Source: a bacterium | Lineage (GTDB): Bacteria; Myxococcota; UBA727; JAUIJE01 | Assembly: GCA_030431455.1 (NCBI GenBank) | Contig: JAUIJE010000005.1 | Span: forward strand, 387,460 to 451,459 | DNA: 64,000 nucleotides | Direction: 5' to 3' | In this document: positions 1 to 64,000 of the stretch, piece by piece | Position numbering within the stretch: the first letter of the stretch is position 1 | How the letters are laid out: each line of letters begins with the position of its first letter | Position numbers and translations under genes: made by a program | Notes under the pieces: model-generated | What the model saw: only the letters and a program-made list of their open reading frames with translations | Databases searched by the model: none | Told to the model about the DNA's origin: nothing

Positions 1-294
1 GTGGGCGATGTCGCCCCCGAAGAGGTCGTCGATCTCGGCGAGCGTGGCCAATGTGTCTTCCACGGTGTCGTGGAGAAGCCCGGTGCACACGCTGGCTTCA
101 TCGAGGTGGAGCTCGGCGAGGATGCCCGCTACCGCGAGGGGGTGAATGAGGTACGGCTCACCCGTCTTGCGCACCTGCCCGGCGTGCACCTTCGCCGAGT
201 ACACGTACGCTTTTTTGATCAAGTCGACGTCCGCCTCCGGGTGGTAGGAGGTGACTTGATCGATGATGTCATTCAACCGCGGCGTATTGGGCAT
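1..294 (-). CDS. rel: (p)ppGpp synthetase/hydrolase RelA/SpoT, N-terminal HD-domain fragment (gene runs off the left edge)
   Basis: Manual minus-strand translation from ATG at 292-294 gives MPNTPRLNDIIDQVTSYHPEADVDLIKKAYVYSAKVHAGQVRKTGEPYLIHPLAVAGILAELHLDEASVCTGLLHDTVEDT. This closely matches the SpoT/RelA N-terminus (GQ.R.SGEPY..HP..VA.ILAE..LD....A.LLHDV.EDT). It is absent from the ORF track because no stop lies in the window. Confidence 0.85.
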   Translation of the reverse strand, partial: MPNTPRLNDIIDQVTSYHPEADVDLIKKAYVYSAKVHAGQVRKTGEPYLIHPLAVAGILAELHLDEASVCTGLLHDTVEDTLATLAEIDDLFGGDIAH

Positions 295-394
295 GGCGCT
301 CTGAAGTTCGCTTCCTCAGCATAGCCTCGTTCGGGGGCCAAGGCACAAACAATGGATCGGCGCCCGGCGACCCTGCCCGTCGAGGTCGGCGCGG

Positions 395-1375
395 CTAAGA
401 CTTGGACACCCCGACCAACAGGTCCTTGAGCGCCGACGGCAACAGCGCCTGCGCACCGTCGGACCGGGCCCGGCCCGGCTGGTCATGGATTTCCACCAAT
501 ACGCCCGAGGCCCCGGCCGCGACCCCGGCGCGCAGCAACGGCCCGATGAGGTCACGACGACCGGCCGCGTGACTCGGGTCGACCACCACCGGCAACCGGT
601 GCACGTGGGAGAGCAAGGCGATGGCCCCCACGTCGAGCACGTTGCGCGTCTGGGGGTCGAAGCCGCGCACCCCGCGCTCGCAGAAGATCACCCCCGTGGC
701 CCCGGCGTACAGCAACCGCTCGCCGGCCAGGAGCCACTCCTCGACGGTGGCCGAAAAGCCACGCTTGAGCAGCACCGGGCGCTTCTGGGCCCCGACCGCG
801 TCGAGCAGCGGCCCGTGGTGCATGCTGCGCGCGCCCACCTGCAGCACATCGCACACCGCCCCACACGCGGCCGCCTGGGCGGCGTCGACGACCTCCGTGC
901 ACAGCCCGAGGTCGTGCTCGTCGGCGGCGGCGCGCAACCAGGCCAAGGCTTGCTGTCCGAGGCCGCGAAACGCGTAGGGCGACGTGCGCACCTTGTCCGC
1001 GCCCCCGCGCAAAAAATCGGCCCCCGCCGCCTTGGCCGCGGCCGCGAGGCGAAACACCTGGGCCTCGTCCTCGGCGCTGCACGGCCCGGCGAACACCACC
1101 GGCCGGCCCGCGTCCCCCACCGACAAGCCCCGCACCCGCAGGATCTCGGGGTGGGCATCGAGCAGCGGGTGCGGGCTTTGCGGCACCAAGACGTCGGCCA
1201 CCCCGTCGAGGGCGCGCAACACCGCAGGGTCGAGCGCGGCGGAGTCGGAGCGCACCACGACGCTGGTCCGCGCGGCGCTGGTCAGCACGCGCCCCCACAA
1301 CCCCAGCTCGGTCAGCTGGGCCATGGTGTGTTCGACATCGGCGTCGCGCTCGAGCAAGAGCACGTAAGGAACCAT
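395..1375 (-). CDS. 3-deoxy-7-phosphoheptulonate (DAHP) synthase, KDO8P/DAHPS type I-beta, with an N-terminal ~70 aa regulatory (ferredoxin/ACT-like) extension
   Basis: 326 aa. Motifs RGGADKVRTSPYAFRGLG, FCERGVRGFD and HRLPVVVDPSHAAGRRDL are typical of the NeuB/KdsA/AroG(Ibeta) TIM-barrel family. The N-terminal extension resembles Thermotoga-type regulated DAHPS. Confidence 0.8.
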   Translation of the reverse strand: MVPYVLLLERDADVEHTMAQLTELGLWGRVLTSAARTSVVVRSDSAALDPAVLRALDGVADVLVPQSPHPLLDAHPEILRVRGLSVGDAGRPVVFAGPCSAEDEAQVFRLAAAAKAAGADFLRGGADKVRTSPYAFRGLGQQALAWLRAAADEHDLGLCTEVVDAAQAAACGAVCDVLQVGARSMHHGPLLDAVGAQKRPVLLKRGFSATVEEWLLAGERLLYAGATGVIFCERGVRGFDPQTRNVLDVGAIALLSHVHRLPVVVDPSHAAGRRDLIGPLLRAGVAAGASGVLVEIHDQPGRARSDGAQALLPSALKDLLVGVSKS

Positions 1376-1378
1376 GGC

Positions 1379-2660
1379 CTACCCCGCGTCGCCCCCGTCG
1401 GGCCCGCCGGCGTCGACCCCGCCGGCGTCCGGCCCCCCGTCGGGGGACGCGGCGTCGGGGCTGCCGCCGTCCACCGCGGCGTCGGGCGCGCCCCCGTCGG
1501 TGAGCCCCGCGTCGGGCCCGGCGTCCGGCCCCGGCCCCCCGTCGGGGGAGACCACGTCGCAGCCCCCGTCGGGGATGGCGTTGAGCTCGACCACGGTGTC
1601 ACCGCCCACGCCCCCCTGGGCCTCGACCTGGGCGACGATGGCCTCGGCCGTGCATTGGGACAACGCGTCGTTGTTGGCGATCTCGAGCAGGCCGCCGACC
1701 TCGGCCAAGCTGCCCACGTCGACGCTGGTGAGGCTGTCGTTTTCCCAGAGGGAGAAGTCATCGAGCACGGTGGTGAGCAACGGGGCCGAGAATGAAGCTG
1801 CATTGGAGGCCCACAAGTTCAACGACTCGGCCCGGCGCAGGTTGGGGAACGACACCGTGCCCACGTTGTTGATCATGCTCACCGACCCGAGCAAACAGAC
1901 CTCGTCGGCGATGTCGTCGAGGTCGCCCGCGGTCTGGTAGGTGCCGTCGGCGTCGACGCAACAGTCCTCTTCGCTCTGCTGCGTCCCCCCGCACATCCAC
2001 CCGTTGGCGTCGTCGCAGGTGGCGACCCCGACCACGCTCAGGTTGGTGCAGTTGTCGAAACACGGGGGGGCGGTGCCGGGACACGGGCCACATTGGGCGA
2101 GAGGAAAACCCATCTGGCAGCGCCAGGCGGACCCGGCGCACACCATCGGCATGGTCTGGACCGCTTGGCAGTCGGCCACGCACACGTCGGGGGTCCCTTC
2201 ACAATCGAACGTTTGGCACGCGTCGAGGTCGGGCAGGTACTGGAACTGACACTCCCACTCGCCTTCGTTGCAGATTTGCCCCGGGGCCGGCTCGCCCCAG
2301 CACGTGGTGTCGGGACAGTCGGTGCGCAACACCCCCTCGTCGCACACCTCGCGTCCGTCGACGCACGACGCGGTGCCGATGGTGGTCTCGTCCCCGCAGC
2401 CGACGTAACAGACATTGGGCGTGGCCGGGCACTCGTTGCCCACGTCGATCTCGCAGGCCGCGGGGCGATCGACCGCGCCCGGGGTCTCGCAGGTGCCGCA
2501 CTCGCAGGCCAAGCCCGCGTTGCAGTCGAGGTCGGTGCCGCACGCGCCGCCTTCGGCCACCCCCTCGAGGGGGCCGGGGGCGAGCAAAAAACACCCCGTC
2601 GACAGCGCGACCGCAAACAAGCCGAGGCCCAAGGCCCCCCGAGGCGAAAACGCTTTCATA
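1379..2660 (-). CDS. secreted cysteine-rich protein with a leucine-rich C-terminal module and a Pro/Asp/Gly/Ala low-complexity tail
   Basis: The ORF 1379..3265 is long, but the only plausible start is MKAFSPRGALGLGLFAVALSTGC (ATG at 2658-2660, signal peptide-like). It has more than 40 Cys in CxxC/CxC patterns. The C-terminus is (GGPDAG)-like low complexity. The upstream 200 aa of the ORF are composition artefact. Confidence 0.6.
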
Positions 2661-2733
2661 CGGGGGATGTACCATGAACGACGCGGCGGGGCCGCCCCAA
2701 AGCCGGCCCCGGGGCGCCCGACCGCCGCCGCGT

Positions 2734-4533
2734 TCACAGCGGCATGCGCAACCGGAAGGTCGCGCCCGCGCCGGGCACCGACTCCGCCCGCACCTCGCCG
2801 TGGTGGTCTTTGGCCACCTTGCGCACCACCGCGAGCCCGAGCCCGGTGCCCTCTTCTTTGCCGTGGGTGGCGAACGACTCGAACAGCCGGCCTTGAATCT
2901 CCGGCGCCAGCCCCGGGCCGGTGTCGGCGCAGGCGAACTCGATCTGGTCGCCCACTTGCGAAATCGTCAACGTGAACCGGCCGCCCGCGTCCCCCATCGC
3001 TTCCTTGGCGTTTTTCGCGAGGTTGGCCAGGGCCCGCTTGAGCTTGACCTCGTCGAGGCGCGCCGACCCTTTGTATTGGGTCTCGACCGCCACCGTCACC
3101 GGGCTGTCTTTGAACAACGCGCGGAGCATGTCCTCGAGGTCGCGGGCCAGGTGTTGGCAGTACACCTTGCGCAGGAGCAGATCCGTGTCCCCGCGGGCGA
3201 ACCGCAACAGCTCCTTGGTCATGCTCGTCATCTGCTCGGTCTGTTTGACCACGATCTCGGCGCACCGGGCGCGTTCGGCCTCGTCGTCCTCCGACTCCAT
3301 CAACTGGACATAGCCAGAGATGATCGTCATGGGGGTCTTGAAATCGTGCACAATGCCGCTCAACATGTGGCCGATGGTCTTGAGCTGTTCGTCCTTCTTG
3401 GACTGGTCACGGCGTTTGGCGAGGATGAGCGCCCCCGCCACCCGGCCCGCGACCAGGCTGAGGATGCGCACGTCCTCGTCGGTGAACGGCACCTGTCCCG
3501 GCCCGCGCAACACCTCGAGGGCGCCCATGGCCGCGCCGGTGGTCTTGATCGGCACGCAGGCCACCGGTCCCGCGGGGAAGCCGATCTCGGCGGCCAGCGA
3601 GCGATCGTGCCGCGCGTCCTGCTGGGCGTCGGGGATGTTGATGACCTCCCCGCTCTCCACACACGCCCCGACGAGCCCGTGTTTGGGCGAGAGCGCCCGG
3701 CGGAGCAGCACCTCGCCCGGGGTGGTGGCCGCGGTGAACACCAAGCCAGCGGTCTTGTGGTCGACGACGGCCACGCTGGCCGCGCCCGCGTGGGTGATGC
3801 CCTGGATGCGTTCACAGATGACGTCGAACAGCTCCTGGGGATCTTGGGCCGCGGCCATGTGGTGCTCGAGCTCGACGAGGAAATCGAGCTCACGCACCCG
3901 CCGGGTCAGCCCCGCCTCGGCCTTCTCCAACGAGCGGGCCTTCTCGCGCAGCTCCTCGAACATCAGCGCATCGGTCAGCGCCACCGACACCTGGTGGGAC
4001 ACCGCCTCGAGCAGCCGCTCGTCGGTGGCGGAAAAGCCCCCGCCCCGTTTGTTGAGCGCCTCGACCACGCCCATCGGCTTGTCCCCTTTGCCCGGGATGG
4101 GCACGCACAGAAGATTGCGCGTGCGGTAGCCGGTCTGCTGGTCGACGTCCCGCTTGAACCGCTCGTCGGCGTAAGCGTCCGGCAGGTGCAGGGCCACGCC
4201 GGTCTTGGCCACCGTGCCCGCCACCCCCTGCCCGAGGGGCACGCGGATCTCCTTGGGGCCGTCCTCGGTCTTGTCCAGCCCCTCGGCCACCCGGCTCCAC
4301 AGTTCGCCCCGGTCCTCGTCCACCAAGAACAAGCTGGCCCGCTCACAGTCCACCAACTCGCTCACCTGGGCGATGATGTCGTCGAGCAGGGTGTCGAGTT
4401 CGAGACGACCGAGCAGGGCCTTGGCCGTCTTCTGCATCGACCGCAGACGTTTGCGGGACAGCTCCAGCGCGGCCTCGAGGGCGGCGTTCTCGTCGAGCAG
4501 CTCTTCGCGGGAGGGGGATTCGGCTTCGCTCAT
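2734..4533 (-). CDS. sensor histidine kinase with two GAF domains (GAF-GAF-HisKA-HATPase_c)
   Basis: 599 aa. H-box IVHDFKTPMTIISGY. G-boxes ADTGPGLAPE and GTGLGLAVV. Two GAF-like regions. The start codon overlaps the polA stop by 1 nt (TGATGA). Confidence 0.85.
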   Translation of the reverse strand: MSEAESPSREELLDENAALEAALELSRKRLRSMQKTAKALLGRLELDTLLDDIIAQVSELVDCERASLFLVDEDRGELWSRVAEGLDKTEDGPKEIRVPLGQGVAGTVAKTGVALHLPDAYADERFKRDVDQQTGYRTRNLLCVPIPGKGDKPMGVVEALNKRGGGFSATDERLLEAVSHQVSVALTDALMFEELREKARSLEKAEAGLTRRVRELDFLVELEHHMAAAQDPQELFDVICERIQGITHAGAASVAVVDHKTAGLVFTAATTPGEVLLRRALSPKHGLVGACVESGEVINIPDAQQDARHDRSLAAEIGFPAGPVACVPIKTTGAAMGALEVLRGPGQVPFTDEDVRILSLVAGRVAGALILAKRRDQSKKDEQLKTIGHMLSGIVHDFKTPMTIISGYVQLMESEDDEAERARCAEIVVKQTEQMTSMTKELLRFARGDTDLLLRKVYCQHLARDLEDMLRALFKDSPVTVAVETQYKGSARLDEVKLKRALANLAKNAKEAMGDAGGRFTLTISQVGDQIEFACADTGPGLAPEIQGRLFESFATHGKEEGTGLGLAVVRKVAKDHHGEVRAESVPGAGATFRLRMPL

Positions 4534-7292
4534 CAGTGTACCTCGGCCCAGTTGTCACCAATGCCACTGTCCACGAGAAGGGGCACGTCGAGCTCGGCCG
4601 CGGACAGCATCGCCGCCCCCACCAGGTCGCGGGTGGCGGGCGCGTCCTCTTCGTCGACCTCGAGCAACAGTTCGTCGTGGACCTGCAGCAGCAGCTTGGC
4701 CGCGGGCAGCTCTTTGCGCAGGGCCGCGTCGGCGTTGAGCATGGCGCGTTTGATGATGTCCGCGGCCGAGCCCTGGATGGGGGTGTTGATCGCCAAGCGC
4801 TCGCCCCGGGCGACCTCGCCACGGTTTTTGCTGTACAGCTCGGGCAACAGCCGTCGACGACCAAACAGGGTGGTGACAAACCCGTCCTTTTTCGCCTGCA
4901 CCAGCGCGTCGTCGTGCCATTGGCGAAAGCCGCCGTAGCGCTCGAAGTATTTGTTGATGAACGCCTTGGCCTCGGCGCGTTTGATGCCGAGCTCCCGGGC
5001 GAGCCGGAGCACCCCCATGCCGTAGAGCAAACCGAAGTTGATCGCCTTGGCCGCGGTGCGTTCGTCCTTGCTCACCTCGTCGAGGGCCTTGTCAAAAATC
5101 TCCGCCGCGGTGCGCCGGTGCACGTCCTCACCCTTTTGAAAGGTGTCGAGCATGACCGGGTCTTTTGTCACGTGGGCGAGCAAGCGCAGCTCAATCTGTG
5201 AATAGTCGAGGGACACGAGCTTCTTGCCCGGTGGGGCGATGAACGCCTGGCGAATGCGCCGCCCGAGGGGGGTGCGCGCGGGGATGTTCTGGAGGTTGGG
5301 CTCCGACGACGACAGGCGCCCGGTGGCGGCCACCGTCTGGTTGAACCGGGTGTGCACCCGCCCGGTGTCGGGCCGGATGATGCGCGGCAGCACGTCGATG
5401 TAGGTGTTCTTGAGCTTGGCCAGGACCCGGTGCTCGAGCACGATCTGGGGCAAGGGGTGTTTGTCCGCGAGCTGTTCGAGCACCGACGAGTCGGTGGACG
5501 CGCCGGTCTTGGTGCGCTTGACCACCTTGAGCCCGATTTTGTCGAACAGAAGCTCGGCCAGCTGCGACGGCGATTGCAGGTTGAACTCCTCGCCCGCGGC
5601 GTCGTACGCGCGTTTTTCGAGGTCAGCGAGTTCGGCCTCGAAGTCTTCGCCCACCAGGGCGAGCTTCTCGGTGTCGACGAGCACGCCCGCCGCTTCCATG
5701 CGCGCGAGCACCGGCTCCAGGGGCAGCTCGAGATCGGTGTAGAGGGTCTTGAGCTCGGCCTCGGCCAAGGCCTCGTCCATCTGGGGGGCGAGGTTGGCCA
5801 ATGTGTCTGTGCGCTGGTTGGCGTAGCGGGCGCACTCGTCCTTGTCGGTGAGCGCGTAGGGCTTTTGGCCTTTGCCCTTGCCCCGGATCGCGGTGTCCTC
5901 GAGCAGCTCCACGCCGAGGCGCCGCTTGGCCACCGCCTCGAGGTTGTGCCGGTCTTGGCTCGGGTCGAGCAGGTAGCTGGCCAGGGTCACGTCCGTGACC
6001 AGGCGCAGCTCGGGCCCGTGTTGGTCGAGCACCGCGCGCAGCGCGTCTTTGGCGTCGGCCGCGACCAGGCCCCGGCCCCGGATGCGCTCGAGCACGTCGG
6101 TGAGGGGGATGCGCACATCGGTGATGCGGTCGTCGTGGGCCACGGGCACGTACAGGGGGGACACAAACTCGTGGGCCACGGACAGGCCGATGACCTGGTC
6201 GGGGGCCGCCTCGGTGCGGTCGACGAGCACGTGCACCGCGAGCGGGCCGTCCTTGGGCAGGGCTTTCAGATACTTGTCGACGTCGTCCAGCGAAGTTGCC
6301 ACCGCGTACCCGCTCTCGTCGAGGGTCATCTCGGGGGCCACGGGTTCGCTCGGGCCGAACAGCTCTTGTTGGGGATGGCCCGCGGGCACGGCCGGCTTTT
6401 TGGGCACGTTCGCGCCCGACACGAGGGGGTCATCGAGCAGGCGGGTGAACTCAAACTCCACGAACAGCGCGGTGAGTTCGTCCTTGTTGGGGCCGGTGTA
6501 CTTGAGGTCGTCGAGGCGGAGGTTCAGGTCGAGGTCACACTTGATGCCCACCAACTGCTTGGACAGCCGGGCGTCGTCGGCGTGCTCGATCAGGCGCTCG
6601 CGCCGGGCCTTTTGTTTGATCTCGGGGGCGGCGGCGAGCACCGCCTCCAGGTCTCCATATTCATTGACGAGCTGGGCCGCGGTCTTGACCCCGATGCCCT
6701 TGACCCCAGGCACATTGTCGGAGCTGTCGCCGGCGAGGGCGAGCACATCGACCACCCGGGCGGGGGGCACGCCGAACTTCTCCTCGACCTCCTGGGCCGT
6801 GACCTCGGGCGAATCCGCCCCGCGCCCGGTGCGCATGTCGTCGATGAGGGTGACCTGGTCGTCGACCAGCTGCATCAAGTCCTTGTCCCCGGTGATGATC
6901 TTCACGGGGTGGCCAAGATCCTTGAACCGCAGCGCGGCGGTGCCGAGCACGTCGTCGGCCTCGACCCCAGCCATGGACAGGCGCGGGATCTGAAAGGCGT
7001 CCACCACCTCCTGGATGCGCGGCAATTGGGGCGGCAGCTCCTCGGGCGGTGGCGGCCGATTGGCCTTGTAGGCCGGGTAGAGCTCATGTCGGAACGTCTC
7101 GCCCCCCACGTCGAAGGCGATGGCCAGGTAGGCCGGCTCCCGCTCGCGGATGACCTTGAGCAGCATGTTGGCGAAGCCGTAGATCGCGTTGGTGGGGAAC
7201 CCATCGGTGGTGGACAGACGGCGCAGTGCGTAAAAAGCGCGGTAGATGTAGCCCGAGCCGTCGATGAGGTAGATGGTCGGTTTTTGGGCCAT
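4533..7292 (-). CDS. polA: DNA polymerase I
   Basis: 919 aa. It has a 5'-3' exonuclease N-terminus (IYLIDGSGYIYRAFYA), a 3'-5' exonuclease domain, and a family A polymerase domain (DYSQIELR, QVHDELL). Confidence 0.95.
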   Translation of the reverse strand: MAQKPTIYLIDGSGYIYRAFYALRRLSTTDGFPTNAIYGFANMLLKVIREREPAYLAIAFDVGGETFRHELYPAYKANRPPPPEELPPQLPRIQEVVDAFQIPRLSMAGVEADDVLGTAALRFKDLGHPVKIITGDKDLMQLVDDQVTLIDDMRTGRGADSPEVTAQEVEEKFGVPPARVVDVLALAGDSSDNVPGVKGIGVKTAAQLVNEYGDLEAVLAAAPEIKQKARRERLIEHADDARLSKQLVGIKCDLDLNLRLDDLKYTGPNKDELTALFVEFEFTRLLDDPLVSGANVPKKPAVPAGHPQQELFGPSEPVAPEMTLDESGYAVATSLDDVDKYLKALPKDGPLAVHVLVDRTEAAPDQVIGLSVAHEFVSPLYVPVAHDDRITDVRIPLTDVLERIRGRGLVAADAKDALRAVLDQHGPELRLVTDVTLASYLLDPSQDRHNLEAVAKRRLGVELLEDTAIRGKGKGQKPYALTDKDECARYANQRTDTLANLAPQMDEALAEAELKTLYTDLELPLEPVLARMEAAGVLVDTEKLALVGEDFEAELADLEKRAYDAAGEEFNLQSPSQLAELLFDKIGLKVVKRTKTGASTDSSVLEQLADKHPLPQIVLEHRVLAKLKNTYIDVLPRIIRPDTGRVHTRFNQTVAATGRLSSSEPNLQNIPARTPLGRRIRQAFIAPPGKKLVSLDYSQIELRLLAHVTKDPVMLDTFQKGEDVHRRTAAEIFDKALDEVSKDERTAAKAINFGLLYGMGVLRLARELGIKRAEAKAFINKYFERYGGFRQWHDDALVQAKKDGFVTTLFGRRRLLPELYSKNRGEVARGERLAINTPIQGSAADIIKRAMLNADAALRKELPAAKLLLQVHDELLLEVDEEDAPATRDLVGAAMLSAAELDVPLLVDSGIGDNWAEVH

Positions 7293-7430
7293 GGTGTTTC
7301 CGGGGCAGGACCTGGGGCCGCCCCAGAGGGCCGGCCGCGTTGACGGACAAAGCAGGCCTTATTACGTCGAAAAGGGTCACAGATCGACGGGGCAGTCCCC
7401 TCCGCGCGGTCCTTTTCCCTGAGGTTTTCG

Positions 7431-8624
7431 ATGAAACGGTTCGGCTCCGAAGAAATTGTGTTCCTGTCCGCCAAACGCACCGCGTTCGGCGCGTTCGGTG
7501 GGTCGCTGACCAAGATGAGCGCGACCGATCTCGGGGTCGAAGCGTCCCGCGCCGCGATCACCCAAGCCGGGGTCAAGCCCGACCAGATCGACCACGTCAT
7601 CTTCGGCAACGTGATGCAGACGTCCGCGGACGCCATCTACCTCGCCCGCCACATCGGCCTGCGCTGTGAGGTGCCCGAGAGCGTCGGCGCCCTCACGCTC
7701 AACCGTCTGTGCGGCTCTGGCTTCCAAGCCATCGTCAACGGCGCCCACCAGCTCCTGCTCGGCGACAGCGAGTGCGTGCTCGTCGGGGGCACCGAGTCCA
7801 TGAGCCAGGCCCCGCACGTCATCCGCGGCGCCCGGTGGGGCATCCCCCTCGGCAAAGGCGACCTCGAGGACAGCCTCTGGCAAGCCCTGACCGATTCCTA
7901 CACCGGCATGCCCATGGCGATCACCGCCGAGAACCTCGCCGAGCAATACAAAATCTCGCAAGAAGAGGTCGATGCCTATTCGGTGCGTTCGCAGCAATTG
8001 CACGCCGAAGCGCAGAACAAGGGCCGCTACGACGACGAGATCGTGCCCGTCGAGGTCAAGAGCAAGCGCAAGACCGTGGTGTTCGACAAGGACGAGCACG
8101 GCCGGCCCGAGACCACCGTCGAGGGTCTCAAGAAGTTGCCCAAGGTGTTCAAAAAGGACGGCGTGATTCACGCCGGGGCCGCGTCGGGCATCTGCGACGG
8201 GGCCGCGGCCATGGTCATGACCACCAAGCGCTACGCGGACAAGCACGGGCTCAAGCCCATCGGCCGCCTGGCCAACTGGGGCGTGGCCGGTTGTGACCCC
8301 AAGATCATGGGCATCGGTCCCGTGCCCGCGATGCGCGCCATGCTCGCCCGGGCCGAGTGCACCCTCGACGACGTGGACCTGGTCGACGTCAACGAAGCGT
8401 TCGCGCCCCAGGTGCTCGCGGTGCAAAAAGAGCTCAAGATCCCCGACGAGAAGTTCAACCTCGACGGGGGCGCCATCGCCATCGGCCACCCCCTGGCCGC
8501 GTCGGGGGCGAAGATCACCACCCACCTGCTGTACATGTTGCAGCAACGCAACCTCAAGACCGCCATCGGGTCCGCCTGCATCGGCGGGGGCCAAGGCATC
8601 TCGGTGCTCATCGAAGCGATCTGA
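7431..8624 (+). CDS. acetyl-CoA C-acetyltransferase (thiolase II)
   Basis: 397 aa. Thiolase signatures NRLCGSGFQA, NEAFAPQVLA and the C-terminal GGGQGISVLIE. Confidence 0.9.
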   Translation: MKRFGSEEIVFLSAKRTAFGAFGGSLTKMSATDLGVEASRAAITQAGVKPDQIDHVIFGNVMQTSADAIYLARHIGLRCEVPESVGALTLNRLCGSGFQAIVNGAHQLLLGDSECVLVGGTESMSQAPHVIRGARWGIPLGKGDLEDSLWQALTDSYTGMPMAITAENLAEQYKISQEEVDAYSVRSQQLHAEAQNKGRYDDEIVPVEVKSKRKTVVFDKDEHGRPETTVEGLKKLPKVFKKDGVIHAGAASGICDGAAAMVMTTKRYADKHGLKPIGRLANWGVAGCDPKIMGIGPVPAMRAMLARAECTLDDVDLVDVNEAFAPQVLAVQKELKIPDEKFNLDGGAIAIGHPLAASGAKITTHLLYMLQQRNLKTAIGSACIGGGQGISVLIEAI

Positions 8625-8630
8625 TCGCGC

Positions 8631-9947
8631 GTGTCTCTACCCCGCCGCCGCCCCCGGCGGCGGGCCGGCTCGTCTCTCTCCCCGGAGGCCCAGGTGTCCA
8701 ATAGCATTGCAGACGGCGACATCATCTACGACTGGAACAACGTCAAGCGACGCGGTCGCATCTTCAACAAGAAGATCGAGCTGTGCGACGAGACCCTGCG
8801 CGACGGGATCCAGAGTCCGTCGGTGGTGGACCCGCCCATCGAGACCAAGTTCGAGATGGTGCACCTCATGGACAACCTCGGCATCACCGTGGCCGACATC
8901 GGCCTGCCCGGGGCCGGCCCCCGCGCGGTCGAGGACGTCACCCGCATCGCCACCTACATGCGCGACGAGAAGCTCACCATGCAGGCCACCTGCGCGGCCC
9001 GCACCGTGGTCAAGGACATCGAGCCCATCGTGCGCATCCGCGACGAGGTCGGCATCCCCATCGCCGCGTATTGTTTTTTGGGCACCAGCCCGATTCGCCA
9101 GTACGCCGAGGACTGGAACTTCGACCGCTTGCTCAAGTCCACCGACGAGGCGATCTCGTTCGCGGTGAAAAACGACCTCGAGGTCGCGTTCGTCACCGAG
9201 GACACCATCCGCTCACGTCCACAAACATTGGACAAGCTCTTCCGCCACGCCATCAGCCTCGGCTGTCGCCGGCTCACCCTGTGTGACACCGTGGGCCACG
9301 CCACCCCCGACGGCATCCGCAACCTCGTGGACTGGACCCGCAACATCATCGAAGCCACCGGCGAGGACGTGAAGCTCGACTGGCACGGCCACAACGACCG
9401 CGGGCTCGGGGTGAGCAACGCCATCTTTGCCCTCGAGTACGGCTGCGACCGCGCCCACGGCACCTGCCTCGGCGTGGGCGAACGGGTGGGCAACGCCTCC
9501 CTCGACCAGCTCATCCTCAACCTCAAGCTCATGGGCGTGTACGAGCACGACGTCAGCCACCTGGTACAGTACTGCCGCCTCACCGCCGAGGCGTGTCGCG
9601 TGGCTGTCCCCGAGAACTACCCCCTGGTGGGCCGCGACGCGTTCCGCACCGCCACCGGCGTCCACGCCGCCGCCGTGATCAAGGCCGAGAAGAAGGGCGA
9701 GGACCTGCTCGCGGACATGATCTACTCGGGGGTGCCCGCGGGCTGGTTCGGGCGGGAGCAGGAGATCGAAATCGGCCACATGAGCGGCCTGTCCAACGTG
9801 CGCTACTGGCTCGAAAAGCGCCAGCTGCCCACCGACGAGGGTTTGGTCGAGCGCATCTTCGCCCGGGCCAAGGCGAGCAACCGTGTGCTGCGCGAGGACG
9901 AGGTCTGGGACATCGTCAAACGGTTCCAGGCCGAGACCCAAGCCTGA
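8631..9947 (+). CDS. 2-isopropylmalate synthase/homocitrate synthase family (DRE-TIM metallolyase, HMGL-like) protein, short form lacking the LeuA C-terminal regulatory domain
   Basis: 438 aa. LCDETLRDGIQSP (DRE motif) and LDWHGHNDRGLGVSNA (HxH metal motif). Substrate specificity cannot be assigned from sequence alone. The start could be an internal GTG. Confidence 0.7.
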   Translation: MSLPRRRPRRRAGSSLSPEAQVSNSIADGDIIYDWNNVKRRGRIFNKKIELCDETLRDGIQSPSVVDPPIETKFEMVHLMDNLGITVADIGLPGAGPRAVEDVTRIATYMRDEKLTMQATCAARTVVKDIEPIVRIRDEVGIPIAAYCFLGTSPIRQYAEDWNFDRLLKSTDEAISFAVKNDLEVAFVTEDTIRSRPQTLDKLFRHAISLGCRRLTLCDTVGHATPDGIRNLVDWTRNIIEATGEDVKLDWHGHNDRGLGVSNAIFALEYGCDRAHGTCLGVGERVGNASLDQLILNLKLMGVYEHDVSHLVQYCRLTAEACRVAVPENYPLVGRDAFRTATGVHAAAVIKAEKKGEDLLADMIYSGVPAGWFGREQEIEIGHMSGLSNVRYWLEKRQLPTDEGLVERIFARAKASNRVLREDEVWDIVKRFQAETQA

Positions 9948-10006
9948 CCGCCCGCCGGCGCGCCGCGGGTGACACAACCTAGGCGCGCGCCCCGATCCAA
10001 AGTAGG

Positions 10007-11326
10007 ATGCAGGCCATGTCCAGCGCCGAGTTGATGACGTTGGTGCGCGAACTCAAAGCGCTCAACGCCAAGAAGAAATCCGGCCAGCCGCTGAGCGAAC
10101 ACGAGGCCAAGCGGCGCAAGCAGCTCAAGGCCTACCTGCGCACCAAGCTCGACTCCGGCCAATCCGGCGAAGGCACCGCGGTGACCTCGTCGCCGGTGAG
10201 CATGAGCATGAGTGCGAGCGGCACCGGCCCCGCCGCCCCCGCGCCGCGCCCGGCCGCCCCCGCGCCGGTGGTCACGCCCGCCCCGCTGCAAGCCGCTCCC
10301 GCGCCGGCCCCGGCCCCCGCCCCCGCGCCCGCTGCGGCCCCGGCCCCCAAGAAATACGACCCGCGCAACGCGTTCAAGATCGACGCCGGGGGCCTGCTCG
10401 ACGAAGCCGCGAGCAGCAACGCGGTGGACAAGACCTTCCAGACCACCGCCGGCCCCGGCGGTGCGGGCGCCCCCGCCCGGGCCCCGACCATGAAGGCGGC
10501 GGCCCCGGGCACCGGGCCTTTGGCCAGCGTCGACGTCGAGCCCAAGCACGCCTCGCAGAACCAAATCCAAGAGATGTTCAAGCGGGCCGACGACGCCCTC
10601 GCGGCCCAGGTCACGCGCAAGCGGGTCACGACCCCCGAGGAGGTCGCGGCCCAACTCGCGGAGATCAACTCCCAGTACACCAATGCAGAAACACTGGGCG
10701 ACTTCGAATACTACGGCGAGTACGTCGAGGAAGGCTACGACTTCACCGAGGCCGCGCCCGAAGACCTCAATGTCATTGACCCGCGCGAGATCGAGCTGCA
10801 CAAGGCCGGCCTCGCGGTCGCCGGCCCCCCCAGCGAAGGGGACGTCAACGTGGCCGTACCGGGCGGGCTCGCGTTCCTGGACGACTTTATCGGGCTGTAC
10901 GAGCGCCGCATCCTCCCGCCCCCCAGCGAGGAGTTCGAGCCCGACGAGGAAGACCCCAACCTCCTGGTGCCCGGCCGGCGCAAGGTCACCGTGCATCTGC
11001 TCGACGGCCGCAGCCTGCGCGGGGCGATCAAGAAGCTGGAGCGCGGCGCGCTCGGCTTTACCCTATTGCCCACCGGGCCGGGCCAGAGCCAGGACCTGTC
11101 CATGGCCCAAATCAAGGCGCTGTTTGTGCATCGCCCGCCGCGGGCCGAGCCGAGCCCGGTGCAAGGCCGCTCGATCACCGTGACCTTCCGGGACCGGCGG
11201 CGCATCCAGGGCGCCACCGACGATTACCAGCCGGGGCAGCAGGTGTTCAGCATTGTGCCGTCGGGAAAGATGGCGCAGTTCGAGCGGATTGTGATCAACG
11301 CCCAAGCCGTCACCAACGTGGCCTGA
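10007..11326 (+). CDS. hypothetical protein with a Pro/Ala-rich linker and two PilZ-like beta-barrel repeats at the C-terminus
   Basis: 439 aa. (PA)n tract at aa ~85-115. C-terminal repeats KVTVHLLDGRSLRGAI... and SITVTFRDRRRIQGAT... resemble PilZ halves. Weak call. Confidence 0.4.
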   Translation: MQAMSSAELMTLVRELKALNAKKKSGQPLSEHEAKRRKQLKAYLRTKLDSGQSGEGTAVTSSPVSMSMSASGTGPAAPAPRPAAPAPVVTPAPLQAAPAPAPAPAPAPAAAPAPKKYDPRNAFKIDAGGLLDEAASSNAVDKTFQTTAGPGGAGAPARAPTMKAAAPGTGPLASVDVEPKHASQNQIQEMFKRADDALAAQVTRKRVTTPEEVAAQLAEINSQYTNAETLGDFEYYGEYVEEGYDFTEAAPEDLNVIDPREIELHKAGLAVAGPPSEGDVNVAVPGGLAFLDDFIGLYERRILPPPSEEFEPDEEDPNLLVPGRRKVTVHLLDGRSLRGAIKKLERGALGFTLLPTGPGQSQDLSMAQIKALFVHRPPRAEPSPVQGRSITVTFRDRRRIQGATDDYQPGQQVFSIVPSGKMAQFERIVINAQAVTNVA

Positions 11327-11358
11327 CCGCGCCGCGGCGCTTCATCGAACAAAACGCG

Positions 11359-12612
11359 TCAGGCCCCGGGACGGTCGTTGTCCTCGTCGTCGGTGTCGAC
11401 GTCCACCACCGGGCCGTTCCCGTCGGGGTTCTGGTCGTCCATCGTGAAGTTGCGGCGATACCACTTGCCCACGTCTTTCCAGGCCTTCTGGATGGGGTCG
11501 ACCACCGCGCTCTTGACGTCGGTGCCGCCGGCGTCCTCGTCCTCGGCCTCGTCGCCGAGGGACGCGCCGCACTTGTGGCACACCAAGGCGTCGACCTTGT
11601 TGTCCGCCGAGCACGACGGACAGGGCTTGGTCGCGATGAGCGACCGGGTCTGGTAGTCGCCGTCGAGAATCTCCATGAAGTTGCCGTTGAACACCCAGTC
11701 CAGGACCTCTTTGGTCCGCCAAATGGGGAACGGGTGCGAGCGGAACAGGGTCTGGAAGATCGCGATGTAGCGGCCGAGGGGGCCTTCGTCCTGGAGCCGG
11801 CCGAAGTCGTCGGCTTGCTTGATGAACGCGTCGAGGGACAGCTCGTCGGACAGACGCCGGGTGCCCCCCGCGACCTTCATCAGGGTGCGCATCACCACGT
11901 ACGGATTTTTCATCACCAACAGGGCCGCGCGGTCTGACGACAGCTCGCTGGCCCGGTCCCAGCGCAAGAGCGCGAGCTGGATGGGGTAGACCACGATGGA
12001 GCCGACCCCGAAGGTGGCTTGCACAATGGTACTGGCGACGGTGCCGAACACCCGGGCCGCGGACTTGTACAACACGTGATCCGCGTGCACATGGCCGAGC
12101 TCATGGGCGAGCACGCAGGTGATTTCTTCGTCGTCGAGGAGGTCCAGGCACCCGGTAGAGATGGCCACAAAATAGCGGTCCACGCCGAATGTATACGCAT
12201 TGGGGATGGGGTCTTGGTAGACGTAGAGCTGGGGCAGCTCTTTGATGCCCAGGGTCTCGGCCGCGAACTTGAACTTCTCGTACAGGCTCGGCAGCTGCTC
12301 GTCGGTGACCTCCACAAAGTTGGCGTGGTGGTGGATCCGGGTGGCGAGCTCAAAGCTGTGGCGGATCAAGCTGCGCAACAAGGTGGACACGCCGGGGATG
12401 CGCTTGAGCGCCTCCAGGGTCTCCTTGTCGAGGGGGTGGATGTACGAGCTGGGGTCGAGGTCGTCGAAGTACTTGTCGAACGCCCGGAACAGCGGGGTCT
12501 CGCAACGCCCGCACAGGGGTGAGCTTTTCAGGTGGAGCACCCGCTCCCGGGGGAGCCGATTCTGCGCCCCGCATTCGCCGCAGGTAAAGTCCACCGCCTT
12601 CTCACCGCCCAT
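11359..12612 (-). CDS. M48-family zinc metalloprotease (HtpX-like) with an N-terminal zinc-ribbon and a second C-terminal C4 ribbon
   Basis: 417 aa. HELGH motif. CGECG...CGRC at the N-terminus. CPSC...CHKCG near the C-terminus. Confidence 0.75.
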   Translation of the reverse strand: MGGEKAVDFTCGECGAQNRLPRERVLHLKSSPLCGRCETPLFRAFDKYFDDLDPSSYIHPLDKETLEALKRIPGVSTLLRSLIRHSFELATRIHHHANFVEVTDEQLPSLYEKFKFAAETLGIKELPQLYVYQDPIPNAYTFGVDRYFVAISTGCLDLLDDEEITCVLAHELGHVHADHVLYKSAARVFGTVASTIVQATFGVGSIVVYPIQLALLRWDRASELSSDRAALLVMKNPYVVMRTLMKVAGGTRRLSDELSLDAFIKQADDFGRLQDEGPLGRYIAIFQTLFRSHPFPIWRTKEVLDWVFNGNFMEILDGDYQTRSLIATKPCPSCSADNKVDALVCHKCGASLGDEAEDEDAGGTDVKSAVVDPIQKAWKDVGKWYRRNFTMDDQNPDGNGPVVDVDTDDEDNDRPGA

Positions 12613-12780
12613 ACAACCTCCGCGTCCCTCGTGGGTTTGGCTTGGAATTCAACACCATCCGCACCGGGCTTGTTCCGTCAAGGTACGGGCAACCCCGGGT
12701 GCAGAAAAGGCCTTTTCCCCCGCTTGACGAGGGGCGAGCGGCAGGGATAGTTCTGGGCGGTCGTCGCGGTGCCAAAGTCT

Positions 12781-12867
12781 GCCGGAGTGGTGGAATTGGT
12801 AGACACGACGGATTCAAAATCCGTTGGGGGCGACCCCGTGTCGGTTCGAGTCCGACCTTCGGTACCA
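12781..12867 (+). tRNA. tRNA-Leu (anticodon CAA)
   Basis: 87 nt. Acceptor stem GCCGGAG/CTTCGGT (with G.U pairs). Anticodon stem ACGGA/TCCGT with loop TTCAAAA gives CAA. Long variable arm with a GGGG/CCCC stem. T-loop GGTTCGAGTCC. Discriminator A and encoded CCA. Confidence 0.85.
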
Positions 12868-12876
12868 GACGACAAA

Positions 12877-12904
12877 GAGGAGGCTTCGGCTTCCTCTTTT
12901 TTTT
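12877..12904 (+). terminator. rho-independent terminator after tRNA-Leu
   Basis: GAGGAGGC-TTCG-GCTTCCTC hairpin (8 bp, UUCG tetraloop) followed by TTTTTTTT. Confidence 0.75.
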
Positions 12905-12978
12905 GCGCGCTCGAAGGTTGTGGGACGCGGCACGCCGTCGAGGTGGCCGGGCACGCTACAACGCGGTGGGAGGTGTGT

Positions 12979-14181
12979 ATGTCGCGGCTCGTGTTGGTGG
13001 TGGTGGTGGTGTGTTCGACGTTGGTGTGGGGCACGGGGTGTCCCCCCGCGGAGGGCTGTCTGGAAGATGAGTCGCGCGCCTGCACCTGCACCGACGGCAA
13101 CACCGGGGCCCAGGTGTGCCAGGCCGATGGCACCCTCGGCGAATGTATCTGCACAGGAGACGGGGATGGCGACGGGGATGGAGATGGAGATGGAGACGGT
13201 GACGGGGACGGAGATGGCGACGGAGATGGCGACGGGGATGGCGACGGGGATGGCGACGGGGATGGCCACGGGGATGGCGACGGGGATGGCGACGGGGATG
13301 GCGACGGGGATGGCGACGGGGATGGAGACCTGTGCGGCAACGGGGTGATCGACCCCGGCGAAGACTGCGACGGCGAGGCCCTGGGGGGCGCGGATTGCGG
13401 CAGCCAGGGCTACGACTTCGGGCTGCTCGGCTGCACCGACTGCGCGTTCGACGCGTCCGCGTGTGGGGACGGGTGTGGGCCCTACCCCGCCGCGCTCGAC
13501 GTCAGCGACGTGTGCCGGCAATGCGCCGACGCGCGGTGCTGTGACGAGCTGAGCGCTTGTGTCCCCGGGTCGGCGTGCGATGACTACAACGGCTGCGTCA
13601 CCGCCTGCGCGGACAACCCCGGCTGCGTGCTGCAGTGCGAGAGCGACTTCGCCGCGGGCAAGTTCGACGCGGACGCGCTCGCCGCCTGCGCCCCCTCCTG
13701 CGCGGGCCTGTGCAGTAACAATGGGGTGTGCGCGTCCTCGCTCACCACCACCTTCGACACCGTGGACACGTGCGTCGACGCCAACTGCTGCACGCCGTTT
13801 GACGCCTGCCTCGGCGACGACGCGTGCACCGCCTGCCTCACCGGCGGCACCCTGGCCCCCGGCTGCGACACCAACCCGCTGCTCAGCGACATGACCACCT
13901 GCCAGGAGACCTCGTGTCCCTCCTCGCTGTGCGGCTCACCGCTGAGCGTGAACACCATCGAGGGCGCGCCCCTCGTCGACTGCCACCTGTGCGTCGAGAA
14001 CGCGGGCTGTTGCGCCGACCTCGCGGACTGTTTGGGAGGGGGCACCGAGGACGAAGTCGCGGACTGCATCGCCTGCCTCAACGACGACCCGATCGAGTGT
14101 CCGGTGGGCCCGGTGCAAGACGCGGCCAACGCGTTCCTGGCCTGTCAGATGACCCCGTGCCAAGCCGCGTGCAGCCTTTGA
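12979..14181 (+). CDS. secreted Cys-rich lipoprotein with an (Asp-Gly)29 tract and a Myxococcus cysteine-rich repeat module
   Basis: ATG at 12979 preceded by GGGAGG. Signal [21 protein letters not shown]. Then GDGDGD... followed by [23 protein letters not shown] (TIGR02232-like). About 60 Cys in total. The track ORF 12769..14181 includes the tRNA and is over-extended. Confidence 0.7.
13156..13329 (+). repeat. tandem hexanucleotide repeat (GAYGGN)29 encoding (Gly-Asp)n, in frame inside the CDS
   Basis: Direct reading: gga gac ggg gat ggc gac ggg gat ... with one GHG interruption. Confidence 0.9.
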
Positions 14182-14238
14182 TGCCGCGGGCGGCCAGATC
14201 TGTCCCCCCGCGGACGTCTGCTTGATGCCGTCGCCGTT

Positions 14239-15189
14239 TTGGGCGAGCCTCGGCCCGGAGGGTCCGTGACGCCTGAGAAGTTCGGTGATTTCGAGCTTTT
14301 ATCGCTCCTTGCACAGGGGGGCATGGCCGAGTTGTTCCTCGCCCGGCACCGCCCCACCGAGCAGCTCGTCGTGGTCAAGCGCCTGCTCCCCGAGCTCGAA
14401 GAGCGACCGGACATCATCGACCTGTTCTTGACCGAAGCCGACATCGGCCGCCTCCTCCGCCACGAGAACGTCGTCCAGGTGCTCGACGGGGGCGAGGTCT
14501 CCGGCCGCTACTACCTGGTCATGGAGTACGTCGACGGCGTAGACGCCGAAATCCTGCTCAGCGATGCCACCCGCCGCGGCGATCCCATCGCCCCCCGCAT
14601 CATTGTGCGCCTCGCGGTCGACGCCCTGCGCGGCCTCCACGCCGCGCACATGCTGACCTCCCCGCAAGGGACGAGCTTTGGCCTCGTGCACCGGGATGTC
14701 AGCCCCGACAACATCTTCATCACCCGGGCGGGCGTGCCCAAGGTCGCCGACTTCGGCATCGCCAAGCTCGCGTCCCTCGAGGGGGTCACGTCGACGGGGC
14801 TGCTCAAGGGCAAGCTCACCTATATGTCCCCCGAGCAGGTGCAACAAAAGCCGCTCGATGGCCGCGCCGACGAGTTCGCGGTGGGGCTCATCGTGTACGA
14901 GATGCTCAGCGGCCAGCGCCCGTTTTCGCAAGCCGACGGCGAGACCGAGATCGACGCGCTGCTGCGGGTGCGCAAGGGCAAAGTCCCGCCGTTGCGCAAG
15001 CTCGAACCGGGCCTGCCCCGGGCCCTGTGCAAGGTCGTCGACAAAGCCCTGCGGCCGGGACGGTGGCGCCGGTACAAATCCTGCGGCGCCTTCGCCGACG
15101 CTCTCGAGGAAGTGGGCCAAGCCCACGACTTGCTCGGGTCCCACCAAGAGCTCGCCGCCCTCGTCGAGCGCGTGCAGGTGGGGGAATAA
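14239..15189 (+). CDS. Hanks-type serine/threonine protein kinase
   Basis: Gly-loop LAQGGMAELFLA. VVVKRL Lys. HRDVSPDNIF catalytic loop. DFG as KVADFGIAK. APE as TYMSPE. Alternative start GTG 14266 with GGAGGG SD. Confidence 0.85.
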   Translation: MGEPRPGGSVTPEKFGDFELLSLLAQGGMAELFLARHRPTEQLVVVKRLLPELEERPDIIDLFLTEADIGRLLRHENVVQVLDGGEVSGRYYLVMEYVDGVDAEILLSDATRRGDPIAPRIIVRLAVDALRGLHAAHMLTSPQGTSFGLVHRDVSPDNIFITRAGVPKVADFGIAKLASLEGVTSTGLLKGKLTYMSPEQVQQKPLDGRADEFAVGLIVYEMLSGQRPFSQADGETEIDALLRVRKGKVPPLRKLEPGLPRALCKVVDKALRPGRWRRYKSCGAFADALEEVGQAHDLLGSHQELAALVERVQVGE

Positions 15190-15214
15190 TGCCAATGCAT
15201 GGACGGGGCACGGC

Positions 15215-16795
15215 ATGACCGACGGACAGCTCGGCGGCAGCCTCGAGGACCTCGAGCTCGACGAGGTCGTTCGCGTCATCGGCCTCTCGCGCCGGTCTGG
15301 CATCCTCCTGGTCGAGGGTCCCTGGGGCCGGGCCGAGATGGTGTTCGTGGTGGGCCACATCCGGTCCGTGCGCCACTCCGCGTCGACGGAGACGGTGGCC
15401 GACGTGTTGCTGCGCGCGGGGGTGTTTCATCCCCATGACCTGGTGAGCGACCCCGGCCGCACCGTCGACGACATCCTCCGGGACAAGAGCCGCACCGCGG
15501 TGGACGCGGCCACCCGCGCCGACGATGCGCTCCTCGAGCACATGGAAAAGACCGTGCTCGACGTGTTCGCTTACCGGCAGGGCACGTTCCGCTTTTCCCT
15601 CACCGAGCCGGGCCCCTGCCCCGACCGGTACCCGCGCGACACCACGTACATCGTGGCCGAAGGCCTCGACGCCGAACAGACCTGTGAGCGGGCCAAAAAG
15701 CGCCGCGGCCGCGGCCGCCATTCGCTGACCAAGACCCCGGGGCGCGAGGCCGACCAAGCCCCGGAGATCCTGGTCGTCGACGACGACCCCCGCTTCCTCG
15801 ACCGGTGCGCCCGGGCCCTGGAGGGGGCCGGGGTCCCGTTCCAGACCCTCGACGACGCGCGCCAAGGGTTGGACGCCCTCGACGCCCTCGCCGACAACCC
15901 CCGCGCGGTGTTGATCCTCGACCTGGTCATGCCCCGCCCCAACGGACGGGGCCTGCTCGGGGGCTTGCATCTGTTGCGTTTGGCCAGCCAACAGGGGGTC
16001 GCGGACCGCGTGTACATGGCGTTCGATCGCGCCCACGACGACGCCCATTCGATCTGCCTCGAGCTCGGCGCGGCCCAGGTGCTGAAAAAGCCGTCCGGGG
16101 TGCAACCCATCGGCCTGATGTTCAACCCCGTGCTCGAGCACCTCGGCCGCCCCCCCCTCCTGGCCGAACCCATCGATCTGGTGGGCGAGCTGCGCCAAGA
16201 GCTGGGCGAATCCGCCACCGAGTGGTCGGCCGATCCCGACCTCGACCTCGACGACGCCGCCCGCGGCCTGGAGATCCTGAAGTCGCTCCTCGCCCAGGTC
16301 AACAACCCCACCTACGAAGAAGAGATTCCGCTGTTGCTGTTGCGGTTCTCGTCGGCGTTCTTCTCGCGGGGGGCCCTGTTTGTGCCCCACGAACCCGACA
16401 ACAAACTCATCGGGCTCGGCGGCTACGGCGTCGGGCAGGCCGACCCGGGGCGCACCATTCACGCGCTGCACATCCCCCTCGCCGCCGACACCGTGTTCTC
16501 GCGCGCGATGCGCGAAAACACCGGGGTGCGCCAACCCTTTTTCGAGAGCGAATGGAACCTCCGCCTCACCGAGGCCCTCGGCGGCCCCCGCCCCCGCGAG
16601 GTGTACACCGCGCCGTTGCTCAGCCCGCGCGGGGTCGAAGCCGTGCTCTACGCCGACAACGCCCTCGACGACCACCCGTTCCCCGACATCACCCTGCTGG
16701 AGATTTTTCTCCAGCAGGCCGGGGCCGCGCTGGAGCGTTCGGACCTGGTGCGTGAGGTGCGCAACCTCAGCCAGCCGCCGATGGACGCACGCTGA
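15215..16795 (+). CDS. PATAN (DUF4388) - receiver (REC) - GAF domain regulator
   Basis: N-terminus DLELDEVVRVIGLSRRSGILLVE is PATAN-like. ILVVDDDPRF...VLILDLVMP...KKP is CheY-like REC. A C-terminal GAF-like region follows. Its stop overlaps the next start (TGATG). Confidence 0.7.
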   Translation: MTDGQLGGSLEDLELDEVVRVIGLSRRSGILLVEGPWGRAEMVFVVGHIRSVRHSASTETVADVLLRAGVFHPHDLVSDPGRTVDDILRDKSRTAVDAATRADDALLEHMEKTVLDVFAYRQGTFRFSLTEPGPCPDRYPRDTTYIVAEGLDAEQTCERAKKRRGRGRHSLTKTPGREADQAPEILVVDDDPRFLDRCARALEGAGVPFQTLDDARQGLDALDALADNPRAVLILDLVMPRPNGRGLLGGLHLLRLASQQGVADRVYMAFDRAHDDAHSICLELGAAQVLKKPSGVQPIGLMFNPVLEHLGRPPLLAEPIDLVGELRQELGESATEWSADPDLDLDDAARGLEILKSLLAQVNNPTYEEEIPLLLLRFSSAFFSRGALFVPHEPDNKLIGLGGYGVGQADPGRTIHALHIPLAADTVFSRAMRENTGVRQPFFESEWNLRLTEALGGPRPREVYTAPLLSPRGVEAVLYADNALDDHPFPDITLLEIFLQQAGAALERSDLVREVRNLSQPPMDAR

Positions 16796-17754
16796 TGCGC
16801 GGGGGCCGCCCCGCCGTCACAGTGGCATTGGTCGCGGTCGCCGCCGCCTGCCCCGCCCCCTACCCCGACGTGGACGCCTGGACCGAGCTCGCCCCCCTCG
16901 GCGGCGGGCCTCGCCAGGAGAGCGCGGTGGTCAACCTGCGCGACGAGGTCGTGGTCGTGGGCGGGGTGGACGCGGCCTCCAACACCCTCGCCACCGTCGA
17001 GGCCTACGACGTGGCCGGCGACGCCTGGCGCCGCCTCGCGGACCTGCCGGTGACCGCCCATCACGCGCACGTCGCCAGCTGCGGCGACCGCTTGTTTGTG
17101 CTCGGGTTTCTGCAAGGGCTCTCGTTCACCCCTGACCCCCGCGGCTTCGTGTACGACCCCGACGACGACGCGTGGTCGCCGGTGGCGGCCTTGCCCGCGC
17201 CCCACGACCGCGGCGGCGGCATCGCGTTGTGCGCATCCGACGGCGTGTACGTCATCGGTGGCCTCGCCGGCAACCCCGTGGCCACCGTGCACCGCTACGA
17301 CCCCGACGCGGACAGCTATGCTCAATTGGCCGACCTCCCCGCGGTGACCGACCACCTCGTGGGCGGGGTGATCGACGACGAAATCTTCGTGGCCGGGGGG
17401 CGCAACCGGTCCATCCGCGCCCACCGGGCGGATGTGTGGCGCTACGACCGCGCCGGTGACGCCTGGGTCGCGGGGGCGGACATGCCCACCTCCCGGGCCG
17501 GGGCCGCGGCCGCGGTGTCGGGCGGCGAGCTGTTCGTGTTCGGCGGCGAGGGGGACGCAAACGCCTCGAGCGGGGTGTTCGCCGAGGTCGAGGCCTACGA
17601 CCCGGTCTCCGATACCTGGCGCGAGCTCGATGACATGCCCCGGCCGCGCCACGGCATGGGGGCCGCGGCCGTGGGCAATGCCATTTACATCCCCGGCGGG
17701 GCCGACGTGCAGGGCTTTGCCGCGATCTCGCTACACGACAAATTCACGCCCTAG
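16795..17754 (+). CDS. Kelch-repeat beta-propeller lipoprotein
   Basis: 319 aa. Signal ending AAAC. Six repeats with GG-x-YD/WxxxxxMP motifs. Confidence 0.75.
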   Translation: MRGGRPAVTVALVAVAAACPAPYPDVDAWTELAPLGGGPRQESAVVNLRDEVVVVGGVDAASNTLATVEAYDVAGDAWRRLADLPVTAHHAHVASCGDRLFVLGFLQGLSFTPDPRGFVYDPDDDAWSPVAALPAPHDRGGGIALCASDGVYVIGGLAGNPVATVHRYDPDADSYAQLADLPAVTDHLVGGVIDDEIFVAGGRNRSIRAHRADVWRYDRAGDAWVAGADMPTSRAGAAAAVSGGELFVFGGEGDANASSGVFAEVEAYDPVSDTWRELDDMPRPRHGMGAAAVGNAIYIPGGADVQGFAAISLHDKFTP

Positions 17755-17766
17755 CCCGCGGCGGGC

Positions 17767-19776
17767 TCAGCCGCGCCGGCGCGACCGACCGCGCCCGCCG
17801 CCACCGCCCCCCGAGCGGCCCCCGGAGCGCCCTCCCGAGCGACCACCCGACCGCGACCGCCGCGAACGACGGGGCCGGCTCGCGCGCTGGCCCTTCTTGG
17901 GTTGTTTGTACTTTTTGTTGTGGGCCTCGGCGACGACCTTCCACTTCTGGACCTCGGCGAAGTCGCCGCCCTCGGCCTGGGTCCGGATGATCAGCAGCAG
18001 CAAGGCATCGCGGAACCAGGGCCGGGACACCAACGACTTCGCCGGCGCGCCGTAACGCCAGCCGGGCAACAAGGACTCTTGGGCCCCGAGCAGCAGCCGC
18101 GCCGACTCCCGATCGCGCCGGGTCATGCGGATGCGCTCGGCCCACTTGTCCCCGATGTCGTCGACGAACTGGGCGCCATCGAGCCCGCCGGCCACCGCCG
18201 CGTCGTACGCGGGGGTGAGCAACACCGAGAGCGCGACCGCGCTGTTCACGTCCGCTTCGCGGGCCGCGACCTCGTCGAGGGCGCCGAGCAACTTGTCGAG
18301 CAGCTCCCAGCGGGCCGCGGGCTCGAGCGGCGCCGCGGGCACGGGGAGGCGACCGGGGTCGAGGTCGTCGTCCTGGTCGTCGCGTCGCTTGCCCCCTTTG
18401 TCCCCTTCGCTCCCCTCGGCGTCGCCGGACAGCTGGGCCGCGATCCCGACCACGTCGTCGTCGTCATCGTCGTCGTCCCCGTCATCGAAGCTGTCGATGT
18501 CCACCGTCTTGGGCCGCTCGCCCTCGGCCTGGGCCTCGGCCGCGTCCTCGGCTTTGGTCTCATCGTCGGCGGGGGCCGTGTCTTTCGAACCCGCGTCAGA
18601 CGCCGCCGCCTCCACCACCGGCGCCTGCCGGGCCGCGTCCATCGCCTCCACCAACTCGGGCAGCAACGTCTGGGTCACCCCGAAATCCGCGCACATCGCC
18701 ATCGCCTCGCGGGCGTGGCCCGAGGTCAAAAGCCGGTTGAGCTCTTCGAGCAGGCGGGCCGGCGCGCACCGCAGCAGCTCTTTGGCGTGCTCGCGCATCG
18801 CGCTTTTGACATCCTCGTCGAGGGTGAACCCCATGCGGGTGGCGAACTTGATCGCGCGCAGGATGCGCACCGGATCTTCTTGGAACCGGATGTGGGGGTC
18901 GCCGATGCTGCGCAACAGCCGCTTTTCGAGGTCCTCGCGGCCGTTGACGTAGTCGATGACCTTGCCCGCGATGGGGTCGTAGAACAGCCCGTTGATGGTG
19001 AAGTCGCGGCGCACCGCGTCCTCCTCGACGTTGCCGAACTCGTTGTCCCGCTCGACGAGCAGGTCCTGGTCCCCGGTGTCCTCGGTGGTCTCCTCGTCCC
19101 CGTCGCTGTCCCCGTCGCCGTCGTTGTCGTCCGGGGTCGGATTCTTCCGGAAGGTGGCGGTCTCGATCACCTTGCCCCCCGCGAACAACACGTGGGCCAG
19201 GCGGAAGCGGCGGCCCACCAGCCGGCAGTTGCGGAACACCGACTTGACCTCGTCGGGGTGGGCGGCGGTGGCCACGTCAAAATCCTTCGGTTCGCGCCCG
19301 AGCAACAAGTCGCGCACGCACCCCCCGGTGAGATACGCCTCGTGCCCCTTGGCCCGAAGACGGCGCACCACCCACAGCGCGTCGTTGTCGATCTTCTTGA
19401 GCGGAATCTCGGGGGGGTCGCCGCTCTCCTCGGCGCCTTGTTCGTCGTCGTCGTCGCGGTCGTCGTCCGCGTCGTCCCCTTCGCCGCCCCCTCGACGTCC
19501 CCGGGCCGCGGGGCGGGCGAGGCGCTCGGTGCGTTCGTCGTCGTCCGCATCATCGTCGCCCCCGTCGTCATCGTCGGCGTCATCCTCGTCGTCCGCGCCG
19601 TCGTCATCGTCGGCGGCCGAGGCCTGGGGTTCTTCTTCTTCCTCTTCCTCGTCGCTGTCGTCGCCGGAGGCCGCGGTCACGGGGCCGGACTCGGTGGAGA
19701 CCTCTTCGATCTCCATGGTCTCGGTGTCGTCGTGCTCAGCGTTGGTGTCTTTGTCATCTTGCATGGTCATGGCCAT
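17767..19776 (-). CDS. pcnB: poly(A) polymerase I with a ~250 aa acidic (D/E-rich) N-terminal extension and an Arg/Gly/Ser-rich C-terminal tail
   Basis: Head domain LTGGCVRDLLLGREPKDFDVAT. RRDFTINGLFYD. PcnB-type probe-binding region. Start MAMTMQDD chosen (cat 19774-19776). The track ORF extends to 20601 in frame but overlaps coaX. Tail (SGGR)n. Confidence 0.8.
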   Translation of the reverse strand: MAMTMQDDKDTNAEHDDTETMEIEEVSTESGPVTAASGDDSDEEEEEEEPQASAADDDDGADDEDDADDDDGGDDDADDDERTERLARPAARGRRGGGEGDDADDDRDDDDEQGAEESGDPPEIPLKKIDNDALWVVRRLRAKGHEAYLTGGCVRDLLLGREPKDFDVATAAHPDEVKSVFRNCRLVGRRFRLAHVLFAGGKVIETATFRKNPTPDDNDGDGDSDGDEETTEDTGDQDLLVERDNEFGNVEEDAVRRDFTINGLFYDPIAGKVIDYVNGREDLEKRLLRSIGDPHIRFQEDPVRILRAIKFATRMGFTLDEDVKSAMREHAKELLRCAPARLLEELNRLLTSGHAREAMAMCADFGVTQTLLPELVEAMDAARQAPVVEAAASDAGSKDTAPADDETKAEDAAEAQAEGERPKTVDIDSFDDGDDDDDDDDVVGIAAQLSGDAEGSEGDKGGKRRDDQDDDLDPGRLPVPAAPLEPAARWELLDKLLGALDEVAAREADVNSAVALSVLLTPAYDAAVAGGLDGAQFVDDIGDKWAERIRMTRRDRESARLLLGAQESLLPGWRYGAPAKSLVSRPWFRDALLLLIIRTQAEGGDFAEVQKWKVVAEAHNKKYKQPKKGQRASRPRRSRRSRSGGRSGGRSGGRSGGGGGGRGRSRRRG

Positions 19777-19784
19777 TGGTCCTG

Positions 19785-20585
19785 TTATTTGGCGGAACCG
19801 CCCGGGCCTTTGCGCCGGACATCGCGGTTCATGTCGTAGAGTATGCGGAGGCCGTCGAGGGTCAAAAACTCGTCGACGGTGTCGATGGTTCGACTTTCCT
19901 CCGCGATGAGGTGCGCGAGGCCACCGGTGGCCATCACCTTGGTGCCTTCGCCCAGTTCTTGTTGCATGCGGCCGGCGAGCTCGTCGACCAGACCGACATA
20001 TCCGTAAAAGAGCCCCGACTGGAGGGCCCCGATGGTGTTCTTTCCCACCACCCGCTGCGGCCGGCGAATCTCGACCCGCGGCAGCTTCGCCGCCCGGCGA
20101 AACAGCGCGTCCATCGAGACCACCACCCCGGGGGCGATGGCTCCCCCGAGGTAGGCGCCGTCTTCCCGCACCGCATCGAAGGTGGTCGCGGTCCCGAAGT
20201 CGACGACGATGAGCGCACACTTGAACCGGGTCCAAGCCGCCACCGCGTTGACGATGCGGTCCGCCCCCACCTCGGCCGGTTGGTCGGTGAGGATGGGCAT
20301 TTGGGTTTTGACCCCCGGGCCGACCACAATCGGCTCGAACCCGAAGTACCGCAGGCTCGCTTCTTCGAACGCACGGTTGAGCTGCGGCACGACGCTGGCG
20401 AGGATCACGCCCTCGATTTGCGTGGGCTCGACGCCCTGTCGCTCCAGCAGCGACAAGACGAGCGTCCCGTATTCGTCCGCGGTCCCCGACGCCATGGTCG
20501 AGATGCGGAAATGGTGCGTGAGCTGCTCGCCCTCGTAGAGGCCGAGCACGGTGTTGGTGTTGCCCACGTCGATGACCAGCAGCAT
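19785..20585 (-). CDS. coaX: type III pantothenate kinase
   Basis: MLLVIDVGNTNTVLGL. DFGTATTFD. GGLA. 266 aa. Confidence 0.9.
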   Translation of the reverse strand: MLLVIDVGNTNTVLGLYEGEQLTHHFRISTMASGTADEYGTLVLSLLERQGVEPTQIEGVILASVVPQLNRAFEEASLRYFGFEPIVVGPGVKTQMPILTDQPAEVGADRIVNAVAAWTRFKCALIVVDFGTATTFDAVREDGAYLGGAIAPGVVVSMDALFRRAAKLPRVEIRRPQRVVGKNTIGALQSGLFYGYVGLVDELAGRMQQELGEGTKVMATGGLAHLIAEESRTIDTVDEFLTLDGLRILYDMNRDVRRKGPGGSAK

Positions 20586-20615
20586 CTGCGCCGCTTAGCA
20601 CCCTCTTGGCGGGCG

Positions 20616-21413
20616 CTAAAGGGCGGCGTCGATCGCCCGGGCCACCGCCCAGGCGTCCGCCAGGGGGCCCACCTCGTGGGTGCGCAAAAAATCCACCCCC
20701 CGGGCCGCGCAGTGGATTTCCGCCGCCAGGGTCGCGGCCTGGGCGCTCTGGGCCCCTTTGCCGATGGTGCGCTGCAGAAAGCTCTTGCGCGACACGCTGA
20801 CCAGCACCCGCAAGCCATACCGGGCCCGGAGGTCCTCGATGTGGGCGAGCACGTGCATCGACACCGCGGGGTCGGTCCCGAGAAAAAACCCCATGCCCGG
20901 GTCGAGCACCAACCGCGCCTCGTCGACCCCCGCGCCGGTCAGCGCGCCGAGGCGTTGGTCAAAAAACCGCCACAAGCGGGGCCAAATCTCGTCGGGGCGC
21001 ACATCCGGCCGGGACGCGCGGCCGTCGGCGTCCACCGCGTGCATCACCACCAGGTCGGCGGCGGCGGCGGCCAGCGCGGGGTATAGGGCGGGGTACGGGA
21101 ACCCGCGCACGTCGTTGAGCATGCCCACCCCGCGCGACAGGGCGAAGCGCTGGGTCTCCGGCTCGTGGCTGTCGATGCTCACCCGGGACAGGTCGGGGCC
21201 CAGCGCGTCGAGCACGGGGCCGAGGCGCTCGATTTCGGTGGCGGCCGTGACCTGTTCGGCATCGGGGTGCGTCGACGACGGGCCGAGGTCGACGAAGGCC
21301 GCCCCCTCCGCGAACAGCCGGTGGGCGTGGGCCACCGCGTCGTCGGGCGCGAGGTACCGGCCCCCGTCCGAAAACGAGTCGCGCGTGATGTTGACGATGC
21401 CGAGGATGTCCAT
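20616..21413 (-). CDS. folP: dihydropteroate synthase
   Basis: ILGIVNITRDSFSDGG. Pterin-binding DHPS fold. 265 aa. Confidence 0.9.
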   Translation of the reverse strand: MDILGIVNITRDSFSDGGRYLAPDDAVAHAHRLFAEGAAFVDLGPSSTHPDAEQVTAATEIERLGPVLDALGPDLSRVSIDSHEPETQRFALSRGVGMLNDVRGFPYPALYPALAAAAADLVVMHAVDADGRASRPDVRPDEIWPRLWRFFDQRLGALTGAGVDEARLVLDPGMGFFLGTDPAVSMHVLAHIEDLRARYGLRVLVSVSRKSFLQRTIGKGAQSAQAATLAAEIHCAARGVDFLRTHEVGPLADAWAVARAIDAAL

Positions 21414-21456
21414 CCGCGCGGGTATACGCGCCCCGCGTCCTCGTGGACAGATGGGG

Positions 21457-22086
21457 CTAGACCGGCAAAACCGGCGGAAGCGCGGCGCAGGCCGCGCCGA
21501 CGACCAAGCCGAGCGAGGCCCCGGCGAGCACGTCGAGCGGGTAGTGCACGCCGAGGTACATGCGGGCGTACCCGACGACGACCGCGAGGGAGATGATCAG
21601 GGGGTAGACCGCGGGGGGCAACAGCGGGGCCCAGGCCACCGCCAGGGCGAGCGCGGCCGCGGTGTGGCCGGACGGGAACGAGAACTGGTCGGGCGGGACC
21701 AAGAGCCGCACGTCGAGCGCGGGCCGGGCCCGGCGCACCGCCCGCTTGAGCACGACGACGACCATCGAGCACGCGGTGAGCGTGATGATCGCGCGTTCGC
21801 CCAGGGCGGTGGCCCCGCCGAGGACGAGCACGCCCATCCACAGGGGCGCGACCATGGGGTCGAGCAGGCGGCACAACAGGGTGAGCACAAACGTGATCAC
21901 CGGCTGGCGGCGCCGCACCAGCCGCCGCAGCAAACGGTCGTCGAACGCGGCCAAGCGGGCCAGGCGCCCGACGGGCAACGCGCCCACCCCCGCGCCGTTC
22001 ACCAGGCCCGGGCCCGGCATCGCCAACGACCGCGCGTGGTGGGGCCGGGCGGGGGTGTGGTGGGCGCGGCGGCGCGAGGTCGACAT
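21457..22086 (-). CDS. PAP2-family (phosphatidic acid phosphatase type 2) membrane phosphatase
   Basis: KRAVRRARP...PSGHTAAA...HYPLDVLAG motifs. Several TM segments. The true start may be internal. Confidence 0.7.
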   Translation of the reverse strand: MSTSRRRAHHTPARPHHARSLAMPGPGLVNGAGVGALPVGRLARLAAFDDRLLRRLVRRRQPVITFVLTLLCRLLDPMVAPLWMGVLVLGGATALGERAIITLTACSMVVVVLKRAVRRARPALDVRLLVPPDQFSFPSGHTAAALALAVAWAPLLPPAVYPLIISLAVVVGYARMYLGVHYPLDVLAGASLGLVVGAACAALPPVLPV

Positions 22087-22109
22087 GGTGCTCTCCGTGT
22101 GCGGCCGGT

Positions 22110-23630
22110 GTGCCGCGGGTGGGAGATTCGTTCGCAGCGCGCGCGATTCGCCCTACACTCGCGAAGATGAGCAAGCCGGGTGCCATGTCGGGCGACGAGG
22201 TCACGCATCCCCTGCCCGGGGCCGCCACGCCCCTGTCGTTGCCGCCCGGCCCCCGCGCGGTGGCCGACGCGCTGTTGGCCGCCGGGGGCCGGCCCGTCGC
22301 GGTGGGCGGCTGCGTGCGCGACCACCTGCTCGGCCGGGACGCGCACGACATCGACATCGAGTGTTACGCGCTCGACGAGGCCGCGCTCACCACGGCGCTG
22401 GAGACGGTGGGGAGCGTACACGCGGTGGGGCGTTCGTTCGGGGTGCTCAAGGTCTCGGCCGCCGGCGAGGTCGTCGACGTGGCCCTGCCCCGGACCGAGA
22501 GCAAAGAGGGGCGCGGCCACCGCGGGTTTTTGGCCAGCGCCGACCCCCACTTGCCGTTCGAGGTCGCGGCCGCCCGGCGCGACTTCACCTGCAACGCGAT
22601 GGGCGTGGACCTGACGGACGGCGCCTTGCTCGACCCCCACGGGGGCCAGGCCGACCTGGCCGCGGGCCGTCTGCGCCACGTGTCACCCGCCTTCGCCGAA
22701 GACCCCTTGCGGGTGTTGCGCGCCTGCCAGTTCGCCGCGCGGTTCGCGTTGACCATCCATGATGACACATTGGCATTGTGCAAAAGCCTCGAGCCCGAGC
22801 TCGCCACCCTGCCCGCCGAGCGCCTGTACGAAGAGCTGAAGAAGGTGCTCCGCGCCCCCTGGCCGTCGTTGGGCTTGGCCGCCCTCGGTCCCACCGGCGC
22901 GCTCTCGCTCTTCCCCGAGCTCGCCGCGATGCAGAACGTCCCCCAAGAACCCGAGTGGCACCCCGAGGGCGACGTCTTCACCCACACCCTGCTCGTCGTC
23001 GACGAAGCCGCCCGCCTGTGCCGCCAACAAGCGCTCCCCGAGGACGAAGCCTTGCGCGTGCTGTTTGGCGCGCTGTGCCACGACCTGGGCAAGCCGGCCA
23101 CGACCACCCACGAAGACGGCCGCATCAAGAGCAAGAACCACGAATCGGAGGGCGAGCCCCCCACCCGCTCGTTCATGGCCCGGCTCGGCGCCCCCAAAGA
23201 CCTCGTCGACGACGTGGTCGACCTGGTGCGCGACCACCTCAAGCCCTTCCAGCTCTACAAGGACCGCGACGTCATCAAAGACGGCGCCATCCGACGCCTC
23301 GCGGTCCGCGTGCCCATCGATCGCTTGTGTCGCGTGGCCCGGGCCGACCACTTCGGCCGCACCACCAAAGAAGCCCTCGCCCACGACGACCCCGCCAGCC
23401 CTTGGCTGCAAAAACGCGCCCAAGACCTGCACGCCTACGACCAGCGCCCCCAACCGTTGCTCCAGGGCCGCCACCTCATCGCCCGCGGCCACAAGCCCGG
23501 CCGCGCCTTCCGCCCCGTGCTCGACGCGGCCTTCTCCGCCCAGCTCGACGGGGCCTTCGCCGACCTCGACGAGGCCGAGGCCTGGCTCGACGACCACATC
23601 GACCAACTGTTCGCCGAGGCCGAGGCCTGA
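22110..23630 (+). CDS. cca: CCA-adding tRNA nucleotidyltransferase with a C-terminal HD domain
   Basis: GGCVRDHLLGRDAHDIDIE head. RRDFTCNAM. HD domain HTLLVVDEA...LCHDLGKP. The start may be the internal ATG (MSKPGAMSG). Confidence 0.85.
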   Translation: MPRVGDSFAARAIRPTLAKMSKPGAMSGDEVTHPLPGAATPLSLPPGPRAVADALLAAGGRPVAVGGCVRDHLLGRDAHDIDIECYALDEAALTTALETVGSVHAVGRSFGVLKVSAAGEVVDVALPRTESKEGRGHRGFLASADPHLPFEVAAARRDFTCNAMGVDLTDGALLDPHGGQADLAAGRLRHVSPAFAEDPLRVLRACQFAARFALTIHDDTLALCKSLEPELATLPAERLYEELKKVLRAPWPSLGLAALGPTGALSLFPELAAMQNVPQEPEWHPEGDVFTHTLLVVDEAARLCRQQALPEDEALRVLFGALCHDLGKPATTTHEDGRIKSKNHESEGEPPTRSFMARLGAPKDLVDDVVDLVRDHLKPFQLYKDRDVIKDGAIRRLAVRVPIDRLCRVARADHFGRTTKEALAHDDPASPWLQKRAQDLHAYDQRPQPLLQGRHLIARGHKPGRAFRPVLDAAFSAQLDGAFADLDEAEAWLDDHIDQLFAEAEA

Positions 23631-24082
23631 TGCGCGCCCCCGCGGCTCTGCTCGTCGTGCTCGGCGCGGCCGCCCTCGCGGGTTGCCAGCCGCGGGGCGT
23701 GCTCACCCAAAGCCAGGTGTTCGATTTCGTGCGCGACGACCTCGCCTCCGCCTGCTGCAACTGCTTGGCCAGCAGTCACCAGTCCGTGCCCCACCCCGCG
23801 TTTGTGTGTCCCGGGGCCCTGCCCGACGACATTCACCTCGCCCGGGTCGACGGCGGCTACCTCGACGACGGCACCGAGCCGCCCCCCGACCTCGTGCTCG
23901 ACACCCCCTGCCTGTGCGGCACCGACACCTCGGCGGGCACCTGCCGCGCGCGCCTGTCCCGCGGGGGCGATGAGGATCTCCCCGGCGACGCCGGCCCGGC
24001 GTACATTGACATTGTCGGGCTCTGCGTCGACGTCGCCGGCGTCTGCCACGCCGAGTGCGACGGCGTGCTCGCGTACCCCTAG
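23629..24082 (+). CDS. small Cys-rich lipoprotein
   Basis: MRAPAALLVVLGAAALAGC (perfect lipobox). 11 Cys. The ATG overlaps the cca TGA. Confidence 0.55.
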
Positions 24083-24092
24083 CCGTCGGGCC

Positions 24093-24978
24093 TCAGTCGA
24101 TCCGGAGTTCGACCTTTTCGCGGGCGGCGAAGATCACGAGTTTGCGCTGGTACTTGGCGGCGCGTTCGCGACAGGCGAGGATCTTGGCGTCGACCTCGTC
24201 GTCGGATTGCATCGGGTCGTGGTGGGTGATGGCCAAGCGCTTCACGTCGGCCTCGACCGCGGCGTCGACCAGGGTGGTGGCCCGGGCGTGGCCCCAGCCA
24301 ACCTTCTCCGGGTATTCCTCGTCGGTGTACTGGCCGTCGGCGATGAGCAAGTCGGCCCCGCGCACAAAGTCGATGTACTCCCGCGACACCTTGCGGTGCA
24401 CGCTGGGATTTTTGGCGACCTCATCGCGGTTGTCGAGGGTCATGTCGAGTTCGTTGTCGGTGGCGAACACCACCTTCTTGCCGTGGGCTTCAAAACAATA
24501 GGCCAACGAGCCCCCGGGGTGGGCCTGCACGAACCACGAGACCCGGGCCGGGCCGATGTCCGCCCCGCCGGGCTCGAGGTGGGCGGGCACCAGGTGGGCG
24601 GACAGCTCGGAGAACTCCACCGGGAAATATTCGGACCGCATCTGACCGGACAGCAGGTCAAAATGTGACTGATCGTGTTCGCTCTTGCCGTAAATGTAGA
24701 AGGTGTTGTCGGGCGCGTAGATGGGCGCGAAAAAGGGAAAACCCTGGATGTGGTCCCAATGTGGGTGCGAGAAGAACATGTGGCCGCTGATGGGGCGCTG
24801 CTTCCGCTTGAGCAGGCTTTCGCCGAGCTCCCGCAGGCCCGTCCCGCCGTCGCAAATGTAGAGCGTGTCGTCGATGCGGATTTCGATGCAGGTGGTGTTG
24901 CCGCCGTATTTGCGGGTCTGCCAGCCGGGGGTGGGGATCGAACCGCGCACCCCCCAAAACTTCACGAAGAAGCTCATC
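24093..24978 (-). CDS. MBL-fold metallo-hydrolase
   Basis: The HxHxDH motif is present as SHPHWDHIQG. The start MSFFVKFWGVRGS overlaps the FHA gene stop by 1 nt. The upstream part of the 343 aa track ORF is an extension. Confidence 0.75.
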
Positions 24979-25411
24979 AACCTGCCTCGTTGAAGATGAG
25001 GGTCACGTTGCCGATCTGCACCGCGTCCCCGTGGTGCAACACCGCGGAGTGGACGCGCAGACCGTTGAGATAAATGCCATTGCGGCTGTCGAGGTCCCGC
25101 GCGCAGTATTCGCGCCCGTCGCACTGAATCTCGACGTGCAGGCGCGACAACTCCGGGCTATCCACGGTGAAGTCCGCGGCCTTGCTCCGCCCCACGGTCA
25201 TGCGCTCCCGGGTAAGGACCAAGTCGCGGGGCGCGCCGGGGCCGGTGATCTGCCGCATCGCGGGCGGGCGTTGGGCGTTCTCGGGGAGCAGGAGGCGGAT
25301 GGACGCCTCGGTGGTTTGGCTTTCGCTCCATGACTCCATGGCCTGCTCGGCGGAGATGCCGCTCTCAGGCGCAATCGTCATCGGGTCGTCGGTGTCGTCT
25401 CGCCCCGCCAT
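24977..25411 (-). CDS. FHA domain protein
   Basis: MTVGRSKAADFTVDSPELSRLHVEI...SRNGIYLNG is a canonical FHA fold signature. Confidence 0.8.
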   Translation of the reverse strand: MAGRDDTDDPMTIAPESGISAEQAMESWSESQTTEASIRLLLPENAQRPPAMRQITGPGAPRDLVLTRERMTVGRSKAADFTVDSPELSRLHVEIQCDGREYCARDLDSRNGIYLNGLRVHSAVLHHGDAVQIGNVTLIFNEAG

Positions 25412-25509
25412 GCGGGTTCACCTTAGACCGATCCGCATCAGAAAGGGCAGTCCCCGGCCACGTTTTTGTCCCCGATCACGCTCCCGGAGCGCGACCGGGG
25501 ACACACCGC

Positions 25510-27804
25510 TCAGCGACGGAGGAACGACTTGAGCGCGGCCTCGTCGACCTTGTCCTTGCCCTGGGGCCCGACCACCAGCGTCCGCCCCTTGCCGACGGAG
25601 ACCTTGACCGACCCCCCCAAAGACAGCGCCGCTTTCAGGTCCGGCCGCAACTTGAGCACGAGGAAGTACGCGTCGGAGAACGGCTTGATCACCATTTCGC
25701 GGTCACCGCGTTTGACCTTCCCGTCGACGTACGCCGACCCGTCCCAGGTGAACGAGCGTCCCCCGCGCGCCACCTGTTCGGTCTGGGCGCGTTTTTTCGA
25801 CGCCACCGACCCTTGCCGCAGCGAACCGATCTCCTTGGCCGCCCGCACCGCGGCCTTGCCCGAGTCGGTGCGCAGCGACTCGCCTTTTTTGTCCCGGGAC
25901 CGGCGCCGGGGCGCGGCGGCGCTCGCCGGCGGGGGCGCGGCCCAGTCGTCGGCGGGCGCGGCCTCCTCGGCGTCCCCGTCGAACCCGCGCCCCAAGCCGC
26001 CGCTGCCTTCGCCCCCCCGGGGGGCGTTGCGGAACACGGGTTCGGGCAGGGGGCGGCCGGGCCCGGCGATGGGCGCGTTGGGCTCGACCACGAGGTAGCT
26101 GGTGTACGGGGTCACAATGCCAAAGCGCGTCGCGAGCTGCGTGACCTCGTCGACCAACCCCCGCTGCTCCCCCTTGTCACGGATTTCCGCCAACAGCATG
26201 CCCACCTGGCGCTGGGCCCACAGCCGCGGGATGAACTCCAGGTCGGTCGACAGCTTGGCGAAGGCGACATTGTGGGCAAACGTGCGCGGGCCTTTTTTCA
26301 TCGTGCCCGACAGCGTGACCTTGGCCTTGCCCCCGTCGCGGTACCGGCCGAGCACGACCAGCTGCCCCCCGCGGAACAGGTGGCCGAGCTTGCGCGGGTG
26401 GGTGCCGAACACGCGCACCCCCGACACCGCGAGCGACAGGTCGCTGAGCACCGGGTGGCTGATGCGATCGTAAAACCCCTGCACGTCGTTCTTGAGCGTC
26501 GCGTCCCCCGACGTGTAGAGGGCCATGCCCCCGGCCTCGTCCGCCATCTTGTCGAGGAGCACGGTGTTCACGTCGTCGCCCACCCCGAACACGAACAGGC
26601 GGGCGCCGTCCTTGTTGAAGCCGCCGATTTTCGACAGGAGCGCCTTGGTCTCGGTCTCGCCCACGGTGGGCCGCCCGTCGGTCAAAAACACCACCATGTG
26701 CGGCACCTTGCTCGATCCTGTGACATTGGCGAAGGTCAGCTGCATCGCCTCGTCGATGTTGGTGCCCCCGAGGGGCTCCATCTTGTCCACGAACGCCTTG
26801 GCCTTGTTCACGTTGCCGCGGCTGGCGGACAACATCTTGTCGGAGAACGCCTCCGCGAACCCGCCAAAGGACACGATGTTGAACAGGTCATCGTGGCCCA
26901 GGCGTCCCAGGCAGTAGCTCAGGGCCTCTTTGGTCGCGTCCATCTTCTCGCCCGCCATCGAGCCCGAGGTGTCGACCACGAAGCTCACCCGCTTGCCGAT
27001 GATCTCGCGGTCCCGCATCGCGTCCGAGGGCGAGGCCAACAACATGAAGTACCCGGGCTCGTCCCCGTCGTTGTAGGTGAGCAGGGTCATGCCCACGTCT
27101 TTGTCGTCGACCGACCACAGGAGGACGAAGTCCTCCGCCAATGAAAATGCACCTTTTTCGAAGCTGAGCACCCCGTGGTTGCCGTTGACGCGGGCCGCGG
27201 CTTTGTGGGTCGGGCTGTAGAGGTTCTTGATCGGGAGCTTGGAGTTGACCTTCACCGTGAACGTAAAGTCGTCGAGGGTCCGGCTCGCCATCGCGTCGGT
27301 CTTCATCGGGTAGATGTATTTGTGCGTCCCCGCGTCGTAGTCGACGAGGTGGCTGTACACGAGCTCGACCTTCTGGGTGCCGTTGGCGGGCACGGGAAAC
27401 ACCCGGGCTTGAAACAGCTGGGCGTCGACGTACTCGATGAGGCCCGGGTCCTGCGCGCGCCGCACAATCGACTCGTAGATTTGGCGGGCCTTTTGGCGTT
27501 CGAGGACTTCGCCTTTGACCTTCTTGCCGTTCATCCAGAGGGCGAAGCTGTCGATGCTCGCGCCCTGGGGCAGCGGGAACAGGTAGGTCGCCTCCAGCTG
27601 CCGCCCGGTGGGATTTTTGAACTCCTGGGTGACCTTGGTCTTGGCCCCCCGCTCATTGACCGTGACCTCGACGCGGTGGTGGGTGAGCTCCATCGGGAGG
27701 TGCTGGCTGCCGTTCGCGACCAGGATGCCGATGGCCTTCGCCGGGGTGGCGGCAAAGCAGACCGCGCACGCGGCGGCGATGAAGAGGGGGGCAAGGCGCG
27801 TCAT
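25510..27804 (-). CDS. secreted VIT (vault/inter-alpha-trypsin) + von Willebrand factor A domain protein
   Basis: Start MTRLAPLFIAAACAVCFA (cat 27802-27804, GGGAGGA SD). N-terminal VIT region. vWA MIDAS DTSGSM...TDG. Long C-terminus. Confidence 0.8.
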   Translation of the reverse strand: MTRLAPLFIAAACAVCFAATPAKAIGILVANGSQHLPMELTHHRVEVTVNERGAKTKVTQEFKNPTGRQLEATYLFPLPQGASIDSFALWMNGKKVKGEVLERQKARQIYESIVRRAQDPGLIEYVDAQLFQARVFPVPANGTQKVELVYSHLVDYDAGTHKYIYPMKTDAMASRTLDDFTFTVKVNSKLPIKNLYSPTHKAAARVNGNHGVLSFEKGAFSLAEDFVLLWSVDDKDVGMTLLTYNDGDEPGYFMLLASPSDAMRDREIIGKRVSFVVDTSGSMAGEKMDATKEALSYCLGRLGHDDLFNIVSFGGFAEAFSDKMLSASRGNVNKAKAFVDKMEPLGGTNIDEAMQLTFANVTGSSKVPHMVVFLTDGRPTVGETETKALLSKIGGFNKDGARLFVFGVGDDVNTVLLDKMADEAGGMALYTSGDATLKNDVQGFYDRISHPVLSDLSLAVSGVRVFGTHPRKLGHLFRGGQLVVLGRYRDGGKAKVTLSGTMKKGPRTFAHNVAFAKLSTDLEFIPRLWAQRQVGMLLAEIRDKGEQRGLVDEVTQLATRFGIVTPYTSYLVVEPNAPIAGPGRPLPEPVFRNAPRGGEGSGGLGRGFDGDAEEAAPADDWAAPPPASAAAPRRRSRDKKGESLRTDSGKAAVRAAKEIGSLRQGSVASKKRAQTEQVARGGRSFTWDGSAYVDGKVKRGDREMVIKPFSDAYFLVLKLRPDLKAALSLGGSVKVSVGKGRTLVVGPQGKDKVDEAALKSFLRR

Positions 27805-27892
27805 AAATCCTCCCGGTCGGGGCAAGGCCGACGAGATTGATAACGCATTGATGACCGAAACGATCTGCCCGCGGGCGCGGCCCGCGACGGCT

Positions 27893-28375
27893 TCAGCGGC
27901 GGTGGGCCTCGCGGGCTGTGATCGCGAACAAGATTTTCCCGCCGTCGGTGTTGGGCCCGCCCACCACGAGGGTCCCGCCGTCTTTCACCGCGACCCGGGT
28001 CTTGAACTTCAACGCCTTGATCGTGAGCTCAAACCCGATCATCCCGCCCTTCTGCGGACCGCGGGCTTTGACCACCAAGAACCGCTTGTCGCTCTTTTTG
28101 GGCCCGGGAAACTGGATGCTGACCTGCTCGCCCGCCTTCATCATCGTGTGGTGGTTCTCGAGGAGCTCGAACCGCCGAAACGGCAGCCCGCTCTGCAGGT
28201 CTTTTTTCAGAGGGAGCAGCGCGGGGTCCATGAACGGCGCCCCGTGCACCGCGCCTTTGATCACCCGGACCTCGACGATGACCAGCTCTTTGGCTTTCGC
28301 CTCGGCCTTGCCCGCGAACGCCAGCAGCATCGCGCCGGCACACAACGACAGGGCAAAGCCGCGGCGGGTGGTCAT
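27893..28375 (-). CDS. small secreted hypothetical protein
   Basis: 160 aa. Signal MTTRRGFALSLCAGAMLLAFAGKAEA. Its start overlaps the anti-sigma stop. Confidence 0.5.
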   Translation of the reverse strand: MTTRRGFALSLCAGAMLLAFAGKAEAKAKELVIVEVRVIKGAVHGAPFMDPALLPLKKDLQSGLPFRRFELLENHHTMMKAGEQVSIQFPGPKKSDKRFLVVKARGPQKGGMIGFELTIKALKFKTRVAVKDGGTLVVGGPNTDGGKILFAITAREAHRR

Positions 28376-28377
28376 GG

Positions 28378-29385
28378 TCAGGTGTCCTGCTCCTCGGGTT
28401 CTCCCACCCAGATGATGGTGATGTTGGACGCGTCGGTCTCGAAGACCGCGGTCGTGGGCACACCGGCCTGAATGCTTTGTACATCACTGTGGTTGTCGCG
28501 CAGAAGGGTCAAATCCGTCGCCACCGCCAAGGTGCGCACATCGGCGCTCGGCTCCCACGACTCGGGGGCCGGCTCGCCGCCGACAAAAAAGAACGCCGCG
28601 GCCGCCGCCGAGGCGAACGCGAGGGGGATGCCCACCGGCCGCAACCCCCCGAATAGACGGGAGAACCAGCCGCCCGTGGGGGCGGCCGGGCGCGCGTGGG
28701 CCGACGCCCGGGCCTCGTTTTGGGTGTGCTTTTCGATCGCCGACAGCGCCGCGGCGGCCGCTTTTTGGGCCTCGGGGGCACGGGCGTAGGCCGCGCCGAG
28801 GGCGGCCACGAGATCGGACTGCGCCACCAGCGACAAGAACGCCTCTTGCCGGGCGGCGGCGTGGGTCTCGTCGGTGAGCAGCTGGACCAAGGCCGGCCGA
28901 TCGACCGCTTCCCCGTCGAGCAAGGCCGCGGCCAGCTCTTGGGCGGCTTTGTCGTCGGCGAGCACGGCCGCGACCTGAGCGGCCACGTCCACGCCAGAGA
29001 CCAGGGCCGCGGTCTCCAGGGTGGCGCGGGCGGCGAGCGCGAGGTGGGCAAAATCTTCCGCCCCGTCCCCGCCGCGCATGAGCTCGACGAGCCGGGCGGT
29101 GCCCGCGTCGGTCAACGCCCCGTCGAGGGCTTGGGACATCAGGACCCGGCCGTCGTCGACCCCGGCGGGGGCGATCTGGGCCATGACCGCGTCGGCGACG
29201 TCAATGTCGCCCGCCGTCGCCCAGGACACCGCGCCCATCGCGGCGAGCTCGTCGACCAACGCGGGGTGCTCCTCGAGCGCGGCCATCAGCAACGCCTCGG
29301 TGTCGCGGTCGAGTTCACCGTCGACGAACGCACTCATCCACATGCGGAGGGTGTCGAGCTCGGTTTTTCCGTTTTCGCCTGTCAT
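28378..29385 (-). CDS. putative anti-sigma factor (membrane-anchored)
   Basis: It lies immediately downstream of the ECF sigma gene. The N-terminal cytoplasmic region is followed by a central hydrophobic segment (PVGIPLAFASAAAAAFFFV). No strong family motif, so this is assigned by position and topology. Confidence 0.5.
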   Translation of the reverse strand: MTGENGKTELDTLRMWMSAFVDGELDRDTEALLMAALEEHPALVDELAAMGAVSWATAGDIDVADAVMAQIAPAGVDDGRVLMSQALDGALTDAGTARLVELMRGGDGAEDFAHLALAARATLETAALVSGVDVAAQVAAVLADDKAAQELAAALLDGEAVDRPALVQLLTDETHAAARQEAFLSLVAQSDLVAALGAAYARAPEAQKAAAAALSAIEKHTQNEARASAHARPAAPTGGWFSRLFGGLRPVGIPLAFASAAAAAFFFVGGEPAPESWEPSADVRTLAVATDLTLLRDNHSDVQSIQAGVPTTAVFETDASNITIIWVGEPEEQDT

Positions 29386-29426
29386 CGTGCATCCCCAAGG
29401 AGGACCCTCCTCCTCGTACCAAGACG

Positions 29427-30242
29427 TTACGACCCGCCGTTGCCTTCACCATCCGCGGCCCCAGATCCGCTTTCTGATGCGGTTTGACCCACATGGTCGC
29501 CCTTGCCGATGTCGGCCAATGTCTGCCCTTCGGTGAGCCCGAGGTACGGGCGCAGGGCGGCCTGGAGATTTTTGCGGGCGTGGAACAGCCGGCTCATGAC
29601 CGTTCCCTTCGGAATTTCAAGACTTTGGGAGATTTCTTCGTAGCTCATGCCCTCGATTTCGCGCAGCAAAATCACCGCTTTGTGGTCATCGGACAGGGTG
29701 GCCATCGCTTTTTCGATCTGGCCGGCCAGCTCCTGGTTCTTCACGTTCTGCAGCGGGTTGGCCCCGCCGAGCTTGGGCGCGATGTCGGCCTGGGCAAAGA
29801 TGCTGTCCTCGGTGAGCTCGAACCCTTTGACCTCTTCGAAATCGACCTTTTTCCGGCGCGCCTGGGAGCGCTTCTTGTCGATGCAGAGGTTCACGCAGAT
29901 GCGGTAGAGCCAGGTCGAAAACGCGCTGTTGCCCTCGAACGCGTCGAGCTTGCGGTGCGCCTTGATGAACGCGTCCTGGACGACGTCCATCGCCTCGTCC
30001 CGGTCGCGCAGCATGCCCACCGCCACCGCGAACAAGCGGCCCTGGTTCATTTCCACCAGCTTGCGGAACGCGCGCGCGTCCCCCGCCTTGGCCTCGTCGA
30101 CGAGGGTGCCCTCGATCTCCCGGGCCCGGGTGCGCTTTTGGTCCTTCTCGGCCGCGCGCTCTTTGACCTTGTCGACGACCGACTCGACGTCCTTTTCGGA
30201 GAGGGGCGCTTGCTGCTCGGGCTGCGCCGCGGTCTTGGTCAT
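29427..30242 (-). CDS. ECF-family RNA polymerase sigma factor (sigma-70 regions 2 and 4)
   Basis: Region 2 DVVQDAFIKAHRKLDAF...FSTWLYRICVN. Region 4 LREIEGMSYEEISQSLEIPKGTVMSRLFHARKNL. Start MTKTAAQ with AGGAGG SD. Confidence 0.85.
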   Translation of the reverse strand: MTKTAAQPEQQAPLSEKDVESVVDKVKERAAEKDQKRTRAREIEGTLVDEAKAGDARAFRKLVEMNQGRLFAVAVGMLRDRDEAMDVVQDAFIKAHRKLDAFEGNSAFSTWLYRICVNLCIDKKRSQARRKKVDFEEVKGFELTEDSIFAQADIAPKLGGANPLQNVKNQELAGQIEKAMATLSDDHKAVILLREIEGMSYEEISQSLEIPKGTVMSRLFHARKNLQAALRPYLGLTEGQTLADIGKGDHVGQTASESGSGAADGEGNGGS

Positions 30243-30361
30243 CGAGCCTCCTGGGCACTGCGCCCGCCCCCTTGTAGCACCTGACCCCACAGCGATTCAA
30301 AGGCCCCAGGTCACGCCGCGACCGATGCCTGCCGGCGCGGAAGAGACGTTAGAGTGCCCCC

Positions 30362-33300
30362 ATGGCCGCCCGCCCTTCGTCTTTGGGTCATCAAATCGAC
30401 CGCGCCCGGCGCAGCCTGCGTCTGTTCGGCGCGGTCGAGACCGCGCTTGCGGGGTTGCTCGCGGGGGCGTTTTTTCTCGTCATCGCCCTGGTGCTCGTCG
30501 ACGTGCTGCCGTTTTCGTACGGGACCCGGGCGGTGCTGTGGGCGCTCGGTCCGGTCGCGTTTGTGCTCACCGGCGCGGGCCTGTTTGTGCGCCGCCTGCT
30601 GCCCCTGCGCGACGACGAGGCGGTGGCGGGGGCGCTCGAGCGGGGCGCGGCCCGGCGCGGGACCACGTTGTGGGGCGAAGCGGTCAGCGCGGCCGAGCTG
30701 TTGCGCGGCCAGGGCACAGGTTCGCCGACGATGAAGAACGCGTTCATCGCCGACGTGGCCGCCCGGTTGAGCCGGGCCGGGGCCCACCGCGGGCTCGTCG
30801 AGCTGTCCTGGCGCAGCGCGCGGGTGGTGGTGGCGATCGCGGTGCTCGCCGCCGGGGCGTTCTATGCCGCGTCGACCACCGCGGTGTTTCAGGATCGGTG
30901 GGCGCAGTTGTTCGACGACGAGGTCGCGGAAAAGCGCATCGCCGAGCGGGCCCTGTTGCGGGTGCCGCTGGTGACCAACCTGACGGTGACGCTGTCGTTC
31001 CCCGCGTACATGGAGCGTGGGCCGGAGACCGTCGAGGGCAGCTCGGGCGACGTGGCCGCCCCGCGGGGCACCTTCGTCGACCTCAGTGGGCTGTCCGACC
31101 GGCCCATCGGCCGGGCCGCGCTGCTGTACGGGGACGCCGAAATCGCGCTCACCGTCGAGGACCAGCGACGGGTGTCGGGGCGTTTTGTGCTCGAGGAGGC
31201 CGGCACCTACCGGTTTGTGGTCCACGAGCTCGACGGGGACAAGGTGCTCGACCCCGTGGCCCACAAAGTCACATTGGTGGCGGACCGGGTCCCGGAGGTG
31301 GTGCTCGCCGCCCCCCCCGAGGACCGGGTGGTGCAACTCGACGAGGACATCGAGGTGTTGTTCTCGGGCACGGACGACTTCGGCCTGACCGGTTTTCGCC
31401 TCGTGGTGCGGCGGCAACAAAGCGGCGGCCAGGGCTTCGAGAAGTCCCTGATGGAGCTGTCCCCCGCGCTGGCCAAAGCCGGGGGCCGGGGCACGTTCAC
31501 CCCCGCCGAAGCCGGCGCCAAAGCCGGGGACAAGTTGAGCGTGTACGTCGAGGCGCTCGACAACGACACCATCGCCGGGCCCAAGGTGGGCCGCAGCGAG
31601 ACCCGGGTGCTCACGGTGTTCTCCGCCGCGTTGCACCACCGGGAGTTGATCGACCTGCAGCAGGCCCTGCTCGACGCCATGCTCGAGTCGCTGGCCGACG
31701 AGCTCGAACACCCCGTCGACGCGGCCGCCGCCGAGCGCGCCGACCCCGCGCAGGGCCAGGCCCTCGACGAGCACGAACGCATCGGCAACCGCCACGCGGC
31801 CATGCTCGAAGCCTTCGGCCGGGTGCTGACCCACCTGCGCACCGACGAGCTCGCCCCCGACGACATCAAAGCCGCGCTCACCAAAATGAGCCGCGAGCTG
31901 AGCGGGGTGGTGGACAAGTCGCGGGAGTTGGTGAGCGCGGCCAAAAAGACCCTGCAGAGCGGGCGTGCCCTCCCCGCCTACTTCTGGCGCGATTTGGGCA
32001 AAGCCAACAAGAAGCTCGTGGCCGCGCTCGAAAAAGACGTGCTCTACCTCGACGACCTCTTGACCCGGCAGCGGCTGGAAGAGGTCGAGACGCTGACCGC
32101 GGAGATGCGCGACGCCCAAAAGAACCTCAAGGAGCTGATCGAGCAGTACAAAAAGAGCCCCGACGACCAGACCCGCGAGGCCATCCTCGAGGAGATCCGG
32201 GCCCTGCGGGAGCAGATGCAAAAAATCGCCGAGCGCCTCGCCGAGCTGCGCCGGGACATCCCCGACGAGCACATCAACAAAGAGGCCATGCACCAAGCCG
32301 AGCAGATGCAGGACGCGCAGAGCATCGATGAGCTCATCGAGCAGGGCAAGGTCGACGAGGCCTTGCAGCAGCTCGAACAGATGATGCAACAGACCGAGCA
32401 GCTGCTCGACGGGCTGTCGGAGAGCCGGCAAGAGTTCGGCGATGAGAGCTACCGGGAGCTGGCGGAGAAGATGGAAAAGTTCGGGGCCGAGCTGCAAGCG
32501 GTGCAGGCCGAGCAAGAGCAGCTCCTCGACCAGAGCCAGCGCATGCTCGATGCGGCCCAGAAGCGCGCCCTCGAAAAGACGATGAAACAAATGCAGGAGG
32601 TTTGGCCCGACCTTTTGGAAAAGGCCAAACAAGCGCAAAAGGACCTCCAGGGCATCGACGACTCACGGCTGTTTCCGCACGAACGGGAGGACCTCGCCGG
32701 GGCCCAGTCGCGGGTCGATGACCTGGTGCGGGCGCTCGAAGCCGAAGACGTGGCCGACGCCCAGCAGAGCGCGGAGGACGCCGAGCGCATGGTGCGCACC
32801 AGCGAGCAGGACGTGGCCGACCGGGTGCGGGGCCGGTTCGGCAGCCGTGACCCGTCGATGAAGGACGCGGCCGCCCGGCTCAAAAAGGCGCGCCCCCGGG
32901 TCGAGGACGTGCGGGACGAACTCGACAAGCTCTTGCCCGACCCCCGCAAGTTCCTCGACGAGGGCCAACGACAGCTGATGAAAAAGAACGCCGAACGCCA
33001 GCAGCAGCTCAAGAAGAGGACGCAGCAGCTGCAAAAACAGATGCGCGACATCGACAAGGAGGCGCCCATCTTCGGGGAAGAGCCGCAACAAATGTTGCAG
33101 CGTGCCGGCGAACAAATGGGCATGGCCCAGAACCGGCTGCGCAGCCAGCGCCTGCGGGAGGGCAAGTCTTCGCAGGGCCGCGCGTCCCAAGAGCTCAAGG
33201 CCCTGGGCGAGCGCATGCAGCAGATGGCGCAACAGCAAGGCCAGTCGGGGGGGGTGCCGATTCCTCTGCCCGGCGGCGGCAGCGACGGGGGCGGCGACCA

Positions 33301-33469
33301 GGAGGGCAACGGCCGCCACACCGGCAAAGAGGACGTGAAGATCCCCGGGGCGGAGCAGTACCGGGTCCCGGACGCCTTCCGCAAGGACATCCTCGACGCC
33401 ATGCGCGAGGACGCGCCGGAGAATTACCAGCGCGAGGTGAAAAAATACTACGAGGAGTTGGTCAAATGA
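30362..33469 (+). CDS. large membrane-anchored coiled-coil protein (DUF4175-like)
   Basis: 1035 aa. Two N-terminal TM helices, a beta-rich middle, and ~500 aa of Q/E/K-rich coiled coil. C-terminal motif PENYQREVKKYYEEL. Confidence 0.6.
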   Translation: MAARPSSLGHQIDRARRSLRLFGAVETALAGLLAGAFFLVIALVLVDVLPFSYGTRAVLWALGPVAFVLTGAGLFVRRLLPLRDDEAVAGALERGAARRGTTLWGEAVSAAELLRGQGTGSPTMKNAFIADVAARLSRAGAHRGLVELSWRSARVVVAIAVLAAGAFYAASTTAVFQDRWAQLFDDEVAEKRIAERALLRVPLVTNLTVTLSFPAYMERGPETVEGSSGDVAAPRGTFVDLSGLSDRPIGRAALLYGDAEIALTVEDQRRVSGRFVLEEAGTYRFVVHELDGDKVLDPVAHKVTLVADRVPEVVLAAPPEDRVVQLDEDIEVLFSGTDDFGLTGFRLVVRRQQSGGQGFEKSLMELSPALAKAGGRGTFTPAEAGAKAGDKLSVYVEALDNDTIAGPKVGRSETRVLTVFSAALHHRELIDLQQALLDAMLESLADELEHPVDAAAAERADPAQGQALDEHERIGNRHAAMLEAFGRVLTHLRTDELAPDDIKAALTKMSRELSGVVDKSRELVSAAKKTLQSGRALPAYFWRDLGKANKKLVAALEKDVLYLDDLLTRQRLEEVETLTAEMRDAQKNLKELIEQYKKSPDDQTREAILEEIRALREQMQKIAERLAELRRDIPDEHINKEAMHQAEQMQDAQSIDELIEQGKVDEALQQLEQMMQQTEQLLDGLSESRQEFGDESYRELAEKMEKFGAELQAVQAEQEQLLDQSQRMLDAAQKRALEKTMKQMQEVWPDLLEKAKQAQKDLQGIDDSRLFPHEREDLAGAQSRVDDLVRALEAEDVADAQQSAEDAERMVRTSEQDVADRVRGRFGSRDPSMKDAAARLKKARPRVEDVRDELDKLLPDPRKFLDEGQRQLMKKNAERQQQLKKRTQQLQKQMRDIDKEAPIFGEEPQQMLQRAGEQMGMAQNRLRSQRLREGKSSQGRASQELKALGERMQQMAQQQGQSGGVPIPLPGGGSDGGGDQEGNGRHTGKEDVKIPGAEQYRVPDAFRKDILDAMREDAPENYQREVKKYYEELVK

Positions 33470-35430
33470 CGCGCTCCTTGGTGTTCGCCTGTGCAGTGGC
33501 ATGCGGGCTTGCCTTTGCCGGGCCCGCGGCGGCCCAAGACGCGGCCGGCCTCGGCGACAAGCTCGAACGGGTCCAGCGCCTGCTCGACGACTGGCAGCTG
33601 GTGGAGGCCGCGGCCATCGCCGCCGAGCTCGAGCGCACGTTGCCCGACGTGCCCCCGGTGCAGGCGGTGCTCGGGGAGGTGAAGTTCCACCAGGGGGATT
33701 ACGAAGGCGCGCGCCGGCTGCTGCGCCGGGCCTCGGAGGGGGGCAGCGCCGACCCCCTGCTGCTTCAGCTCGCCGAGAGCACCTACGAGGAGACCGCGGG
33801 GTTTGTGAGCGTCGAGAGCGAACACTTCGTGCTGCGCACCCCCGCGGGCAAAGACGAGATCCTGGCCGACACCGCGCTGTGGGCTTTGGAGAAGGCCTAC
33901 GCGGCCCTGACCCAGGCGTTCGATTACGAGGTCCCGCACAAGATCCCCGTCGACGTGCTGCACGACGCGCGGGGCTTGGCCGCGGTGAGCACCCTGACCG
34001 TGCAAGAGATCGAGACCTCGGGCACGATTGCGCTCTGCAAGTTCAACCGGTTGATGATCACCAGCCCCAAGGCCCTGGCCCGGGGCTATGCCTGGTTGGA
34101 CACGCTGTCGCATGAGCTCATCCACCTCATCATCAGCGAGAAGTCGCGCAACACCGTGCCCATCTGGCTGCACGAGGGGCTCGCCAAATACATGCAGTCG
34201 CTTTGGCGTGGACAGCGGGGCCTCGCCCTCACCCCCGCGTCCGAACAGTTGCTGGCCCAGGCGGTGAAGAAAAACGAGCTCATCACCTTCGAGCAGATGC
34301 ACCCGTCCATGGCCAAGCTCCCGTCGCAGGAAGCCACCGCCCTCGCCTTCGCTGAGGTGTTCACCGTCATCGAGTACCTGATGAGCGATGCCGTCACCCA
34401 AGGCAAAAAGAGCCCCTACGCGGTGACCAACACCCTGCTCGACACCCTGGCCACGGGCAAAAACATGGACCGCTCGCTCCAAGCCTCGGCCGGCACCAAC
34501 CTCGCCGGCCTGCAGAAACGTTGGAAGCGATACTTGAAGAAACGCCCGTTCAAACTCAAGGCCGACGACAAGCCGCGCCCCCTGCGTTTTGTGCACAACG
34601 CCCGCAAGGGCAACGCGTCCGTGGACGAGGAAGAGGACGAGGCCGCGCTGTTCGAGACCACCGACGACAAAGCCAAAAAGTTCGTGCGGCTGGGCAATCT
34701 TCTGCGCGGCCGGGCCCGGCTCAAGGCGGCCACGGTGGAATATGAAAAAGCCCGCGGCCGGCTCAAATCGATGAGCCCCAGCTTGAACAACCGGGTGGCC
34801 GGCATCTACCTCCGGCTCGACGACACCGCCGGGGCCGCGCGCATCCTCGACGAGACGGTCAAGGTCTACCCCGACGACCCCCAGACCCGGGTGTTGCGCG
34901 GCCGGCTCTTTTTGGCCGAGAAAAAGTACAAACAAGCCCGCGGCGAATACGAGCGCGCCCTCTGGGAAAACCCCTTCCACCCCGAGGTGCACGCGGGGCT
35001 GTACCAAATCGCGGACAAGACCAACGACGCTTCGCTCAAAAAGAAGGCCGAACGGAATCTCGGCCTGCTCTCGGGCCACGCCAAAGAAAACCCCACCGCG
35101 CGCTTCGCCCTCGCCGAGGACGGCGAGCCCTTCGGGACCTTGTCGCTCTCGAGCGACCCGTGGGGCGAGCTGTTCATCGATGGGCGGCCCACGGGCATGA
35201 TCACCCCGGTCACCGACCTCCCGCTGCGGCCCGGGACCTATCTCATCCGGGTCGAGGACCGCGTGAGCGGCCAGGTGCAGGCGCGCTCGATCACGGTGCA
35301 AGCAGGCCAAGCGGTGCGCGAGCGCTTCACCCTGCAAGACCTCGACGACGCCGCCCGCCAAGACATCGCCGCCCGGGAGGACAAGGCCCAGGGCGCGACC
35401 TTGCCCGACGCGGGCCCCGCCCACCCGTGA
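33466..35430 (+). CDS. secreted TPR-repeat protein with an HExxH (peptidase MA-like) motif and a C-terminal PEGA domain
   Basis: Signal peptide present. SHELIHLIISE. TPR-like helices. C-terminal FGTLSLSSDPWGELFIDGRPTG is PEGA-like. ATGA overlap with the upstream gene. Confidence 0.65.
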   Translation: MTRSLVFACAVACGLAFAGPAAAQDAAGLGDKLERVQRLLDDWQLVEAAAIAAELERTLPDVPPVQAVLGEVKFHQGDYEGARRLLRRASEGGSADPLLLQLAESTYEETAGFVSVESEHFVLRTPAGKDEILADTALWALEKAYAALTQAFDYEVPHKIPVDVLHDARGLAAVSTLTVQEIETSGTIALCKFNRLMITSPKALARGYAWLDTLSHELIHLIISEKSRNTVPIWLHEGLAKYMQSLWRGQRGLALTPASEQLLAQAVKKNELITFEQMHPSMAKLPSQEATALAFAEVFTVIEYLMSDAVTQGKKSPYAVTNTLLDTLATGKNMDRSLQASAGTNLAGLQKRWKRYLKKRPFKLKADDKPRPLRFVHNARKGNASVDEEEDEAALFETTDDKAKKFVRLGNLLRGRARLKAATVEYEKARGRLKSMSPSLNNRVAGIYLRLDDTAGAARILDETVKVYPDDPQTRVLRGRLFLAEKKYKQARGEYERALWENPFHPEVHAGLYQIADKTNDASLKKKAERNLGLLSGHAKENPTARFALAEDGEPFGTLSLSSDPWGELFIDGRPTGMITPVTDLPLRPGTYLIRVEDRVSGQVQARSITVQAGQAVRERFTLQDLDDAARQDIAAREDKAQGATLPDAGPAHP

Positions 35431-35448
35431 GCGCCCCCCAGACCGCGG

Positions 35449-36564
35449 TCACCGCATCGTGATGCGCAACGTCTCGCGGGCGGTGGCGAGGGCCTCGTCG
35501 AGCCCGGCCCGGGTCTCGGCAAAAAACTGGGCATAGCCAACGTCCTGGCCGACCCCCACCCGCCGGGCCACGTCGTCGCCGACCGCGACCTTGAGCTTGA
35601 GCTTTTTCACCGCCGGGAGCGCGCGGACCGCGTCCTCGCCCTCGATGCGCGCGACCTGGCCCGCGCCCGGGTGCAGCACCCAGCCCGCGGCGAAGCCTTG
35701 GCGCGCTTCAGGGAACGAGACCGCGCGGCCGAGCTCGACGAGGGCGAAGGTGTGCCAGGCGTTGAACCCCCAGGCGTTCGACATCGTGTCCATGATGTAG
35801 CCGCCGGGGGGCCGAAGCGCGACCTCGCCGAGCAAGGGCCCCTCCGCGGTCAGATACACCTCGAGATGGGTCAAGCCCCAGGTGATGTGCATCGCGCGCA
35901 GCACCTGGCGATTCAGCGCCCGGACCTGCGCCAGCACCGCGTCGTCGAGCGCGGGGGGGATGACATTGAGCGCGCCCTTGACCGCGTAGCCGGTGAAGCT
36001 CTCGAACCGCACGGCGCCGTCCACCACGAAGGACTCCACGGACATCTCCGGCGCGTCCACGAACCGCTCCAGCATCATTGTGCCACGGGGCGCGCCGGCC
36101 AAAGCCTCCTCGAGCTCTTGCGCGGTCTTGGCGAAGCGAATGCCCCGGCCGCCGCTCGACGCGCGGGCCTTGACCACCACCGGGCTCTTCAGCGCGGCCA
36201 TGACCTCTTGGGCATCGCGCATGTCGGCCGCGTCCAGGAACGCGGTCATGGGCACCCCGCGTTCGGCGAGGTGACGCTTCATGGTCAGCTTGTCGTGGCA
36301 GCGCAGCGAGATGGTCATCGGCGCGGCCCGGGCCGAGAGCGCCCGCCGGGCATACGCCGCGGGCACCACCGCGCTCTCCCCGCCCGCGATGACGTGGCTG
36401 AACCGCCCGGCGAGACCGGGCGCGGCCTCGGCCCATTTTTCGCGCGTGCGCGGCAGCGGCTGGTCCTTGGGCCAGACCGTGACCTCGACGTGGTCGAGCT
36501 TTTTCAGGGCCCGCAGCAGCCCCTGCCGCGGCCCGAGCACCAGGACGCGGTCGGGCTGGTTCAC
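35449..36564 (-). CDS. ATP-grasp domain protein
   Basis: 371 aa. SPVVVKARASSGGRGIRF, ERFVDAPEMSVESFV and a Mg-binding E..N region are ATP-grasp-like. Substrate unknown. Confidence 0.7.
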   Translation of the reverse strand: MNQPDRVLVLGPRQGLLRALKKLDHVEVTVWPKDQPLPRTREKWAEAAPGLAGRFSHVIAGGESAVVPAAYARRALSARAAPMTISLRCHDKLTMKRHLAERGVPMTAFLDAADMRDAQEVMAALKSPVVVKARASSGGRGIRFAKTAQELEEALAGAPRGTMMLERFVDAPEMSVESFVVDGAVRFESFTGYAVKGALNVIPPALDDAVLAQVRALNRQVLRAMHITWGLTHLEVYLTAEGPLLGEVALRPPGGYIMDTMSNAWGFNAWHTFALVELGRAVSFPEARQGFAAGWVLHPGAGQVARIEGEDAVRALPAVKKLKLKVAVGDDVARRVGVGQDVGYAQFFAETRAGLDEALATARETLRITMR

Positions 36565-36908
36565 CCCGGGGGCCAGGACAGGTCCCGCCCGCCGATGACG
36601 TGCAAGTGGATGTGAAACACGGACTGGCCCGCGCCGGCCCCGACGTTCATCACCAGGCGGTAGCCGGACTCGACCACGCCCTTTTTCTCCGCCACCTGTT
36701 GCGCGGCGAGGTAGAGGCGCCCGACCAGCTCCTGGTCTTGGGCCCCGAGGTCGTGGGCCGTGGCAATGTGTCTGCGTGGGATGACGAGCACGTGACAGGG
36801 CGCGCCGGGGTTGATGTCCTCGAACGCGTACACGTGCTCGTCGCTGTACACCTCGGCGGAGGGAATTTGGCCATCTAGGATTTTGCAGAACAAACAGTCG
36901 CTCATCAT
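36561..36908 (-). CDS. HIT (histidine triad) family nucleotide hydrolase
   Basis: Start MMSDCLFCKI. Histidine triad HIHLHVIGG. The track ORF extends upstream but lacks a signal there. Confidence 0.85.
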   Translation of the reverse strand: MMSDCLFCKILDGQIPSAEVYSDEHVYAFEDINPGAPCHVLVIPRRHIATAHDLGAQDQELVGRLYLAAQQVAEKKGVVESGYRLVMNVGAGAGQSVFHIHLHVIGGRDLSWPPG

Positions 36909-38368
36909 GTCCCCTGGGGTCGCTTCTCGAGGAGGTTCACGCCTTGTTCGACGAGGGTCCCGGCCCGCAGGATGCTCGCCTCGCCCATGGCCGGGCCCAC
37001 CAGCTGCACCCCCAGGGGCAAGCCCGCGTCGGTGAACGCGACGTTGACGGACAGGCCGCACACCCCGGCCAGGCTGACCCCGATGGTGAACACATCGGAC
37101 AGGTACATTTTCACGGGGTCGTCGGTCTTTTCCCCGATGCCGAACGCGGCGGTGGGCGCCACCGGCGTGAGCAGCACGTCGACGTCGGCGAAGGCCTGGT
37201 CGTAGTCGCGCCGGATCAGGGTGCGCACCTTTTGCGCCCGCAGGTAGTAGGCGTCGTAATAGCCCGTGGACAGCACGTAGGTGCCGAGCAGGATGCGCCG
37301 CTTGACCTCGGGGCCGAACAGCTCGCCGCGGGTTTTGCGGTAGAGCGACTCGAGGCCGCCCTCTTCGCCGCGGCGGGGCCCGTAGCGCACGCCGTCGTAG
37401 CGGGCGAGATTGGACGAGGCCTCGGCGGTGGCCGCGATGTAGTACGTGGGCACCGCGAGGTGGGCGTGGGGGAGCGAGACCTCGACCACGGTGGCGCCAG
37501 CCTCGCGCAAGGTCTGCTCGGCCTTGTGCTGGGCCGCGAGCACGTCGTCGTCGCAGCCGTCTTGATTTTGGTATTCGCGGACCACGCCGACCTTGAGCGG
37601 GCGGTCCTGGTCACAGGCCGCGGCGTAGTCTTCGACCGGGGCGTGGCTCGAGGTCGCGTCCCGCCCGTCGGGACCCGCCAACGCCGCGAGCAAATGGGCA
37701 CAGCCTTTGACGTCCCGCGCGAATGGACCGACCTGGTCGAGGGAGGACGCAAAGGCCACTGCCCCAAAGCGCGACACCCGGCCGTAGCTCGGCTTCAGCC
37801 CGGCCACGCCACAGAACGCCGCGGGCTGGCGCACCGAGCCGCCGGTGTCGGTGCCGAGCGCCCCGTAACATTGGGTCGCGGCCACCGCGGCGGCGCTGCC
37901 CCCCGACGAGCCCCCCGGGGTCCGGCTCTTGTCCCAGGGGTTGGTGGTGCCGCCGTAGGCGGAATGTTCGGTCGAGCTGCCCATGCCGAACTCGTCGAGG
38001 TTGGTCTTGCCCACCACCACCGCCCCCGCCGCGCGCAGCTTGTGCACCACGGTGGCGTCGAACGGCGAGGTGTAGCCCTCGAGGATGCGGCTGCCCGCGG
38101 TGGTGGGGCCGGTGACGTCGACGATGTTGTCCTTCACCGCCACGGGCACGCCGTCGAGCGGTCCGCGGGGTTGCCCGTTTGCCCGGCGCGCGTCGGCGGC
38201 GGCGGCGGCCTCTTCGGCCGCGGCGCGGTCTACGCGCAAAAACGCGCGCAAGGCGTCGTTGCCCTGGTCGATGCGGTCGAGGCATTGCCCGGTGAGCGCC
38301 ACCGAGGTGGTGGCGCCCTCGTCGAGCGCGGCGGCGGCAGCGGCCAGGGTGTAAGGGCCCGCGCTCAT
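36905..38368 (-). CDS. gatA: Asp-tRNA(Asn)/Glu-tRNA(Gln) amidotransferase subunit A
   Basis: Amidase signature GGSSGGSAAAVA and the KDN triad region. Start MSAGPYT (cat 38366-38368) overlaps the gatC stop (ATGA). The upstream 170 aa of the track ORF are spurious. Confidence 0.9.
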   Translation of the reverse strand: MSAGPYTLAAAAAALDEGATTSVALTGQCLDRIDQGNDALRAFLRVDRAAAEEAAAAADARRANGQPRGPLDGVPVAVKDNIVDVTGPTTAGSRILEGYTSPFDATVVHKLRAAGAVVVGKTNLDEFGMGSSTEHSAYGGTTNPWDKSRTPGGSSGGSAAAVAATQCYGALGTDTGGSVRQPAAFCGVAGLKPSYGRVSRFGAVAFASSLDQVGPFARDVKGCAHLLAALAGPDGRDATSSHAPVEDYAAACDQDRPLKVGVVREYQNQDGCDDDVLAAQHKAEQTLREAGATVVEVSLPHAHLAVPTYYIAATAEASSNLARYDGVRYGPRRGEEGGLESLYRKTRGELFGPEVKRRILLGTYVLSTGYYDAYYLRAQKVRTLIRRDYDQAFADVDVLLTPVAPTAAFGIGEKTDDPVKMYLSDVFTIGVSLAGVCGLSVNVAFTDAGLPLGVQLVGPAMGEASILRAGTLVEQGVNLLEKRPQGT

Positions 38369-38649
38369 TCGACCACCTGGGGCACGCGCACGTATTCCCC
38401 GGTGAAGCCGGCGGAGCCTTGCACCGCGGCCTTGCCGAGCACGTCGTGGGCCTCGTCGGAGCGCAGGGGGTCGCCGGCGGTGGTCATGTGCACCAAGGGC
38501 TCGACCCCGTCGGTGTCGACCTCGGAGATGGCCTCGACGAAGGTGAGGATGCGCAGCAGGTCGTCGCGCAGACGATCGTGCTCGGCCGCGTCCACCTCGA
38601 GGCGGGCGAGCTTGAGCAGGTCGTCGATGGTTTGATCGGTGACCGTCAT
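38365..38649 (-). CDS. gatC: Asp-tRNA(Asn)/Glu-tRNA(Gln) amidotransferase subunit C
   Basis: 94 aa. Typical GatC length and the LARLEV motif. Confidence 0.85.
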   Translation of the reverse strand: MTVTDQTIDDLLKLARLEVDAAEHDRLRDDLLRILTFVEAISEVDTDGVEPLVHMTTAGDPLRSDEAHDVLGKAAVQGSAGFTGEYVRVPQVVE

Positions 38650-38685
38650 GGGGGCCTGATAGCCGACCTTGTGCGGAGGCGAAAC

Positions 38686-40284
38686 TCAGCCCTCGGCGAG
38701 CTTTTGTTTGGCTTGGTCGGCGTCGCTGCCGCCCCGGTAGCTCTTTTTGCGGCGGGACGCGCGCCGCCCGCGGATGATCAACGTGACCAGGCCCCCGAGG
38801 AGCATGAGCGGGAAGAGCACCTTTTTGGCCTGACCGAAGGGGCCGCCGTCGGGCAGCGCCTGCTGACAACCGCACATCATGTCGTCCCCGACGCCGGGCT
38901 CGGGCTCGGGGCTCGGCTCGGGCTCGGGCACGCCCGCGTCGGTGACGGGGCGGTTGGCGTCGGTGACCCGCACCTCGATGGGGCTCAACACGAGCTCGTC
39001 ATCGGCGTCGGCGTCGGACAGGTCGCAGGTCACGAACGTGACCTGCTCCGCGGGGCCCACCGCCACCGCCAAGGACAGGTCCGGGCCGCGCTGGTCGTGC
39101 AATGTGCGGGTGGTGTCCGCCCCCTGCCCGGTGACGAAGGCCAGGCCCAACCGCCGCGGGGGCTCGGCGATGCTGCGCACGTCGACGAGCACATCGAGCC
39201 CCCGGGCCGCGGGCGCGGTGGTGGAGAACGCGAAACAGCCCAGGGCATAGGGCGCGGCGTCGTCGGCCAGCCCCGCGAGCAGGGCCCCGTTGAGGCTCGC
39301 CGGGGCCAGGGCCCGCGTGCGCAAGAAGTGCTCGGCGTTGAGCTCGTCGGCGATGACCGGTCCGTCGCCGGGCACCGCTTTGGGCCCCACCAAGGTGCGC
39401 CAGGTCGCGAAATCGAGCAGGATGTCGGGCACGGTGCGGCCCGTTTCCGCCGCGAAGGCGTCCATCCAGTCGGGCTCGTTGGCCATGACCTCGTCCCCCT
39501 GAACGCTGCCGTCCCACAACCGGCGGATGAAGGTCCCGTCCCCGTCGCCGTGCACCTCGTCGAGATAGTGAATGAACAGCCCGGCCCCGTACTCGGGGAG
39601 CAGCCCGAACTCGCCCTGCTCGATCGCCCAGGCAATGCCATTGCTAAAAATCGACAGCGCGGGGACAGACTGAAAGTCCTCGATGTTCTGTTTGTACCCG
39701 ATGGTCTCGGGGTAGGCGGAGAACTCCTGAAACACCGCCCCGGCCTCGAAGAACATCAGGCTCTCGCGGCCATCGATGCCGAACTGCAGGGCGTGCTGAA
39801 ACTCGTGGGCCACGAACGCTTCGATCTCGTTCACGTTGGGATCGATCTGCATGTGGCTCGGCCGCGAGACCCGACCGTCGGCATCGTCCTCGTCGTCGTC
39901 GGCCACGGTGACCGCCCCCGCCCCCGCCAGGCCCGCGAAGTAGACATCGTAGGCGTCGCTGCCCCCGCGGCCGTCGTCGCTCGGCGGGGGCGAAAACCCC
40001 ATGCCCACCACCTGGGCGGTCCACGCCTGCTCCAACAGGTCGAGCACCTCGCCCGCGCGGACCGCCGCTGCCTCCGCCGAGTAGTGCACCCGAAGCGGGT
40101 AGCTCGCCGAGTCGACAAACAGATTCGGCTCGTAGGGCCGGTCTTGGACCGCGAGCCAAGGCAGGGCCTGCGTCCGCCGGCTATTCTCCAGTGCCATTGT
40201 GGCGCAAGGCCGGGCCCCGGCGGGGACGGCCGCGCTCACCAAGGCGACCAACACCGCGCCCGTGAGCCAGGCCGGGGTCTTCAC
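38686..40284 (-). CDS. secreted HExxH-motif protein (putative metalloprotease) with a MYXO-CTERM-like sorting tail
   Basis: Signal peptide present. HEFQHALQ. Acidic D-rich insert. C-terminus CGCQQALPDGGPFGQAKKVLFPLMLLGGLVTLIIRGRRASRRKK (Cys motif + TM + basic tail). Confidence 0.6.
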   Translation of the reverse strand: MKTPAWLTGAVLVALVSAAVPAGARPCATMALENSRRTQALPWLAVQDRPYEPNLFVDSASYPLRVHYSAEAAAVRAGEVLDLLEQAWTAQVVGMGFSPPPSDDGRGGSDAYDVYFAGLAGAGAVTVADDDEDDADGRVSRPSHMQIDPNVNEIEAFVAHEFQHALQFGIDGRESLMFFEAGAVFQEFSAYPETIGYKQNIEDFQSVPALSIFSNGIAWAIEQGEFGLLPEYGAGLFIHYLDEVHGDGDGTFIRRLWDGSVQGDEVMANEPDWMDAFAAETGRTVPDILLDFATWRTLVGPKAVPGDGPVIADELNAEHFLRTRALAPASLNGALLAGLADDAAPYALGCFAFSTTAPAARGLDVLVDVRSIAEPPRRLGLAFVTGQGADTTRTLHDQRGPDLSLAVAVGPAEQVTFVTCDLSDADADDELVLSPIEVRVTDANRPVTDAGVPEPEPSPEPEPGVGDDMMCGCQQALPDGGPFGQAKKVLFPLMLLGGLVTLIIRGRRASRRKKSYRGGSDADQAKQKLAEG

Positions 40285-40775
40285 AACGTCTCCCGAAAGG
40301 ACCGCCCCGCGAACGCCAGGTCGGTGATCTCAAACTCGGTCTCGCCTTTGGGGCGCACCACCGTCACCAGGTCCCCGACCTGTTTGCCCAGCAGCGCCTT
40401 GGCCACCGGCGCGCGCTCGGAGATCGTGCCCTGTTTGCTGTCCGCCTCGCCTTCGCCCACGATGGTCCACACTTTGACCTCGCCCTCTTCGTCCTCGACC
40501 GTGACCGTGGCCCCGAACTGCACCCGGTCGCCGGTGAGGCTCGCGGGGTCGACCACGGTGACGTTCTTCAGCAAACCAGAAAGGTACGAAAGCCGCTTGT
40601 CGATCTCCCGCAGCTTCTTTTTGCCGTAGATGTACTCGGCGTTCTCCGAGCGGTCTCCCTCGGCCGCGGCGTCGGCGACACCTTTGACCACTTTGGGGCG
40701 CTCTTTGGTCAACAGCTCCTCCGCCTCTTGGGAGAGGCGGGCGTATCCGTCCTTGGTCATGTTCTTTGCGGCCAT
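40281..40775 (-). CDS. greA: transcription elongation factor GreA
   Basis: Start MAAKNMTKDGYARL. GreA coiled-coil plus FKBP-like C-terminus (VTVVRPKGETEFEI). The rest of the 428 aa track ORF is spurious. Confidence 0.85.
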   Translation of the reverse strand: MAAKNMTKDGYARLSQEAEELLTKERPKVVKGVADAAAEGDRSENAEYIYGKKKLREIDKRLSYLSGLLKNVTVVDPASLTGDRVQFGATVTVEDEEGEVKVWTIVGEGEADSKQGTISERAPVAKALLGKQVGDLVTVVRPKGETEFEITDLAFAGRSFRETL

Positions 40776-40789
40776 GCCGCGGCCTACCG

Positions 40790-41578
40790 CTATTGGGGCA
40801 AGAGCGAAACGCCCAGCGACGGCAGTGTATAGAACACCACCGTCATCACCAGGCCGAACAACACCGCGGCCAGGACCCACCCATTGCCGAACGAGCCGGC
40901 CACGGCCTCGGCGACCTCGTCGGCGTCGAACGCGTCCGCGGGCAGCGGCGGGGGCGCGGACAACGCGTGCGGGATCTCGATGGCGACGACCCCCATCGCC
41001 TCGCGGGCCCGGCGGGCGGCGTCCTTCTCCCACTGTTTGCGGGCGAGCACCTCGTCGCGCAGCCAGGCCAAGGTCGCGTCTTCCCCGTCGTGGGCGCGCA
41101 CCCGGAGCCACTGGGCAAAGCCCGGCGTCCACACCAGCGTGCTGCCCCGCACTTTGCCTTCGCGGGCGAGCTGGCACATCTCGGCGCGGGTGTAGGGACC
41201 GCGCGGGCGCCCGGCGATGCCGGCGAACCAACACGCCTTCTTGCTCCGCCGCCGCACCTTCGGCAGGTGCACCCCGGTGATCTCCCGGACCACGTGGGGC
41301 AACGGATCGATCGCGCCCGACGCTTTGACCGCGGCGGGGATGGGATCGTTGACCGCGGCGGCGGCGTGCACGTCGGTGAGCTCCACCGAAGCCCGGCGCA
41401 AATGGGGCAAAGCGGGTGAGGTGTCGTCGTGTTTTCCGTCGGTCTGCCGGTCCTCGGACCACACCATGATCGCGCGGCACTTTTTGCATCGCACGCGCAA
41501 CCCCGAGGGGCCCGCATCGGCCACGCGGGAGGTGGGAACGCGGTAGCCCGCGCCACAGGTATGACAATCGAAATGCAT
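40790..41578 (-). CDS. zinc-ribbon (MJ0042-type) + DUF4339/GYF-like + C-terminal TM protein
   Basis: Start MHFDCHTCGAGYRV...RVRCKKC. WFAGIAGRPRGPYTRAEMCQLAREGKVRGSTLVWTPGFAQW is DUF4339-like. Hydrophobic C-terminus. Confidence 0.55.
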   Translation of the reverse strand: MHFDCHTCGAGYRVPTSRVADAGPSGLRVRCKKCRAIMVWSEDRQTDGKHDDTSPALPHLRRASVELTDVHAAAAVNDPIPAAVKASGAIDPLPHVVREITGVHLPKVRRRSKKACWFAGIAGRPRGPYTRAEMCQLAREGKVRGSTLVWTPGFAQWLRVRAHDGEDATLAWLRDEVLARKQWEKDAARRAREAMGVVAIEIPHALSAPPPLPADAFDADEVAEAVAGSFGNGWVLAAVLFGLVMTVVFYTLPSLGVSLLPQ

Positions 41579-41683
41579 GCGCCTCAATTGGGGAAAAGAG
41601 TTCGACCCAAAAATGCTACGCGCGGCGCCGGGAAGCGCAAGTCCGTACATGTAGGTTCGTGTCGGAGATCAACCCGCTGGTCG

Positions 41684-42487
41684 TCAGGGCGGGGCCACTT
41701 TGTAGAGGTCGCGGTACACCCCTTGTTGCACTGGCGCGAACTCCTCGACAAAAAACACGTGGCGCAACAGGTCCGGTGCGCGCCGGTGCAACGTGAGGAG
41801 CTTGGCTGAAAGTCTTTTACTTTCAACGGCTTGCGGGTCTCTGACCACCACCCCATCCGCGGGCACCACCTGGGTCATCGCCACCGTGCTCAGTTGCGGT
41901 CCCGCGCCGTCGAGGTGGGCGTCGGCCGCCGCGGCCACCGAGTCCTCGTCCTGGCCGATGGCGTGGACGCAGGTGAGGTCGACGGTGCCGTCGAGCAACG
42001 CCCGGAGCGCGTTTTTGTAGGAGCCGGCGAAGGCCTGTCGCTTGAACGTGCGCTCGGGGAACATGCCCAGCTGCTTGAGGTGCAACAGGGGCAACAGGTG
42101 CCCGGCCACCGAGTGGGGGTCGACCCAGGCGATGGTCTTGCCCACGTACGACGACAGCTGGGTGCTGTCCCCCCGGCGGGCGACGAACGCCGAGGCGTAG
42201 CTGGTCTGGCCGAAGCGTTTGGACTGCACGATGACCCGGGCACCCGCCGCCTCGCTCTGCGCGCACACGAACGGGGGCGCCCACGCGGCGTCCACCGCGC
42301 CGGACACGATGTTGCGGCTGAGCACTTCGTAGTTCTGCGAGACGGTGACGTCACACGGCACCTGCAGCACCGTCTCCAGCCAGGTGCGCAACCGCTCGGC
42401 CGAGGTGGTCAGCTGGTCGGGTCCGATCGACGGGGGCAGCGCAAAGCGAAACACATCCCGAGCATATCCCGGACCCGGCTTTGCCAA
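41684..42487 (-). CDS. PhnD/SsuA-like substrate-binding-fold protein (no signal peptide)
   Basis: FRFALPPSIGP... resembles the phosphonate-binding family. It lacks a leader and has no adjacent ABC components. Confidence 0.45.
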   Translation of the reverse strand: MAKPGPGYARDVFRFALPPSIGPDQLTTSAERLRTWLETVLQVPCDVTVSQNYEVLSRNIVSGAVDAAWAPPFVCAQSEAAGARVIVQSKRFGQTSYASAFVARRGDSTQLSSYVGKTIAWVDPHSVAGHLLPLLHLKQLGMFPERTFKRQAFAGSYKNALRALLDGTVDLTCVHAIGQDEDSVAAAADAHLDGAGPQLSTVAMTQVVPADGVVVRDPQAVESKRLSAKLLTLHRRAPDLLRHVFFVEEFAPVQQGVYRDLYKVAPP

Positions 42488-42548
42488 ACCGCCCTGGGTC
42501 CTGCGAACATGCCCCCGCCGGCCAGACCGACGCCGGCGAGGAGGACAA

Positions 42549-43203
42549 TGTGCTGAGCCACTTGGTGTTGATGACCGCCATCGCCTCGGGCGCGCCCCAA
42601 GCCAAAACGGTCGATGAGCCCCAGCGCATCGCGGTCGCCTACCTCAAAGCCTTGGCCGGCAACGGCGACGACAACGCCCGCAGCTACCTGCTCGGGGGGC
42701 TGACGCTGACCGCGGAAGACTTCACCATCCCCAACTGGAAGATCAAAAAGCGCGAGCCGGTGCAGAAGGAAAAGGGCGCGATCAAAGCCGCGGTCGCGGA
42801 GATGAACGCCCTCGACCGCTCCGGCCGGATGACCCTGAGCGGGGTGGTCAACCTCGACTCCGAAGAAGCGGTGATGTCCCTGACCCAGGAGCAGGCCGAG
42901 AAGATGCTCGCGCCCACCCGGGCCCGGGCGGAAAAGTTCAAAAAGCGGTTCCCGGTGTTCGCCTACGTCGCGCGGGTGGGCAAAGACGTGTTTTGGCACC
43001 CGAGCAACCCCTGGCGCAATGTCACAGACAAGCTGGGCGACAAGGGCGACTACGAGCTCGAGCTGCACATGTTCCGCATCGAAGAGAAACAAGCCGACGG
43101 CAAATCCCGGGTTTGGCCCCTGCGGGTGCTTCGCATCAAGACCGCCGCCTACGACTCGGGTTGGAAGATCCTCCCCGCGTCGGATTGGGATCCGGAGTTC
43201 TAG
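42549..43203 (+). CDS. hypothetical protein
   Basis: GTG 42549 preceded by GAGGAGGA. The upstream part of the track ORF overlaps the divergent gene start. No recognisable domain. Confidence 0.35.
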
Positions 43204-43234
43204 GGCCCGCAGAGCCCGTCCCACAAAAGGAACG

Positions 43235-44293
43235 ATGAGCGTCACCCTCGACGACCTGTTGCGGCACCCGTTCTGGCTCGCGCCGATGGAGGGCGTCACC
43301 CACCCGGCGTTCCGGGACATCATGGCCGCGCAGGGCGGCATCCAGGTGGTGTGCACCGAGTTTGTGCGGGTGACGAGCACGCCCCACCGGGCTTCGCGGC
43401 TGCAAAAGGTCGTGCACCGGTCAAAGGGCGCGTACCTCTCGGTGCAGGTGATGGGCAAAGACCTCGCGCAGATGAAGAGCGCGGCCGACATCATCGCGCG
43501 GGCCGGGGCGGACGTGGTCGACATCAATCTCGGCTGCCCGTCGCCCAAGGCCGTGCGCGGCGGGGTCGGCTCGGCCATGCTCCAGGACCCGGACCTTTTG
43601 TACGACGTGGTGTGCACCCTGCGGGAGGTGGTCCCGGGGGTGCTCACGGCCAAGATGCGCGCGGGGGTGCACCGCGCGGACGGGGTGTTCGACACCGCGT
43701 CGCTCCTCGAGAAAGCCGGCGTTGACCTCATCGCCGTCCACCCCCGCCGGACCTGTGATGCCTACGAGGGGGTCGCGGACTGGAAGGTGGTGCGCGCCCT
43801 CGCCCGCCACTGCACGGTGCCGATCATCGGCAACGGCGACGTCTGGTACGCCGAGGATGCATGGGCATTGCTGAAGCGCACCGGCGCGGCCGGGGTCATG
43901 ATCGGGCGCGGGGCGCTGCGCAACCCCTGGCTGTTCACCCAGATCGAACAGCTCGGGGCCGGCCGCGCGGTCATGCACCCCGACGGCGACGACGTGCTCG
44001 GTTTTTTCGACCATGTGGTCGAGACCTTCGGCGCGCGGTTTCAGCACGGCCCGCCGATGGGCAAGCTCAAGGAGCTGGTGCGCTGGCTGTCGCGCACCGT
44101 CGACGACCAGGGCGCGAGCAAGGGGCGGCTGCTGCGCCACACGACCTTGGGCCCGCTGCGCGACGAGCTCGCGCGCACCTTCGCGGGCCGGCCCGCGGCC
44201 GACCTCGACCTCGGTCCCGCGGGGCGGTTGCGCCTGGAGCGCTCCGCGCTCACCTCCCTGGACCGCGCCGACGGCCTGCTGTCCGCGGCCTGA
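43235..44293 (+). CDS. dus: tRNA-dihydrouridine synthase
   Basis: LAPMEGVTHPAFR. DINLGCPSPKAVRGGVGSAML. FMN-binding TIM barrel. ATG 43235 with AAAAGGAA SD. Confidence 0.85.
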   Translation: MSVTLDDLLRHPFWLAPMEGVTHPAFRDIMAAQGGIQVVCTEFVRVTSTPHRASRLQKVVHRSKGAYLSVQVMGKDLAQMKSAADIIARAGADVVDINLGCPSPKAVRGGVGSAMLQDPDLLYDVVCTLREVVPGVLTAKMRAGVHRADGVFDTASLLEKAGVDLIAVHPRRTCDAYEGVADWKVVRALARHCTVPIIGNGDVWYAEDAWALLKRTGAAGVMIGRGALRNPWLFTQIEQLGAGRAVMHPDGDDVLGFFDHVVETFGARFQHGPPMGKLKELVRWLSRTVDDQGASKGRLLRHTTLGPLRDELARTFAGRPAADLDLGPAGRLRLERSALTSLDRADGLLSAA

Positions 44294-44316
44294 ACCGCGC
44301 CCGGCCCCGACCGGAT

Positions 44317-44904
44317 ATGGTCGTCGTCGTGAGCGGTCCGACCTTCGAACAGACCCTGGCCAAAAGCCGCGCCGACGCCCGGCCCGCGCCCCCCGACGAG
44401 GGCGTGCCCGCCCAGCGGCTGCCGGGCTTTGTGCGGCGGGGGATCCAGCTCGTGGTCGTGCCCTACCTTTGGCTCGACGACGCGGTGGCCTGGCTGCTGC
44501 GCGGGGTGCTGCCCCCGCCGTACCGGCTGGAGGGGGCCTGTCACGGGACCGGGGCCTGCTGCCGGTACGTGCTCGTGCACTTCCCGCGGGTGGTGGCGAG
44601 GTCGCGGGTCCTGTCCGGCCTGTTGTGGTGGTGGACCACCGAGGTGAACGGCTTTTTTCCCCGGGAGTTCGAACTCGACGAGGTCGAGCCGGGGGCGCGC
44701 ACCTGGGTGATGTCGTGCCGGCACCTGCAAGCCGACGGGCGCTGCGCGACCTACCGGTTTCGGCCGCAGCTGTGCCGGCGGTGGCCGCGGCAGTCGCACG
44801 TGGCGCGCCCGTTTGTGCTCAAGGGATGCGGCTACCGGGTGGTGGCGCGCGACGGCCAAGCGCTCCCCGAGCGCGCGACCAAGCTGCCCATCGTCGACGA
44901 GTAG
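44317..44904 (+). CDS. YkgJ/UPF0153-family zinc/Fe-S-binding protein
   Basis: CHGTGACCRY...CRHLQADGRCATYRFRPQLCRRWP is the CxxCxxCC cluster typical of the family. Confidence 0.6.
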   Translation: MVVVVSGPTFEQTLAKSRADARPAPPDEGVPAQRLPGFVRRGIQLVVVPYLWLDDAVAWLLRGVLPPPYRLEGACHGTGACCRYVLVHFPRVVARSRVLSGLLWWWTTEVNGFFPREFELDEVEPGARTWVMSCRHLQADGRCATYRFRPQLCRRWPRQSHVARPFVLKGCGYRVVARDGQALPERATKLPIVDE

Positions 44905-44932
44905 CGCGGCGGGCGACCGCCCCCCTCAACAC

Positions 44933-44970
44933 AAAAGAAAAACGCACCCTCCACGGGTGCGTTTTTGCTT
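44933..44970. terminator. bidirectional rho-independent terminator between convergent genes
   Basis: AAAAGAAAA-ACGCACCC-tccac-GGGTGCGT-TTTTGCTT. Perfect 8 bp stem flanked by A- and T-runs. Confidence 0.7.
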
Positions 44971-44986
44971 GGGGGCCAAAAGCCGC

Positions 44987-46006
44987 TCAGCGGGCCAGCG
45001 ACCGCTTGAGCAGACGCTGCGCGTAGGTCGCGTCGCTCGCCACCCGGGCGTTGCTCGAGTGCGCGAGCTGCTCGACGCCGGCGAGGGACGCCGGGTGGCC
45101 GATGGTGGCCAGGCTTTGCGCGGCCGATTTCGCGGCCGAGGTGCCGGCGACTTGCGGCAGGACCTCGACGAGGAGCAACGCGGCCTTTTTGCGCAGCTCA
45201 TCGCCCCCGCCGGTGGACTGGTGGGCCCACTTGCTGCCGAGGTTGCCCAGGGCGCGGATCGCGGTCTCGCGGCGGGCCGCGTCCCCGCTCTTCACGGTGC
45301 GGGCGAGCACCGCCAGCGACGCGTCGGTGCGCACCTTGCCGAGGCCGACCAGGGCCCCGTGGTGCACCATCACCGGCGCGGTCTTGTCGGCCAAGGTCGC
45401 GTCGAGGACCGACACCGCGAAGGGCGCGCCGCTCTCCCCGAGCAGCTTGGCCGCGAGGGCCCGCTCGGTCACGGTGCCGGCGCTGCGGATGTCCGCGGCG
45501 AGCACGTGCCCGACCACCGGGTGCTGGCTTTTGGCCAGGGCCACGAGCACGCCCACCCGAAAGGCCTCGGCCTCTTTTTGCATCCAGGCCGGGGCGTTGG
45601 CGCGGGCGTGCGCGGGGTAGTCGGCCGCGGTCCGGGCCTTGAGGAAGTGACCGGGGAAGCGGTGGGCGAACAGGAGCGCGCCCGGGTGCAGCTTCATTTT
45701 GGTGAGGTCACCGGACACCACCGGATCGGGCCGGCGGAACCGGAGGTAGTTCTCCGGGTTGAGCCCGGCGAGGTCGGACAGGTGGGCGAGGTCGTCGCCA
45801 TGTTGCTGGATGGCCTCGAGGACCAAAGCGGTGGACACCTCGTCGAAGTTGGCGTCGGTCACCGCCGCGACCTGGGCCGGCGCGGACAAGGATTGGAGCG
45901 CCTCGGCGCTCTGCACCTGGGACAGCCCGGGCAGGCCCGCGGCCAGCGCGGTGGTGGACAAGGTGGCCACGCAGAGGCCGAGGAGGAAGGAGACGTTGCG
46001 ATTCAT
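44987..46006 (-). CDS. secreted HEAT/ARM-repeat protein
   Basis: Start MNRNVSFLLGLCVATLSTTALAAG (cat 46004-46006). Helical-repeat composition. No catalytic motif. Confidence 0.5.
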   Translation of the reverse strand: MNRNVSFLLGLCVATLSTTALAAGLPGLSQVQSAEALQSLSAPAQVAAVTDANFDEVSTALVLEAIQQHGDDLAHLSDLAGLNPENYLRFRRPDPVVSGDLTKMKLHPGALLFAHRFPGHFLKARTAADYPAHARANAPAWMQKEAEAFRVGVLVALAKSQHPVVGHVLAADIRSAGTVTERALAAKLLGESGAPFAVSVLDATLADKTAPVMVHHGALVGLGKVRTDASLAVLARTVKSGDAARRETAIRALGNLGSKWAHQSTGGGDELRKKAALLLVEVLPQVAGTSAAKSAAQSLATIGHPASLAGVEQLAHSSNARVASDATYAQRLLKRSLAR

Positions 46007-46062
46007 GTCGTTGTTCCTGTCAGAGCGATGCTTCAAAGAAAGAGTCTGGACCAGCCGGTTCA

Positions 46063-48452
<2,390 letters not shown>

Positions 48453-48642
48453 TCAGAACGTGTACCCAGAACGGGCCCCAACGCAAACTGGGCCTGCCGT
48501 CCGATGCGTCGCAGAAAGCCCTGATTTTCGACACAATTTTGTCAATTGAAGATGTACTTACATAAGTACGTTTCCAGCCCCGCCCGGGATCCTTCCGTCC
48601 CCCCCGCGCCGCAACCGCGCCCGCCGCAGCTAACATCGCGCC

Positions 48643-49341
48643 ATGGACCGGCTCTTCGCCCACCACCCCGCCGCGCTCGCGCCCGCCGCCGCCGCCGCGC
48701 TCGCGGCCTGGGTGCGCCACAGTGGCCACCTCGGCCAGAGCCAACTGCGGGGCACGTTTCGCGCGTCGCGCGGCTTCGGCCTGACGTTCACCGACGACAA
48801 CCGCGCGGATCTGCTCGAACGATTCCCCCGCTTGGCCCTCTTCTTGTCGCTGTGCCCGGCCAAGAGCCCGTTTTTGCCCCACCGCCGGCCCAACGCGTTT
48901 TACCTCAACGCCCTGTTCTTGGAGGCGGGCGCGGGGGTGGGCCTGCACGTCGACAGCACCCTCGGCGAGCCCGTCGGCGACGAACAAAAGAGCCCCGAGG
49001 TGGTCACGGTGCTGTACCTCGAGACCCCGGCCGCCGGGGGCCGGCTCGACCTTTTTCTCGGCCGGCGGCCGGTGCTCGACCTCACCCCCGGGGCCGGCGA
49101 CCTCCTGCATTTCCGCGGGGACCTCGGCCACCGGGTCACGCCCGTGACCGCCGGCGCCCGGTTGTCGCTCGTGCTCGAGCAGTATGACCTCACGCCCGCC
49201 GAGCGCGCGGGCCTCCCCGGCTTGGTGCTGCATTCGCGGGGGGACCGCGTGTACCCCCCCACGCCCCCGGGGCCGGGCTTTGACCGGGTGCTCGCCCGCA
49301 AACGGAAAACTGGCGTCCCGGGCGGCGCAAAAGCAGAATAG
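48643..49341 (+). CDS. 2OG-Fe(II) oxygenase superfamily protein
   Basis: GVGLHVDST (HxD), ...HFRGDLGHRVTPV (distal His), ...RLSL. Divergent from the PAD-like gene. Confidence 0.6.
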   Translation: MDRLFAHHPAALAPAAAAALAAWVRHSGHLGQSQLRGTFRASRGFGLTFTDDNRADLLERFPRLALFLSLCPAKSPFLPHRRPNAFYLNALFLEAGAGVGLHVDSTLGEPVGDEQKSPEVVTVLYLETPAAGGRLDLFLGRRPVLDLTPGAGDLLHFRGDLGHRVTPVTAGARLSLVLEQYDLTPAERAGLPGLVLHSRGDRVYPPTPPGPGFDRVLARKRKTGVPGGAKAE

Positions 49342-49346
49342 GCGCG

Positions 49347-51431
49347 GTGAGCCGGCCCCGCGGAGTCCCCGAAGGTGCATCCTTTTCTGAAGAGGAAAAG
49401 GCCTGGATCATCGGTTCGCAAAAAGGCGGCCAGCCGCACGGCCCGCACACCAAATGGAACGACGCGGGCAAGAAGGTCGAGGAGCTGCGGTACCGCGAGG
49501 GCGTGCTGCACGGACCCTTCCGGCGCTTTTTCGACAACGGCGAGCTGCGCGAAGAGGGCAACTACCGCAACGGCGAAATCAACGGGCTGTGCACCACCCA
49601 CCGGAACCCCAAAGGCGACGGGCCCCCGCCGCACGAAGACGTGGCCGACGTGGTGGTCACCACCGAGGTCGAATACAACATGGGGCGCCCCCTCACGGTG
49701 CGGCACTTCGACAAGAAGAAGCGCCGGGTGCTCGCCGACGGCACCCCCCTGCCCGAGCATCCCAAAGGCGTGCCCTCGGTGGCCGACTACGACGGGGACC
49801 AAGAGCGGTGGTTCCACGGGCAGACCACCAAAGACGGCCAGCGCACCGGCTTTTGGATGGCCTGGACCAAAGACGGCACCCTCGTCGAAGAGACCGAGTA
49901 CCACGAGGGTGAGCTTGACGGGGTCAGCCGCCTCTACGCCGACAACGGCACCCTCATCGAGGAGGGGACCTACGTCGAGGGCAAGCGCACCGGCACGTGG
50001 TCCACCTTCGACCCCAAGGACGGCCGGCTGCTCACCAAGGCCGATTACGACGACGGCCAGTACCATGGTTCGGTGATCGAGTACGGGCCCGACGGCCGAT
50101 CCCGGGTCCGCATCGAGTACGACTTCGGCAAAAAGAGCGGCCAGTACCTCGCCCGCATCGGGAAGGACAAATACAAAGGCGGCCGCATCCGGGTCGAGAA
50201 CGGCACCTTCAAGGACGACCAACCGGTGGGCCGCTGGAAGCTGCTCAACAAGAAGCTCGAGCCCGTGGTCACCATCGACTTCGGGGTGCCCAAGACCGAC
50301 GAGGAAGAGCTCAAGGGCTCGCCGGTGTTCGAGGACCGGCCGCACACCCAACAGCATTGGCAAGAGCTCTACGATCAGCTCCAAGGCGCCCGGAGCGTGG
50401 GGGAGTCGCTCCTCGCCGCGGCCCGGCGCTACGCGGTCACCGACGACGGGGCCGCGTTGCAGGTGCTGTTCGAGGAGGCCTGTGCCCCCCTCACCGACAA
50501 GGGCGCACAGACATTGGCGGAAGAGGTCATCGCGGCCGAAGGCGGCCGCTATTGTTCGCTCACCAACGCCCTGGTGCGCGGGGCGCGGCCGGACACCATC
50601 CTCCAGCAGGTGGCCAAGAACCTCGACCGCGAAGGCAAAAGCCGGGTCGCCTACGATTTTGCCAAAGCCGCGGTCCTGCTCCGCGACCAAGAGCCCTCGC
50701 TCTATTTCACCCGCGCCCTCATCGCCATCAACCTCGGCGAGCAACGGGCGGCCGAGGCCGACGCCCGGGTGCTCGAGAACAACGACGCGGACAACGCGGC
50801 GTTCTTGCTGCAGCTGGTGCGGGTGCTGTTCCCCGATTTTGATTTCTGGCCCGAGCGGCTGCTCATCGACGGGGACGAGCGCGAGGTGCGCTGCGTGCGC
50901 GACGCCGCCGCCATCGGCGAACAGATCCGAATCCTGGCCACGCGTTTTCAGCATCTCCGCCGGGCGGTGCTCGCGCGCATGGACTCGGTGCAGCCGTGGC
51001 TGCCCCCCGACGTGACCCCGTTGATCAAAGACGGCGAGGTCGCGGTCCCCGACGACGCCGCGGCCCTGCCCGACGGCGACGGCATGCTCACCACGTTGCT
51101 GGTCGCGGTCCGCGCTCACTGGGCCGCGATCTGTTGGCTGTGCTGGGCCGCGGGCGAACACCGCCCCGCCCTGCCCCTCGACGTGCGCCCCCCGCTCGAC
51201 CTCGGGGCGCTGTGCACCATGCTCGAACAGCGCCTGGCCGCGACCCGGGCCATGGAACGCGGCGACGAGCCGGACGACGCCTTCACCTGGGAGCGCATCG
51301 CCTCGGCGGACATGAACCCGCACATCGCGGGCATCGCCCGCCAGGAGTTCGAAGAGGCCCTGGCCCACATCCGCTGGTTGGTCGACGACAACATCCCGTC
51401 GCCCCATCACGAGAGCGCGCGCGGGGCCTGA
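49347..51431 (+). CDS. MORN-repeat protein with a large C-terminal helical domain
   Basis: N-terminal ~270 aa of repeated GxxxGxWxxxxxxGxxxxExxY MORN/YwqK-like units. C-terminal 400 aa uncharacterised. Confidence 0.55.
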   Translation: MSRPRGVPEGASFSEEEKAWIIGSQKGGQPHGPHTKWNDAGKKVEELRYREGVLHGPFRRFFDNGELREEGNYRNGEINGLCTTHRNPKGDGPPPHEDVADVVVTTEVEYNMGRPLTVRHFDKKKRRVLADGTPLPEHPKGVPSVADYDGDQERWFHGQTTKDGQRTGFWMAWTKDGTLVEETEYHEGELDGVSRLYADNGTLIEEGTYVEGKRTGTWSTFDPKDGRLLTKADYDDGQYHGSVIEYGPDGRSRVRIEYDFGKKSGQYLARIGKDKYKGGRIRVENGTFKDDQPVGRWKLLNKKLEPVVTIDFGVPKTDEEELKGSPVFEDRPHTQQHWQELYDQLQGARSVGESLLAAARRYAVTDDGAALQVLFEEACAPLTDKGAQTLAEEVIAAEGGRYCSLTNALVRGARPDTILQQVAKNLDREGKSRVAYDFAKAAVLLRDQEPSLYFTRALIAINLGEQRAAEADARVLENNDADNAAFLLQLVRVLFPDFDFWPERLLIDGDEREVRCVRDAAAIGEQIRILATRFQHLRRAVLARMDSVQPWLPPDVTPLIKDGEVAVPDDAAALPDGDGMLTTLLVAVRAHWAAICWLCWAAGEHRPALPLDVRPPLDLGALCTMLEQRLAATRAMERGDEPDDAFTWERIASADMNPHIAGIARQEFEEALAHIRWLVDDNIPSPHHESARGA

Positions 51432-51452
51432 GCCTTCGCGGCCAAAACGCGC

Positions 51453-52097
51453 TCAGAGCCCGGGAGTGCCGGTGAGTTTGCTCCGGGCCGCGACCCCGGC
51501 GAGCTTGGCCACGATGAGGTCCAACGCCACGGTGTTGTCCCCGCCCTCGGGCACGATCAAATCCGCCCAGCGTTTGCTCGGCTCGACGAACTCGAGGTGC
51601 ATGGGGCGCACGGTGCTGTAGTACTGCTCGCGCACCGCCGCGAAGGTGCGGCCCCGGTGCTCGATGTCGCGCCGGATGCGGCGGAACACGCGAATGTCCG
51701 CGTCGGTGTCGACGAAGATTTTGATGTCCATCAGCTTTCGCAGCGCGGGGATGGCGAACACCAAGATGCCCTCGATGATGATGAGGGGCTTGGGGTCGAT
51801 GCGGTGGGTCTCGCTCGACCGGGCGTGTTTGGTGAAGTCGTAGACCGGGACGAGGGCTGGAAAACCTTGTTTGAGCGCCTTGAGGTGCTCGACGAGCAGC
51901 TCGTTGTCCAGGCTCTCTGGGTGATCAAAGTTGAGCTCGCAGCGCTCGTCGTAGGTCAGGTCCGAGCGGTCGCGGTAGTAGCTGTCGTGTTCGATCTTGG
52001 CCACGCTGTCGTCGGGCAACGCCGCGGCGAGCTTGTTCGCGATGGTGGTCTTGCCCGAACCGGTGCCCCCGGCGATGCCGACGATCAGTACGCCCAT
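51453..52097 (-). CDS. udk: uridine kinase
   Basis: GIAGGTGSGKTT P-loop. Udk family length 214 aa. Confidence 0.9.
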   Translation of the reverse strand: MGVLIVGIAGGTGSGKTTIANKLAAALPDDSVAKIEHDSYYRDRSDLTYDERCELNFDHPESLDNELLVEHLKALKQGFPALVPVYDFTKHARSSETHRIDPKPLIIIEGILVFAIPALRKLMDIKIFVDTDADIRVFRRIRRDIEHRGRTFAAVREQYYSTVRPMHLEFVEPSKRWADLIVPEGGDNTVALDLIVAKLAGVAARSKLTGTPGL

Positions 52098-52135
52098 CCC
52101 GCTCGTTTAGCGTGCTGGCCGCAGGTGGAAAGGGC

Positions 52136-52606
52136 CTAGGCCTCGTCCCAGGCCCGGACGGTGTCGGCGAGCTCGTCGCAGAGGGCGTCGGTGGGGGCGA
52201 AGGGATTTTTGTGCCGGGCTTTGCGCTCGGCCCGGGTGAGCACGAGCATGGCCGCGGTCCGGGACAGGCCGTTGCGCTTGGCCTCGGCCAAGAAGAGCTG
52301 GCGCACGCAGATCGACCCGATGCCCAGGGTGGGAAAACCGAACGTGAGCGCGAGGGTGAGGTGCATGAGCACGTCGTAGAGCACGTTGCCGGTGGAGAGC
52401 AGCCCGAAGGAAAAGGCCCCGCCCACCGCCGCGAGCCCGGCGAGCACGAACTTGAACCGGCGCTGCTGGACCAAGGTCCGCAGCAACGAATCGAGGGTGG
52501 CGTCGTCGACGTTGACCGGTCGCGGCAGCCAGGGCTCCAAGAACGCGGCCCGGCTCTGGGCGTCCACCGGGGCGGGCAACAGGTCGGGGGGGCGGAGCGG
52601 GTCCAT
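52136..52606 (-). CDS. hypothetical membrane protein
   Basis: Two predicted TM helices. No known domain. Confidence 0.4.
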   Translation of the reverse strand: MDPLRPPDLLPAPVDAQSRAAFLEPWLPRPVNVDDATLDSLLRTLVQQRRFKFVLAGLAAVGGAFSFGLLSTGNVLYDVLMHLTLALTFGFPTLGIGSICVRQLFLAEAKRNGLSRTAAMLVLTRAERKARHKNPFAPTDALCDELADTVRAWDEA

Positions 52607-52639
52607 GGCGGTCAGGGTATCAACCGCGCCCGGGCGCGC

Positions 52640-53362
52640 TCAACGCGGGGCCCCGGTGGCGGGATCGAGGATGCGGTACGTGCTCTCGCCGGGGGGCCCG
52701 GGGGTGGCCTCGAGGTGTTCGCGTCCGTCTTGGTGCCGGACGTACAGGCCGCTCATGCGCGTGCCGTAGGGCCCGAGGTGAAAACACGGCCCGGTCTCGC
52801 CGTGTCCCGACAAGGCCTGCTTGGCGGTGCGCAACACCGCGGGGAGCGCGGCCGGGGCCGCGTCGAGCCGGGCTTTGACCTCGGCGGTGCGCGGGTCCGC
52901 GGTCACGTTGAGCCCCTTGTTGGCGAGCACGTGCCGGCCGGGGCCGACGTCATCGACGCGCAATGGCCCTGCATGGTTGGTGACGTAAAGCGCCCGGTGG
53001 TGATCGGTGACCAGCAGGTGAAACGGTCCGTAGGCGGGCCCTTGCTCGCGGGACAGCCGGGCCCGCGCCTCGTCGAGGGAACGCGCGGTGGCGGCCATGA
53101 GCACGAGGTCGCCGCGGGTCTTTTCGCCGGGACCGGGGGGGGTCTCGCCGTGGTGGTTGGTGAGGGCCGCGGTCACCGCAGGCCCGATGGCAAACCAGGT
53201 GCCCCCCGACACCAAGTCCCGCCCCCCGACGACGAAGACCTCGCCCCAGGGGGCGTAGCGGTGAAAGCCCCGGGTGGGCCGGGCCAAAAACTCGTCGCGG
53301 TTGAACGCGAACAAGGTCGAGACCCCGGGCACCGCTTGGTGCCAAAAAATCACCGTACACAT
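52640..53362 (-). CDS. NRDE-family (TANGO2-like, DUF833) protein
   Basis: MCTVIFWHQ...LFAFNRDEF N-terminus with Ntn-like Cys2. Confidence 0.7.
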   Translation of the reverse strand: MCTVIFWHQAVPGVSTLFAFNRDEFLARPTRGFHRYAPWGEVFVVGGRDLVSGGTWFAIGPAVTAALTNHHGETPPGPGEKTRGDLVLMAATARSLDEARARLSREQGPAYGPFHLLVTDHHRALYVTNHAGPLRVDDVGPGRHVLANKGLNVTADPRTAEVKARLDAAPAALPAVLRTAKQALSGHGETGPCFHLGPYGTRMSGLYVRHQDGREHLEATPGPPGESTYRILDPATGAPR

Positions 53363-54067
53363 TCAGGCCGCCCCATCCCAATGTCGATGCACCGCGTGGG
53401 CGGTGGACAAAAAATAGTCGGTGTTGTCCGGGGCCCGGACACAATCCCACTGCAAAGTCACCTGCTCGGGCGCGTGGCCCTCCTTGAGCAAGAAGCGCAC
53501 CGTGGCGGTGCCGTCGTCCTGGGGCTGGACCTCGACCTCGTGAAACCCCACGTAGCGGCGGAGCACGGGGTCGAGCACCTTGTACAGGGCCTCTTTCAGG
53601 GAAAAACGCAGCAGGAGTTCTTCCTCCGCGGGGTGCGCGGACAGCCCGCCCAGGGCGGCGCGCTCGTCGTCGGTGAGCACAAACCGGGAGATGTCGGTGC
53701 GGCTGTCGCGCCGGCGGTGCTCGACGTCGATGCCCACGAAGCCTTTGTCCACGGTGGCGGCGATGGCCGCGGCCACGTCGTCCTTGTGGCTGACCGAGCC
53801 CACGGTGGGGGCGATGAGCAGCGGGGCCCCGCGGACGTTGGGCGGGACCGGACCGGGATCGGTGCACGCGGCGTCGGCGAGGGCCCGGCGCAAAGCGTGC
53901 CGCCCGCCGAAGAAGGTGCGCTTGCGGCGGGGATGAAAGGACGACGCCCACGCGCGCTCGGCCTCGTGCTCGCCGGCTTCGAGCAAGGACGCCGGGAGCG
54001 CTCGCAGGTCCAGGGCCACGATGCAGCCGAGGTCACTTTTTCGTCGGAAAAAGACCGCGCGGTCCAT
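53363..54067 (-). CDS. 4'-phosphopantetheinyl transferase (Sfp/EntD type)
   Basis: FFGGRHALRRAL, VGIDVEHRR and FSLKEALYKVL motifs. Only this C-terminal 235 aa of the 961 aa track ORF is supported. Confidence 0.8.
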   Translation of the reverse strand: MDRAVFFRRKSDLGCIVALDLRALPASLLEAGEHEAERAWASSFHPRRKRTFFGGRHALRRALADAACTDPGPVPPNVRGAPLLIAPTVGSVSHKDDVAAAIAATVDKGFVGIDVEHRRRDSRTDISRFVLTDDERAALGGLSAHPAEEELLLRFSLKEALYKVLDPVLRRYVGFHEVEVQPQDDGTATVRFLLKEGHAPEQVTLQWDCVRAPDNTDYFLSTAHAVHRHWDGAA

Positions 54068-54148
54068 AGGGTGAACCTTGCATCGCCGCCGACAAGCGGC
54101 AATCGCGGAGCAAGTGCGATGGCGACCTTGAGCATCCAAGAACGACGC

Positions 54149-55639
54149 GCGACCACCGCGGCGCTGTTGGTGGTGACGTTTTTGGCCAGTCTCGACGTGA
54201 CGGTGGTGAGCGTGGCCATGCCCTCGATCATCGCCGAGCTCCAGGGCTTGTCCCTGTACGGCTGGGTGTTCTCCGCGTACCTGTTGACCTCGTCGGCGAG
54301 CGTGCCGGTGTACGGCAAGCTCGCGGACCGGTTCGGGCGCAAGCCGATGTTTGTCGTCGGGGCGTCGCTGTTTTTGATCGGCAGCTTGCTGTGCGGCATC
54401 GCCCCCTCGATGTGGGTGCTGGTGTTGGCCCGCTTGGTCCAAGGCGCGGGGGCGGGGGCGCTGATTCCGATCAGCTTGACCATCCTCGGCGACATCTACG
54501 CGGTGCATGAGCGCGCGCGGGTGCAGGCGGTGTTCTCGCTGGTGTGGGGGGTCTCGAGCATGGTCGGGCCCCCGCTGGGCGCGTTGTTGCTCGCCTACCT
54601 CGACTGGCCTTGGGTGTTCTACGTGAACCTCCCGGTGGGGCTGTTGGCCATGGCCGCGTTGCTGTTCACCTTTCGCGAGGAGGTGCGCGGGGAGGCCGCC
54701 CCCATCGACTGGACCGGCGCGGGCCTGCTCGTGCTCGGGACCTCGGCCCTGCTGGTGTGGGTCACGTCGCTGTCCGCGCTCGGGCAAGCGGGGGCGGTGC
54801 TGTGGCCGGCCCTGCTCGTGGCCGTGCTCGCCTACGCGGGGCTGTTCGTGGTCGAAAAGCGCGCGCCCGCCCCGGTGGTCCCCTACGCCCTGATGGGCCA
54901 GCGGGCCATCGCGGTGAGCACGGCCATGGGGCTGTTCATCGGGGCCTACCTGTTCGGCTCCATCGCGTTTGTGCCCACGGTGGTGCTCGGGGTGATGGGC
55001 AAGAGCGCGTTTTACGTCGGGGTCGCGCTCATTCCCATGTCCTTCGGGTGGTCGTTGGGCTCGGCCCTGTCCGGCCGGGTATACATGCGCATTGGCTACC
55101 GCCCGAGCACGCTCATCGGCACGTCGGTGGTGTGCGCGGGGGCCTGGCTGTTGCCGCTCGCCCTGTATCTCGACCTCGACTGGCTCTTCTTCGTCGGGGT
55201 CGGCAGCACCGGGGTGGGCTTTGGCTTTGCCATCACCTCGACCAACGTGATGGCCCACGACCTCACCCCCTGGCGATCGCGGGGGGCGGTGACCGGGCTG
55301 TTGCAGTTCGCGCGCAACATGGGGGGCGCGGTGTTTGTGGCTGGACTCGGCGCGCTGTTGTTCTTCACCGTCACCGCCGCCCTCGACGGGGCGATCGCCG
55401 CCGACCAGGTCTCGCTCATCGTCGACCCCGAGCGCTGGACCGACCTGCCCGCGGGCCTGCGCGACGACGCGCCGGGGGCCCTGCGCGCGGGCATGCGGGT
55501 GGTGTTTTTGGTGCTGGCGGGGTTCGCCTCCGCCGCGTGGTTGGTCACGTTGTTTTTGCCCCCGGTCAACGCCGGGGAAGGCGAAGGCGAGCAAGAGCGC
55601 CGGGCTCAGACCGCGGCCACCCCCACCGGCGAGCCTTGA
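54149..55639 (+). CDS. MFS transporter (DHA2-like drug:H+ antiporter family)
   Basis: 14 predicted TM. Motif GKLADRFGRKPMF. Start MATLSIQERR. The upstream 680 aa of the track ORF are spurious. Confidence 0.8.
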   Translation, partial: ATTAALLVVTFLASLDVTVVSVAMPSIIAELQGLSLYGWVFSAYLLTSSASVPVYGKLADRFGRKPMFVVGASLFLIGSLLCGIAPSMWVLVLARLVQGAGAGALIPISLTILGDIYAVHERARVQAVFSLVWGVSSMVGPPLGALLLAYLDWPWVFYVNLPVGLLAMAALLFTFREEVRGEAAPIDWTGAGLLVLGTSALLVWVTSLSALGQAGAVLWPALLVAVLAYAGLFVVEKRAPAPVVPYALMGQRAIAVSTAMGLFIGAYLFGSIAFVPTVVLGVMGKSAFYVGVALIPMSFGWSLGSALSGRVYMRIGYRPSTLIGTSVVCAGAWLLPLALYLDLDWLFFVGVGSTGVGFGFAITSTNVMAHDLTPWRSRGAVTGLLQFARNMGGAVFVAGLGALLFFTVTAALDGAIAADQVSLIVDPERWTDLPAGLRDDAPGALRAGMRVVFLVLAGFASAAWLVTLFLPPVNAGEGEGEQERRAQTAATPTGEP

Positions 55640-56280
55640 TGCCCGGCCCCCGTGCGGTGGGGCAGCAGCGCCATCGCCCCCGTGGGCTCGGGGGGCGGCC
55701 CGTCGAGGGCGGTCACCGCTTGGGCGGCTTTGTGCAGCCAAGGCACCGCGTCCTCGGCGGACAGGCCCGCGCGTTCGACCTGCAGAGTCAGGGCGTGGTC
55801 CTCGACCAACAGCTCGGTCACGCGCTCGTCGGCGGCCCACTCGTCGAGCATGGTGCGCAGGGCCACCGCCGGCTCGATCCCGGGTTGGTCGTCGGGCGAC
55901 AGCCAGGCCCGGCCGTCCGTTTGGTGCCGCAGACGCCAGGCCGCGGGGGCCCTGGTGGCGGGCAGCCAATCGGTGCGCACCATCGCGAACGCCCCCGGGG
56001 CGGTCGGGGTGCGCTCGACCACGATGCGCCACAGAGACGCTTGGCCGCGCACTTGAGCCTGGAGCAACACGCGGCGGCCGAGGGCGGCGACCTCGACGTT
56101 GAGCGGGGTCTGGGCCGAGCTGGGCAACATCGCGAGCACCGCGCAGCGACGGTGGTGCAACGTCTCGAGCAACACGCGCTGCTTTTTGGTCAGCCACAGG
56201 GCCCAGCCCGCGACGGGAATGACGATGCCCACGGCCATGGAGACGCACACGAGCACACCGACGAGAATCTCGATGCCCAT
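55606..56280 (-). CDS. hypothetical membrane-anchored protein
   Basis: Start MGIEILVGVLVCVSMAVGIVIPV (TM). No domain recognised. Confidence 0.4.
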   Translation of the reverse strand: MGIEILVGVLVCVSMAVGIVIPVAGWALWLTKKQRVLLETLHHRRCAVLAMLPSSAQTPLNVEVAALGRRVLLQAQVRGQASLWRIVVERTPTAPGAFAMVRTDWLPATRAPAAWRLRHQTDGRAWLSPDDQPGIEPAVALRTMLDEWAADERVTELLVEDHALTLQVERAGLSAEDAVPWLHKAAQAVTALDGPPPEPTGAMALLPHRTGAGHQGSPVGVAAV

Positions 56281-56353
56281 GGCGAAAAGTCTACCAGCCG
56301 GCCGCGCCCCCCGCACCCCGGCCGAGACAACCTGCGGCCCGGCCGGGCCCGGG

Positions 56354-57148
56354 TCAATGCTGGGTATCTGGACACCAGCAAGTGGTCCGGCCGCCCACCT
56401 CGTCGAACCGCAAGGGGTACCCGTCGGGGCTCCGCTGGGTCTGGTCTTTGCCCCAGCGCCGGTGAAAGAGCCACTTGCCCGGGAACCGGTCCGCGTCGGC
56501 GTCGACCGCGCACGCCTTCTTGAGCACCCGCGACAGCACCCGCCGCAGGGTGCGCACCTCGTCGAGGCTCAAGGTCTCCGCGCGGCGGGTGGGGGCGATG
56601 CCGGACTGGAAGAGCACCTCGTCCGCGATCCAGTTGCCCACCCCCGCGAAGAACTTCTGGTCGAGGAGCATGGCCTTGATCGGGACCTTCTTTTTTCCCA
56701 TCTGGGCCGCGAGCACCGCGGCCTTCGGCAACTGCAACAGCGCGTCGGGGCCGAGCTTTTGCACCGGCGGCTCGTGGTACACGTCGTCGACCACGGTGAC
56801 CCGGCCGAGCCGTCGCTTGTTCACAAACGACAGGTGCGGGCCCTTGGCGGGGGCGAACGTCAGCTTCCAAAACGCCGGCTTTTCACCTTTGGCGTGGGGC
56901 ACGAACGAGCCGGTCATCCCGAGGTGAAAAACCACGCTGGGCCCCCGTTTGGTCTCGAGCCACAAGTACTTGCCGTGCCGGCCGCTGCCGGTGATCACGG
57001 TCTTTTGCAGGGCCTTTTGCGCCCGCTCCGGCCCCCCGGGGCCAAACACGATGGTGTCGCCCACGACGTCGACGCGGGTGAGCGGTCGGCCCTCCAGGGC
57101 CTCGAACACCTGGCGGCGGGCGGTCTCGACTTCGGGCAACTCCGGCAT
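56354..57148 (-). CDS. mutM: formamidopyrimidine-DNA glycosylase (Fpg/Nei family)
   Basis: MPELPEVE N-terminus with catalytic Pro2/Glu3. H2TH. C-terminal zinc finger CxxC...CxxC. Confidence 0.9.
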   Translation of the reverse strand: MPELPEVETARRQVFEALEGRPLTRVDVVGDTIVFGPGGPERAQKALQKTVITGSGRHGKYLWLETKRGPSVVFHLGMTGSFVPHAKGEKPAFWKLTFAPAKGPHLSFVNKRRLGRVTVVDDVYHEPPVQKLGPDALLQLPKAAVLAAQMGKKKVPIKAMLLDQKFFAGVGNWIADEVLFQSGIAPTRRAETLSLDEVRTLRRVLSRVLKKACAVDADADRFPGKWLFHRRWGKDQTQRSPDGYPLRFDEVGGRTTCWCPDTQH

Positions 57149-57163
57149 GGCTTGGTCCTCGGT

Positions 57164-59590
57164 TCAGCGGATGCGCACCCGTTTGGATGCTTTCTTGAAA
57201 AATAGGGCATAGCCGCGCACCCGGGGGCACAGCTGGGCCGGGGGGGGCTGTTTTTTCTTTTTCGCCTGGGCGTCATCGGGCACCAGCCACGCCTCCTGGC
57301 GGGCGGGGAACACCTCCAGGCGGTAGCCGCCCCCGTCGAGGCGCAGGGTGCGCGGGAAGTCGGCCGCGACCTTCTCCGCGGCATCGAACAGGCCGGTCAC
57401 GGTGGGCACATCGGGCAGCAGGTCCGCCGCGTCCACCAGCTTGAGGTCCTCTTCGGTCTCGACCCCCAAGGCGGTCAGCCGCTCGACGAGGAATGGCTCG
57501 ATCTCGGTGGTGGACGGCCCCGCCACCCCCTCGTGCAGGGCCGCGCACAAGGCCCAATGAAAGAGCGCCTCGTCGAGGCGCGGGGCGAGCTTTTTGAAGC
57601 GCCGGCCCGCGGCGATGTCGCGGGCCACCGCCTCGAGCAAGGTCTCGCCCGCGACCTTCTCCTCGCCGACCTCGAGCACCACCCCGGCATAGACCCGTTC
57701 GGTGGCGCCGTCGGGCCGCACCCGCACGGTGCCGAGCCCGGCCTCGACCAGGGCCCGCCGCGTACAGGGGAACATCAAGCGCACGCTCTCGAACACCCGC
57801 CCCTTGTCGTCGACGAGCACCCCGCTCGACAGCACGATGCCGGCCTCGGGCCGGATTCCCTCCCCGGCCGCGTCCCCCGGCGGCTGGTAGGCCCGCGCGC
57901 TGACCTCGTCGTTGTCGTTGCCGTAGGGGGCCCGGTCCGCGTCGCGTTTTTTCGCGGCCCGGGCCCGCAGGGCGTAGGCGCGCAACGGCGCGCGGGTGGC
58001 GAGAAACACCGCCAGCTCGTGCGCGCGGCGGTCGGTCAAGCGCAGGTCGTTCTCGTCGGGGGGCCGCCCGGCCAAGCGCTGGTACAGCCGCCGGGCGTCG
58101 GCGAACGTGCGGGGGTGCAGGCCGAGCCGGTCGGGGCCGGCTTCGCACAGAGCGCGCAGGCACTCTTCAGCCTCGGAGCCGCAGCCCCGCCAGGCGTCGC
58201 GTCGCTCGTCGGCCACGTCGTCGCGGCGCCCCGCGGGGACCGCGGACAACGGGACCACCAGCCGATCGCCGGTCTCGACCAGGGTGGCCATCGCCGCGCA
58301 CAGCGGCAACAGCCCCGCGGGGGGATCGACGAGCCAGGGCCCGACGTCGGCCGACACCGGGCGCTCGGCCGCGGCCCGGCCGAGGGCGGTGATCGCGCCC
58401 TGGTCGTCGAGCAGCCCGAGGGCGGCGAGCTTTTCCTGGGCCCGCTCGAGGGCAAAGTCGGGGGGCGGGGTCGGCCAACGAAGGGCCGCGGCCGCGGCTT
58501 TGTCGTAGCCCACCGCGGCGAGCTGGAGCGCGAGGTCGTCGAGCGGCACCCGCTCGATCTCCGGGGGCTTGGTCGGTTTGGGCACGTAACGCGACGAGAA
58601 CAGCCGGATGCAAAGGCCCGGCGCCACCCGCCCGGCCCGGCCTTTGCGCTGCTCGAGCGAACTCTCCGCGCAGGGCATCAGCGCGAGCGCGCTGCGCTTT
58701 TTGATGTGCAACACCCCGCGCTCCAGCCCGCTGTCGACGACCACGCGCACCCCGGGCAGGGTCAGCGAGGTCTCGGCCACATTGGTGGCGAGGTACACGC
58801 GCCGGCGCTGGTGCTGTTCGAACGCGCGGGCGAGCTTTTGTACGTCTTTGCCCCCGTGCACCTCGATGAGCTCGACCCCGCGCGGCAGGGTGGGCGAGAG
58901 CGCGCGGGCCACGTCGCGGATTTCGCCCCGGCCGGGCAAGAACACGAGCACGTCCCCGTCGTGCTCGTCGAGCGCGCGCCGGGTGACGGCCGCGGCCCGG
59001 CGGTCGAGATCGCGCCGGCTGGGGCCAAAGGGGGCGTCCTCGTGGCGGAGCGCGACCGGGAACTGCCGGCCGGGGGCGGCGATGTGGTGCGCGCCGAGGG
59101 CATCGACCAATGCCGCTGCATCCAGCGTCGCCGAGGTGTACACCAAGCGCAGGGCCGGGTCGTGTTCTTGGCGGGCCCGGGCGAAGGTCGCGGCGAGGTC
59201 GGCCTCCGTCCCCCGCTCATGAAACTCGTCGAACAGGATCGCCCCAGGGGCGAACGAAGGGTCGCGAAACATCCGCACCAACACCCCGGGGGTCACGAAC
59301 AGCACGCGGGTGTCGGGCCCGCTCTGGTCGTCGAAGCGGACCCGGTACCCGATGCGGGCCCCGACCCGGCTTCCGTCCTGTGATGCCAAAAACCGCGCCA
59401 AGGCCACACACGCGAGGCGGCGTGGCTCGAGCACGATCACCCGCCGGTCGGTGAGCGCGGCCAGCCACAGGGGCAGCCGGGTGGACTTGCCCGACCCGGT
59501 GGGCGCCTCGAGCACCACCCGCGCGTGGGCCTGCACCGCCTGGTCAAAGGCCGGGCGATGGGCATCGACGGGGAGGGTCAGGTTTGGCAT
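57164..59590 (-). CDS. hrpB: ATP-dependent DEAH-box helicase HrpB
   Basis: VLEAPTGSGKSTRLP. FDEFHERG. HA2 and HrpB C-terminal domains. Start MPNLTLPV. The upstream extension of the track ORF overlaps the ABC gene. Confidence 0.9.
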   Translation of the reverse strand: MPNLTLPVDAHRPAFDQAVQAHARVVLEAPTGSGKSTRLPLWLAALTDRRVIVLEPRRLACVALARFLASQDGSRVGARIGYRVRFDDQSGPDTRVLFVTPGVLVRMFRDPSFAPGAILFDEFHERGTEADLAATFARARQEHDPALRLVYTSATLDAAALVDALGAHHIAAPGRQFPVALRHEDAPFGPSRRDLDRRAAAVTRRALDEHDGDVLVFLPGRGEIRDVARALSPTLPRGVELIEVHGGKDVQKLARAFEQHQRRRVYLATNVAETSLTLPGVRVVVDSGLERGVLHIKKRSALALMPCAESSLEQRKGRAGRVAPGLCIRLFSSRYVPKPTKPPEIERVPLDDLALQLAAVGYDKAAAAALRWPTPPPDFALERAQEKLAALGLLDDQGAITALGRAAAERPVSADVGPWLVDPPAGLLPLCAAMATLVETGDRLVVPLSAVPAGRRDDVADERRDAWRGCGSEAEECLRALCEAGPDRLGLHPRTFADARRLYQRLAGRPPDENDLRLTDRRAHELAVFLATRAPLRAYALRARAAKKRDADRAPYGNDNDEVSARAYQPPGDAAGEGIRPEAGIVLSSGVLVDDKGRVFESVRLMFPCTRRALVEAGLGTVRVRPDGATERVYAGVVLEVGEEKVAGETLLEAVARDIAAGRRFKKLAPRLDEALFHWALCAALHEGVAGPSTTEIEPFLVERLTALGVETEEDLKLVDAADLLPDVPTVTGLFDAAEKVAADFPRTLRLDGGGYRLEVFPARQEAWLVPDDAQAKKKKQPPPAQLCPRVRGYALFFKKASKRVRIR

Positions 59591-59612
59591 GGACAACGTC
59601 GTGGGAGGCCCC

Positions 59613-60608
59613 GTGATCGTCGAGGCGGACGGCTTGTGCAAGACCTTTCGGGTGGCCGACAAGGCGCCGGGCTTCGCGGCCACGGTGCGGCACCTGGTGC
59701 GGCGGAGGACCAAGGACGTGCACGCGGTCCGCGACGTGTCGTTTGCCCTCGAGGCGGGCGAGGTCGTCGGCTTCCTCGGCGAAAACGGCGCGGGCAAGAC
59801 CACCACCCTCAAGATGCTCACCGGCCTGGTCAAACCCTCGGCCGGTCGGGCCACCGTCGTCGGACACACCCCCTTCGCCCGCCGGCGTGACTTCTTGTCC
59901 GCGATTACCCTGGTGATGGGCAACAAGCAGCAGCTGGTCTGGGACCTGCCCGCGGGCGATTCGTTCCGCATCCACGCCGCGGTCTACCGGCTCGATGACC
60001 GCGACGTGCAGCGCCGGGTGACGGAGCTGTCCGAGATGCTCGACATCACCGACAAGCTGACCACCCCGGTGCGCAAACTCTCCCTCGGCGAGCGCATGAA
60101 GCTCGAGCTCGTGGCGTCCTTGCTGCACCAACCCAAGGTCCTGTTCCTGGACGAGCCCACCCTCGGCCTCGACGTGAACGCGCAGCAGACCATCCGCGCC
60201 TTCATCCGGGACTACAACGCCCAGCACGGGGCCACGGTCCTGCTCACGTCGCACTACATGGCGGACATCACCGCCCTCACCGAGCGGGTGGTGGTGCTGC
60301 ACCAGGGGGGGTTGGTCTACGACGGGTCTTTGTCGTCGTTGGTCTCTTCGTTCGTCACCACCCGCCAGGTGGTGATCAAGCTGCGCACGCCCGTCGACGG
60401 CGCGGACCTGGCGGGGCTCGGGGCGGTGGACTTTCACGGCCCCGCCGAGCTCAAGCTCCGCGTCGAGCGGGACGCGCTCCAGCCCACCTTGGCCCAGATT
60501 CTCGAGCGGCTCCCGGTGGTGGACCTCACCGTCACCGCCCCCCCGGTGGAGGACACCATCGGCCACATTTTGAAAACTGGGCAATCGTCGAAGCGAGTGG
60601 ACGCGTGA
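59613..60608 (+). CDS. ABC transporter ATP-binding protein
   Basis: Walker A GENGAGKTT. Signature LSLGERMKL. Walker B LLFLDEPT. GTG 59613 with GGGAGG SD preferred; ATG 59589 is possible but would overlap the hrpB start. Confidence 0.85.
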   Translation: MIVEADGLCKTFRVADKAPGFAATVRHLVRRRTKDVHAVRDVSFALEAGEVVGFLGENGAGKTTTLKMLTGLVKPSAGRATVVGHTPFARRRDFLSAITLVMGNKQQLVWDLPAGDSFRIHAAVYRLDDRDVQRRVTELSEMLDITDKLTTPVRKLSLGERMKLELVASLLHQPKVLFLDEPTLGLDVNAQQTIRAFIRDYNAQHGATVLLTSHYMADITALTERVVVLHQGGLVYDGSLSSLVSSFVTTRQVVIKLRTPVDGADLAGLGAVDFHGPAELKLRVERDALQPTLAQILERLPVVDLTVTAPPVEDTIGHILKTGQSSKRVDA

Positions 60609-61387
60609 CCTTTCTGCGCCGGGCCCGGGCGTTCCTCGAGGTCTATTACGCCTACATGCTCGTGTACCGGTCGGAGCTTCTGCTCTGGGCCCTGGCCATG
60701 TCCCTGCCCTTCATCAGCATGGGGGCCTGGATCAAGGCGGCGGACACCGGGGCCTTTCCCCTCGCCCCGGTGGAGTTCGGCCGGTACTTCCTCGTCGTGT
60801 ACCTCGTGCGCCAACTCACCGTGGTGTGGGTGGTCTGGGAGTTCGAGTACGACATCGTGCAAGGGCGGCTCAGCCCGCGCCTGCTCCAACCCGCGGACCC
60901 GGTGTGGCACTACGTCGGGGGGCACGTGGCCGAGCGGGCGGCGCGGCTGCCGTTCACTGTCGTCATCGTGGCGTTCTTTTTCATGCTCTACCCCGAGGCG
61001 TGGTTTGTGCCGTCGTGGACCGAGACGGTGGCGTGCCTGGCCTTGAGCCTGTTGGCCTGGGTCCTGCGGTTTGTGCTCCAGTACGCGTTCGCGATGGCGG
61101 CGTTTTGGACCGAGAAGGCCTCGTCCATCGAGGGGCTCTGGCAGATCGGTTTTCTGTTCCTCTCGGGGGTGGTCGCGCCGTTGGCGGTGTTCCCCGAGGC
61201 CGTGCGCGAGGTGGTGCTCTACACCCCGTTCCCCTACCTCATCGACGTGCCGGTGCGCGCGCTCCTCGGGGCGCCGATCACCCTGCGCGACGTGCTCATC
61301 CCCGGGGCGTGGTTGCTGGTCGCCCTCGTGGCCCAACGCCTCGCCTGGCGCGCCGGCCTCGCCCGGTACTCGTCGATGGGGGCCTGA
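60605..61387 (+). CDS. ABC-2 family transporter permease
   Basis: 6 TM. ATGA overlap with the ATPase gene. Confidence 0.75.
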   Translation: MTFLRRARAFLEVYYAYMLVYRSELLLWALAMSLPFISMGAWIKAADTGAFPLAPVEFGRYFLVVYLVRQLTVVWVVWEFEYDIVQGRLSPRLLQPADPVWHYVGGHVAERAARLPFTVVIVAFFFMLYPEAWFVPSWTETVACLALSLLAWVLRFVLQYAFAMAAFWTEKASSIEGLWQIGFLFLSGVVAPLAVFPEAVREVVLYTPFPYLIDVPVRALLGAPITLRDVLIPGAWLLVALVAQRLAWRAGLARYSSMGA

Positions 61388-62169
61388 TGCGCGACCTCCT
61401 GCGCATCCTGTCCCGCTTCTGGCGCGCCTCGTTGGCGGCCGAACTCGAGTACCGGGTGAACTTCGTGTTCTCGACGCTGAACGCCGCCCTCGGCCTCGTG
61501 CTCGGCCTGTTCGCCTTGTCCCTGTTTTTTCAGAACGGCCACGCCTTCGACGGCTGGAGCTTTGACGCGAGTTTGGTCGTGTACGGGTTGTTCACGACGT
61601 TCAGCGGGATCTCGTCGGTGCTGTTTGTCCCCAACCTCTCGCGGGTGGTCGAGCATGTGGACAAAGGCACCATGGACTTCGTGTTGCTCAAGCCGGTGGA
61701 CAGCCAGCTGTTCGTCAGCACCCGCAACTTTTCGCCCTGGGGTCTGCCCGACATCGCCCTCGGCCTCGGGGTCATCGGGTACGCGGCGAGGCGGCTCGAC
61801 GTCGACCCCGGGCACGTCCCCGCCGCGCTGCTCGCGGCGTTGTTGTCGTTGATCATCCTGTACAGCCTGTGGTTCGCCCTCGCGTCGACGAGCATCTGGT
61901 TTGTGAAGGTCTACAATGCCACTGAAGTGTTGCGCGGTCTGCTCGATGCCGGGCGGCTGCCCATCGCCGCGTACCCCGCCGGCTACCGGGTGTTCTTCAC
62001 CTATGTGGTGCCGGTGGCGTTTTTGACCAGCGTGCCCGCGGACGTCCTGCGCGGCGCCGACGCCACCTCGTGGCTCGCCATCGAGGTCGTGGTCGCGGTG
62101 CTCGCCTTCGGCCTGTCGCGCGCCTTTTGGCGCCTGTCCCTGCGCTCGTACACCAGCGCCTCCAGCTGA
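61387..62169 (+). CDS. ABC-2 family transporter permease (second subunit)
   Basis: 6 TM. TGATG overlap with the previous gene. Confidence 0.75.
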   Translation: MRDLLRILSRFWRASLAAELEYRVNFVFSTLNAALGLVLGLFALSLFFQNGHAFDGWSFDASLVVYGLFTTFSGISSVLFVPNLSRVVEHVDKGTMDFVLLKPVDSQLFVSTRNFSPWGLPDIALGLGVIGYAARRLDVDPGHVPAALLAALLSLIILYSLWFALASTSIWFVKVYNATEVLRGLLDAGRLPIAAYPAGYRVFFTYVVPVAFLTSVPADVLRGADATSWLAIEVVVAVLAFGLSRAFWRLSLRSYTSASS

Positions 62170-62316
62170 GCCGGCGGCCGCAGCCCCAGTCTGAGCCACC
62201 CCGCGGCGCCGCTTGCCGGGTCCCGGGCCGGCGCCCGACACTGGGCATTCGGCCGCGAAAAACCCGGCCGGGAGGCATTCATGAACGTGCGACGCTCCGC
62301 CGGTTGGAGCCCAAGC

Positions 62317-62325
62317 TGCTACAAT
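62317..62325 (+). promoter_or_regulatory. putative extended -10 promoter element (TGcTACAAT) in an AT-rich island upstream of the HAD hydrolase gene
   Basis: tgctacaattacatttgcgtgcagaactgacATG. This is the only clearly AT-rich stretch in the 180 nt intergenic region. No good -35 element. Confidence 0.3.
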
Positions 62326-62347
62326 TACATTTGCGTGCAGAACTGAC

Positions 62348-63163
62348 ATGGCCGCCGAACCCCGCACCCTCGCCTCCCTCGTCGACGCCTACGACGCGTT
62401 CTTCTTCGACGCCTACGGCGTGCTCTGCGACCACCAGGGCCCCCTGCCCGGGGCCCACGAAGCCATCGCCGGGCTGCGCGCGGCGGGCAAGACCACCCTG
62501 GTGGTCACCAACGACGCGAGCAAACCCCCCGCCGCGATCGCGGACCGCTTCTCCCGTTGGGGCTTTTCCTTCACCGAACGGGACATCGTCTCGTCGGGGG
62601 GCCTGCTGCATTCCTTCTGCGCCGCCCATGGCCTCGACGGGGAGCCCGCGCTGGTCCTCGGCCCCAAGGCCGCCCTCGACCTCGCCACCTCCGCGGGCTT
62701 ACACCCCGTCGGCCCCGACGCCGCCCCCGCGCGGGTCTTTATCCTCGACGAGATGGGCTACGACTTTGTGCCCACCGTCGAGGCCGCCACCCACCACATC
62801 GTCGAACGCGTGGGCCGCCCCGGTCCCCAGCTCATCGTGGTCAACCCCGACGTCATCTATCCCCAAGGCAACGGCCGCTTCGGGCTCGCCGCGGGGGGCA
62901 TCGCGCGCTTGATCATGGACATGGCCGCCGCGCGTGGCGTCGACATCACCCCCGCCACCACCTTCCTGGGCAAACCCCACGCCCCGATCTTCGACGCCGC
63001 GGTGACCCGGGCCAACACCCGCAACGCGCTCATGCTCGGCGACCAGGTCGCCACCGACATCCTCGGGGCCCGGGCGTTCGGGCTCGACGCCGCGTTGGTG
63101 TGCACCGGCATCAGCGCCCGGGCCGACGAGGCCAACTACGTGCTCGCCTCGCTCACGGACTGA
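62348..63163 (+). CDS. HAD-superfamily hydrolase, subfamily IIA (NagD-like)
   Basis: FFFDAYGVL (motif I DxxG). VVTND. GKP...LMLGDQVATDI (motif IV). Confidence 0.8.
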   Translation: MAAEPRTLASLVDAYDAFFFDAYGVLCDHQGPLPGAHEAIAGLRAAGKTTLVVTNDASKPPAAIADRFSRWGFSFTERDIVSSGGLLHSFCAAHGLDGEPALVLGPKAALDLATSAGLHPVGPDAAPARVFILDEMGYDFVPTVEAATHHIVERVGRPGPQLIVVNPDVIYPQGNGRFGLAAGGIARLIMDMAAARGVDITPATTFLGKPHAPIFDAAVTRANTRNALMLGDQVATDILGARAFGLDAALVCTGISARADEANYVLASLTD

Positions 63164-63192
63164 GGCGCTCGGGGCCTGGCGACCCCGCGCGC

Positions 63193-63783
63193 TCACAGCC
63201 CTTCGCGCTTCATGCTGTGCACAAAATCCACAAACGACGCGCGGTCAAAATACTGCGCGTCGAGACTGCCAAAGCGCACCACGTGCCGGCCCTGCAACCG
63301 CACCGGCTCGCCCTCGTCGCGGTGGGGCACCGGCGTGCCATCGAGAAACGTCCCGTTGCGGCTCTTGGCGTCTTGCAGCGTGACCCGGCCATCGCGGAAC
63401 CGAAACATCGCGTGAAACTTCGAGACCGTGTCGTGCCCGAGCACCACGTCGTTGTTGCCCGCGCGCCCCACCGCCACGAAGGGGAACGCACACCGCGGCG
63501 TCTTTTGCACCGGGGTCGCGAACAGCCCGAGGTCCATGGTGGTCTCCGCCTCGAACCCGGTCGGCTCCGGGCCCTTGGTGACCTGGCCCGTGGTCGGCCC
63601 GGGCAACGCCCCGTAGAACACCAGAAACGACCCCGAGAACCGATCCGCAAAACCGTCCGGACCAAGGTCGGTGAGGGCGCGGCTAAACAGGCTCAATGGC
63701 TCGGGCACGACCCCATCGCCGACGAACACGCTCATGCCGGGATCGTCATCAGCCACCCCCGGGGTGTCAACCACGCTGGGCAC
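63193..63783 (-). CDS. FHA domain protein
   Basis: [47 protein letters not shown] is a canonical FHA signature. Confidence 0.8.
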
Positions 63784-63836
63784 GATTGACGACGGGCGGC
63801 CGACGCCGCAGTCTCGGCCCGACGAGAGGAGCCGCG

Positions 63837-64000
63837 ATGGAATACCGCAACCTCGGCCACAGCGGGGTCAAGGTCTCCCCCCTCTGCCTCGGGGCGATGA
63901 CCTTCGGCGAAGCCGACCAAGACAGCTTTATGCACAAGGTGAGCGCGGACGAGTCGACGTCGTTTCGCCTCATCGACCGCGCCCTCGACGCCGGGGTCAA
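63837..64000 (+). CDS. aldo/keto reductase, N-terminal fragment (runs off the right edge)
   Basis: [24 protein letters not shown] is a typical AKR start. GAGAGGA SD. Confidence 0.7.

What the first reader, a model, noticed from the sequence alone, without database searches (positions are those of the whole stretch)
24093..30242. ECF sigma / anti-sigma cluster with a small secreted protein, VIT-vWA protein, FHA protein and MBL hydrolase, all on one strand
The gene order is sigma(ECF), membrane anti-sigma, a 160 aa secreted protein, a 765 aa secreted VIT+vWA protein, an FHA protein, then an MBL-fold hydrolase. Couplings are tight (ATGA at two junctions, 1-nt overlap FHA/MBL). This reads as a single envelope-signalling module in which a vWA/VIT extracellular protein is under ECF control and an FHA phospho-threonine reader links it to the local Ser/Thr kinase network. 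This combination is not a named system.
Basis: partly seen in the sequence, partly recalled or inferred. Interest (0 to 1): 0.6.

Follow-up and report, generated by a model that had tools for sequence, protein, structure and literature searches.

The report
ECF sigma trio with secretin-like partner
The six genes are real, but they are not one conserved system: the conserved unit is an envelope-stress sigma factor, its membrane anti-sigma factor and a small secreted protein that resembles a cut-down secretin, and the adhesin-like VIT/vWA gene and the FHA/hydrolase pair are neighbours found beside it only in this lineage.

Summary
The claimed coupling is only partly right. FHA and MBL overlap by 1 nt, but there are no ATGA overlaps, and the other gaps are 41, 2, 88 and 98 nt.

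Comparative data split the cluster into modules.
- **Trio.** The 160-aa secreted protein belongs to a family with no Pfam match. Wherever the upstream DNA could be read (seven divergent lineages, down to about 25-30% identity), it directly follows an ECF sigma and a single-pass anti-sigma. VIT/vWA follows it only in the window and one close relative.
- **VIT/vWA.** Orthologues usually lack the trio. However, in 6 of 80 distant loci from other phyla an ECF sigma lies directly beside the VIT gene and nowhere else in the flanks.
- **FHA-MBL.** This overlapping pair follows VIT only in close relatives and lies behind a strong hairpin.

Most likely the small protein acts as a periplasmic partner of the anti-sigma tail, in the way RseB or an STN domain does. 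That mechanism is inferred, not shown. This is a new variant of a known kind.

The parts
29427..30242 (-). ECF (group 4) sigma factor, 271 aa. It is RpoE-like, with a K/E-rich N-terminal extension of about 55 aa and a C-terminal extension of about 40 aa.
   Evidence: Sigma70_r2 66 bits, Sigma70_r4_2 57 bits and Sigma70_ECF 38 bits, all above cut-off. TIGR02937 scores 111.7 against a cut-off of 42.9; the RpoE equivalog scores 140.5, below its cut-off of 236. An AGGAGG sits 6 nt before the ATG at 30242. The public gene call is the same.
28378..29385 (-). Single-pass anti-sigma factor, 335 aa. It has an N-terminal anti-sigma-like segment without cysteines, a transmembrane helix at about residues 250-270, and a 63-aa periplasmic tail ending ...SNITIIWVGEPEEQDT.
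   Evidence: zf-HC2 is borderline at 22.5 bits. The L004 orthologue matches RseA_N at 23.8 bits against a cut-off of 24, and the L098 homologue matches zf-HC2. The L102 homologue has HLEDCTIC. The tail motif and W326 are conserved across 9 homologues.
27893..28375 (-). Small secreted all-beta protein, 160 aa, with a signal peptide that probably ends AEA|K. It has a secretin-like fold ('mini-secretin') and is the third member of the conserved trio.
25510..27804 (-). Secreted VIT + vWA protein, 764 aa. It has a signal peptide and an intact MIDAS motif (DTSGS at residue 278), and is a bacterial homologue of inter-alpha-trypsin-inhibitor heavy chains. It is not part of the conserved trio.
   Evidence: VIT 111.9 bits and VWA_3 66.7 bits. 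PDB 9c4f ITIH4 matches at E 2.7e-47 over residues 44-576. Neighbourhoods are variable.
24977..25411 (-). Small cytoplasmic FHA-domain protein, 144 aa, with the phosphothreonine-binding residues present (GR74, S89xxH92, N111G).
   Evidence: FHA 65.8 bits. It is paired with the MBL gene in L004, L005 and L087.
24093..24977 (-). MBL-fold metallo-hydrolase, 294 aa, with HPHWDH at residue 71. Its start overlaps the FHA stop by 1 nt (TGATG).
   Evidence: Lactamase_B_2 42.5 bits. RNase Z models score far below cut-off. No PDB sequence relative was found. The motif comes and the junction.
30273..30299 (-). Candidate autoregulatory ECF-type promoter of the sigma gene: TGAAT-N17-CTACA. The -35 element lies 57 nt upstream of the ATG.
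   Evidence: The family motif TGAA[TC]-N16/17-CGTC lies 48-73 nt upstream of the sigma start in L004, L096/97, L098, L099 and L100/101. Its background frequency is 0.026 per kb per strand. The window copy keeps the -35 element and the spacing but not the CGTC.
30362..33469 (+). Divergently transcribed DUF4175 membrane and coiled-coil protein, 1035 aa. It is a frequent neighbour of the trio.
   Evidence: PF13779 44 bits. It is divergent from the sigma gene in the window, L004, L090, L091 and L098.
33466..35430 (+). Secreted Peptidase_MA_2 + TPR + PEGA protein, 654 aa, co-oriented with DUF4175.
   Evidence: PF13485 58.9 bits. It is conserved next to DUF4175 in L004, L090, L091 and L098; in L098 a MoxR ATPase follows.
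25467..25503 (-). A 17-bp GC-rich hairpin starting 7 nt after the VIT stop codon. It is a probable transcript boundary or attenuator before FHA-MBL, and has no U-tract.
   Evidence: MFE -50.5 kcal/mol, z = -2.93. At the same position L005 has a canonical hairpin plus T-run, and L004 has a hairpin.
27870..27886 (-). A 7-bp GC hairpin (CGCGGGC-cgc-GCCCGCG) just after the stop codon of the small gene.
   Evidence: The fold of the whole region is not better than shuffles (z = -0.63), so this is weak evidence.
29396..29416 (-). A hairpin that pairs the GAGGAGGAGG ribosome-binding stretch of the anti-sigma gene with CCUCCUU.
   Evidence: MFE -17.2 kcal/mol, z = -2.36. Its function was not tested.

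Best explanation
The region is a juxtaposition of modules, not one six-gene system.

**Module A (sigma, anti-sigma, small protein).** This is a conserved three-gene ECF signalling unit. The single-pass anti-sigma holds the sigma factor at the inner membrane. Its short conserved periplasmic tail (...V-E-S-x-E...VF-x-T...N-I-T-V-I-W) is proposed to dock by beta-strand addition onto the small secreted secretin-like protein. That partner would gate access of envelope proteases to the anti-sigma, as RseB/MucB do for RseA/MucA and as the secretin-related STN signalling domain of FoxA does for FoxR. Loss of the partner interaction would lead to regulated proteolysis of the anti-sigma and release of sigma. 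Free sigma would then transcribe its own operon from a TGAAY-N16/17-CGTC-type promoter and, probably, neighbouring envelope genes.

**Likely targets.** In this organism these would be the divergent DUF4175/Peptidase_MA operon and the downstream VIT/vWA adhesin-like protein.

**Module B (VIT/vWA).** This is a secreted ITIH-like, MIDAS-containing binding protein. Different lineages have repeatedly placed it next to ECF sigma/anti-sigma pairs.

**Module C (FHA + MBL hydrolase).** This is a separate, translationally coupled cytoplasmic pair.

**Shown:** gene content, domain identities, module boundaries from synteny, the conserved anti-sigma tail, the promoter motif in relatives, and the secretin-like fold of the model.

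**Inferred:** the binding of the small protein to the anti-sigma tail, the proteolytic mechanism, and ECF control of VIT and of DUF4175/Peptidase_MA.
For: **Trio conservation.**
- Every family member whose upstream DNA was available follows an ECF sigma and a 180-405-aa anti-sigma. This holds for the window, L004, the L090/L091/L092 clade, L096/97, L099, L098, L100/101 and L102.
- Stop and start overlap or lie close in most of these loci.
- The gene downstream of the trio differs between lineages.

**Sigma and anti-sigma co-inheritance.**
- Trio sigmas match the window sigma better (E 1e-38 to 1e-87) than VIT-linked sigmas of other phyla do (about 1e-30).
- The anti-sigma periplasmic tail motif, with an invariant Trp, is shared by all nine aligned homologues even though their cytoplasmic parts differ greatly (also L102).

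**Promoter.** TGAA[TC]-N16/17-CGTC lies at -48 to -73 of the sigma start in five lineages, against a background of 0.026 per kb per strand.

**Secretin-like fold.**
- The AF2 model has pLDDT 89.8.
- phmmer gives E 1.3e-7 to a multi-secretin protein.
- hhalign gives 75% probability over the ...V-x-D-G-G-T-x-V-x-G-G... motif.
- Secretin is the only Pfam family hit by more than one member, though below threshold.

**Precedent.** Secretin-related domains bind anti-sigma periplasmic domains by beta-sheet extension and protect them from proteolysis (PMC11637429). RseA/RseB context defines the ECF02 group (PMC7826278).

**VIT and ECF.** All 6 ECF sigmas found in 1.2 Mb of distant VIT loci are adjacent to VIT.

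**Module separation.**
Against: - No experiment or complex prediction links the small protein to the anti-sigma tail. The interaction rests on gene order, co-conservation and analogy.
- The window's own sigma promoter lacks the CGTC -10 element, and no copy of the motif lies upstream of VIT or FHA. ECF control of VIT here would therefore need read-through across an 88-nt gap that contains a hairpin.
- No canonical terminator was found on the minus strand inside the cluster, so a single long transcript is not excluded.
- The sample of trio contexts is small (about 10 loci out of 86 family representatives).
Confidence: 0.6

Rival explanations
1. All six genes form one ECF-controlled envelope-signalling operon in which the VIT/vWA protein is the output or sensor, and the FHA protein couples it to Ser/Thr kinase signalling.
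For: - All six genes lie on the same strand, and no canonical terminator was found on that strand.
- The same six genes occur in the same order in L004.
- ECF sigma/anti-sigma pairs recur next to VIT/vWA genes in other phyla.
- The FHA protein has intact phosphothreonine-binding residues.
Against: - L004 also shares the flanking genes on both sides, so it is not independent evidence.
- The trio occurs without VIT, FHA or MBL in at least six other lineages.
- VIT occurs without the trio in five orthologous loci, and without FHA/MBL in three of them.
- None of the 80 distant VIT loci has FHA/MBL next to VIT.
- A strong hairpin follows VIT in the window, and L005 has a canonical terminator at that position.
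- No ECF-type motif lies before VIT or FHA.
- No Hanks kinase motif occurs in the 64 kb.
Confidence: 0.15
2. The small protein is a true outer-membrane secretin pore: a minimal channel that exports the adjacent large secreted protein (here VIT/vWA). The ECF pair would only regulate its expression.
For: - It has a secretin-like model and sequence motif.
- In the window, L004, L090/91 and L098 the gene that follows encodes a large secreted or membrane protein.
Against: - The mature protein is only about 130 aa. It has no N0-N3 or STN domains, and the stretch between ...GG and the last strand, which in secretins carries the gate and lip, is absent.
- It scores below the Pfam secretin threshold.
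- In L096/L099, L100 and L102 no large secreted protein follows it. The next gene is convergent or unrelated.
- No other secretion-system genes lie nearby.
Confidence: 0.1
3. The secretin resemblance is spurious. The small protein would then be a generic periplasmic beta-sandwich, either an ECF regulon member of unknown role or a second anti-sigma component like B. subtilis YhdK.
For: - Foldseek finds no significant PDB match, and its top hits are unrelated beta proteins.
- The Pfam and PDB sequence hits are below threshold.
Against: - The independent sequence hits fall on the same conserved secretin motif.
Confidence: 0.15

Closest known systems
RpoE-RseA-RseB(-RseC) of E. coli and AlgU-MucA-MucB of P. 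aeruginosa (ECF02-type operons)
   Same: - The gene order is the same: ECF sigma, then single-pass anti-sigma, then a small secreted protein.
- The sigma is RpoE-like by NCBIfam ranking.
- The L004 anti-sigma nearly reaches the RseA_N threshold.
- The proposed role of the third protein, shielding the anti-sigma periplasmic part from proteolysis, is that of RseB/MucB.
   Different: - The third protein has no MucB_RseB (LolA-like) domain. It is a family without a Pfam match and has a secretin-like model.
- The sigma is below the RpoE equivalog cut-off.
- The anti-sigma periplasmic part is a tail of about 35-60 aa with its own motif.
- There is no RseC.
Cell-surface signalling (FecI-FecR-FecA; FoxI-FoxR-FoxA)
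   Same: An anti-sigma periplasmic domain is bound, by beta-sheet extension, to a domain of the secretin world (STN), and this protects it from proteolysis (PMC11637429). One distant VIT-linked anti-sigma (L034) has a weak STN-like C-terminus, and another (L020) has TonB_C.
   Different: - There is no TonB-dependent transducer here.
- There is no FecR/DUF4880/DUF4974 domain.
- The similarity is to the channel-forming secretin domain, not to STN.
Secretins (PF00263: GspD, PilQ, InvG, pIV, RcpA)
   Same: - The first-strand pattern (V-x-V-R-V-I-E-A) and the late motif (V-x-V-x-D-G-G-T-x-V-V-G-G-P ... L-x-A-V-T-A) are shared.
   Different: - The mature protein is about 130 aa, against 400-800 aa for secretins.
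- It has no N domains and no pilotin-binding S domain, and the segment between GG and the last strand is missing.
- It scores below the Pfam threshold.
- It lies in a regulatory, not a secretion-system, gene context.
ECF groups whose partner carries a vWA domain (for example ECF289, anti-sigma fused to DUF3520 + vWA)
   Same: An ECF sigma is genomically tied to a vWA-domain envelope protein (PMC7826278). The sigma, zf-HC2 anti-sigma, VIT/vWA operons in L015, L020, L034 and L039 resemble this.
   Different: Here the vWA protein is a separate secreted VIT+vWA (ITIH-like) protein, not a domain of the anti-sigma. It is not conserved with this sigma family.
Inter-alpha-trypsin inhibitor heavy chains and bacterial VIT-vWA proteins (TIGR03788 sortase targets)
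   Same: The VIT + vWA + ITIH-type C-region aligns to ITIH4 and ITIH1 over about 530 residues. The MIDAS motif is intact.
   Different: TIGR03788 scores 263.6, below its cut-off of 551.65. There is no C-terminal sorting signal. The function in bacteria is unknown.

Membership tests
ECF (group 4) sigma-70 factors | Sigma regions 2 and 4 only; match to the ECF models above threshold | tested here: met
   PF04542 66.2 bits (cut-off 24), PF08281 56.8 (25.7) and PF07638 38.1 (21.1). TIGR02937 111.7 (42.9).
RpoE / sigma-E equivalog (TIGR02939) | Score at or above the equivalog cut-off | tested here: not met
   140.5 bits against a cut-off of 236.15. PRK11922 scores 153.9 against 204.
Zinc-binding anti-sigma (ZAS, zf-HC2) | H-x3-C-x2-C motif in the N-terminal anti-sigma domain | tested here: not met
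   The window protein has no cysteine, and zf-HC2 is only borderline at 22.5 against 22.2. Homologues in L098, L096/99 and L102 do carry the motif, so the window copy is a cysteine-less derivative.
Membrane anti-sigma factor (class I, generic) | Encoded directly after the sigma; N-terminal sigma-binding domain; one transmembrane helix; extracytoplasmic C-terminus | tested here: met
   The transmembrane helix at 250-270 and the 63-aa tail come. Binding to the sigma factor is not testable with these tools.
RseB/MucB periplasmic regulators | MucB_RseB domain (LolA-like fold) | tested here: not met
   No Pfam or NCBIfam hit. The model's best matches are secretins, not LolA-like proteins.
Secretin (PF00263) | Match to the secretin domain model at the gathering score | tested here: not met
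   13.4 bits against a cut-off of 27.5. Only 4 of 57 family members hit at all, with a best E of 0.024.
Secretin (PF00263) | Secretin-domain fold | tested here: inconclusive
   [not shown]
Secretin (PF00263) | Periplasmic N domains (N0/STN, N1-N3), gate and lip, 12-15-mer outer-membrane channel | tested here: not met
   The mature protein is about 130 aa with a single domain. Oligomerisation is not testable here.
VIT + vWA (ITIH-like) proteins | VIT domain followed by a vWA domain with a DxSxS MIDAS motif | tested here: met
   PF08487 111.9 bits and PF13768 66.7 bits. DTSGS lies at residue 278. ITIH4 matches at E 2.7e-47.
Marine proteobacterial sortase target (TIGR03788) | Equivalog score; C-terminal sortase signal | tested here: not met
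   263.6 bits against a cut-off of 551.65. The C-terminus is ...KSFLRR, without an LPXTG-type signal.
FHA domain | FHA model above threshold, with the Arg, Ser, His and Asn phosphothreonine-binding residues | tested here: met
   PF00498 65.8 bits. GR74, S89-x-x-H92 and N111-G are present.
MBL-fold hydrolase | HxHxDH metal-binding motif; Lactamase_B-type model above threshold | tested here: met
   [not shown]
Known anti-phage defence systems (PADLOC) | Any protein matching a defence-system model | tested here: not met
   None of the six proteins gave a hit at E <= 0.001.
MoxR-vWA / Bat-type operons | MoxR AAA+ ATPase and DUF58 next to the vWA gene | tested here: not met
   Neither family was found among the neighbours scanned between 14678 and 36564. 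A MoxR gene lies beside DUF4175/Peptidase_MA only in L098. The rest of the window was scanned only in part.

The most novel reading that the evidence does not exclude
A domain derived from the secretin channel has been reduced to a secreted protein of about 130 aa and recruited as the dedicated periplasmic or outer-membrane partner of a family of ECF anti-sigma factors. This would be a previously undescribed third component class for ECF signalling. It might oligomerise like a secretin and report on outer-membrane or secretin-assembly state, with the short W-terminated anti-sigma tail inserting as an extra beta-strand.
Probability: 0.3. Interest if true: 0.7.

Novelty: new variant of a known kind. 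Interest (0 to 1): 0.45.

Why it matters
ECF sigma factors are the most numerous bacterial envelope-signalling devices, and for most groups the input mechanism is unknown. Three consequences follow.

- A conserved third gene with a secretin-like fold gives a concrete, testable input component for one such group in Myxococcota-like and related uncultured bacteria.
- It would extend the theme that secretin-world domains, so far the STN domain in FecA/FoxA, talk to anti-sigma factors.
- The analysis also corrects the gene-cluster reading. VIT/vWA and FHA/MBL should not be annotated as parts of one system with the sigma factor. The repeated, independent placement of VIT/vWA genes beside ECF pairs in other phyla does suggest that these ITIH-like surface proteins are common ECF outputs.

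Tried and rejected
- **Canonical ECF motif.** It was rejected as the promoter here.
- **Sigma upstream alignment.** MAFFT alignment of four sigma upstream regions (A5) was too divergent to be useful. The motif came from reading more distant loci.
- **Word-indexed search.** Searching with the small protein found only itself. The exhaustive HMMER search was needed.
- **Metagenome scans.** A 7-sequence alignment gave only 6 loci.
- **Fold searches.** Foldseek against the PDB gave no significant hit. The AFDB libraries were not available.
- **Structure of the anti-sigma.** A complex prediction of the tail with the small protein was not possible.
- **Other searches without result.**
  - PADLOC gave no hits.
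  - PDB sequence search with the MBL protein found nothing.
  - Literature searches for DUF4175, for VIT/vWA with sigma factors, and for secretin-like anti-sigma partners found nothing describing this arrangement.
  - The supplement of the ECF classification paper is not held.
- **Sortase-target identity.** This was considered for VIT and rejected on score and C-terminus.

Full report
**1. What is in the sequence**

The window has 69% G+C, so I separated genes from shadow ORFs by codon-position G+C. Between 24093 and 30242, six minus-strand ORFs show the pattern of real genes (GC1 > GC2, GC3 0.81-0.92). Gene calls in public assemblies of the same organism are identical to my model: 271, 335, 160, 764, 144 and 294 aa.

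Pfam and NCBIfam give the following.
- The sigma is an ECF sigma, with regions 2 and 4 and TIGR02937 well above cut-off. The RpoE, SigW and SigM equivalogs all fall below their cut-offs.
- The anti-sigma hit is borderline (zf-HC2, 22.5 bits).
- The 160-aa protein has no family match.
- VIT and vWA match.
- FHA matches.
- A Lactamase_B_2 MBL fold matches.

Simple sequence checks add detail.
- The anti-sigma has no cysteine, one strong transmembrane helix at residues 250-270, and a 63-aa tail.
- The VIT/vWA protein has a signal peptide and an intact MIDAS motif (DTSGS).
- The FHA protein has its Arg, Ser, His and Asn phosphothreonine-binding residues.
- The MBL protein has HPHWDH.

The cluster is bounded upstream by a divergent DUF4175 gene (30362-33469), which is followed by a Peptidase_MA_2/TPR/PEGA gene. 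Downstream it is bounded by a convergent lipoprotein gene that ends at 24082.

**2. The junctions**

I read the junctions directly from the sequence.

| Junction | Result |
|---|---|
| sigma to anti-sigma | 41-nt gap |
| anti-sigma to small | TGAccATG, 2-nt gap |
| small to VIT | 88-nt gap |
| VIT to FHA | 98-nt gap |
| FHA to MBL | TGATG, 1-nt overlap |

The consensus scan found no canonical terminator on the minus strand inside the cluster. However, the VIT-FHA gap folds into a 17-bp hairpin (-50.5 kcal/mol, z = -2.93). At the same position L005 has a textbook hairpin plus T-run, and L004 has a hairpin. A 7-bp GC hairpin follows the small gene, but the fold of that whole gap is no better than shuffled sequence. 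The sigma to anti-sigma gap folds so that the GAGGAGGAGG ribosome-binding stretch is paired (z = -2.36).

**3. The small protein**

A word-indexed search of 5.8 billion proteins found only the protein itself. An exhaustive HMMER search of 1.84 billion cluster representatives found 86 relatives. Nearly all are secreted proteins of 130-200 aa. Two proteins of about 990 aa also matched through its C-terminal 35 residues. Those two contain 4-5 Pfam Secretin domains.

The aligned motif is the classical secretin ...V-x-V-x-D-G-G-T-x-V-x-G-G... followed by the last strand ...L-F-x-V-T-P/A-R.

Three results argue for caution.
- Foldseek gave no significant PDB match.
- A profile search of PDB sequences put secretins only at E 0.3-0.7.
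- Pfam Secretin is below threshold, although it is the only family hit by more than one family member.

I therefore call the protein secretin-like and do not file it as a secretin.

**4. Which genes travel together**

I anchored first on the small-protein family. Every locus in which upstream DNA was available has an ECF sigma, then an anti-sigma, then the small gene, usually with overlapping or nearly abutting stops and starts.

| Locus or clade | Downstream or divergent context |
|---|---|
| L004 | full six-gene order, flanks also shared |
| L090/L091/L092 clade | 456-aa lipoprotein downstream |
| L096/L097 and L099 | convergent GTPase |
| L098 | ImpL63-like membrane protein downstream |
| L100/L101 | unrelated genes |
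| L102/L103 | unrelated genes |

These small proteins are only 25-50% identical to the window's, so the trio is old. VIT/vWA follows the trio only in the window and in L004.

DUF4175 plus Peptidase_MA_2 lie divergently next to the trio in the window, L004, L090, L091 and L098. L098 also has a MoxR ATPase.

The nine aligned anti-sigma factors differ greatly in their cytoplasmic parts (181-405 aa). All share a short periplasmic C-terminal motif, D-N-x-x-V-E-S-x-E ... V-F-x-T ... S-N-I-T-V-I-W, with an invariant Trp. The L102 protein has it too. Co-conservation of this tail with the small protein is my main reason for proposing that the two interact.

**5. Anchoring on VIT/vWA**

Close orthologues (55-66% identity) have varied neighbours.
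- L004 has all six genes plus both flanks.
- L005 has VIT-FHA-MBL, with the upstream DNA cut off.
- L087 has no sigma, and a reverse-strand gene lies between VIT and FHA-MBL.
- L006, L088 and L089 have no sigma and no FHA/MBL. Instead they have a different conserved upstream pair, and MFS/PTR2 transporters downstream.

Among 80 more distant loci from a genome collection (46% identity or less, many phyla), none has the small protein, FHA or MBL next to VIT.

A sigma profile found six ECF sigma genes in the 1.2 Mb of those loci, and all six lie directly beside the VIT gene.
- Four have the order sigma, zf-HC2 anti-sigma, VIT. They come from a Spirochaetota MAG, an Acidobacteriota MAG, an Armatimonadota MAG and an unclassified MAG.
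- Two are divergent from VIT, in Verrucomicrobiota.

The anti-sigma factors in these loci carry other C-terminal domains: TonB_C in one and a weak STN-like segment in another. VIT/vWA genes have therefore been placed under or next to ECF pairs repeatedly. It does not tie VIT to this particular trio.

**6. Promoter**

The canonical GGAAC-N16-CGT motif is absent upstream of sigma, VIT and FHA.

Reading the sigma upstream regions of the trio loci revealed TGAA[TC]-N16/17-CGTC. It lies 48-73 nt before the sigma start in L004, L096/97, L098, L099 and L100/101. Its background frequency in 2.4 Mb of strand sequence is 0.026 per kb. L090 has TGAAC-N17-GTCT.

The window has TGAAT-N17-CTACA at 30299-30273. 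The position and the -35 element fit, but the -10 element does not. No copy precedes VIT or FHA in the window or in L004.

Autoregulation of the trio is therefore well supported for the family and plausible for the window. ECF control of VIT here would need read-through or a divergent promoter.

**7. FHA and kinases**

FHA and MBL form a translationally coupled pair in the window, L004, L005 and L087. The 64-kb window contains no Hanks-type catalytic-loop motif in any frame, and none of the neighbours I scanned is a kinase. A link to phospho-signalling is possible in principle, but it is not local and nothing here ties it to the sigma factor.

**8. Mechanism proposed**

Shown:
- a conserved sigma/anti-sigma/secreted-protein operon;
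- a conserved anti-sigma tail;
- a family-wide ECF-type promoter.

Inferred:
- The secreted secretin-like protein binds the tail, probably by beta-strand addition, and controls its exposure to proteases.
- This would resemble RseB/MucB acting on RseA/MucA. It would also resemble the secretin-related STN signalling domain of FoxA, which binds FoxR by sheet extension and protects it from proteolysis (PMC11637429).
- Release would lead to regulated proteolysis and free sigma.
- The secreted HExxH peptidase encoded divergently is a candidate protease or regulon member. This is speculation based only on co-location.

**9. Comparison with known systems, and novelty**

The arrangement works like an RpoE-RseA-RseB-type operon, but it fails the membership tests for RpoE, RseB and Secretin (see the membership table).

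The ECF classification paper notes ECF groups with vWA-containing partners, such as ECF289, and the RseA/RseB context of ECF02 (PMC7826278). I found no text describing a secretin-like +2 gene or a VIT/vWA link. That paper's supplement was not available, so an existing ECF group may already include these sigmas.

Verdict: the six-gene 'system' is not a unit. The trio is a new variant of a known kind and is of moderate interest.

Noticed in passing
window 46063-49380 (-): A 1105-aa protein has a C-terminal vertebrate-type protein-arginine deiminase domain (PF03068 PAD, E 5.6e-67), which is uncommon in bacteria. A MORN-repeat protein is encoded divergently at 49347-51431.
   Followed up: no
P0149 and P0191: These proteins of about 990 aa carry four or five tandem Pfam Secretin domains in one chain. 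That is an unusual architecture for secretins, which normally have one.
   Followed up: no
L006 5116-7914, L089 6243-7911, L088 about 6627-7955: VIT/vWA orthologues that lack the sigma trio are preceded by a different conserved pair without Pfam matches: a 110-143-aa protein and a 300-393-aa protein, duplicated in L006. MFS/PTR2 transporters often follow them.
   Followed up: partly
window 29396-29416 (-): A hairpin pairs the GAGGAGGAGG ribosome-binding stretch of the anti-sigma gene with CCUCCUU (z = -2.36). It may set the sigma to anti-sigma translation ratio.
   Followed up: partly
window 29427-30242 (-) and trio sigmas in L004, L090, L091, L096, L099: These ECF sigmas are long (253-310 aa). 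They have a K/E/A-rich N-terminal extension of about 50 aa or more, and in the window a Gly/Ser-rich C-terminal extension. The extensions could be an extra regulatory layer.
   Followed up: no
L091 10400-11968 (-): A Ser/Thr protein kinase with a weak, sub-threshold C-terminal PEGA match (E 0.0088, 16.4 bits) lies about 2 kb downstream of the trio in this relative. PEGA also gives a borderline match at the C-terminus of the Peptidase_MA protein in the window.
   Followed up: no
L098 361-1296 (-) and L098/L100 GHL10 genes: In L098 a MoxR-type AAA+ ATPase follows DUF4175/Peptidase_MA. A GHL10 (DUF4015) glycoside-hydrolase-like gene lies near the trio in both L098 and L100/L101.
   Followed up: no
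window 25430-25450 (-) and L004 about 10385-10405: A short element, TTT(C)TGATGCGGAT(T)CGG, is shared upstream of the FHA gene in the window and in L004. It may be a promoter or operator of the FHA-MBL pair.
   Followed up: no
window 14678-17754 (+): A DUF4388 + response-regulator receiver protein (705 aa) is followed directly by a Kelch-repeat protein (319 aa).
   Followed up: no

Follow-up and report, generated by a model that had tools for sequence, protein, structure and literature searches.

A translationally coupled gene pair encoding a DUF4175-family membrane rod protein and a predicted secreted zinc peptidase flanked by TPR arrays was analysed in the window, i.e. the whole 64-kb stretch of DNA under study, and the same pair was found across Myxococcota. 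The direct evidence comprises the domain anatomy of both products, an intact peptidase active site, the conserved coupling of the two genes and their recurrent linkage to MoxR-DUF58-BatA genes as well as to an ECF sigma trio. The reading we favour, at about even chances, is that the pair constitutes the periplasmic arm of a MoxR-DUF58-BatA envelope-maintenance system, in which a TPR-docked protease would be held on the rod protein.

The original prediction of a 1035-aa gene, an ATGA-overlapping second gene and a 119-nt divergent spacer was borne out in full by the ORF coordinates (Table 1). The ORFs are not due to chance, since GC3 amounts to 0.90 in the coding frame and full-length homologues of the gene products were found at 43-63% identity. 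As read from the sequence, a GAGGAG Shine-Dalgarno element (33452-33457) is located 8 nt 5' of the gene 2 ATG, while the ATGA at 33466-33469 unites the stop of gene 1 with the start of gene 2. Among relatives, 68 of 70 species have a DUF4175 gene immediately 5' of the peptidase gene; of 74 species loci, 73 preserve the overlap of stop and start codons ([AG]TGA in 67, T[GA]ATG in 6). The two genes are a tightly coupled, co-translated unit. As stated earlier, the pair does not correspond to a described complex, at least in the literature searched, and each protein belongs to an already named database family (DUF4175 family; peptidase MA family metallohydrolase).

Table 1. Coordinates of features at the locus, given as window positions with residue numbers where applicable
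Feature	Residues	Position	Strand	Basis or remark
Divergent ECF operon		27893..30242	-	sigma, anti-sigma, p160; weak zf-HC2 match
p160, secreted		27893-28375	-	160 aa; translation
Single-pass anti-sigma		28378-29385	-	translation
RpoE/SigW-like ECF sigma		29427-30242	-	Sigma70_r2, r4_2, ECF matches; NCBIfam
Divergent spacer, ECF sigma gene vs DUF4175 gene		30243..30361	.	119 nt
Gene 1, DUF4175-family		30362..33469	+	1035 aa; Pfam PF13779
Membrane anchor, three hydrophobic segments		30443..30880	+	Kyte-Doolittle 19-mers
Hydrophobic segment 1	28-46	30443-30499	+	Kyte-Doolittle 2.83
Hydrophobic segment 2	58-76	30533-30589	+	Kyte-Doolittle 2.03
Hydrophobic segment 3	155-173	30824-30880	+	Kyte-Doolittle 1.93
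Two tandem Ig/FnIII-like beta-sandwich domains	204-419	30971..31618	+	AF2, Foldseek
Glu/Gln/Arg/Lys-rich helical rod	422-961	31625..33244	+	~16 helices
Gly-rich disordered linker and conserved helical tail	962-1003; 1004-1035	33245..33466	+	tail ...FRKDILDAMREDAPENYQREVKKYYEELVK
Translational coupling site		33452..33469	+	GAGGAG RBS, 8-nt spacer, ATGA overlap
Gene 2, TPR / gluzincin peptidase / TPR / PEGA, secreted		33466..35430	+	654 aa
Sec-type signal peptide		33466..33534	+	MTRSLVFACAVACGLAFAGPAAA/Q
N-terminal TPR array	23-110	33532..33795	+	TPR_19 match at 44-98
Gluzincin peptidase domain	114-360	33805..34545	+	Peptidase_MA_2
HELIH motif	within SHELIHL, 215-221	34111-34125	+	
Third zinc ligand	E237	34174-34176	+	within WLHEGLAKY
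C-terminal TPR array	386-541	34621..35088	+	TPR_12, TPR_14, TPR_16; AF2 helices
PEGA-like beta-sandwich	557-622	35134..35331	+	PEGA match, AF2

The product of gene 1 matched DUF4175 (Pfam PF13779) over residues 27-1026 (E = 1.1e-11, 44 bits vs a cut-off of 27.3), and its homologues with a matching neighbour gene are 43-47% identical. Three hydrophobic segments were computed in place of the two transmembrane helices claimed before. Given these segments together with the positive charge of the N-terminus (K+R 5 vs D+E 1) and of the basic loop of ~75 residues between segments 2 and 3 (77-152: K+R 12 vs D+E 8), the positive-inside rule suggests an N-in, C-out topology, which would place residues 174-1035 in the periplasm. 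The AF2 model (pLDDT 82.9) features two Ig/FnIII-like domains with strands of pLDDT ~87-95, which matched tandem FnIII/Ig modules in a Foldseek search against the PDB (e.g. 3pdd, E = 1.3e-6) and rank second in conservation within the protein (40-44% identity); these domains had previously been overlooked. A Glu/Gln/Lys-rich coiled coil of ~500 aa had been claimed for the following region, but the predicted model contains ~16 helices of 22-66 residues each, which resemble four-helix bundles and talin rod domains, and no single long coiled coil. Behind a linker with 29% Gly (AF2 pLDDT < 50), the conserved KYYEEL tail described earlier is indeed present and forms the most conserved region of the protein, with 60% mean identity vs 27-44% in the other regions (28 homologues).

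Alphaproteobacterial DUF4175 (PF13779)/TIGR02302 proteins, an uncharacterised family, resemble gene 1 in length (~850-1050 aa), in having two to three transmembrane helices at the N-terminus, in a long exterior region of helical, low-complexity sequence and in the C-terminal tail. Because TIGR02302 scored 28.9 bits vs a cut-off of 394, in an alignment limited to residues 869-1025 that includes the tail, the window protein is not a TIGR02302 equivalog. A Rhodobacter sphaeroides relative of this family is among the listed CenR binding-site genes (PMC9275681), and an Azorhizobium mutant in a family member overproduced exopolysaccharide according to Sato 2016, as cited in PMC6842974.

Gene 2 has 1719 homologues, many of them at 55-63% identity, and its product was modelled by AF2 with a pLDDT of 91.7 and a pTM of 0.88. 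The signal peptide is the sole hydrophobic 19-mer of this protein, and a lipoprotein is unlikely because its Cys residues vary among homologues. Pfam Peptidase_MA_2 was matched (E = 7.9e-16) with TPR matches on both the N- and C-terminal sides; the N-terminal TPR helix pairs reach pLDDT 96-98 in the AF2 model, and residues 395-520 gave profile matches to consensus TPR proteins and OGT in the PDB, where no relative of the parts outside the TPRs was found by sequence. The third ligand of the HExxH motif, for which a check had been advised, is supplied by E237, which is invariant in 45 sequences, as are H216, E217 and H220. The peptidase model adopts a gluzincin fold and came closest to the M30, M9 and M1 gluzincins of clan MA(E) in a fold comparison (M30 hyicolysin/lugdulysin, M9 collagenases, M1 aminopeptidases). 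Judging from motif and model, the active site is intact and the peptidase is predicted to be catalytically competent. Unlike its closest folds, to which sequence identity is only 6-14%, gene 2 is further described by an HExxH-X16-E spacing and a catalytic domain set between two TPR arrays. A functional analogue may be seen in E. coli BepA (YfgC), an M48 zinc protease of the periplasm that is fused to a TPR domain and watches over the assembly of outer-membrane proteins; it, too, is a periplasmic HExxH protease docked on an envelope machine by its TPR domain. The combination of TPR, SHELIHL and PEGA elements expected for gene 2 was recovered, the PEGA match (E = 5e-4, 20.3 bits vs a cut-off of 20.8) falling 0.5 bits short and being backed by the AF2 model of seven strands (pLDDT ~88-96). 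The PEGA-like sandwich, missing from the homologues of Myxococcus (593 aa), L007 and L009, is a clade-specific accessory domain.

The genomic context of relatives points to a Bat-like system. Loci L007, L008 and L009 exhibit the one-strand order DUF4175, PepMA, MoxR (AAA_3), DUF58, BatA, and the full cluster is present in eight loci. MoxR lies beside the pair in 8 of 63 species and within 2-8 kb in another 6 (14/63 together), and is absent near the pair in 49, M. xanthus included, where the pair stands alone; this weighs against the Bat-like reading. In at least eight species of different clades the peptidase gene abuts or overlaps moxR on the same strand (estimated offset ~-35 to +180 nt), and this adjacency, kept across ~37-41% protein identity, is an operon-level linkage. 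The original Bat analogy drew on a neighbouring vWA gene, and this basis fell away: the gene is of the VIT-vWA and not of the BatA type, has a counterpart in 0 of 90 related loci, and none of MoxR, DUF58 and BatA occurs within the window. The idea itself is supported on other evidence, because the link appears in the operons of relatives, where MoxR, DUF58 and BatA directly follow the pair.

Bat and MRP-type MoxR operons, for which B. fragilis BatI, Rhizobium leguminosarum cmdA-D (RL3499-RL3502) and Borrelia BB0170-BB0176 served as comparators, usually unite DUF58, vWA and TPR proteins, with effects on the integrity of the envelope and on how well stress is tolerated (PMC11834572, PMC5700661). 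The relatives' pair resembles them in being co-operonic with MoxR, DUF58 and a BatA-domain/vWA membrane protein, in the TPR protein as standard partner (PMC11834572, PMC5700661) and in the envelope location of the components; the Bat-like assignment denotes a context and not a biochemical role. Unlike in those operons, the TPR partner holds an intact gluzincin peptidase, the rod protein is of the DUF4175 type and shows no sequence similarity to BatD in a Pfam profile search, and the pair stands before moxR and not after it, often with an ECF sigma trio alongside.

Alternatively, the pair could be a self-sufficient periplasmic protease on a scaffold, its adjacency to MoxR and ECF genes reflecting only common envelope regulation, which we consider rather improbable. 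Only the pair as such is invariant, it occurs by itself in the sampled Myxococcus, Corallococcus and Archangium genomes, and unrelated genes are inserted between it and MoxR in the 'near' loci, all in keeping with an independent protease. The same-strand peptidase-moxR abutment in different clades argues against it, as do more distant DUF4175-like genes, which are again flanked by a gene of the Bat-associated DUF4159 family and by a TPR-only gene. Such a protease would be comparable to a BepA-like quality-control or a matrix/cell-wall remodelling protease.

More doubtful still is a functional membership of the pair in the ECF sigma system. The pair would then be either the sigma's main regulon, with the role of an envelope-stress effector, or a site-1 protease/sensor, the peptidase freeing sigma by cutting p160 or the anti-sigma in its short periplasmic domain. 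Both would be within reach of a periplasmic protease, because the anti-sigma is a single-pass protein with a predicted periplasmic tail of ~65 residues and p160 is secreted. The trio resembles RpoE-RseA-RseB modules in that a single operon combines an RpoE/SigW-like sigma with a single-pass anti-sigma and a third protein, which is small and secreted; unlike there, neither the anti-sigma nor p160 of the window matched a curated family. In divergent orientation, orthologues of the sigma gene (HMM E 1e-55 to 1e-143) together with p160 accompany DUF4175 in 16 of 47 species belonging to four separate peptidase clades. Two of these clades also retain MoxR-DUF58-BatA, which fits, in line with the Bat-like reading, an ancestral cluster with an ECF trio facing away from DUF4175-PepMA-MoxR-DUF58-BatA. 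For the sigma assignment it also counts that the trio persists beside the pair where MoxR was lost from the neighbourhood (in the clade of the window and in that of L066/L061/L079/L048). The suggested co-occurrence with the ECF cluster thus holds for these 16 species, whereas the pair occurs without a sigma cluster nearby in the other 31, among them M. xanthus with a MarR gene upstream in place of the ECF sigma; the sigma link is therefore recurrent, not obligatory. A SigW-like TGAAT-N16-CGTC autoregulatory motif was found in relatives, but TGAAT-N14-18-CGTC is enriched on the sigma-gene strand only (11 of 19 loci vs at most 6 in shuffles) and never faced DUF4175 in these 19 loci, which weighs against this assignment and against the favoured reading as well. 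The divergent region of the window, not alignable with relatives, has no sigma-70 consensus match and no strict ECF-type motif on either strand, its minus strand containing a TGAAT element only, without CGTC.

Finally, a cytoplasmic SMC/Rad50-like or cytoskeletal coiled-coil protein in chromosome or division functions, as might be read from weak matches of gene 1 to Rad50 (E = 6e-4, 18 bits), SMC (E = 6.5e-3) and the ZorA tail (E = 4e-5) and from the DUF4175 label of the Acinetobacter division protein AdvA (PMC7481262), is barely credible: the scores are far under the curated cut-offs (>=700 bits) and confined to Glu/Gln-rich helices, gene 1 has no ATPase head, its three hydrophobic segments would place the rod outside the cytoplasm, the partner has a signal peptide, the model consists of four-helix bundles and Ig domains, and the AdvA paper places the DUF4175 domain before residues 203-238, close to two predicted transmembrane helices.

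If the pair serves a Bat-like system of envelope maintenance with an MRP-type MoxR as its periplasmic arm, gene 1 would be held in the inner membrane by its three helices, while its Ig-like domains, four-helix-bundle rod, Gly-rich linker and conserved tail would reach into the periplasm. The peptidase, exported by its Sec signal peptide and sitting between two TPR arrays, may be docked by these arrays onto the rod protein, most likely at the conserved tail, and the membrane-tethered, positioned protease would cleave or trim envelope proteins. The pair would thereby stand in for Bacteroides BatC/BatE, which are TPR proteins, and for the large protein BatD; in the window genome the ATPase genes would have moved away from it, and the head-to-head operon of RpoE-like ECF sigma, anti-sigma and p160 probably ties it to envelope-stress signalling. 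The window pair, an ordinary member of a large family, is a so far undescribed form of a system that is known but poorly understood.

The pair formed by gene 1, which encodes a DUF4175 rod protein, and gene 2, encoding the TPR/gluzincin/PEGA-like protein PepMA, is best interpreted as a co-translated periplasmic module, in which a membrane-anchored rod would be combined with a TPR-docked zinc protease, and which has its place among the MoxR-DUF58-BatA (Bat-like) envelope systems. Shadow ORFs are common in high-GC DNA, and the G+C content of the window amounts to approximately 69%. Both ORFs constitute genuine genes rather than shadow ORFs, since full-length homologues exist; the G+C content at the three codon positions of gene 1 is 0.74, 0.41 and 0.90. 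In agreement with the original prediction, both reading frames and their ATGA overlap were recovered, the latter with a GAGGAG ribosome-binding site 8 nt upstream of the gene 2 start, and a divergent spacer of 119 nt separates gene 1 from the ECF sigma gene, which starts at position 30242 and features Sigma70_r2, r4_2 and ECF domains. The translational coupling proposed at the same time is sustained by the related loci: in 68 of the 70 loci with enough upstream DNA, the peptidase gene is immediately preceded by DUF4175, and a stop/start overlap is retained in 73 of 74 ([AG]TGA in 67, a 1-nt overlap in 6).

Coordinates of the pair and of other genes in the window
Feature	Position	Strand	Description
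Gene 1	30362..33469	+	ORF, 1035 aa; DUF4175 rod protein
Gene 2	33466..35430	+	ORF, 654 aa; PepMA
ECF sigma gene	29427-30242	-	
Anti-sigma factor gene	28378-29385	-	
p160 gene	27893-28375	-	secreted protein, 160 aa
VIT+vWA gene, then FHA gene	24977-27825	-	VIT+vWA protein, 771 aa, then small FHA-domain protein
ATP-grasp / L-amino-acid-ligase-like gene and HIT-family gene	35449-37061	-	convergent with gene 2
GreA/GreB ORF	40281-41567	-	428 aa
Protein-arginine deiminase ORF	46066-49407	-	~1114 aa

Downstream of the pair, the stop codons of the peptidase gene and its convergent neighbour are 18 nt apart, with no terminator-like hairpin between them, and neither the ATP-grasp nor the HIT-family gene is conserved beside the pair in relatives. 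Elsewhere in the window, one ORF carries at its C-terminus a protein-arginine deiminase domain of the vertebrate type (Pfam PAD PF03068, E 6e-67, residues 714-1110), which is uncommon in bacteria. Another ORF displays GreA/GreB N- and C-terminal domains in its last ~160 residues only, so that either the protein has a long N-terminal extension or its start was called too far upstream.

The related loci number 80 (one genome per species) and stem from Myxococcus, Corallococcus, Archangium, Anaeromyxobacteraceae, Polyangia, many metagenome-assembled genomes and three anammox Planctomycetota; the gene content of all loci was derived from six-frame ORFs searched with HMMs built for this analysis. 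The layout of the window, with p160, anti-sigma and ECF sigma genes on one strand and DUF4175 and PepMA on the other, recurs in the loci L001 and L004, whose gene 1 homologues exhibit 43-47% identity, and the peptidase is better conserved than its DUF4175 partner (55-63% versus 43-47% identity). Peptidase homologues of ~37% identity were observed in the Planctomycetota (L051, L055 and L058; Brocadiaceae / Planctomycetia) and may have been acquired by horizontal transfer from Myxococcota. In L058, DUF4175 is kept upstream of the peptidase gene with a 163-nt gap in place of the overlap, and in L051 no DUF4175 was detected in the 4.4 kb upstream of the peptidase gene.

Operons of the MoxR-DUF58-vWA-TPR ("Bat") type occur widely. 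In Bacteroides, Francisella, Rhizobium, Riemerella and spirochaetes they have an effect on stress tolerance, envelope integrity and virulence, and to our knowledge no biochemical output of these operons has been reported. In the more distant loci L007, L008 and L009 (29-32% identity), genes for DUF4175, PepMA, MoxR (AAA_3), DUF58 and BatA/vWA follow each other along one strand. Altogether, MoxR-DUF58-BatA is adjacent to the pair in 8 of 63 species and located 2-8 kb away in a further 6, with a MoxR (AAA_3) gene directly 3' of the pair, and DUF58 and BatA-N/vWA genes present as well, in L007, L008, L009, L020, L024, L029, L060, L062, L078, L081 and L085; the genes that separate moxR from the pair in some loci, for an S9-like hydrolase and an ABC-2 permease, are unrelated. 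Like the Bat-like or MRP-type MoxR operon, the pair comprises a TPR-repeat partner, namely gene 2 with its two TPR arrays. Unlike such operons, the 64-kb window gave no match for MoxR, DUF58 or BatA-N/vWA in a tblastn search with MoxR, DUF58 and BatA proteins, and BatD (PF13584) matched neither gene 1 nor gene 2 at E <= 0.1. The Bat-like resemblance suggested initially is thus upheld by the MoxR-DUF58-BatA genes beside the pair in relatives but not by the window itself, which has none. In MoxR-DUF58-BatA systems, DUF58, vWA and TPR proteins occur together, and these systems influence stress tolerance as well as envelope integrity (PMC11834572, PMC5700661).

The neighbouring vWA protein, which had been taken as a Bat-like sign, turned out to be of a different type and unique to this genome: a homologue of the VIT-vWA gene occurs in 0 of 90 related loci, and FHA matches elsewhere correspond to unrelated proteins, so that neither gene qualifies as a partner of the pair. 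The VIT+vWA protein resembles the "marine proteobacterial sortase target" TIGR03788 (E 3.5e-78, below cut-off), and it is encoded 3' of the ECF operon in this genome only. Distant DUF4175-like genes, for which the best local alignment covers ~20% of the query, were observed in two further loci (L091, 9307-14277; L092, 9315-15117), where they are placed between a DUF4159 gene and a TPR-only gene. Translational coupling to the DUF4159 gene on the upstream side is seen in both loci, and coupling to the TPR-only gene on the downstream side in L091. A wider "DUF4159 / DUF4175 / TPR" module beyond Myxococcota is thereby hinted at; hhalign support for the TPR-only partner is weak.

The sigma factor of the window is RpoE/SigW-like and is accompanied by a single-pass anti-sigma factor with a short periplasmic tail and by the secreted p160. 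In 16 of 47 species, an orthologous ECF sigma gene lies divergently to DUF4175, usually together with p160, and in a UPGMA clustering of the peptidases on p-distances the ECF-linked loci fall into four separate clades, two of which also retain MoxR genes. The full cluster is present in eight loci (L008, L020, L024, L029, L060, L062, L078 and L085). On the simplest reading, an ancestral cluster consisting of the ECF trio (sigma factor, anti-sigma factor and p160) divergent from DUF4175-PepMA-MoxR-DUF58-BatA was fragmented in various ways, and the clade of the window kept the ECF side while losing the ATPase side.

This genomic linkage argues for a functional tie between the pair and the sigma factor. 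A rival explanation centres the module on the ECF system, with the peptidase acting as site-1 protease or the pair constituting the regulon. The motif search did not bear out the pair as a sigma target: in ECF-linked relatives, the sigma-gene strand shows an enrichment of TGAAT-N14-18-CGTC, a motif of autoregulatory type (11 of 19 loci versus at most 6 in shuffles), but an ECF-type -35/-10 motif of this kind was found upstream of gene 1 neither in the window, where the strict motif has no match on either strand, nor in the relatives, whose spacers contain none directed towards DUF4175. Moreover, no conserved block emerged from the aligned intergenic regions of the window clade, a sigma-70 promoter scan returned no match, and terminator-like matches are intragenic. 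In one clade (L041, L048, L061, L066 and L079), the ECF-DUF4175 spacer extends over 330-580 nt and contains a conserved inverted repeat, TTCACA-N6-7-TGTGAA, which overlaps the -35 element (TGAAT) of the sigma promoter, as well as a conserved GGGGAATAATACC box 5' of DUF4175; the former may be a regulator site and the latter a housekeeping promoter.

Co-occurrence with the ECF cluster, raised as a check on the original prediction, holds for 16 of 47 species and across four clades, but not for Myxococcus xanthus DK1622, where the pair (orthologues ABF86674.1 and ABF86356.1) stands alone. A second rival explanation regards the pair as a stand-alone BepA-like protease scaffold. With respect to the protease, gene 2 matches Peptidase_MA_2 (PF13485; E 8e-16, 58.9 bits versus a threshold of 32.4, residues 178-358) with TPR families on both sides. 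A PDB sequence search returned TPR proteins as the sole matches. The structural model (pLDDT 91.7, pTM 0.88) consists of a signal peptide, TPR helices (23-110), an alpha/beta domain (114-360) with a predicted thermolysin-like catalytic fold, further TPR helices (386-541), a seven-strand sandwich (557-622) and a final helix. It had been left open whether the HExxH motif possesses a third zinc ligand or is degenerate; in alignments of 16 and 45 sequences with identities down to 33-38%, the residues H216, E217, H220 and E237 do not vary, E237 being the third ligand within WLHEGLAKY, and a GTIAxCK strand motif is likewise conserved. Hence, the gluzincin site is intact as judged from sequence, and zinc peptidase activity is predicted. 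The sandwich coincides with a PEGA match (PF08308) of 20.3 bits versus a threshold of 20.8, and several homologues do score as PF08308; since the domain is missing from the homologues of Myxococcus (593 aa), L007 and L009, it is considered accessory.

Gene 1 matches Pfam DUF4175 (PF13779) at 44 bits versus a threshold of 27.3, with residues 27-1026 corresponding to model positions 22-813 of 825, and its homologues are annotated with PF13779 and as "DUF4175 family protein". The family is large, as the profile retrieved 4,658 50%-identity clusters at E <= 1e-30 in a full HMMER scan, and the copy in the window is an ordinary member among thousands. An assignment to TIGR02302, an alphaproteobacterial low-complexity membrane protein, was rejected (28.9 bits versus a curated cut-off of 394, C-terminal tail only). 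Instead of the two TM helices reported previously, a hydropathy scan yielded three hydrophobic segments (residues 28-46, 58-76 and 155-173). As both the N-terminus and the loop at 77-152 are basic, residues 174-1035 would reside in the periplasm according to the positive-inside rule. The AlphaFold model, built on a 30-sequence alignment (pLDDT 82.9, pTM 0.50), comprises two beta-sandwich domains (residues 204-419) resembling tandem FnIII/Ig modules according to Foldseek, ~16 helices of 22-66 residues each (422-961), a Gly-rich disordered stretch (962-1003) and two terminal helices. The conserved tail noted at the end of the protein is its best-conserved part (60% identity versus 27-44% elsewhere), and as a query on its own it returned fragments only; a PDB sequence search with DUF4175 gave no match.

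A cytoplasmic SMC-like protein, the case named as refuting the prediction, is effectively excluded for gene 1, as SMC/Rad50 matches are compositional (14-18 bits versus cut-offs of at least 700, helices only) and a membrane anchor and Ig domains occupy the place of the ATPase heads. PADLOC models, including vWA-MoxR conflict systems, likewise did not identify gene 1 as an anti-phage defence protein, yielding only compositional matches to the ZorA coiled-coil tail (20 and 13 bits), and none matched gene 2, VIT-vWA, p160 or the anti-sigma factor.

Within the favoured module of rod and protease, the TPR-bearing peptidase would dock on the conserved tail of the rod protein, and we further infer cleavage of a substrate and a role for the sigma factor. 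A more elaborate and rather improbable version envisages a periplasm-spanning, talin-like four-helix-bundle rod with tethered protease, which MoxR, as a cytoplasmic AAA+ ATPase, would load or remodel via DUF58/BatA, and whose state would be read by a dedicated module of ECF sigma factor, anti-sigma factor and p160. If true, this would represent an ATP-driven machine for envelope surveillance that has so far escaped notice, and would provide a concrete periplasmic effector for the Bat/MoxR-MRP operons.

Both proteins belong to families that databases have already named, and the Bat-type system is known but poorly understood. A literature search covering DUF4175, TIGR02302, the M. xanthus accessions and Bat/MoxR in Myxococcus retrieved no description of the pair, its coupling, or its MoxR/BatA or ECF linkage, consistent with the initial view that this is not a described complex; DUF4175/TIGR02302 receives passing mentions only (PMC9275681, PMC6842974, PMC7481262). 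The present analysis provides a first genomic context for DUF4175. The Myxococcota version ties Bat operons to a partner of predictable catalysis, featuring an intact zinc peptidase site, and to a large membrane-anchored rod, and the orthologues in the genetically tractable M. xanthus constitute a direct experimental handle.
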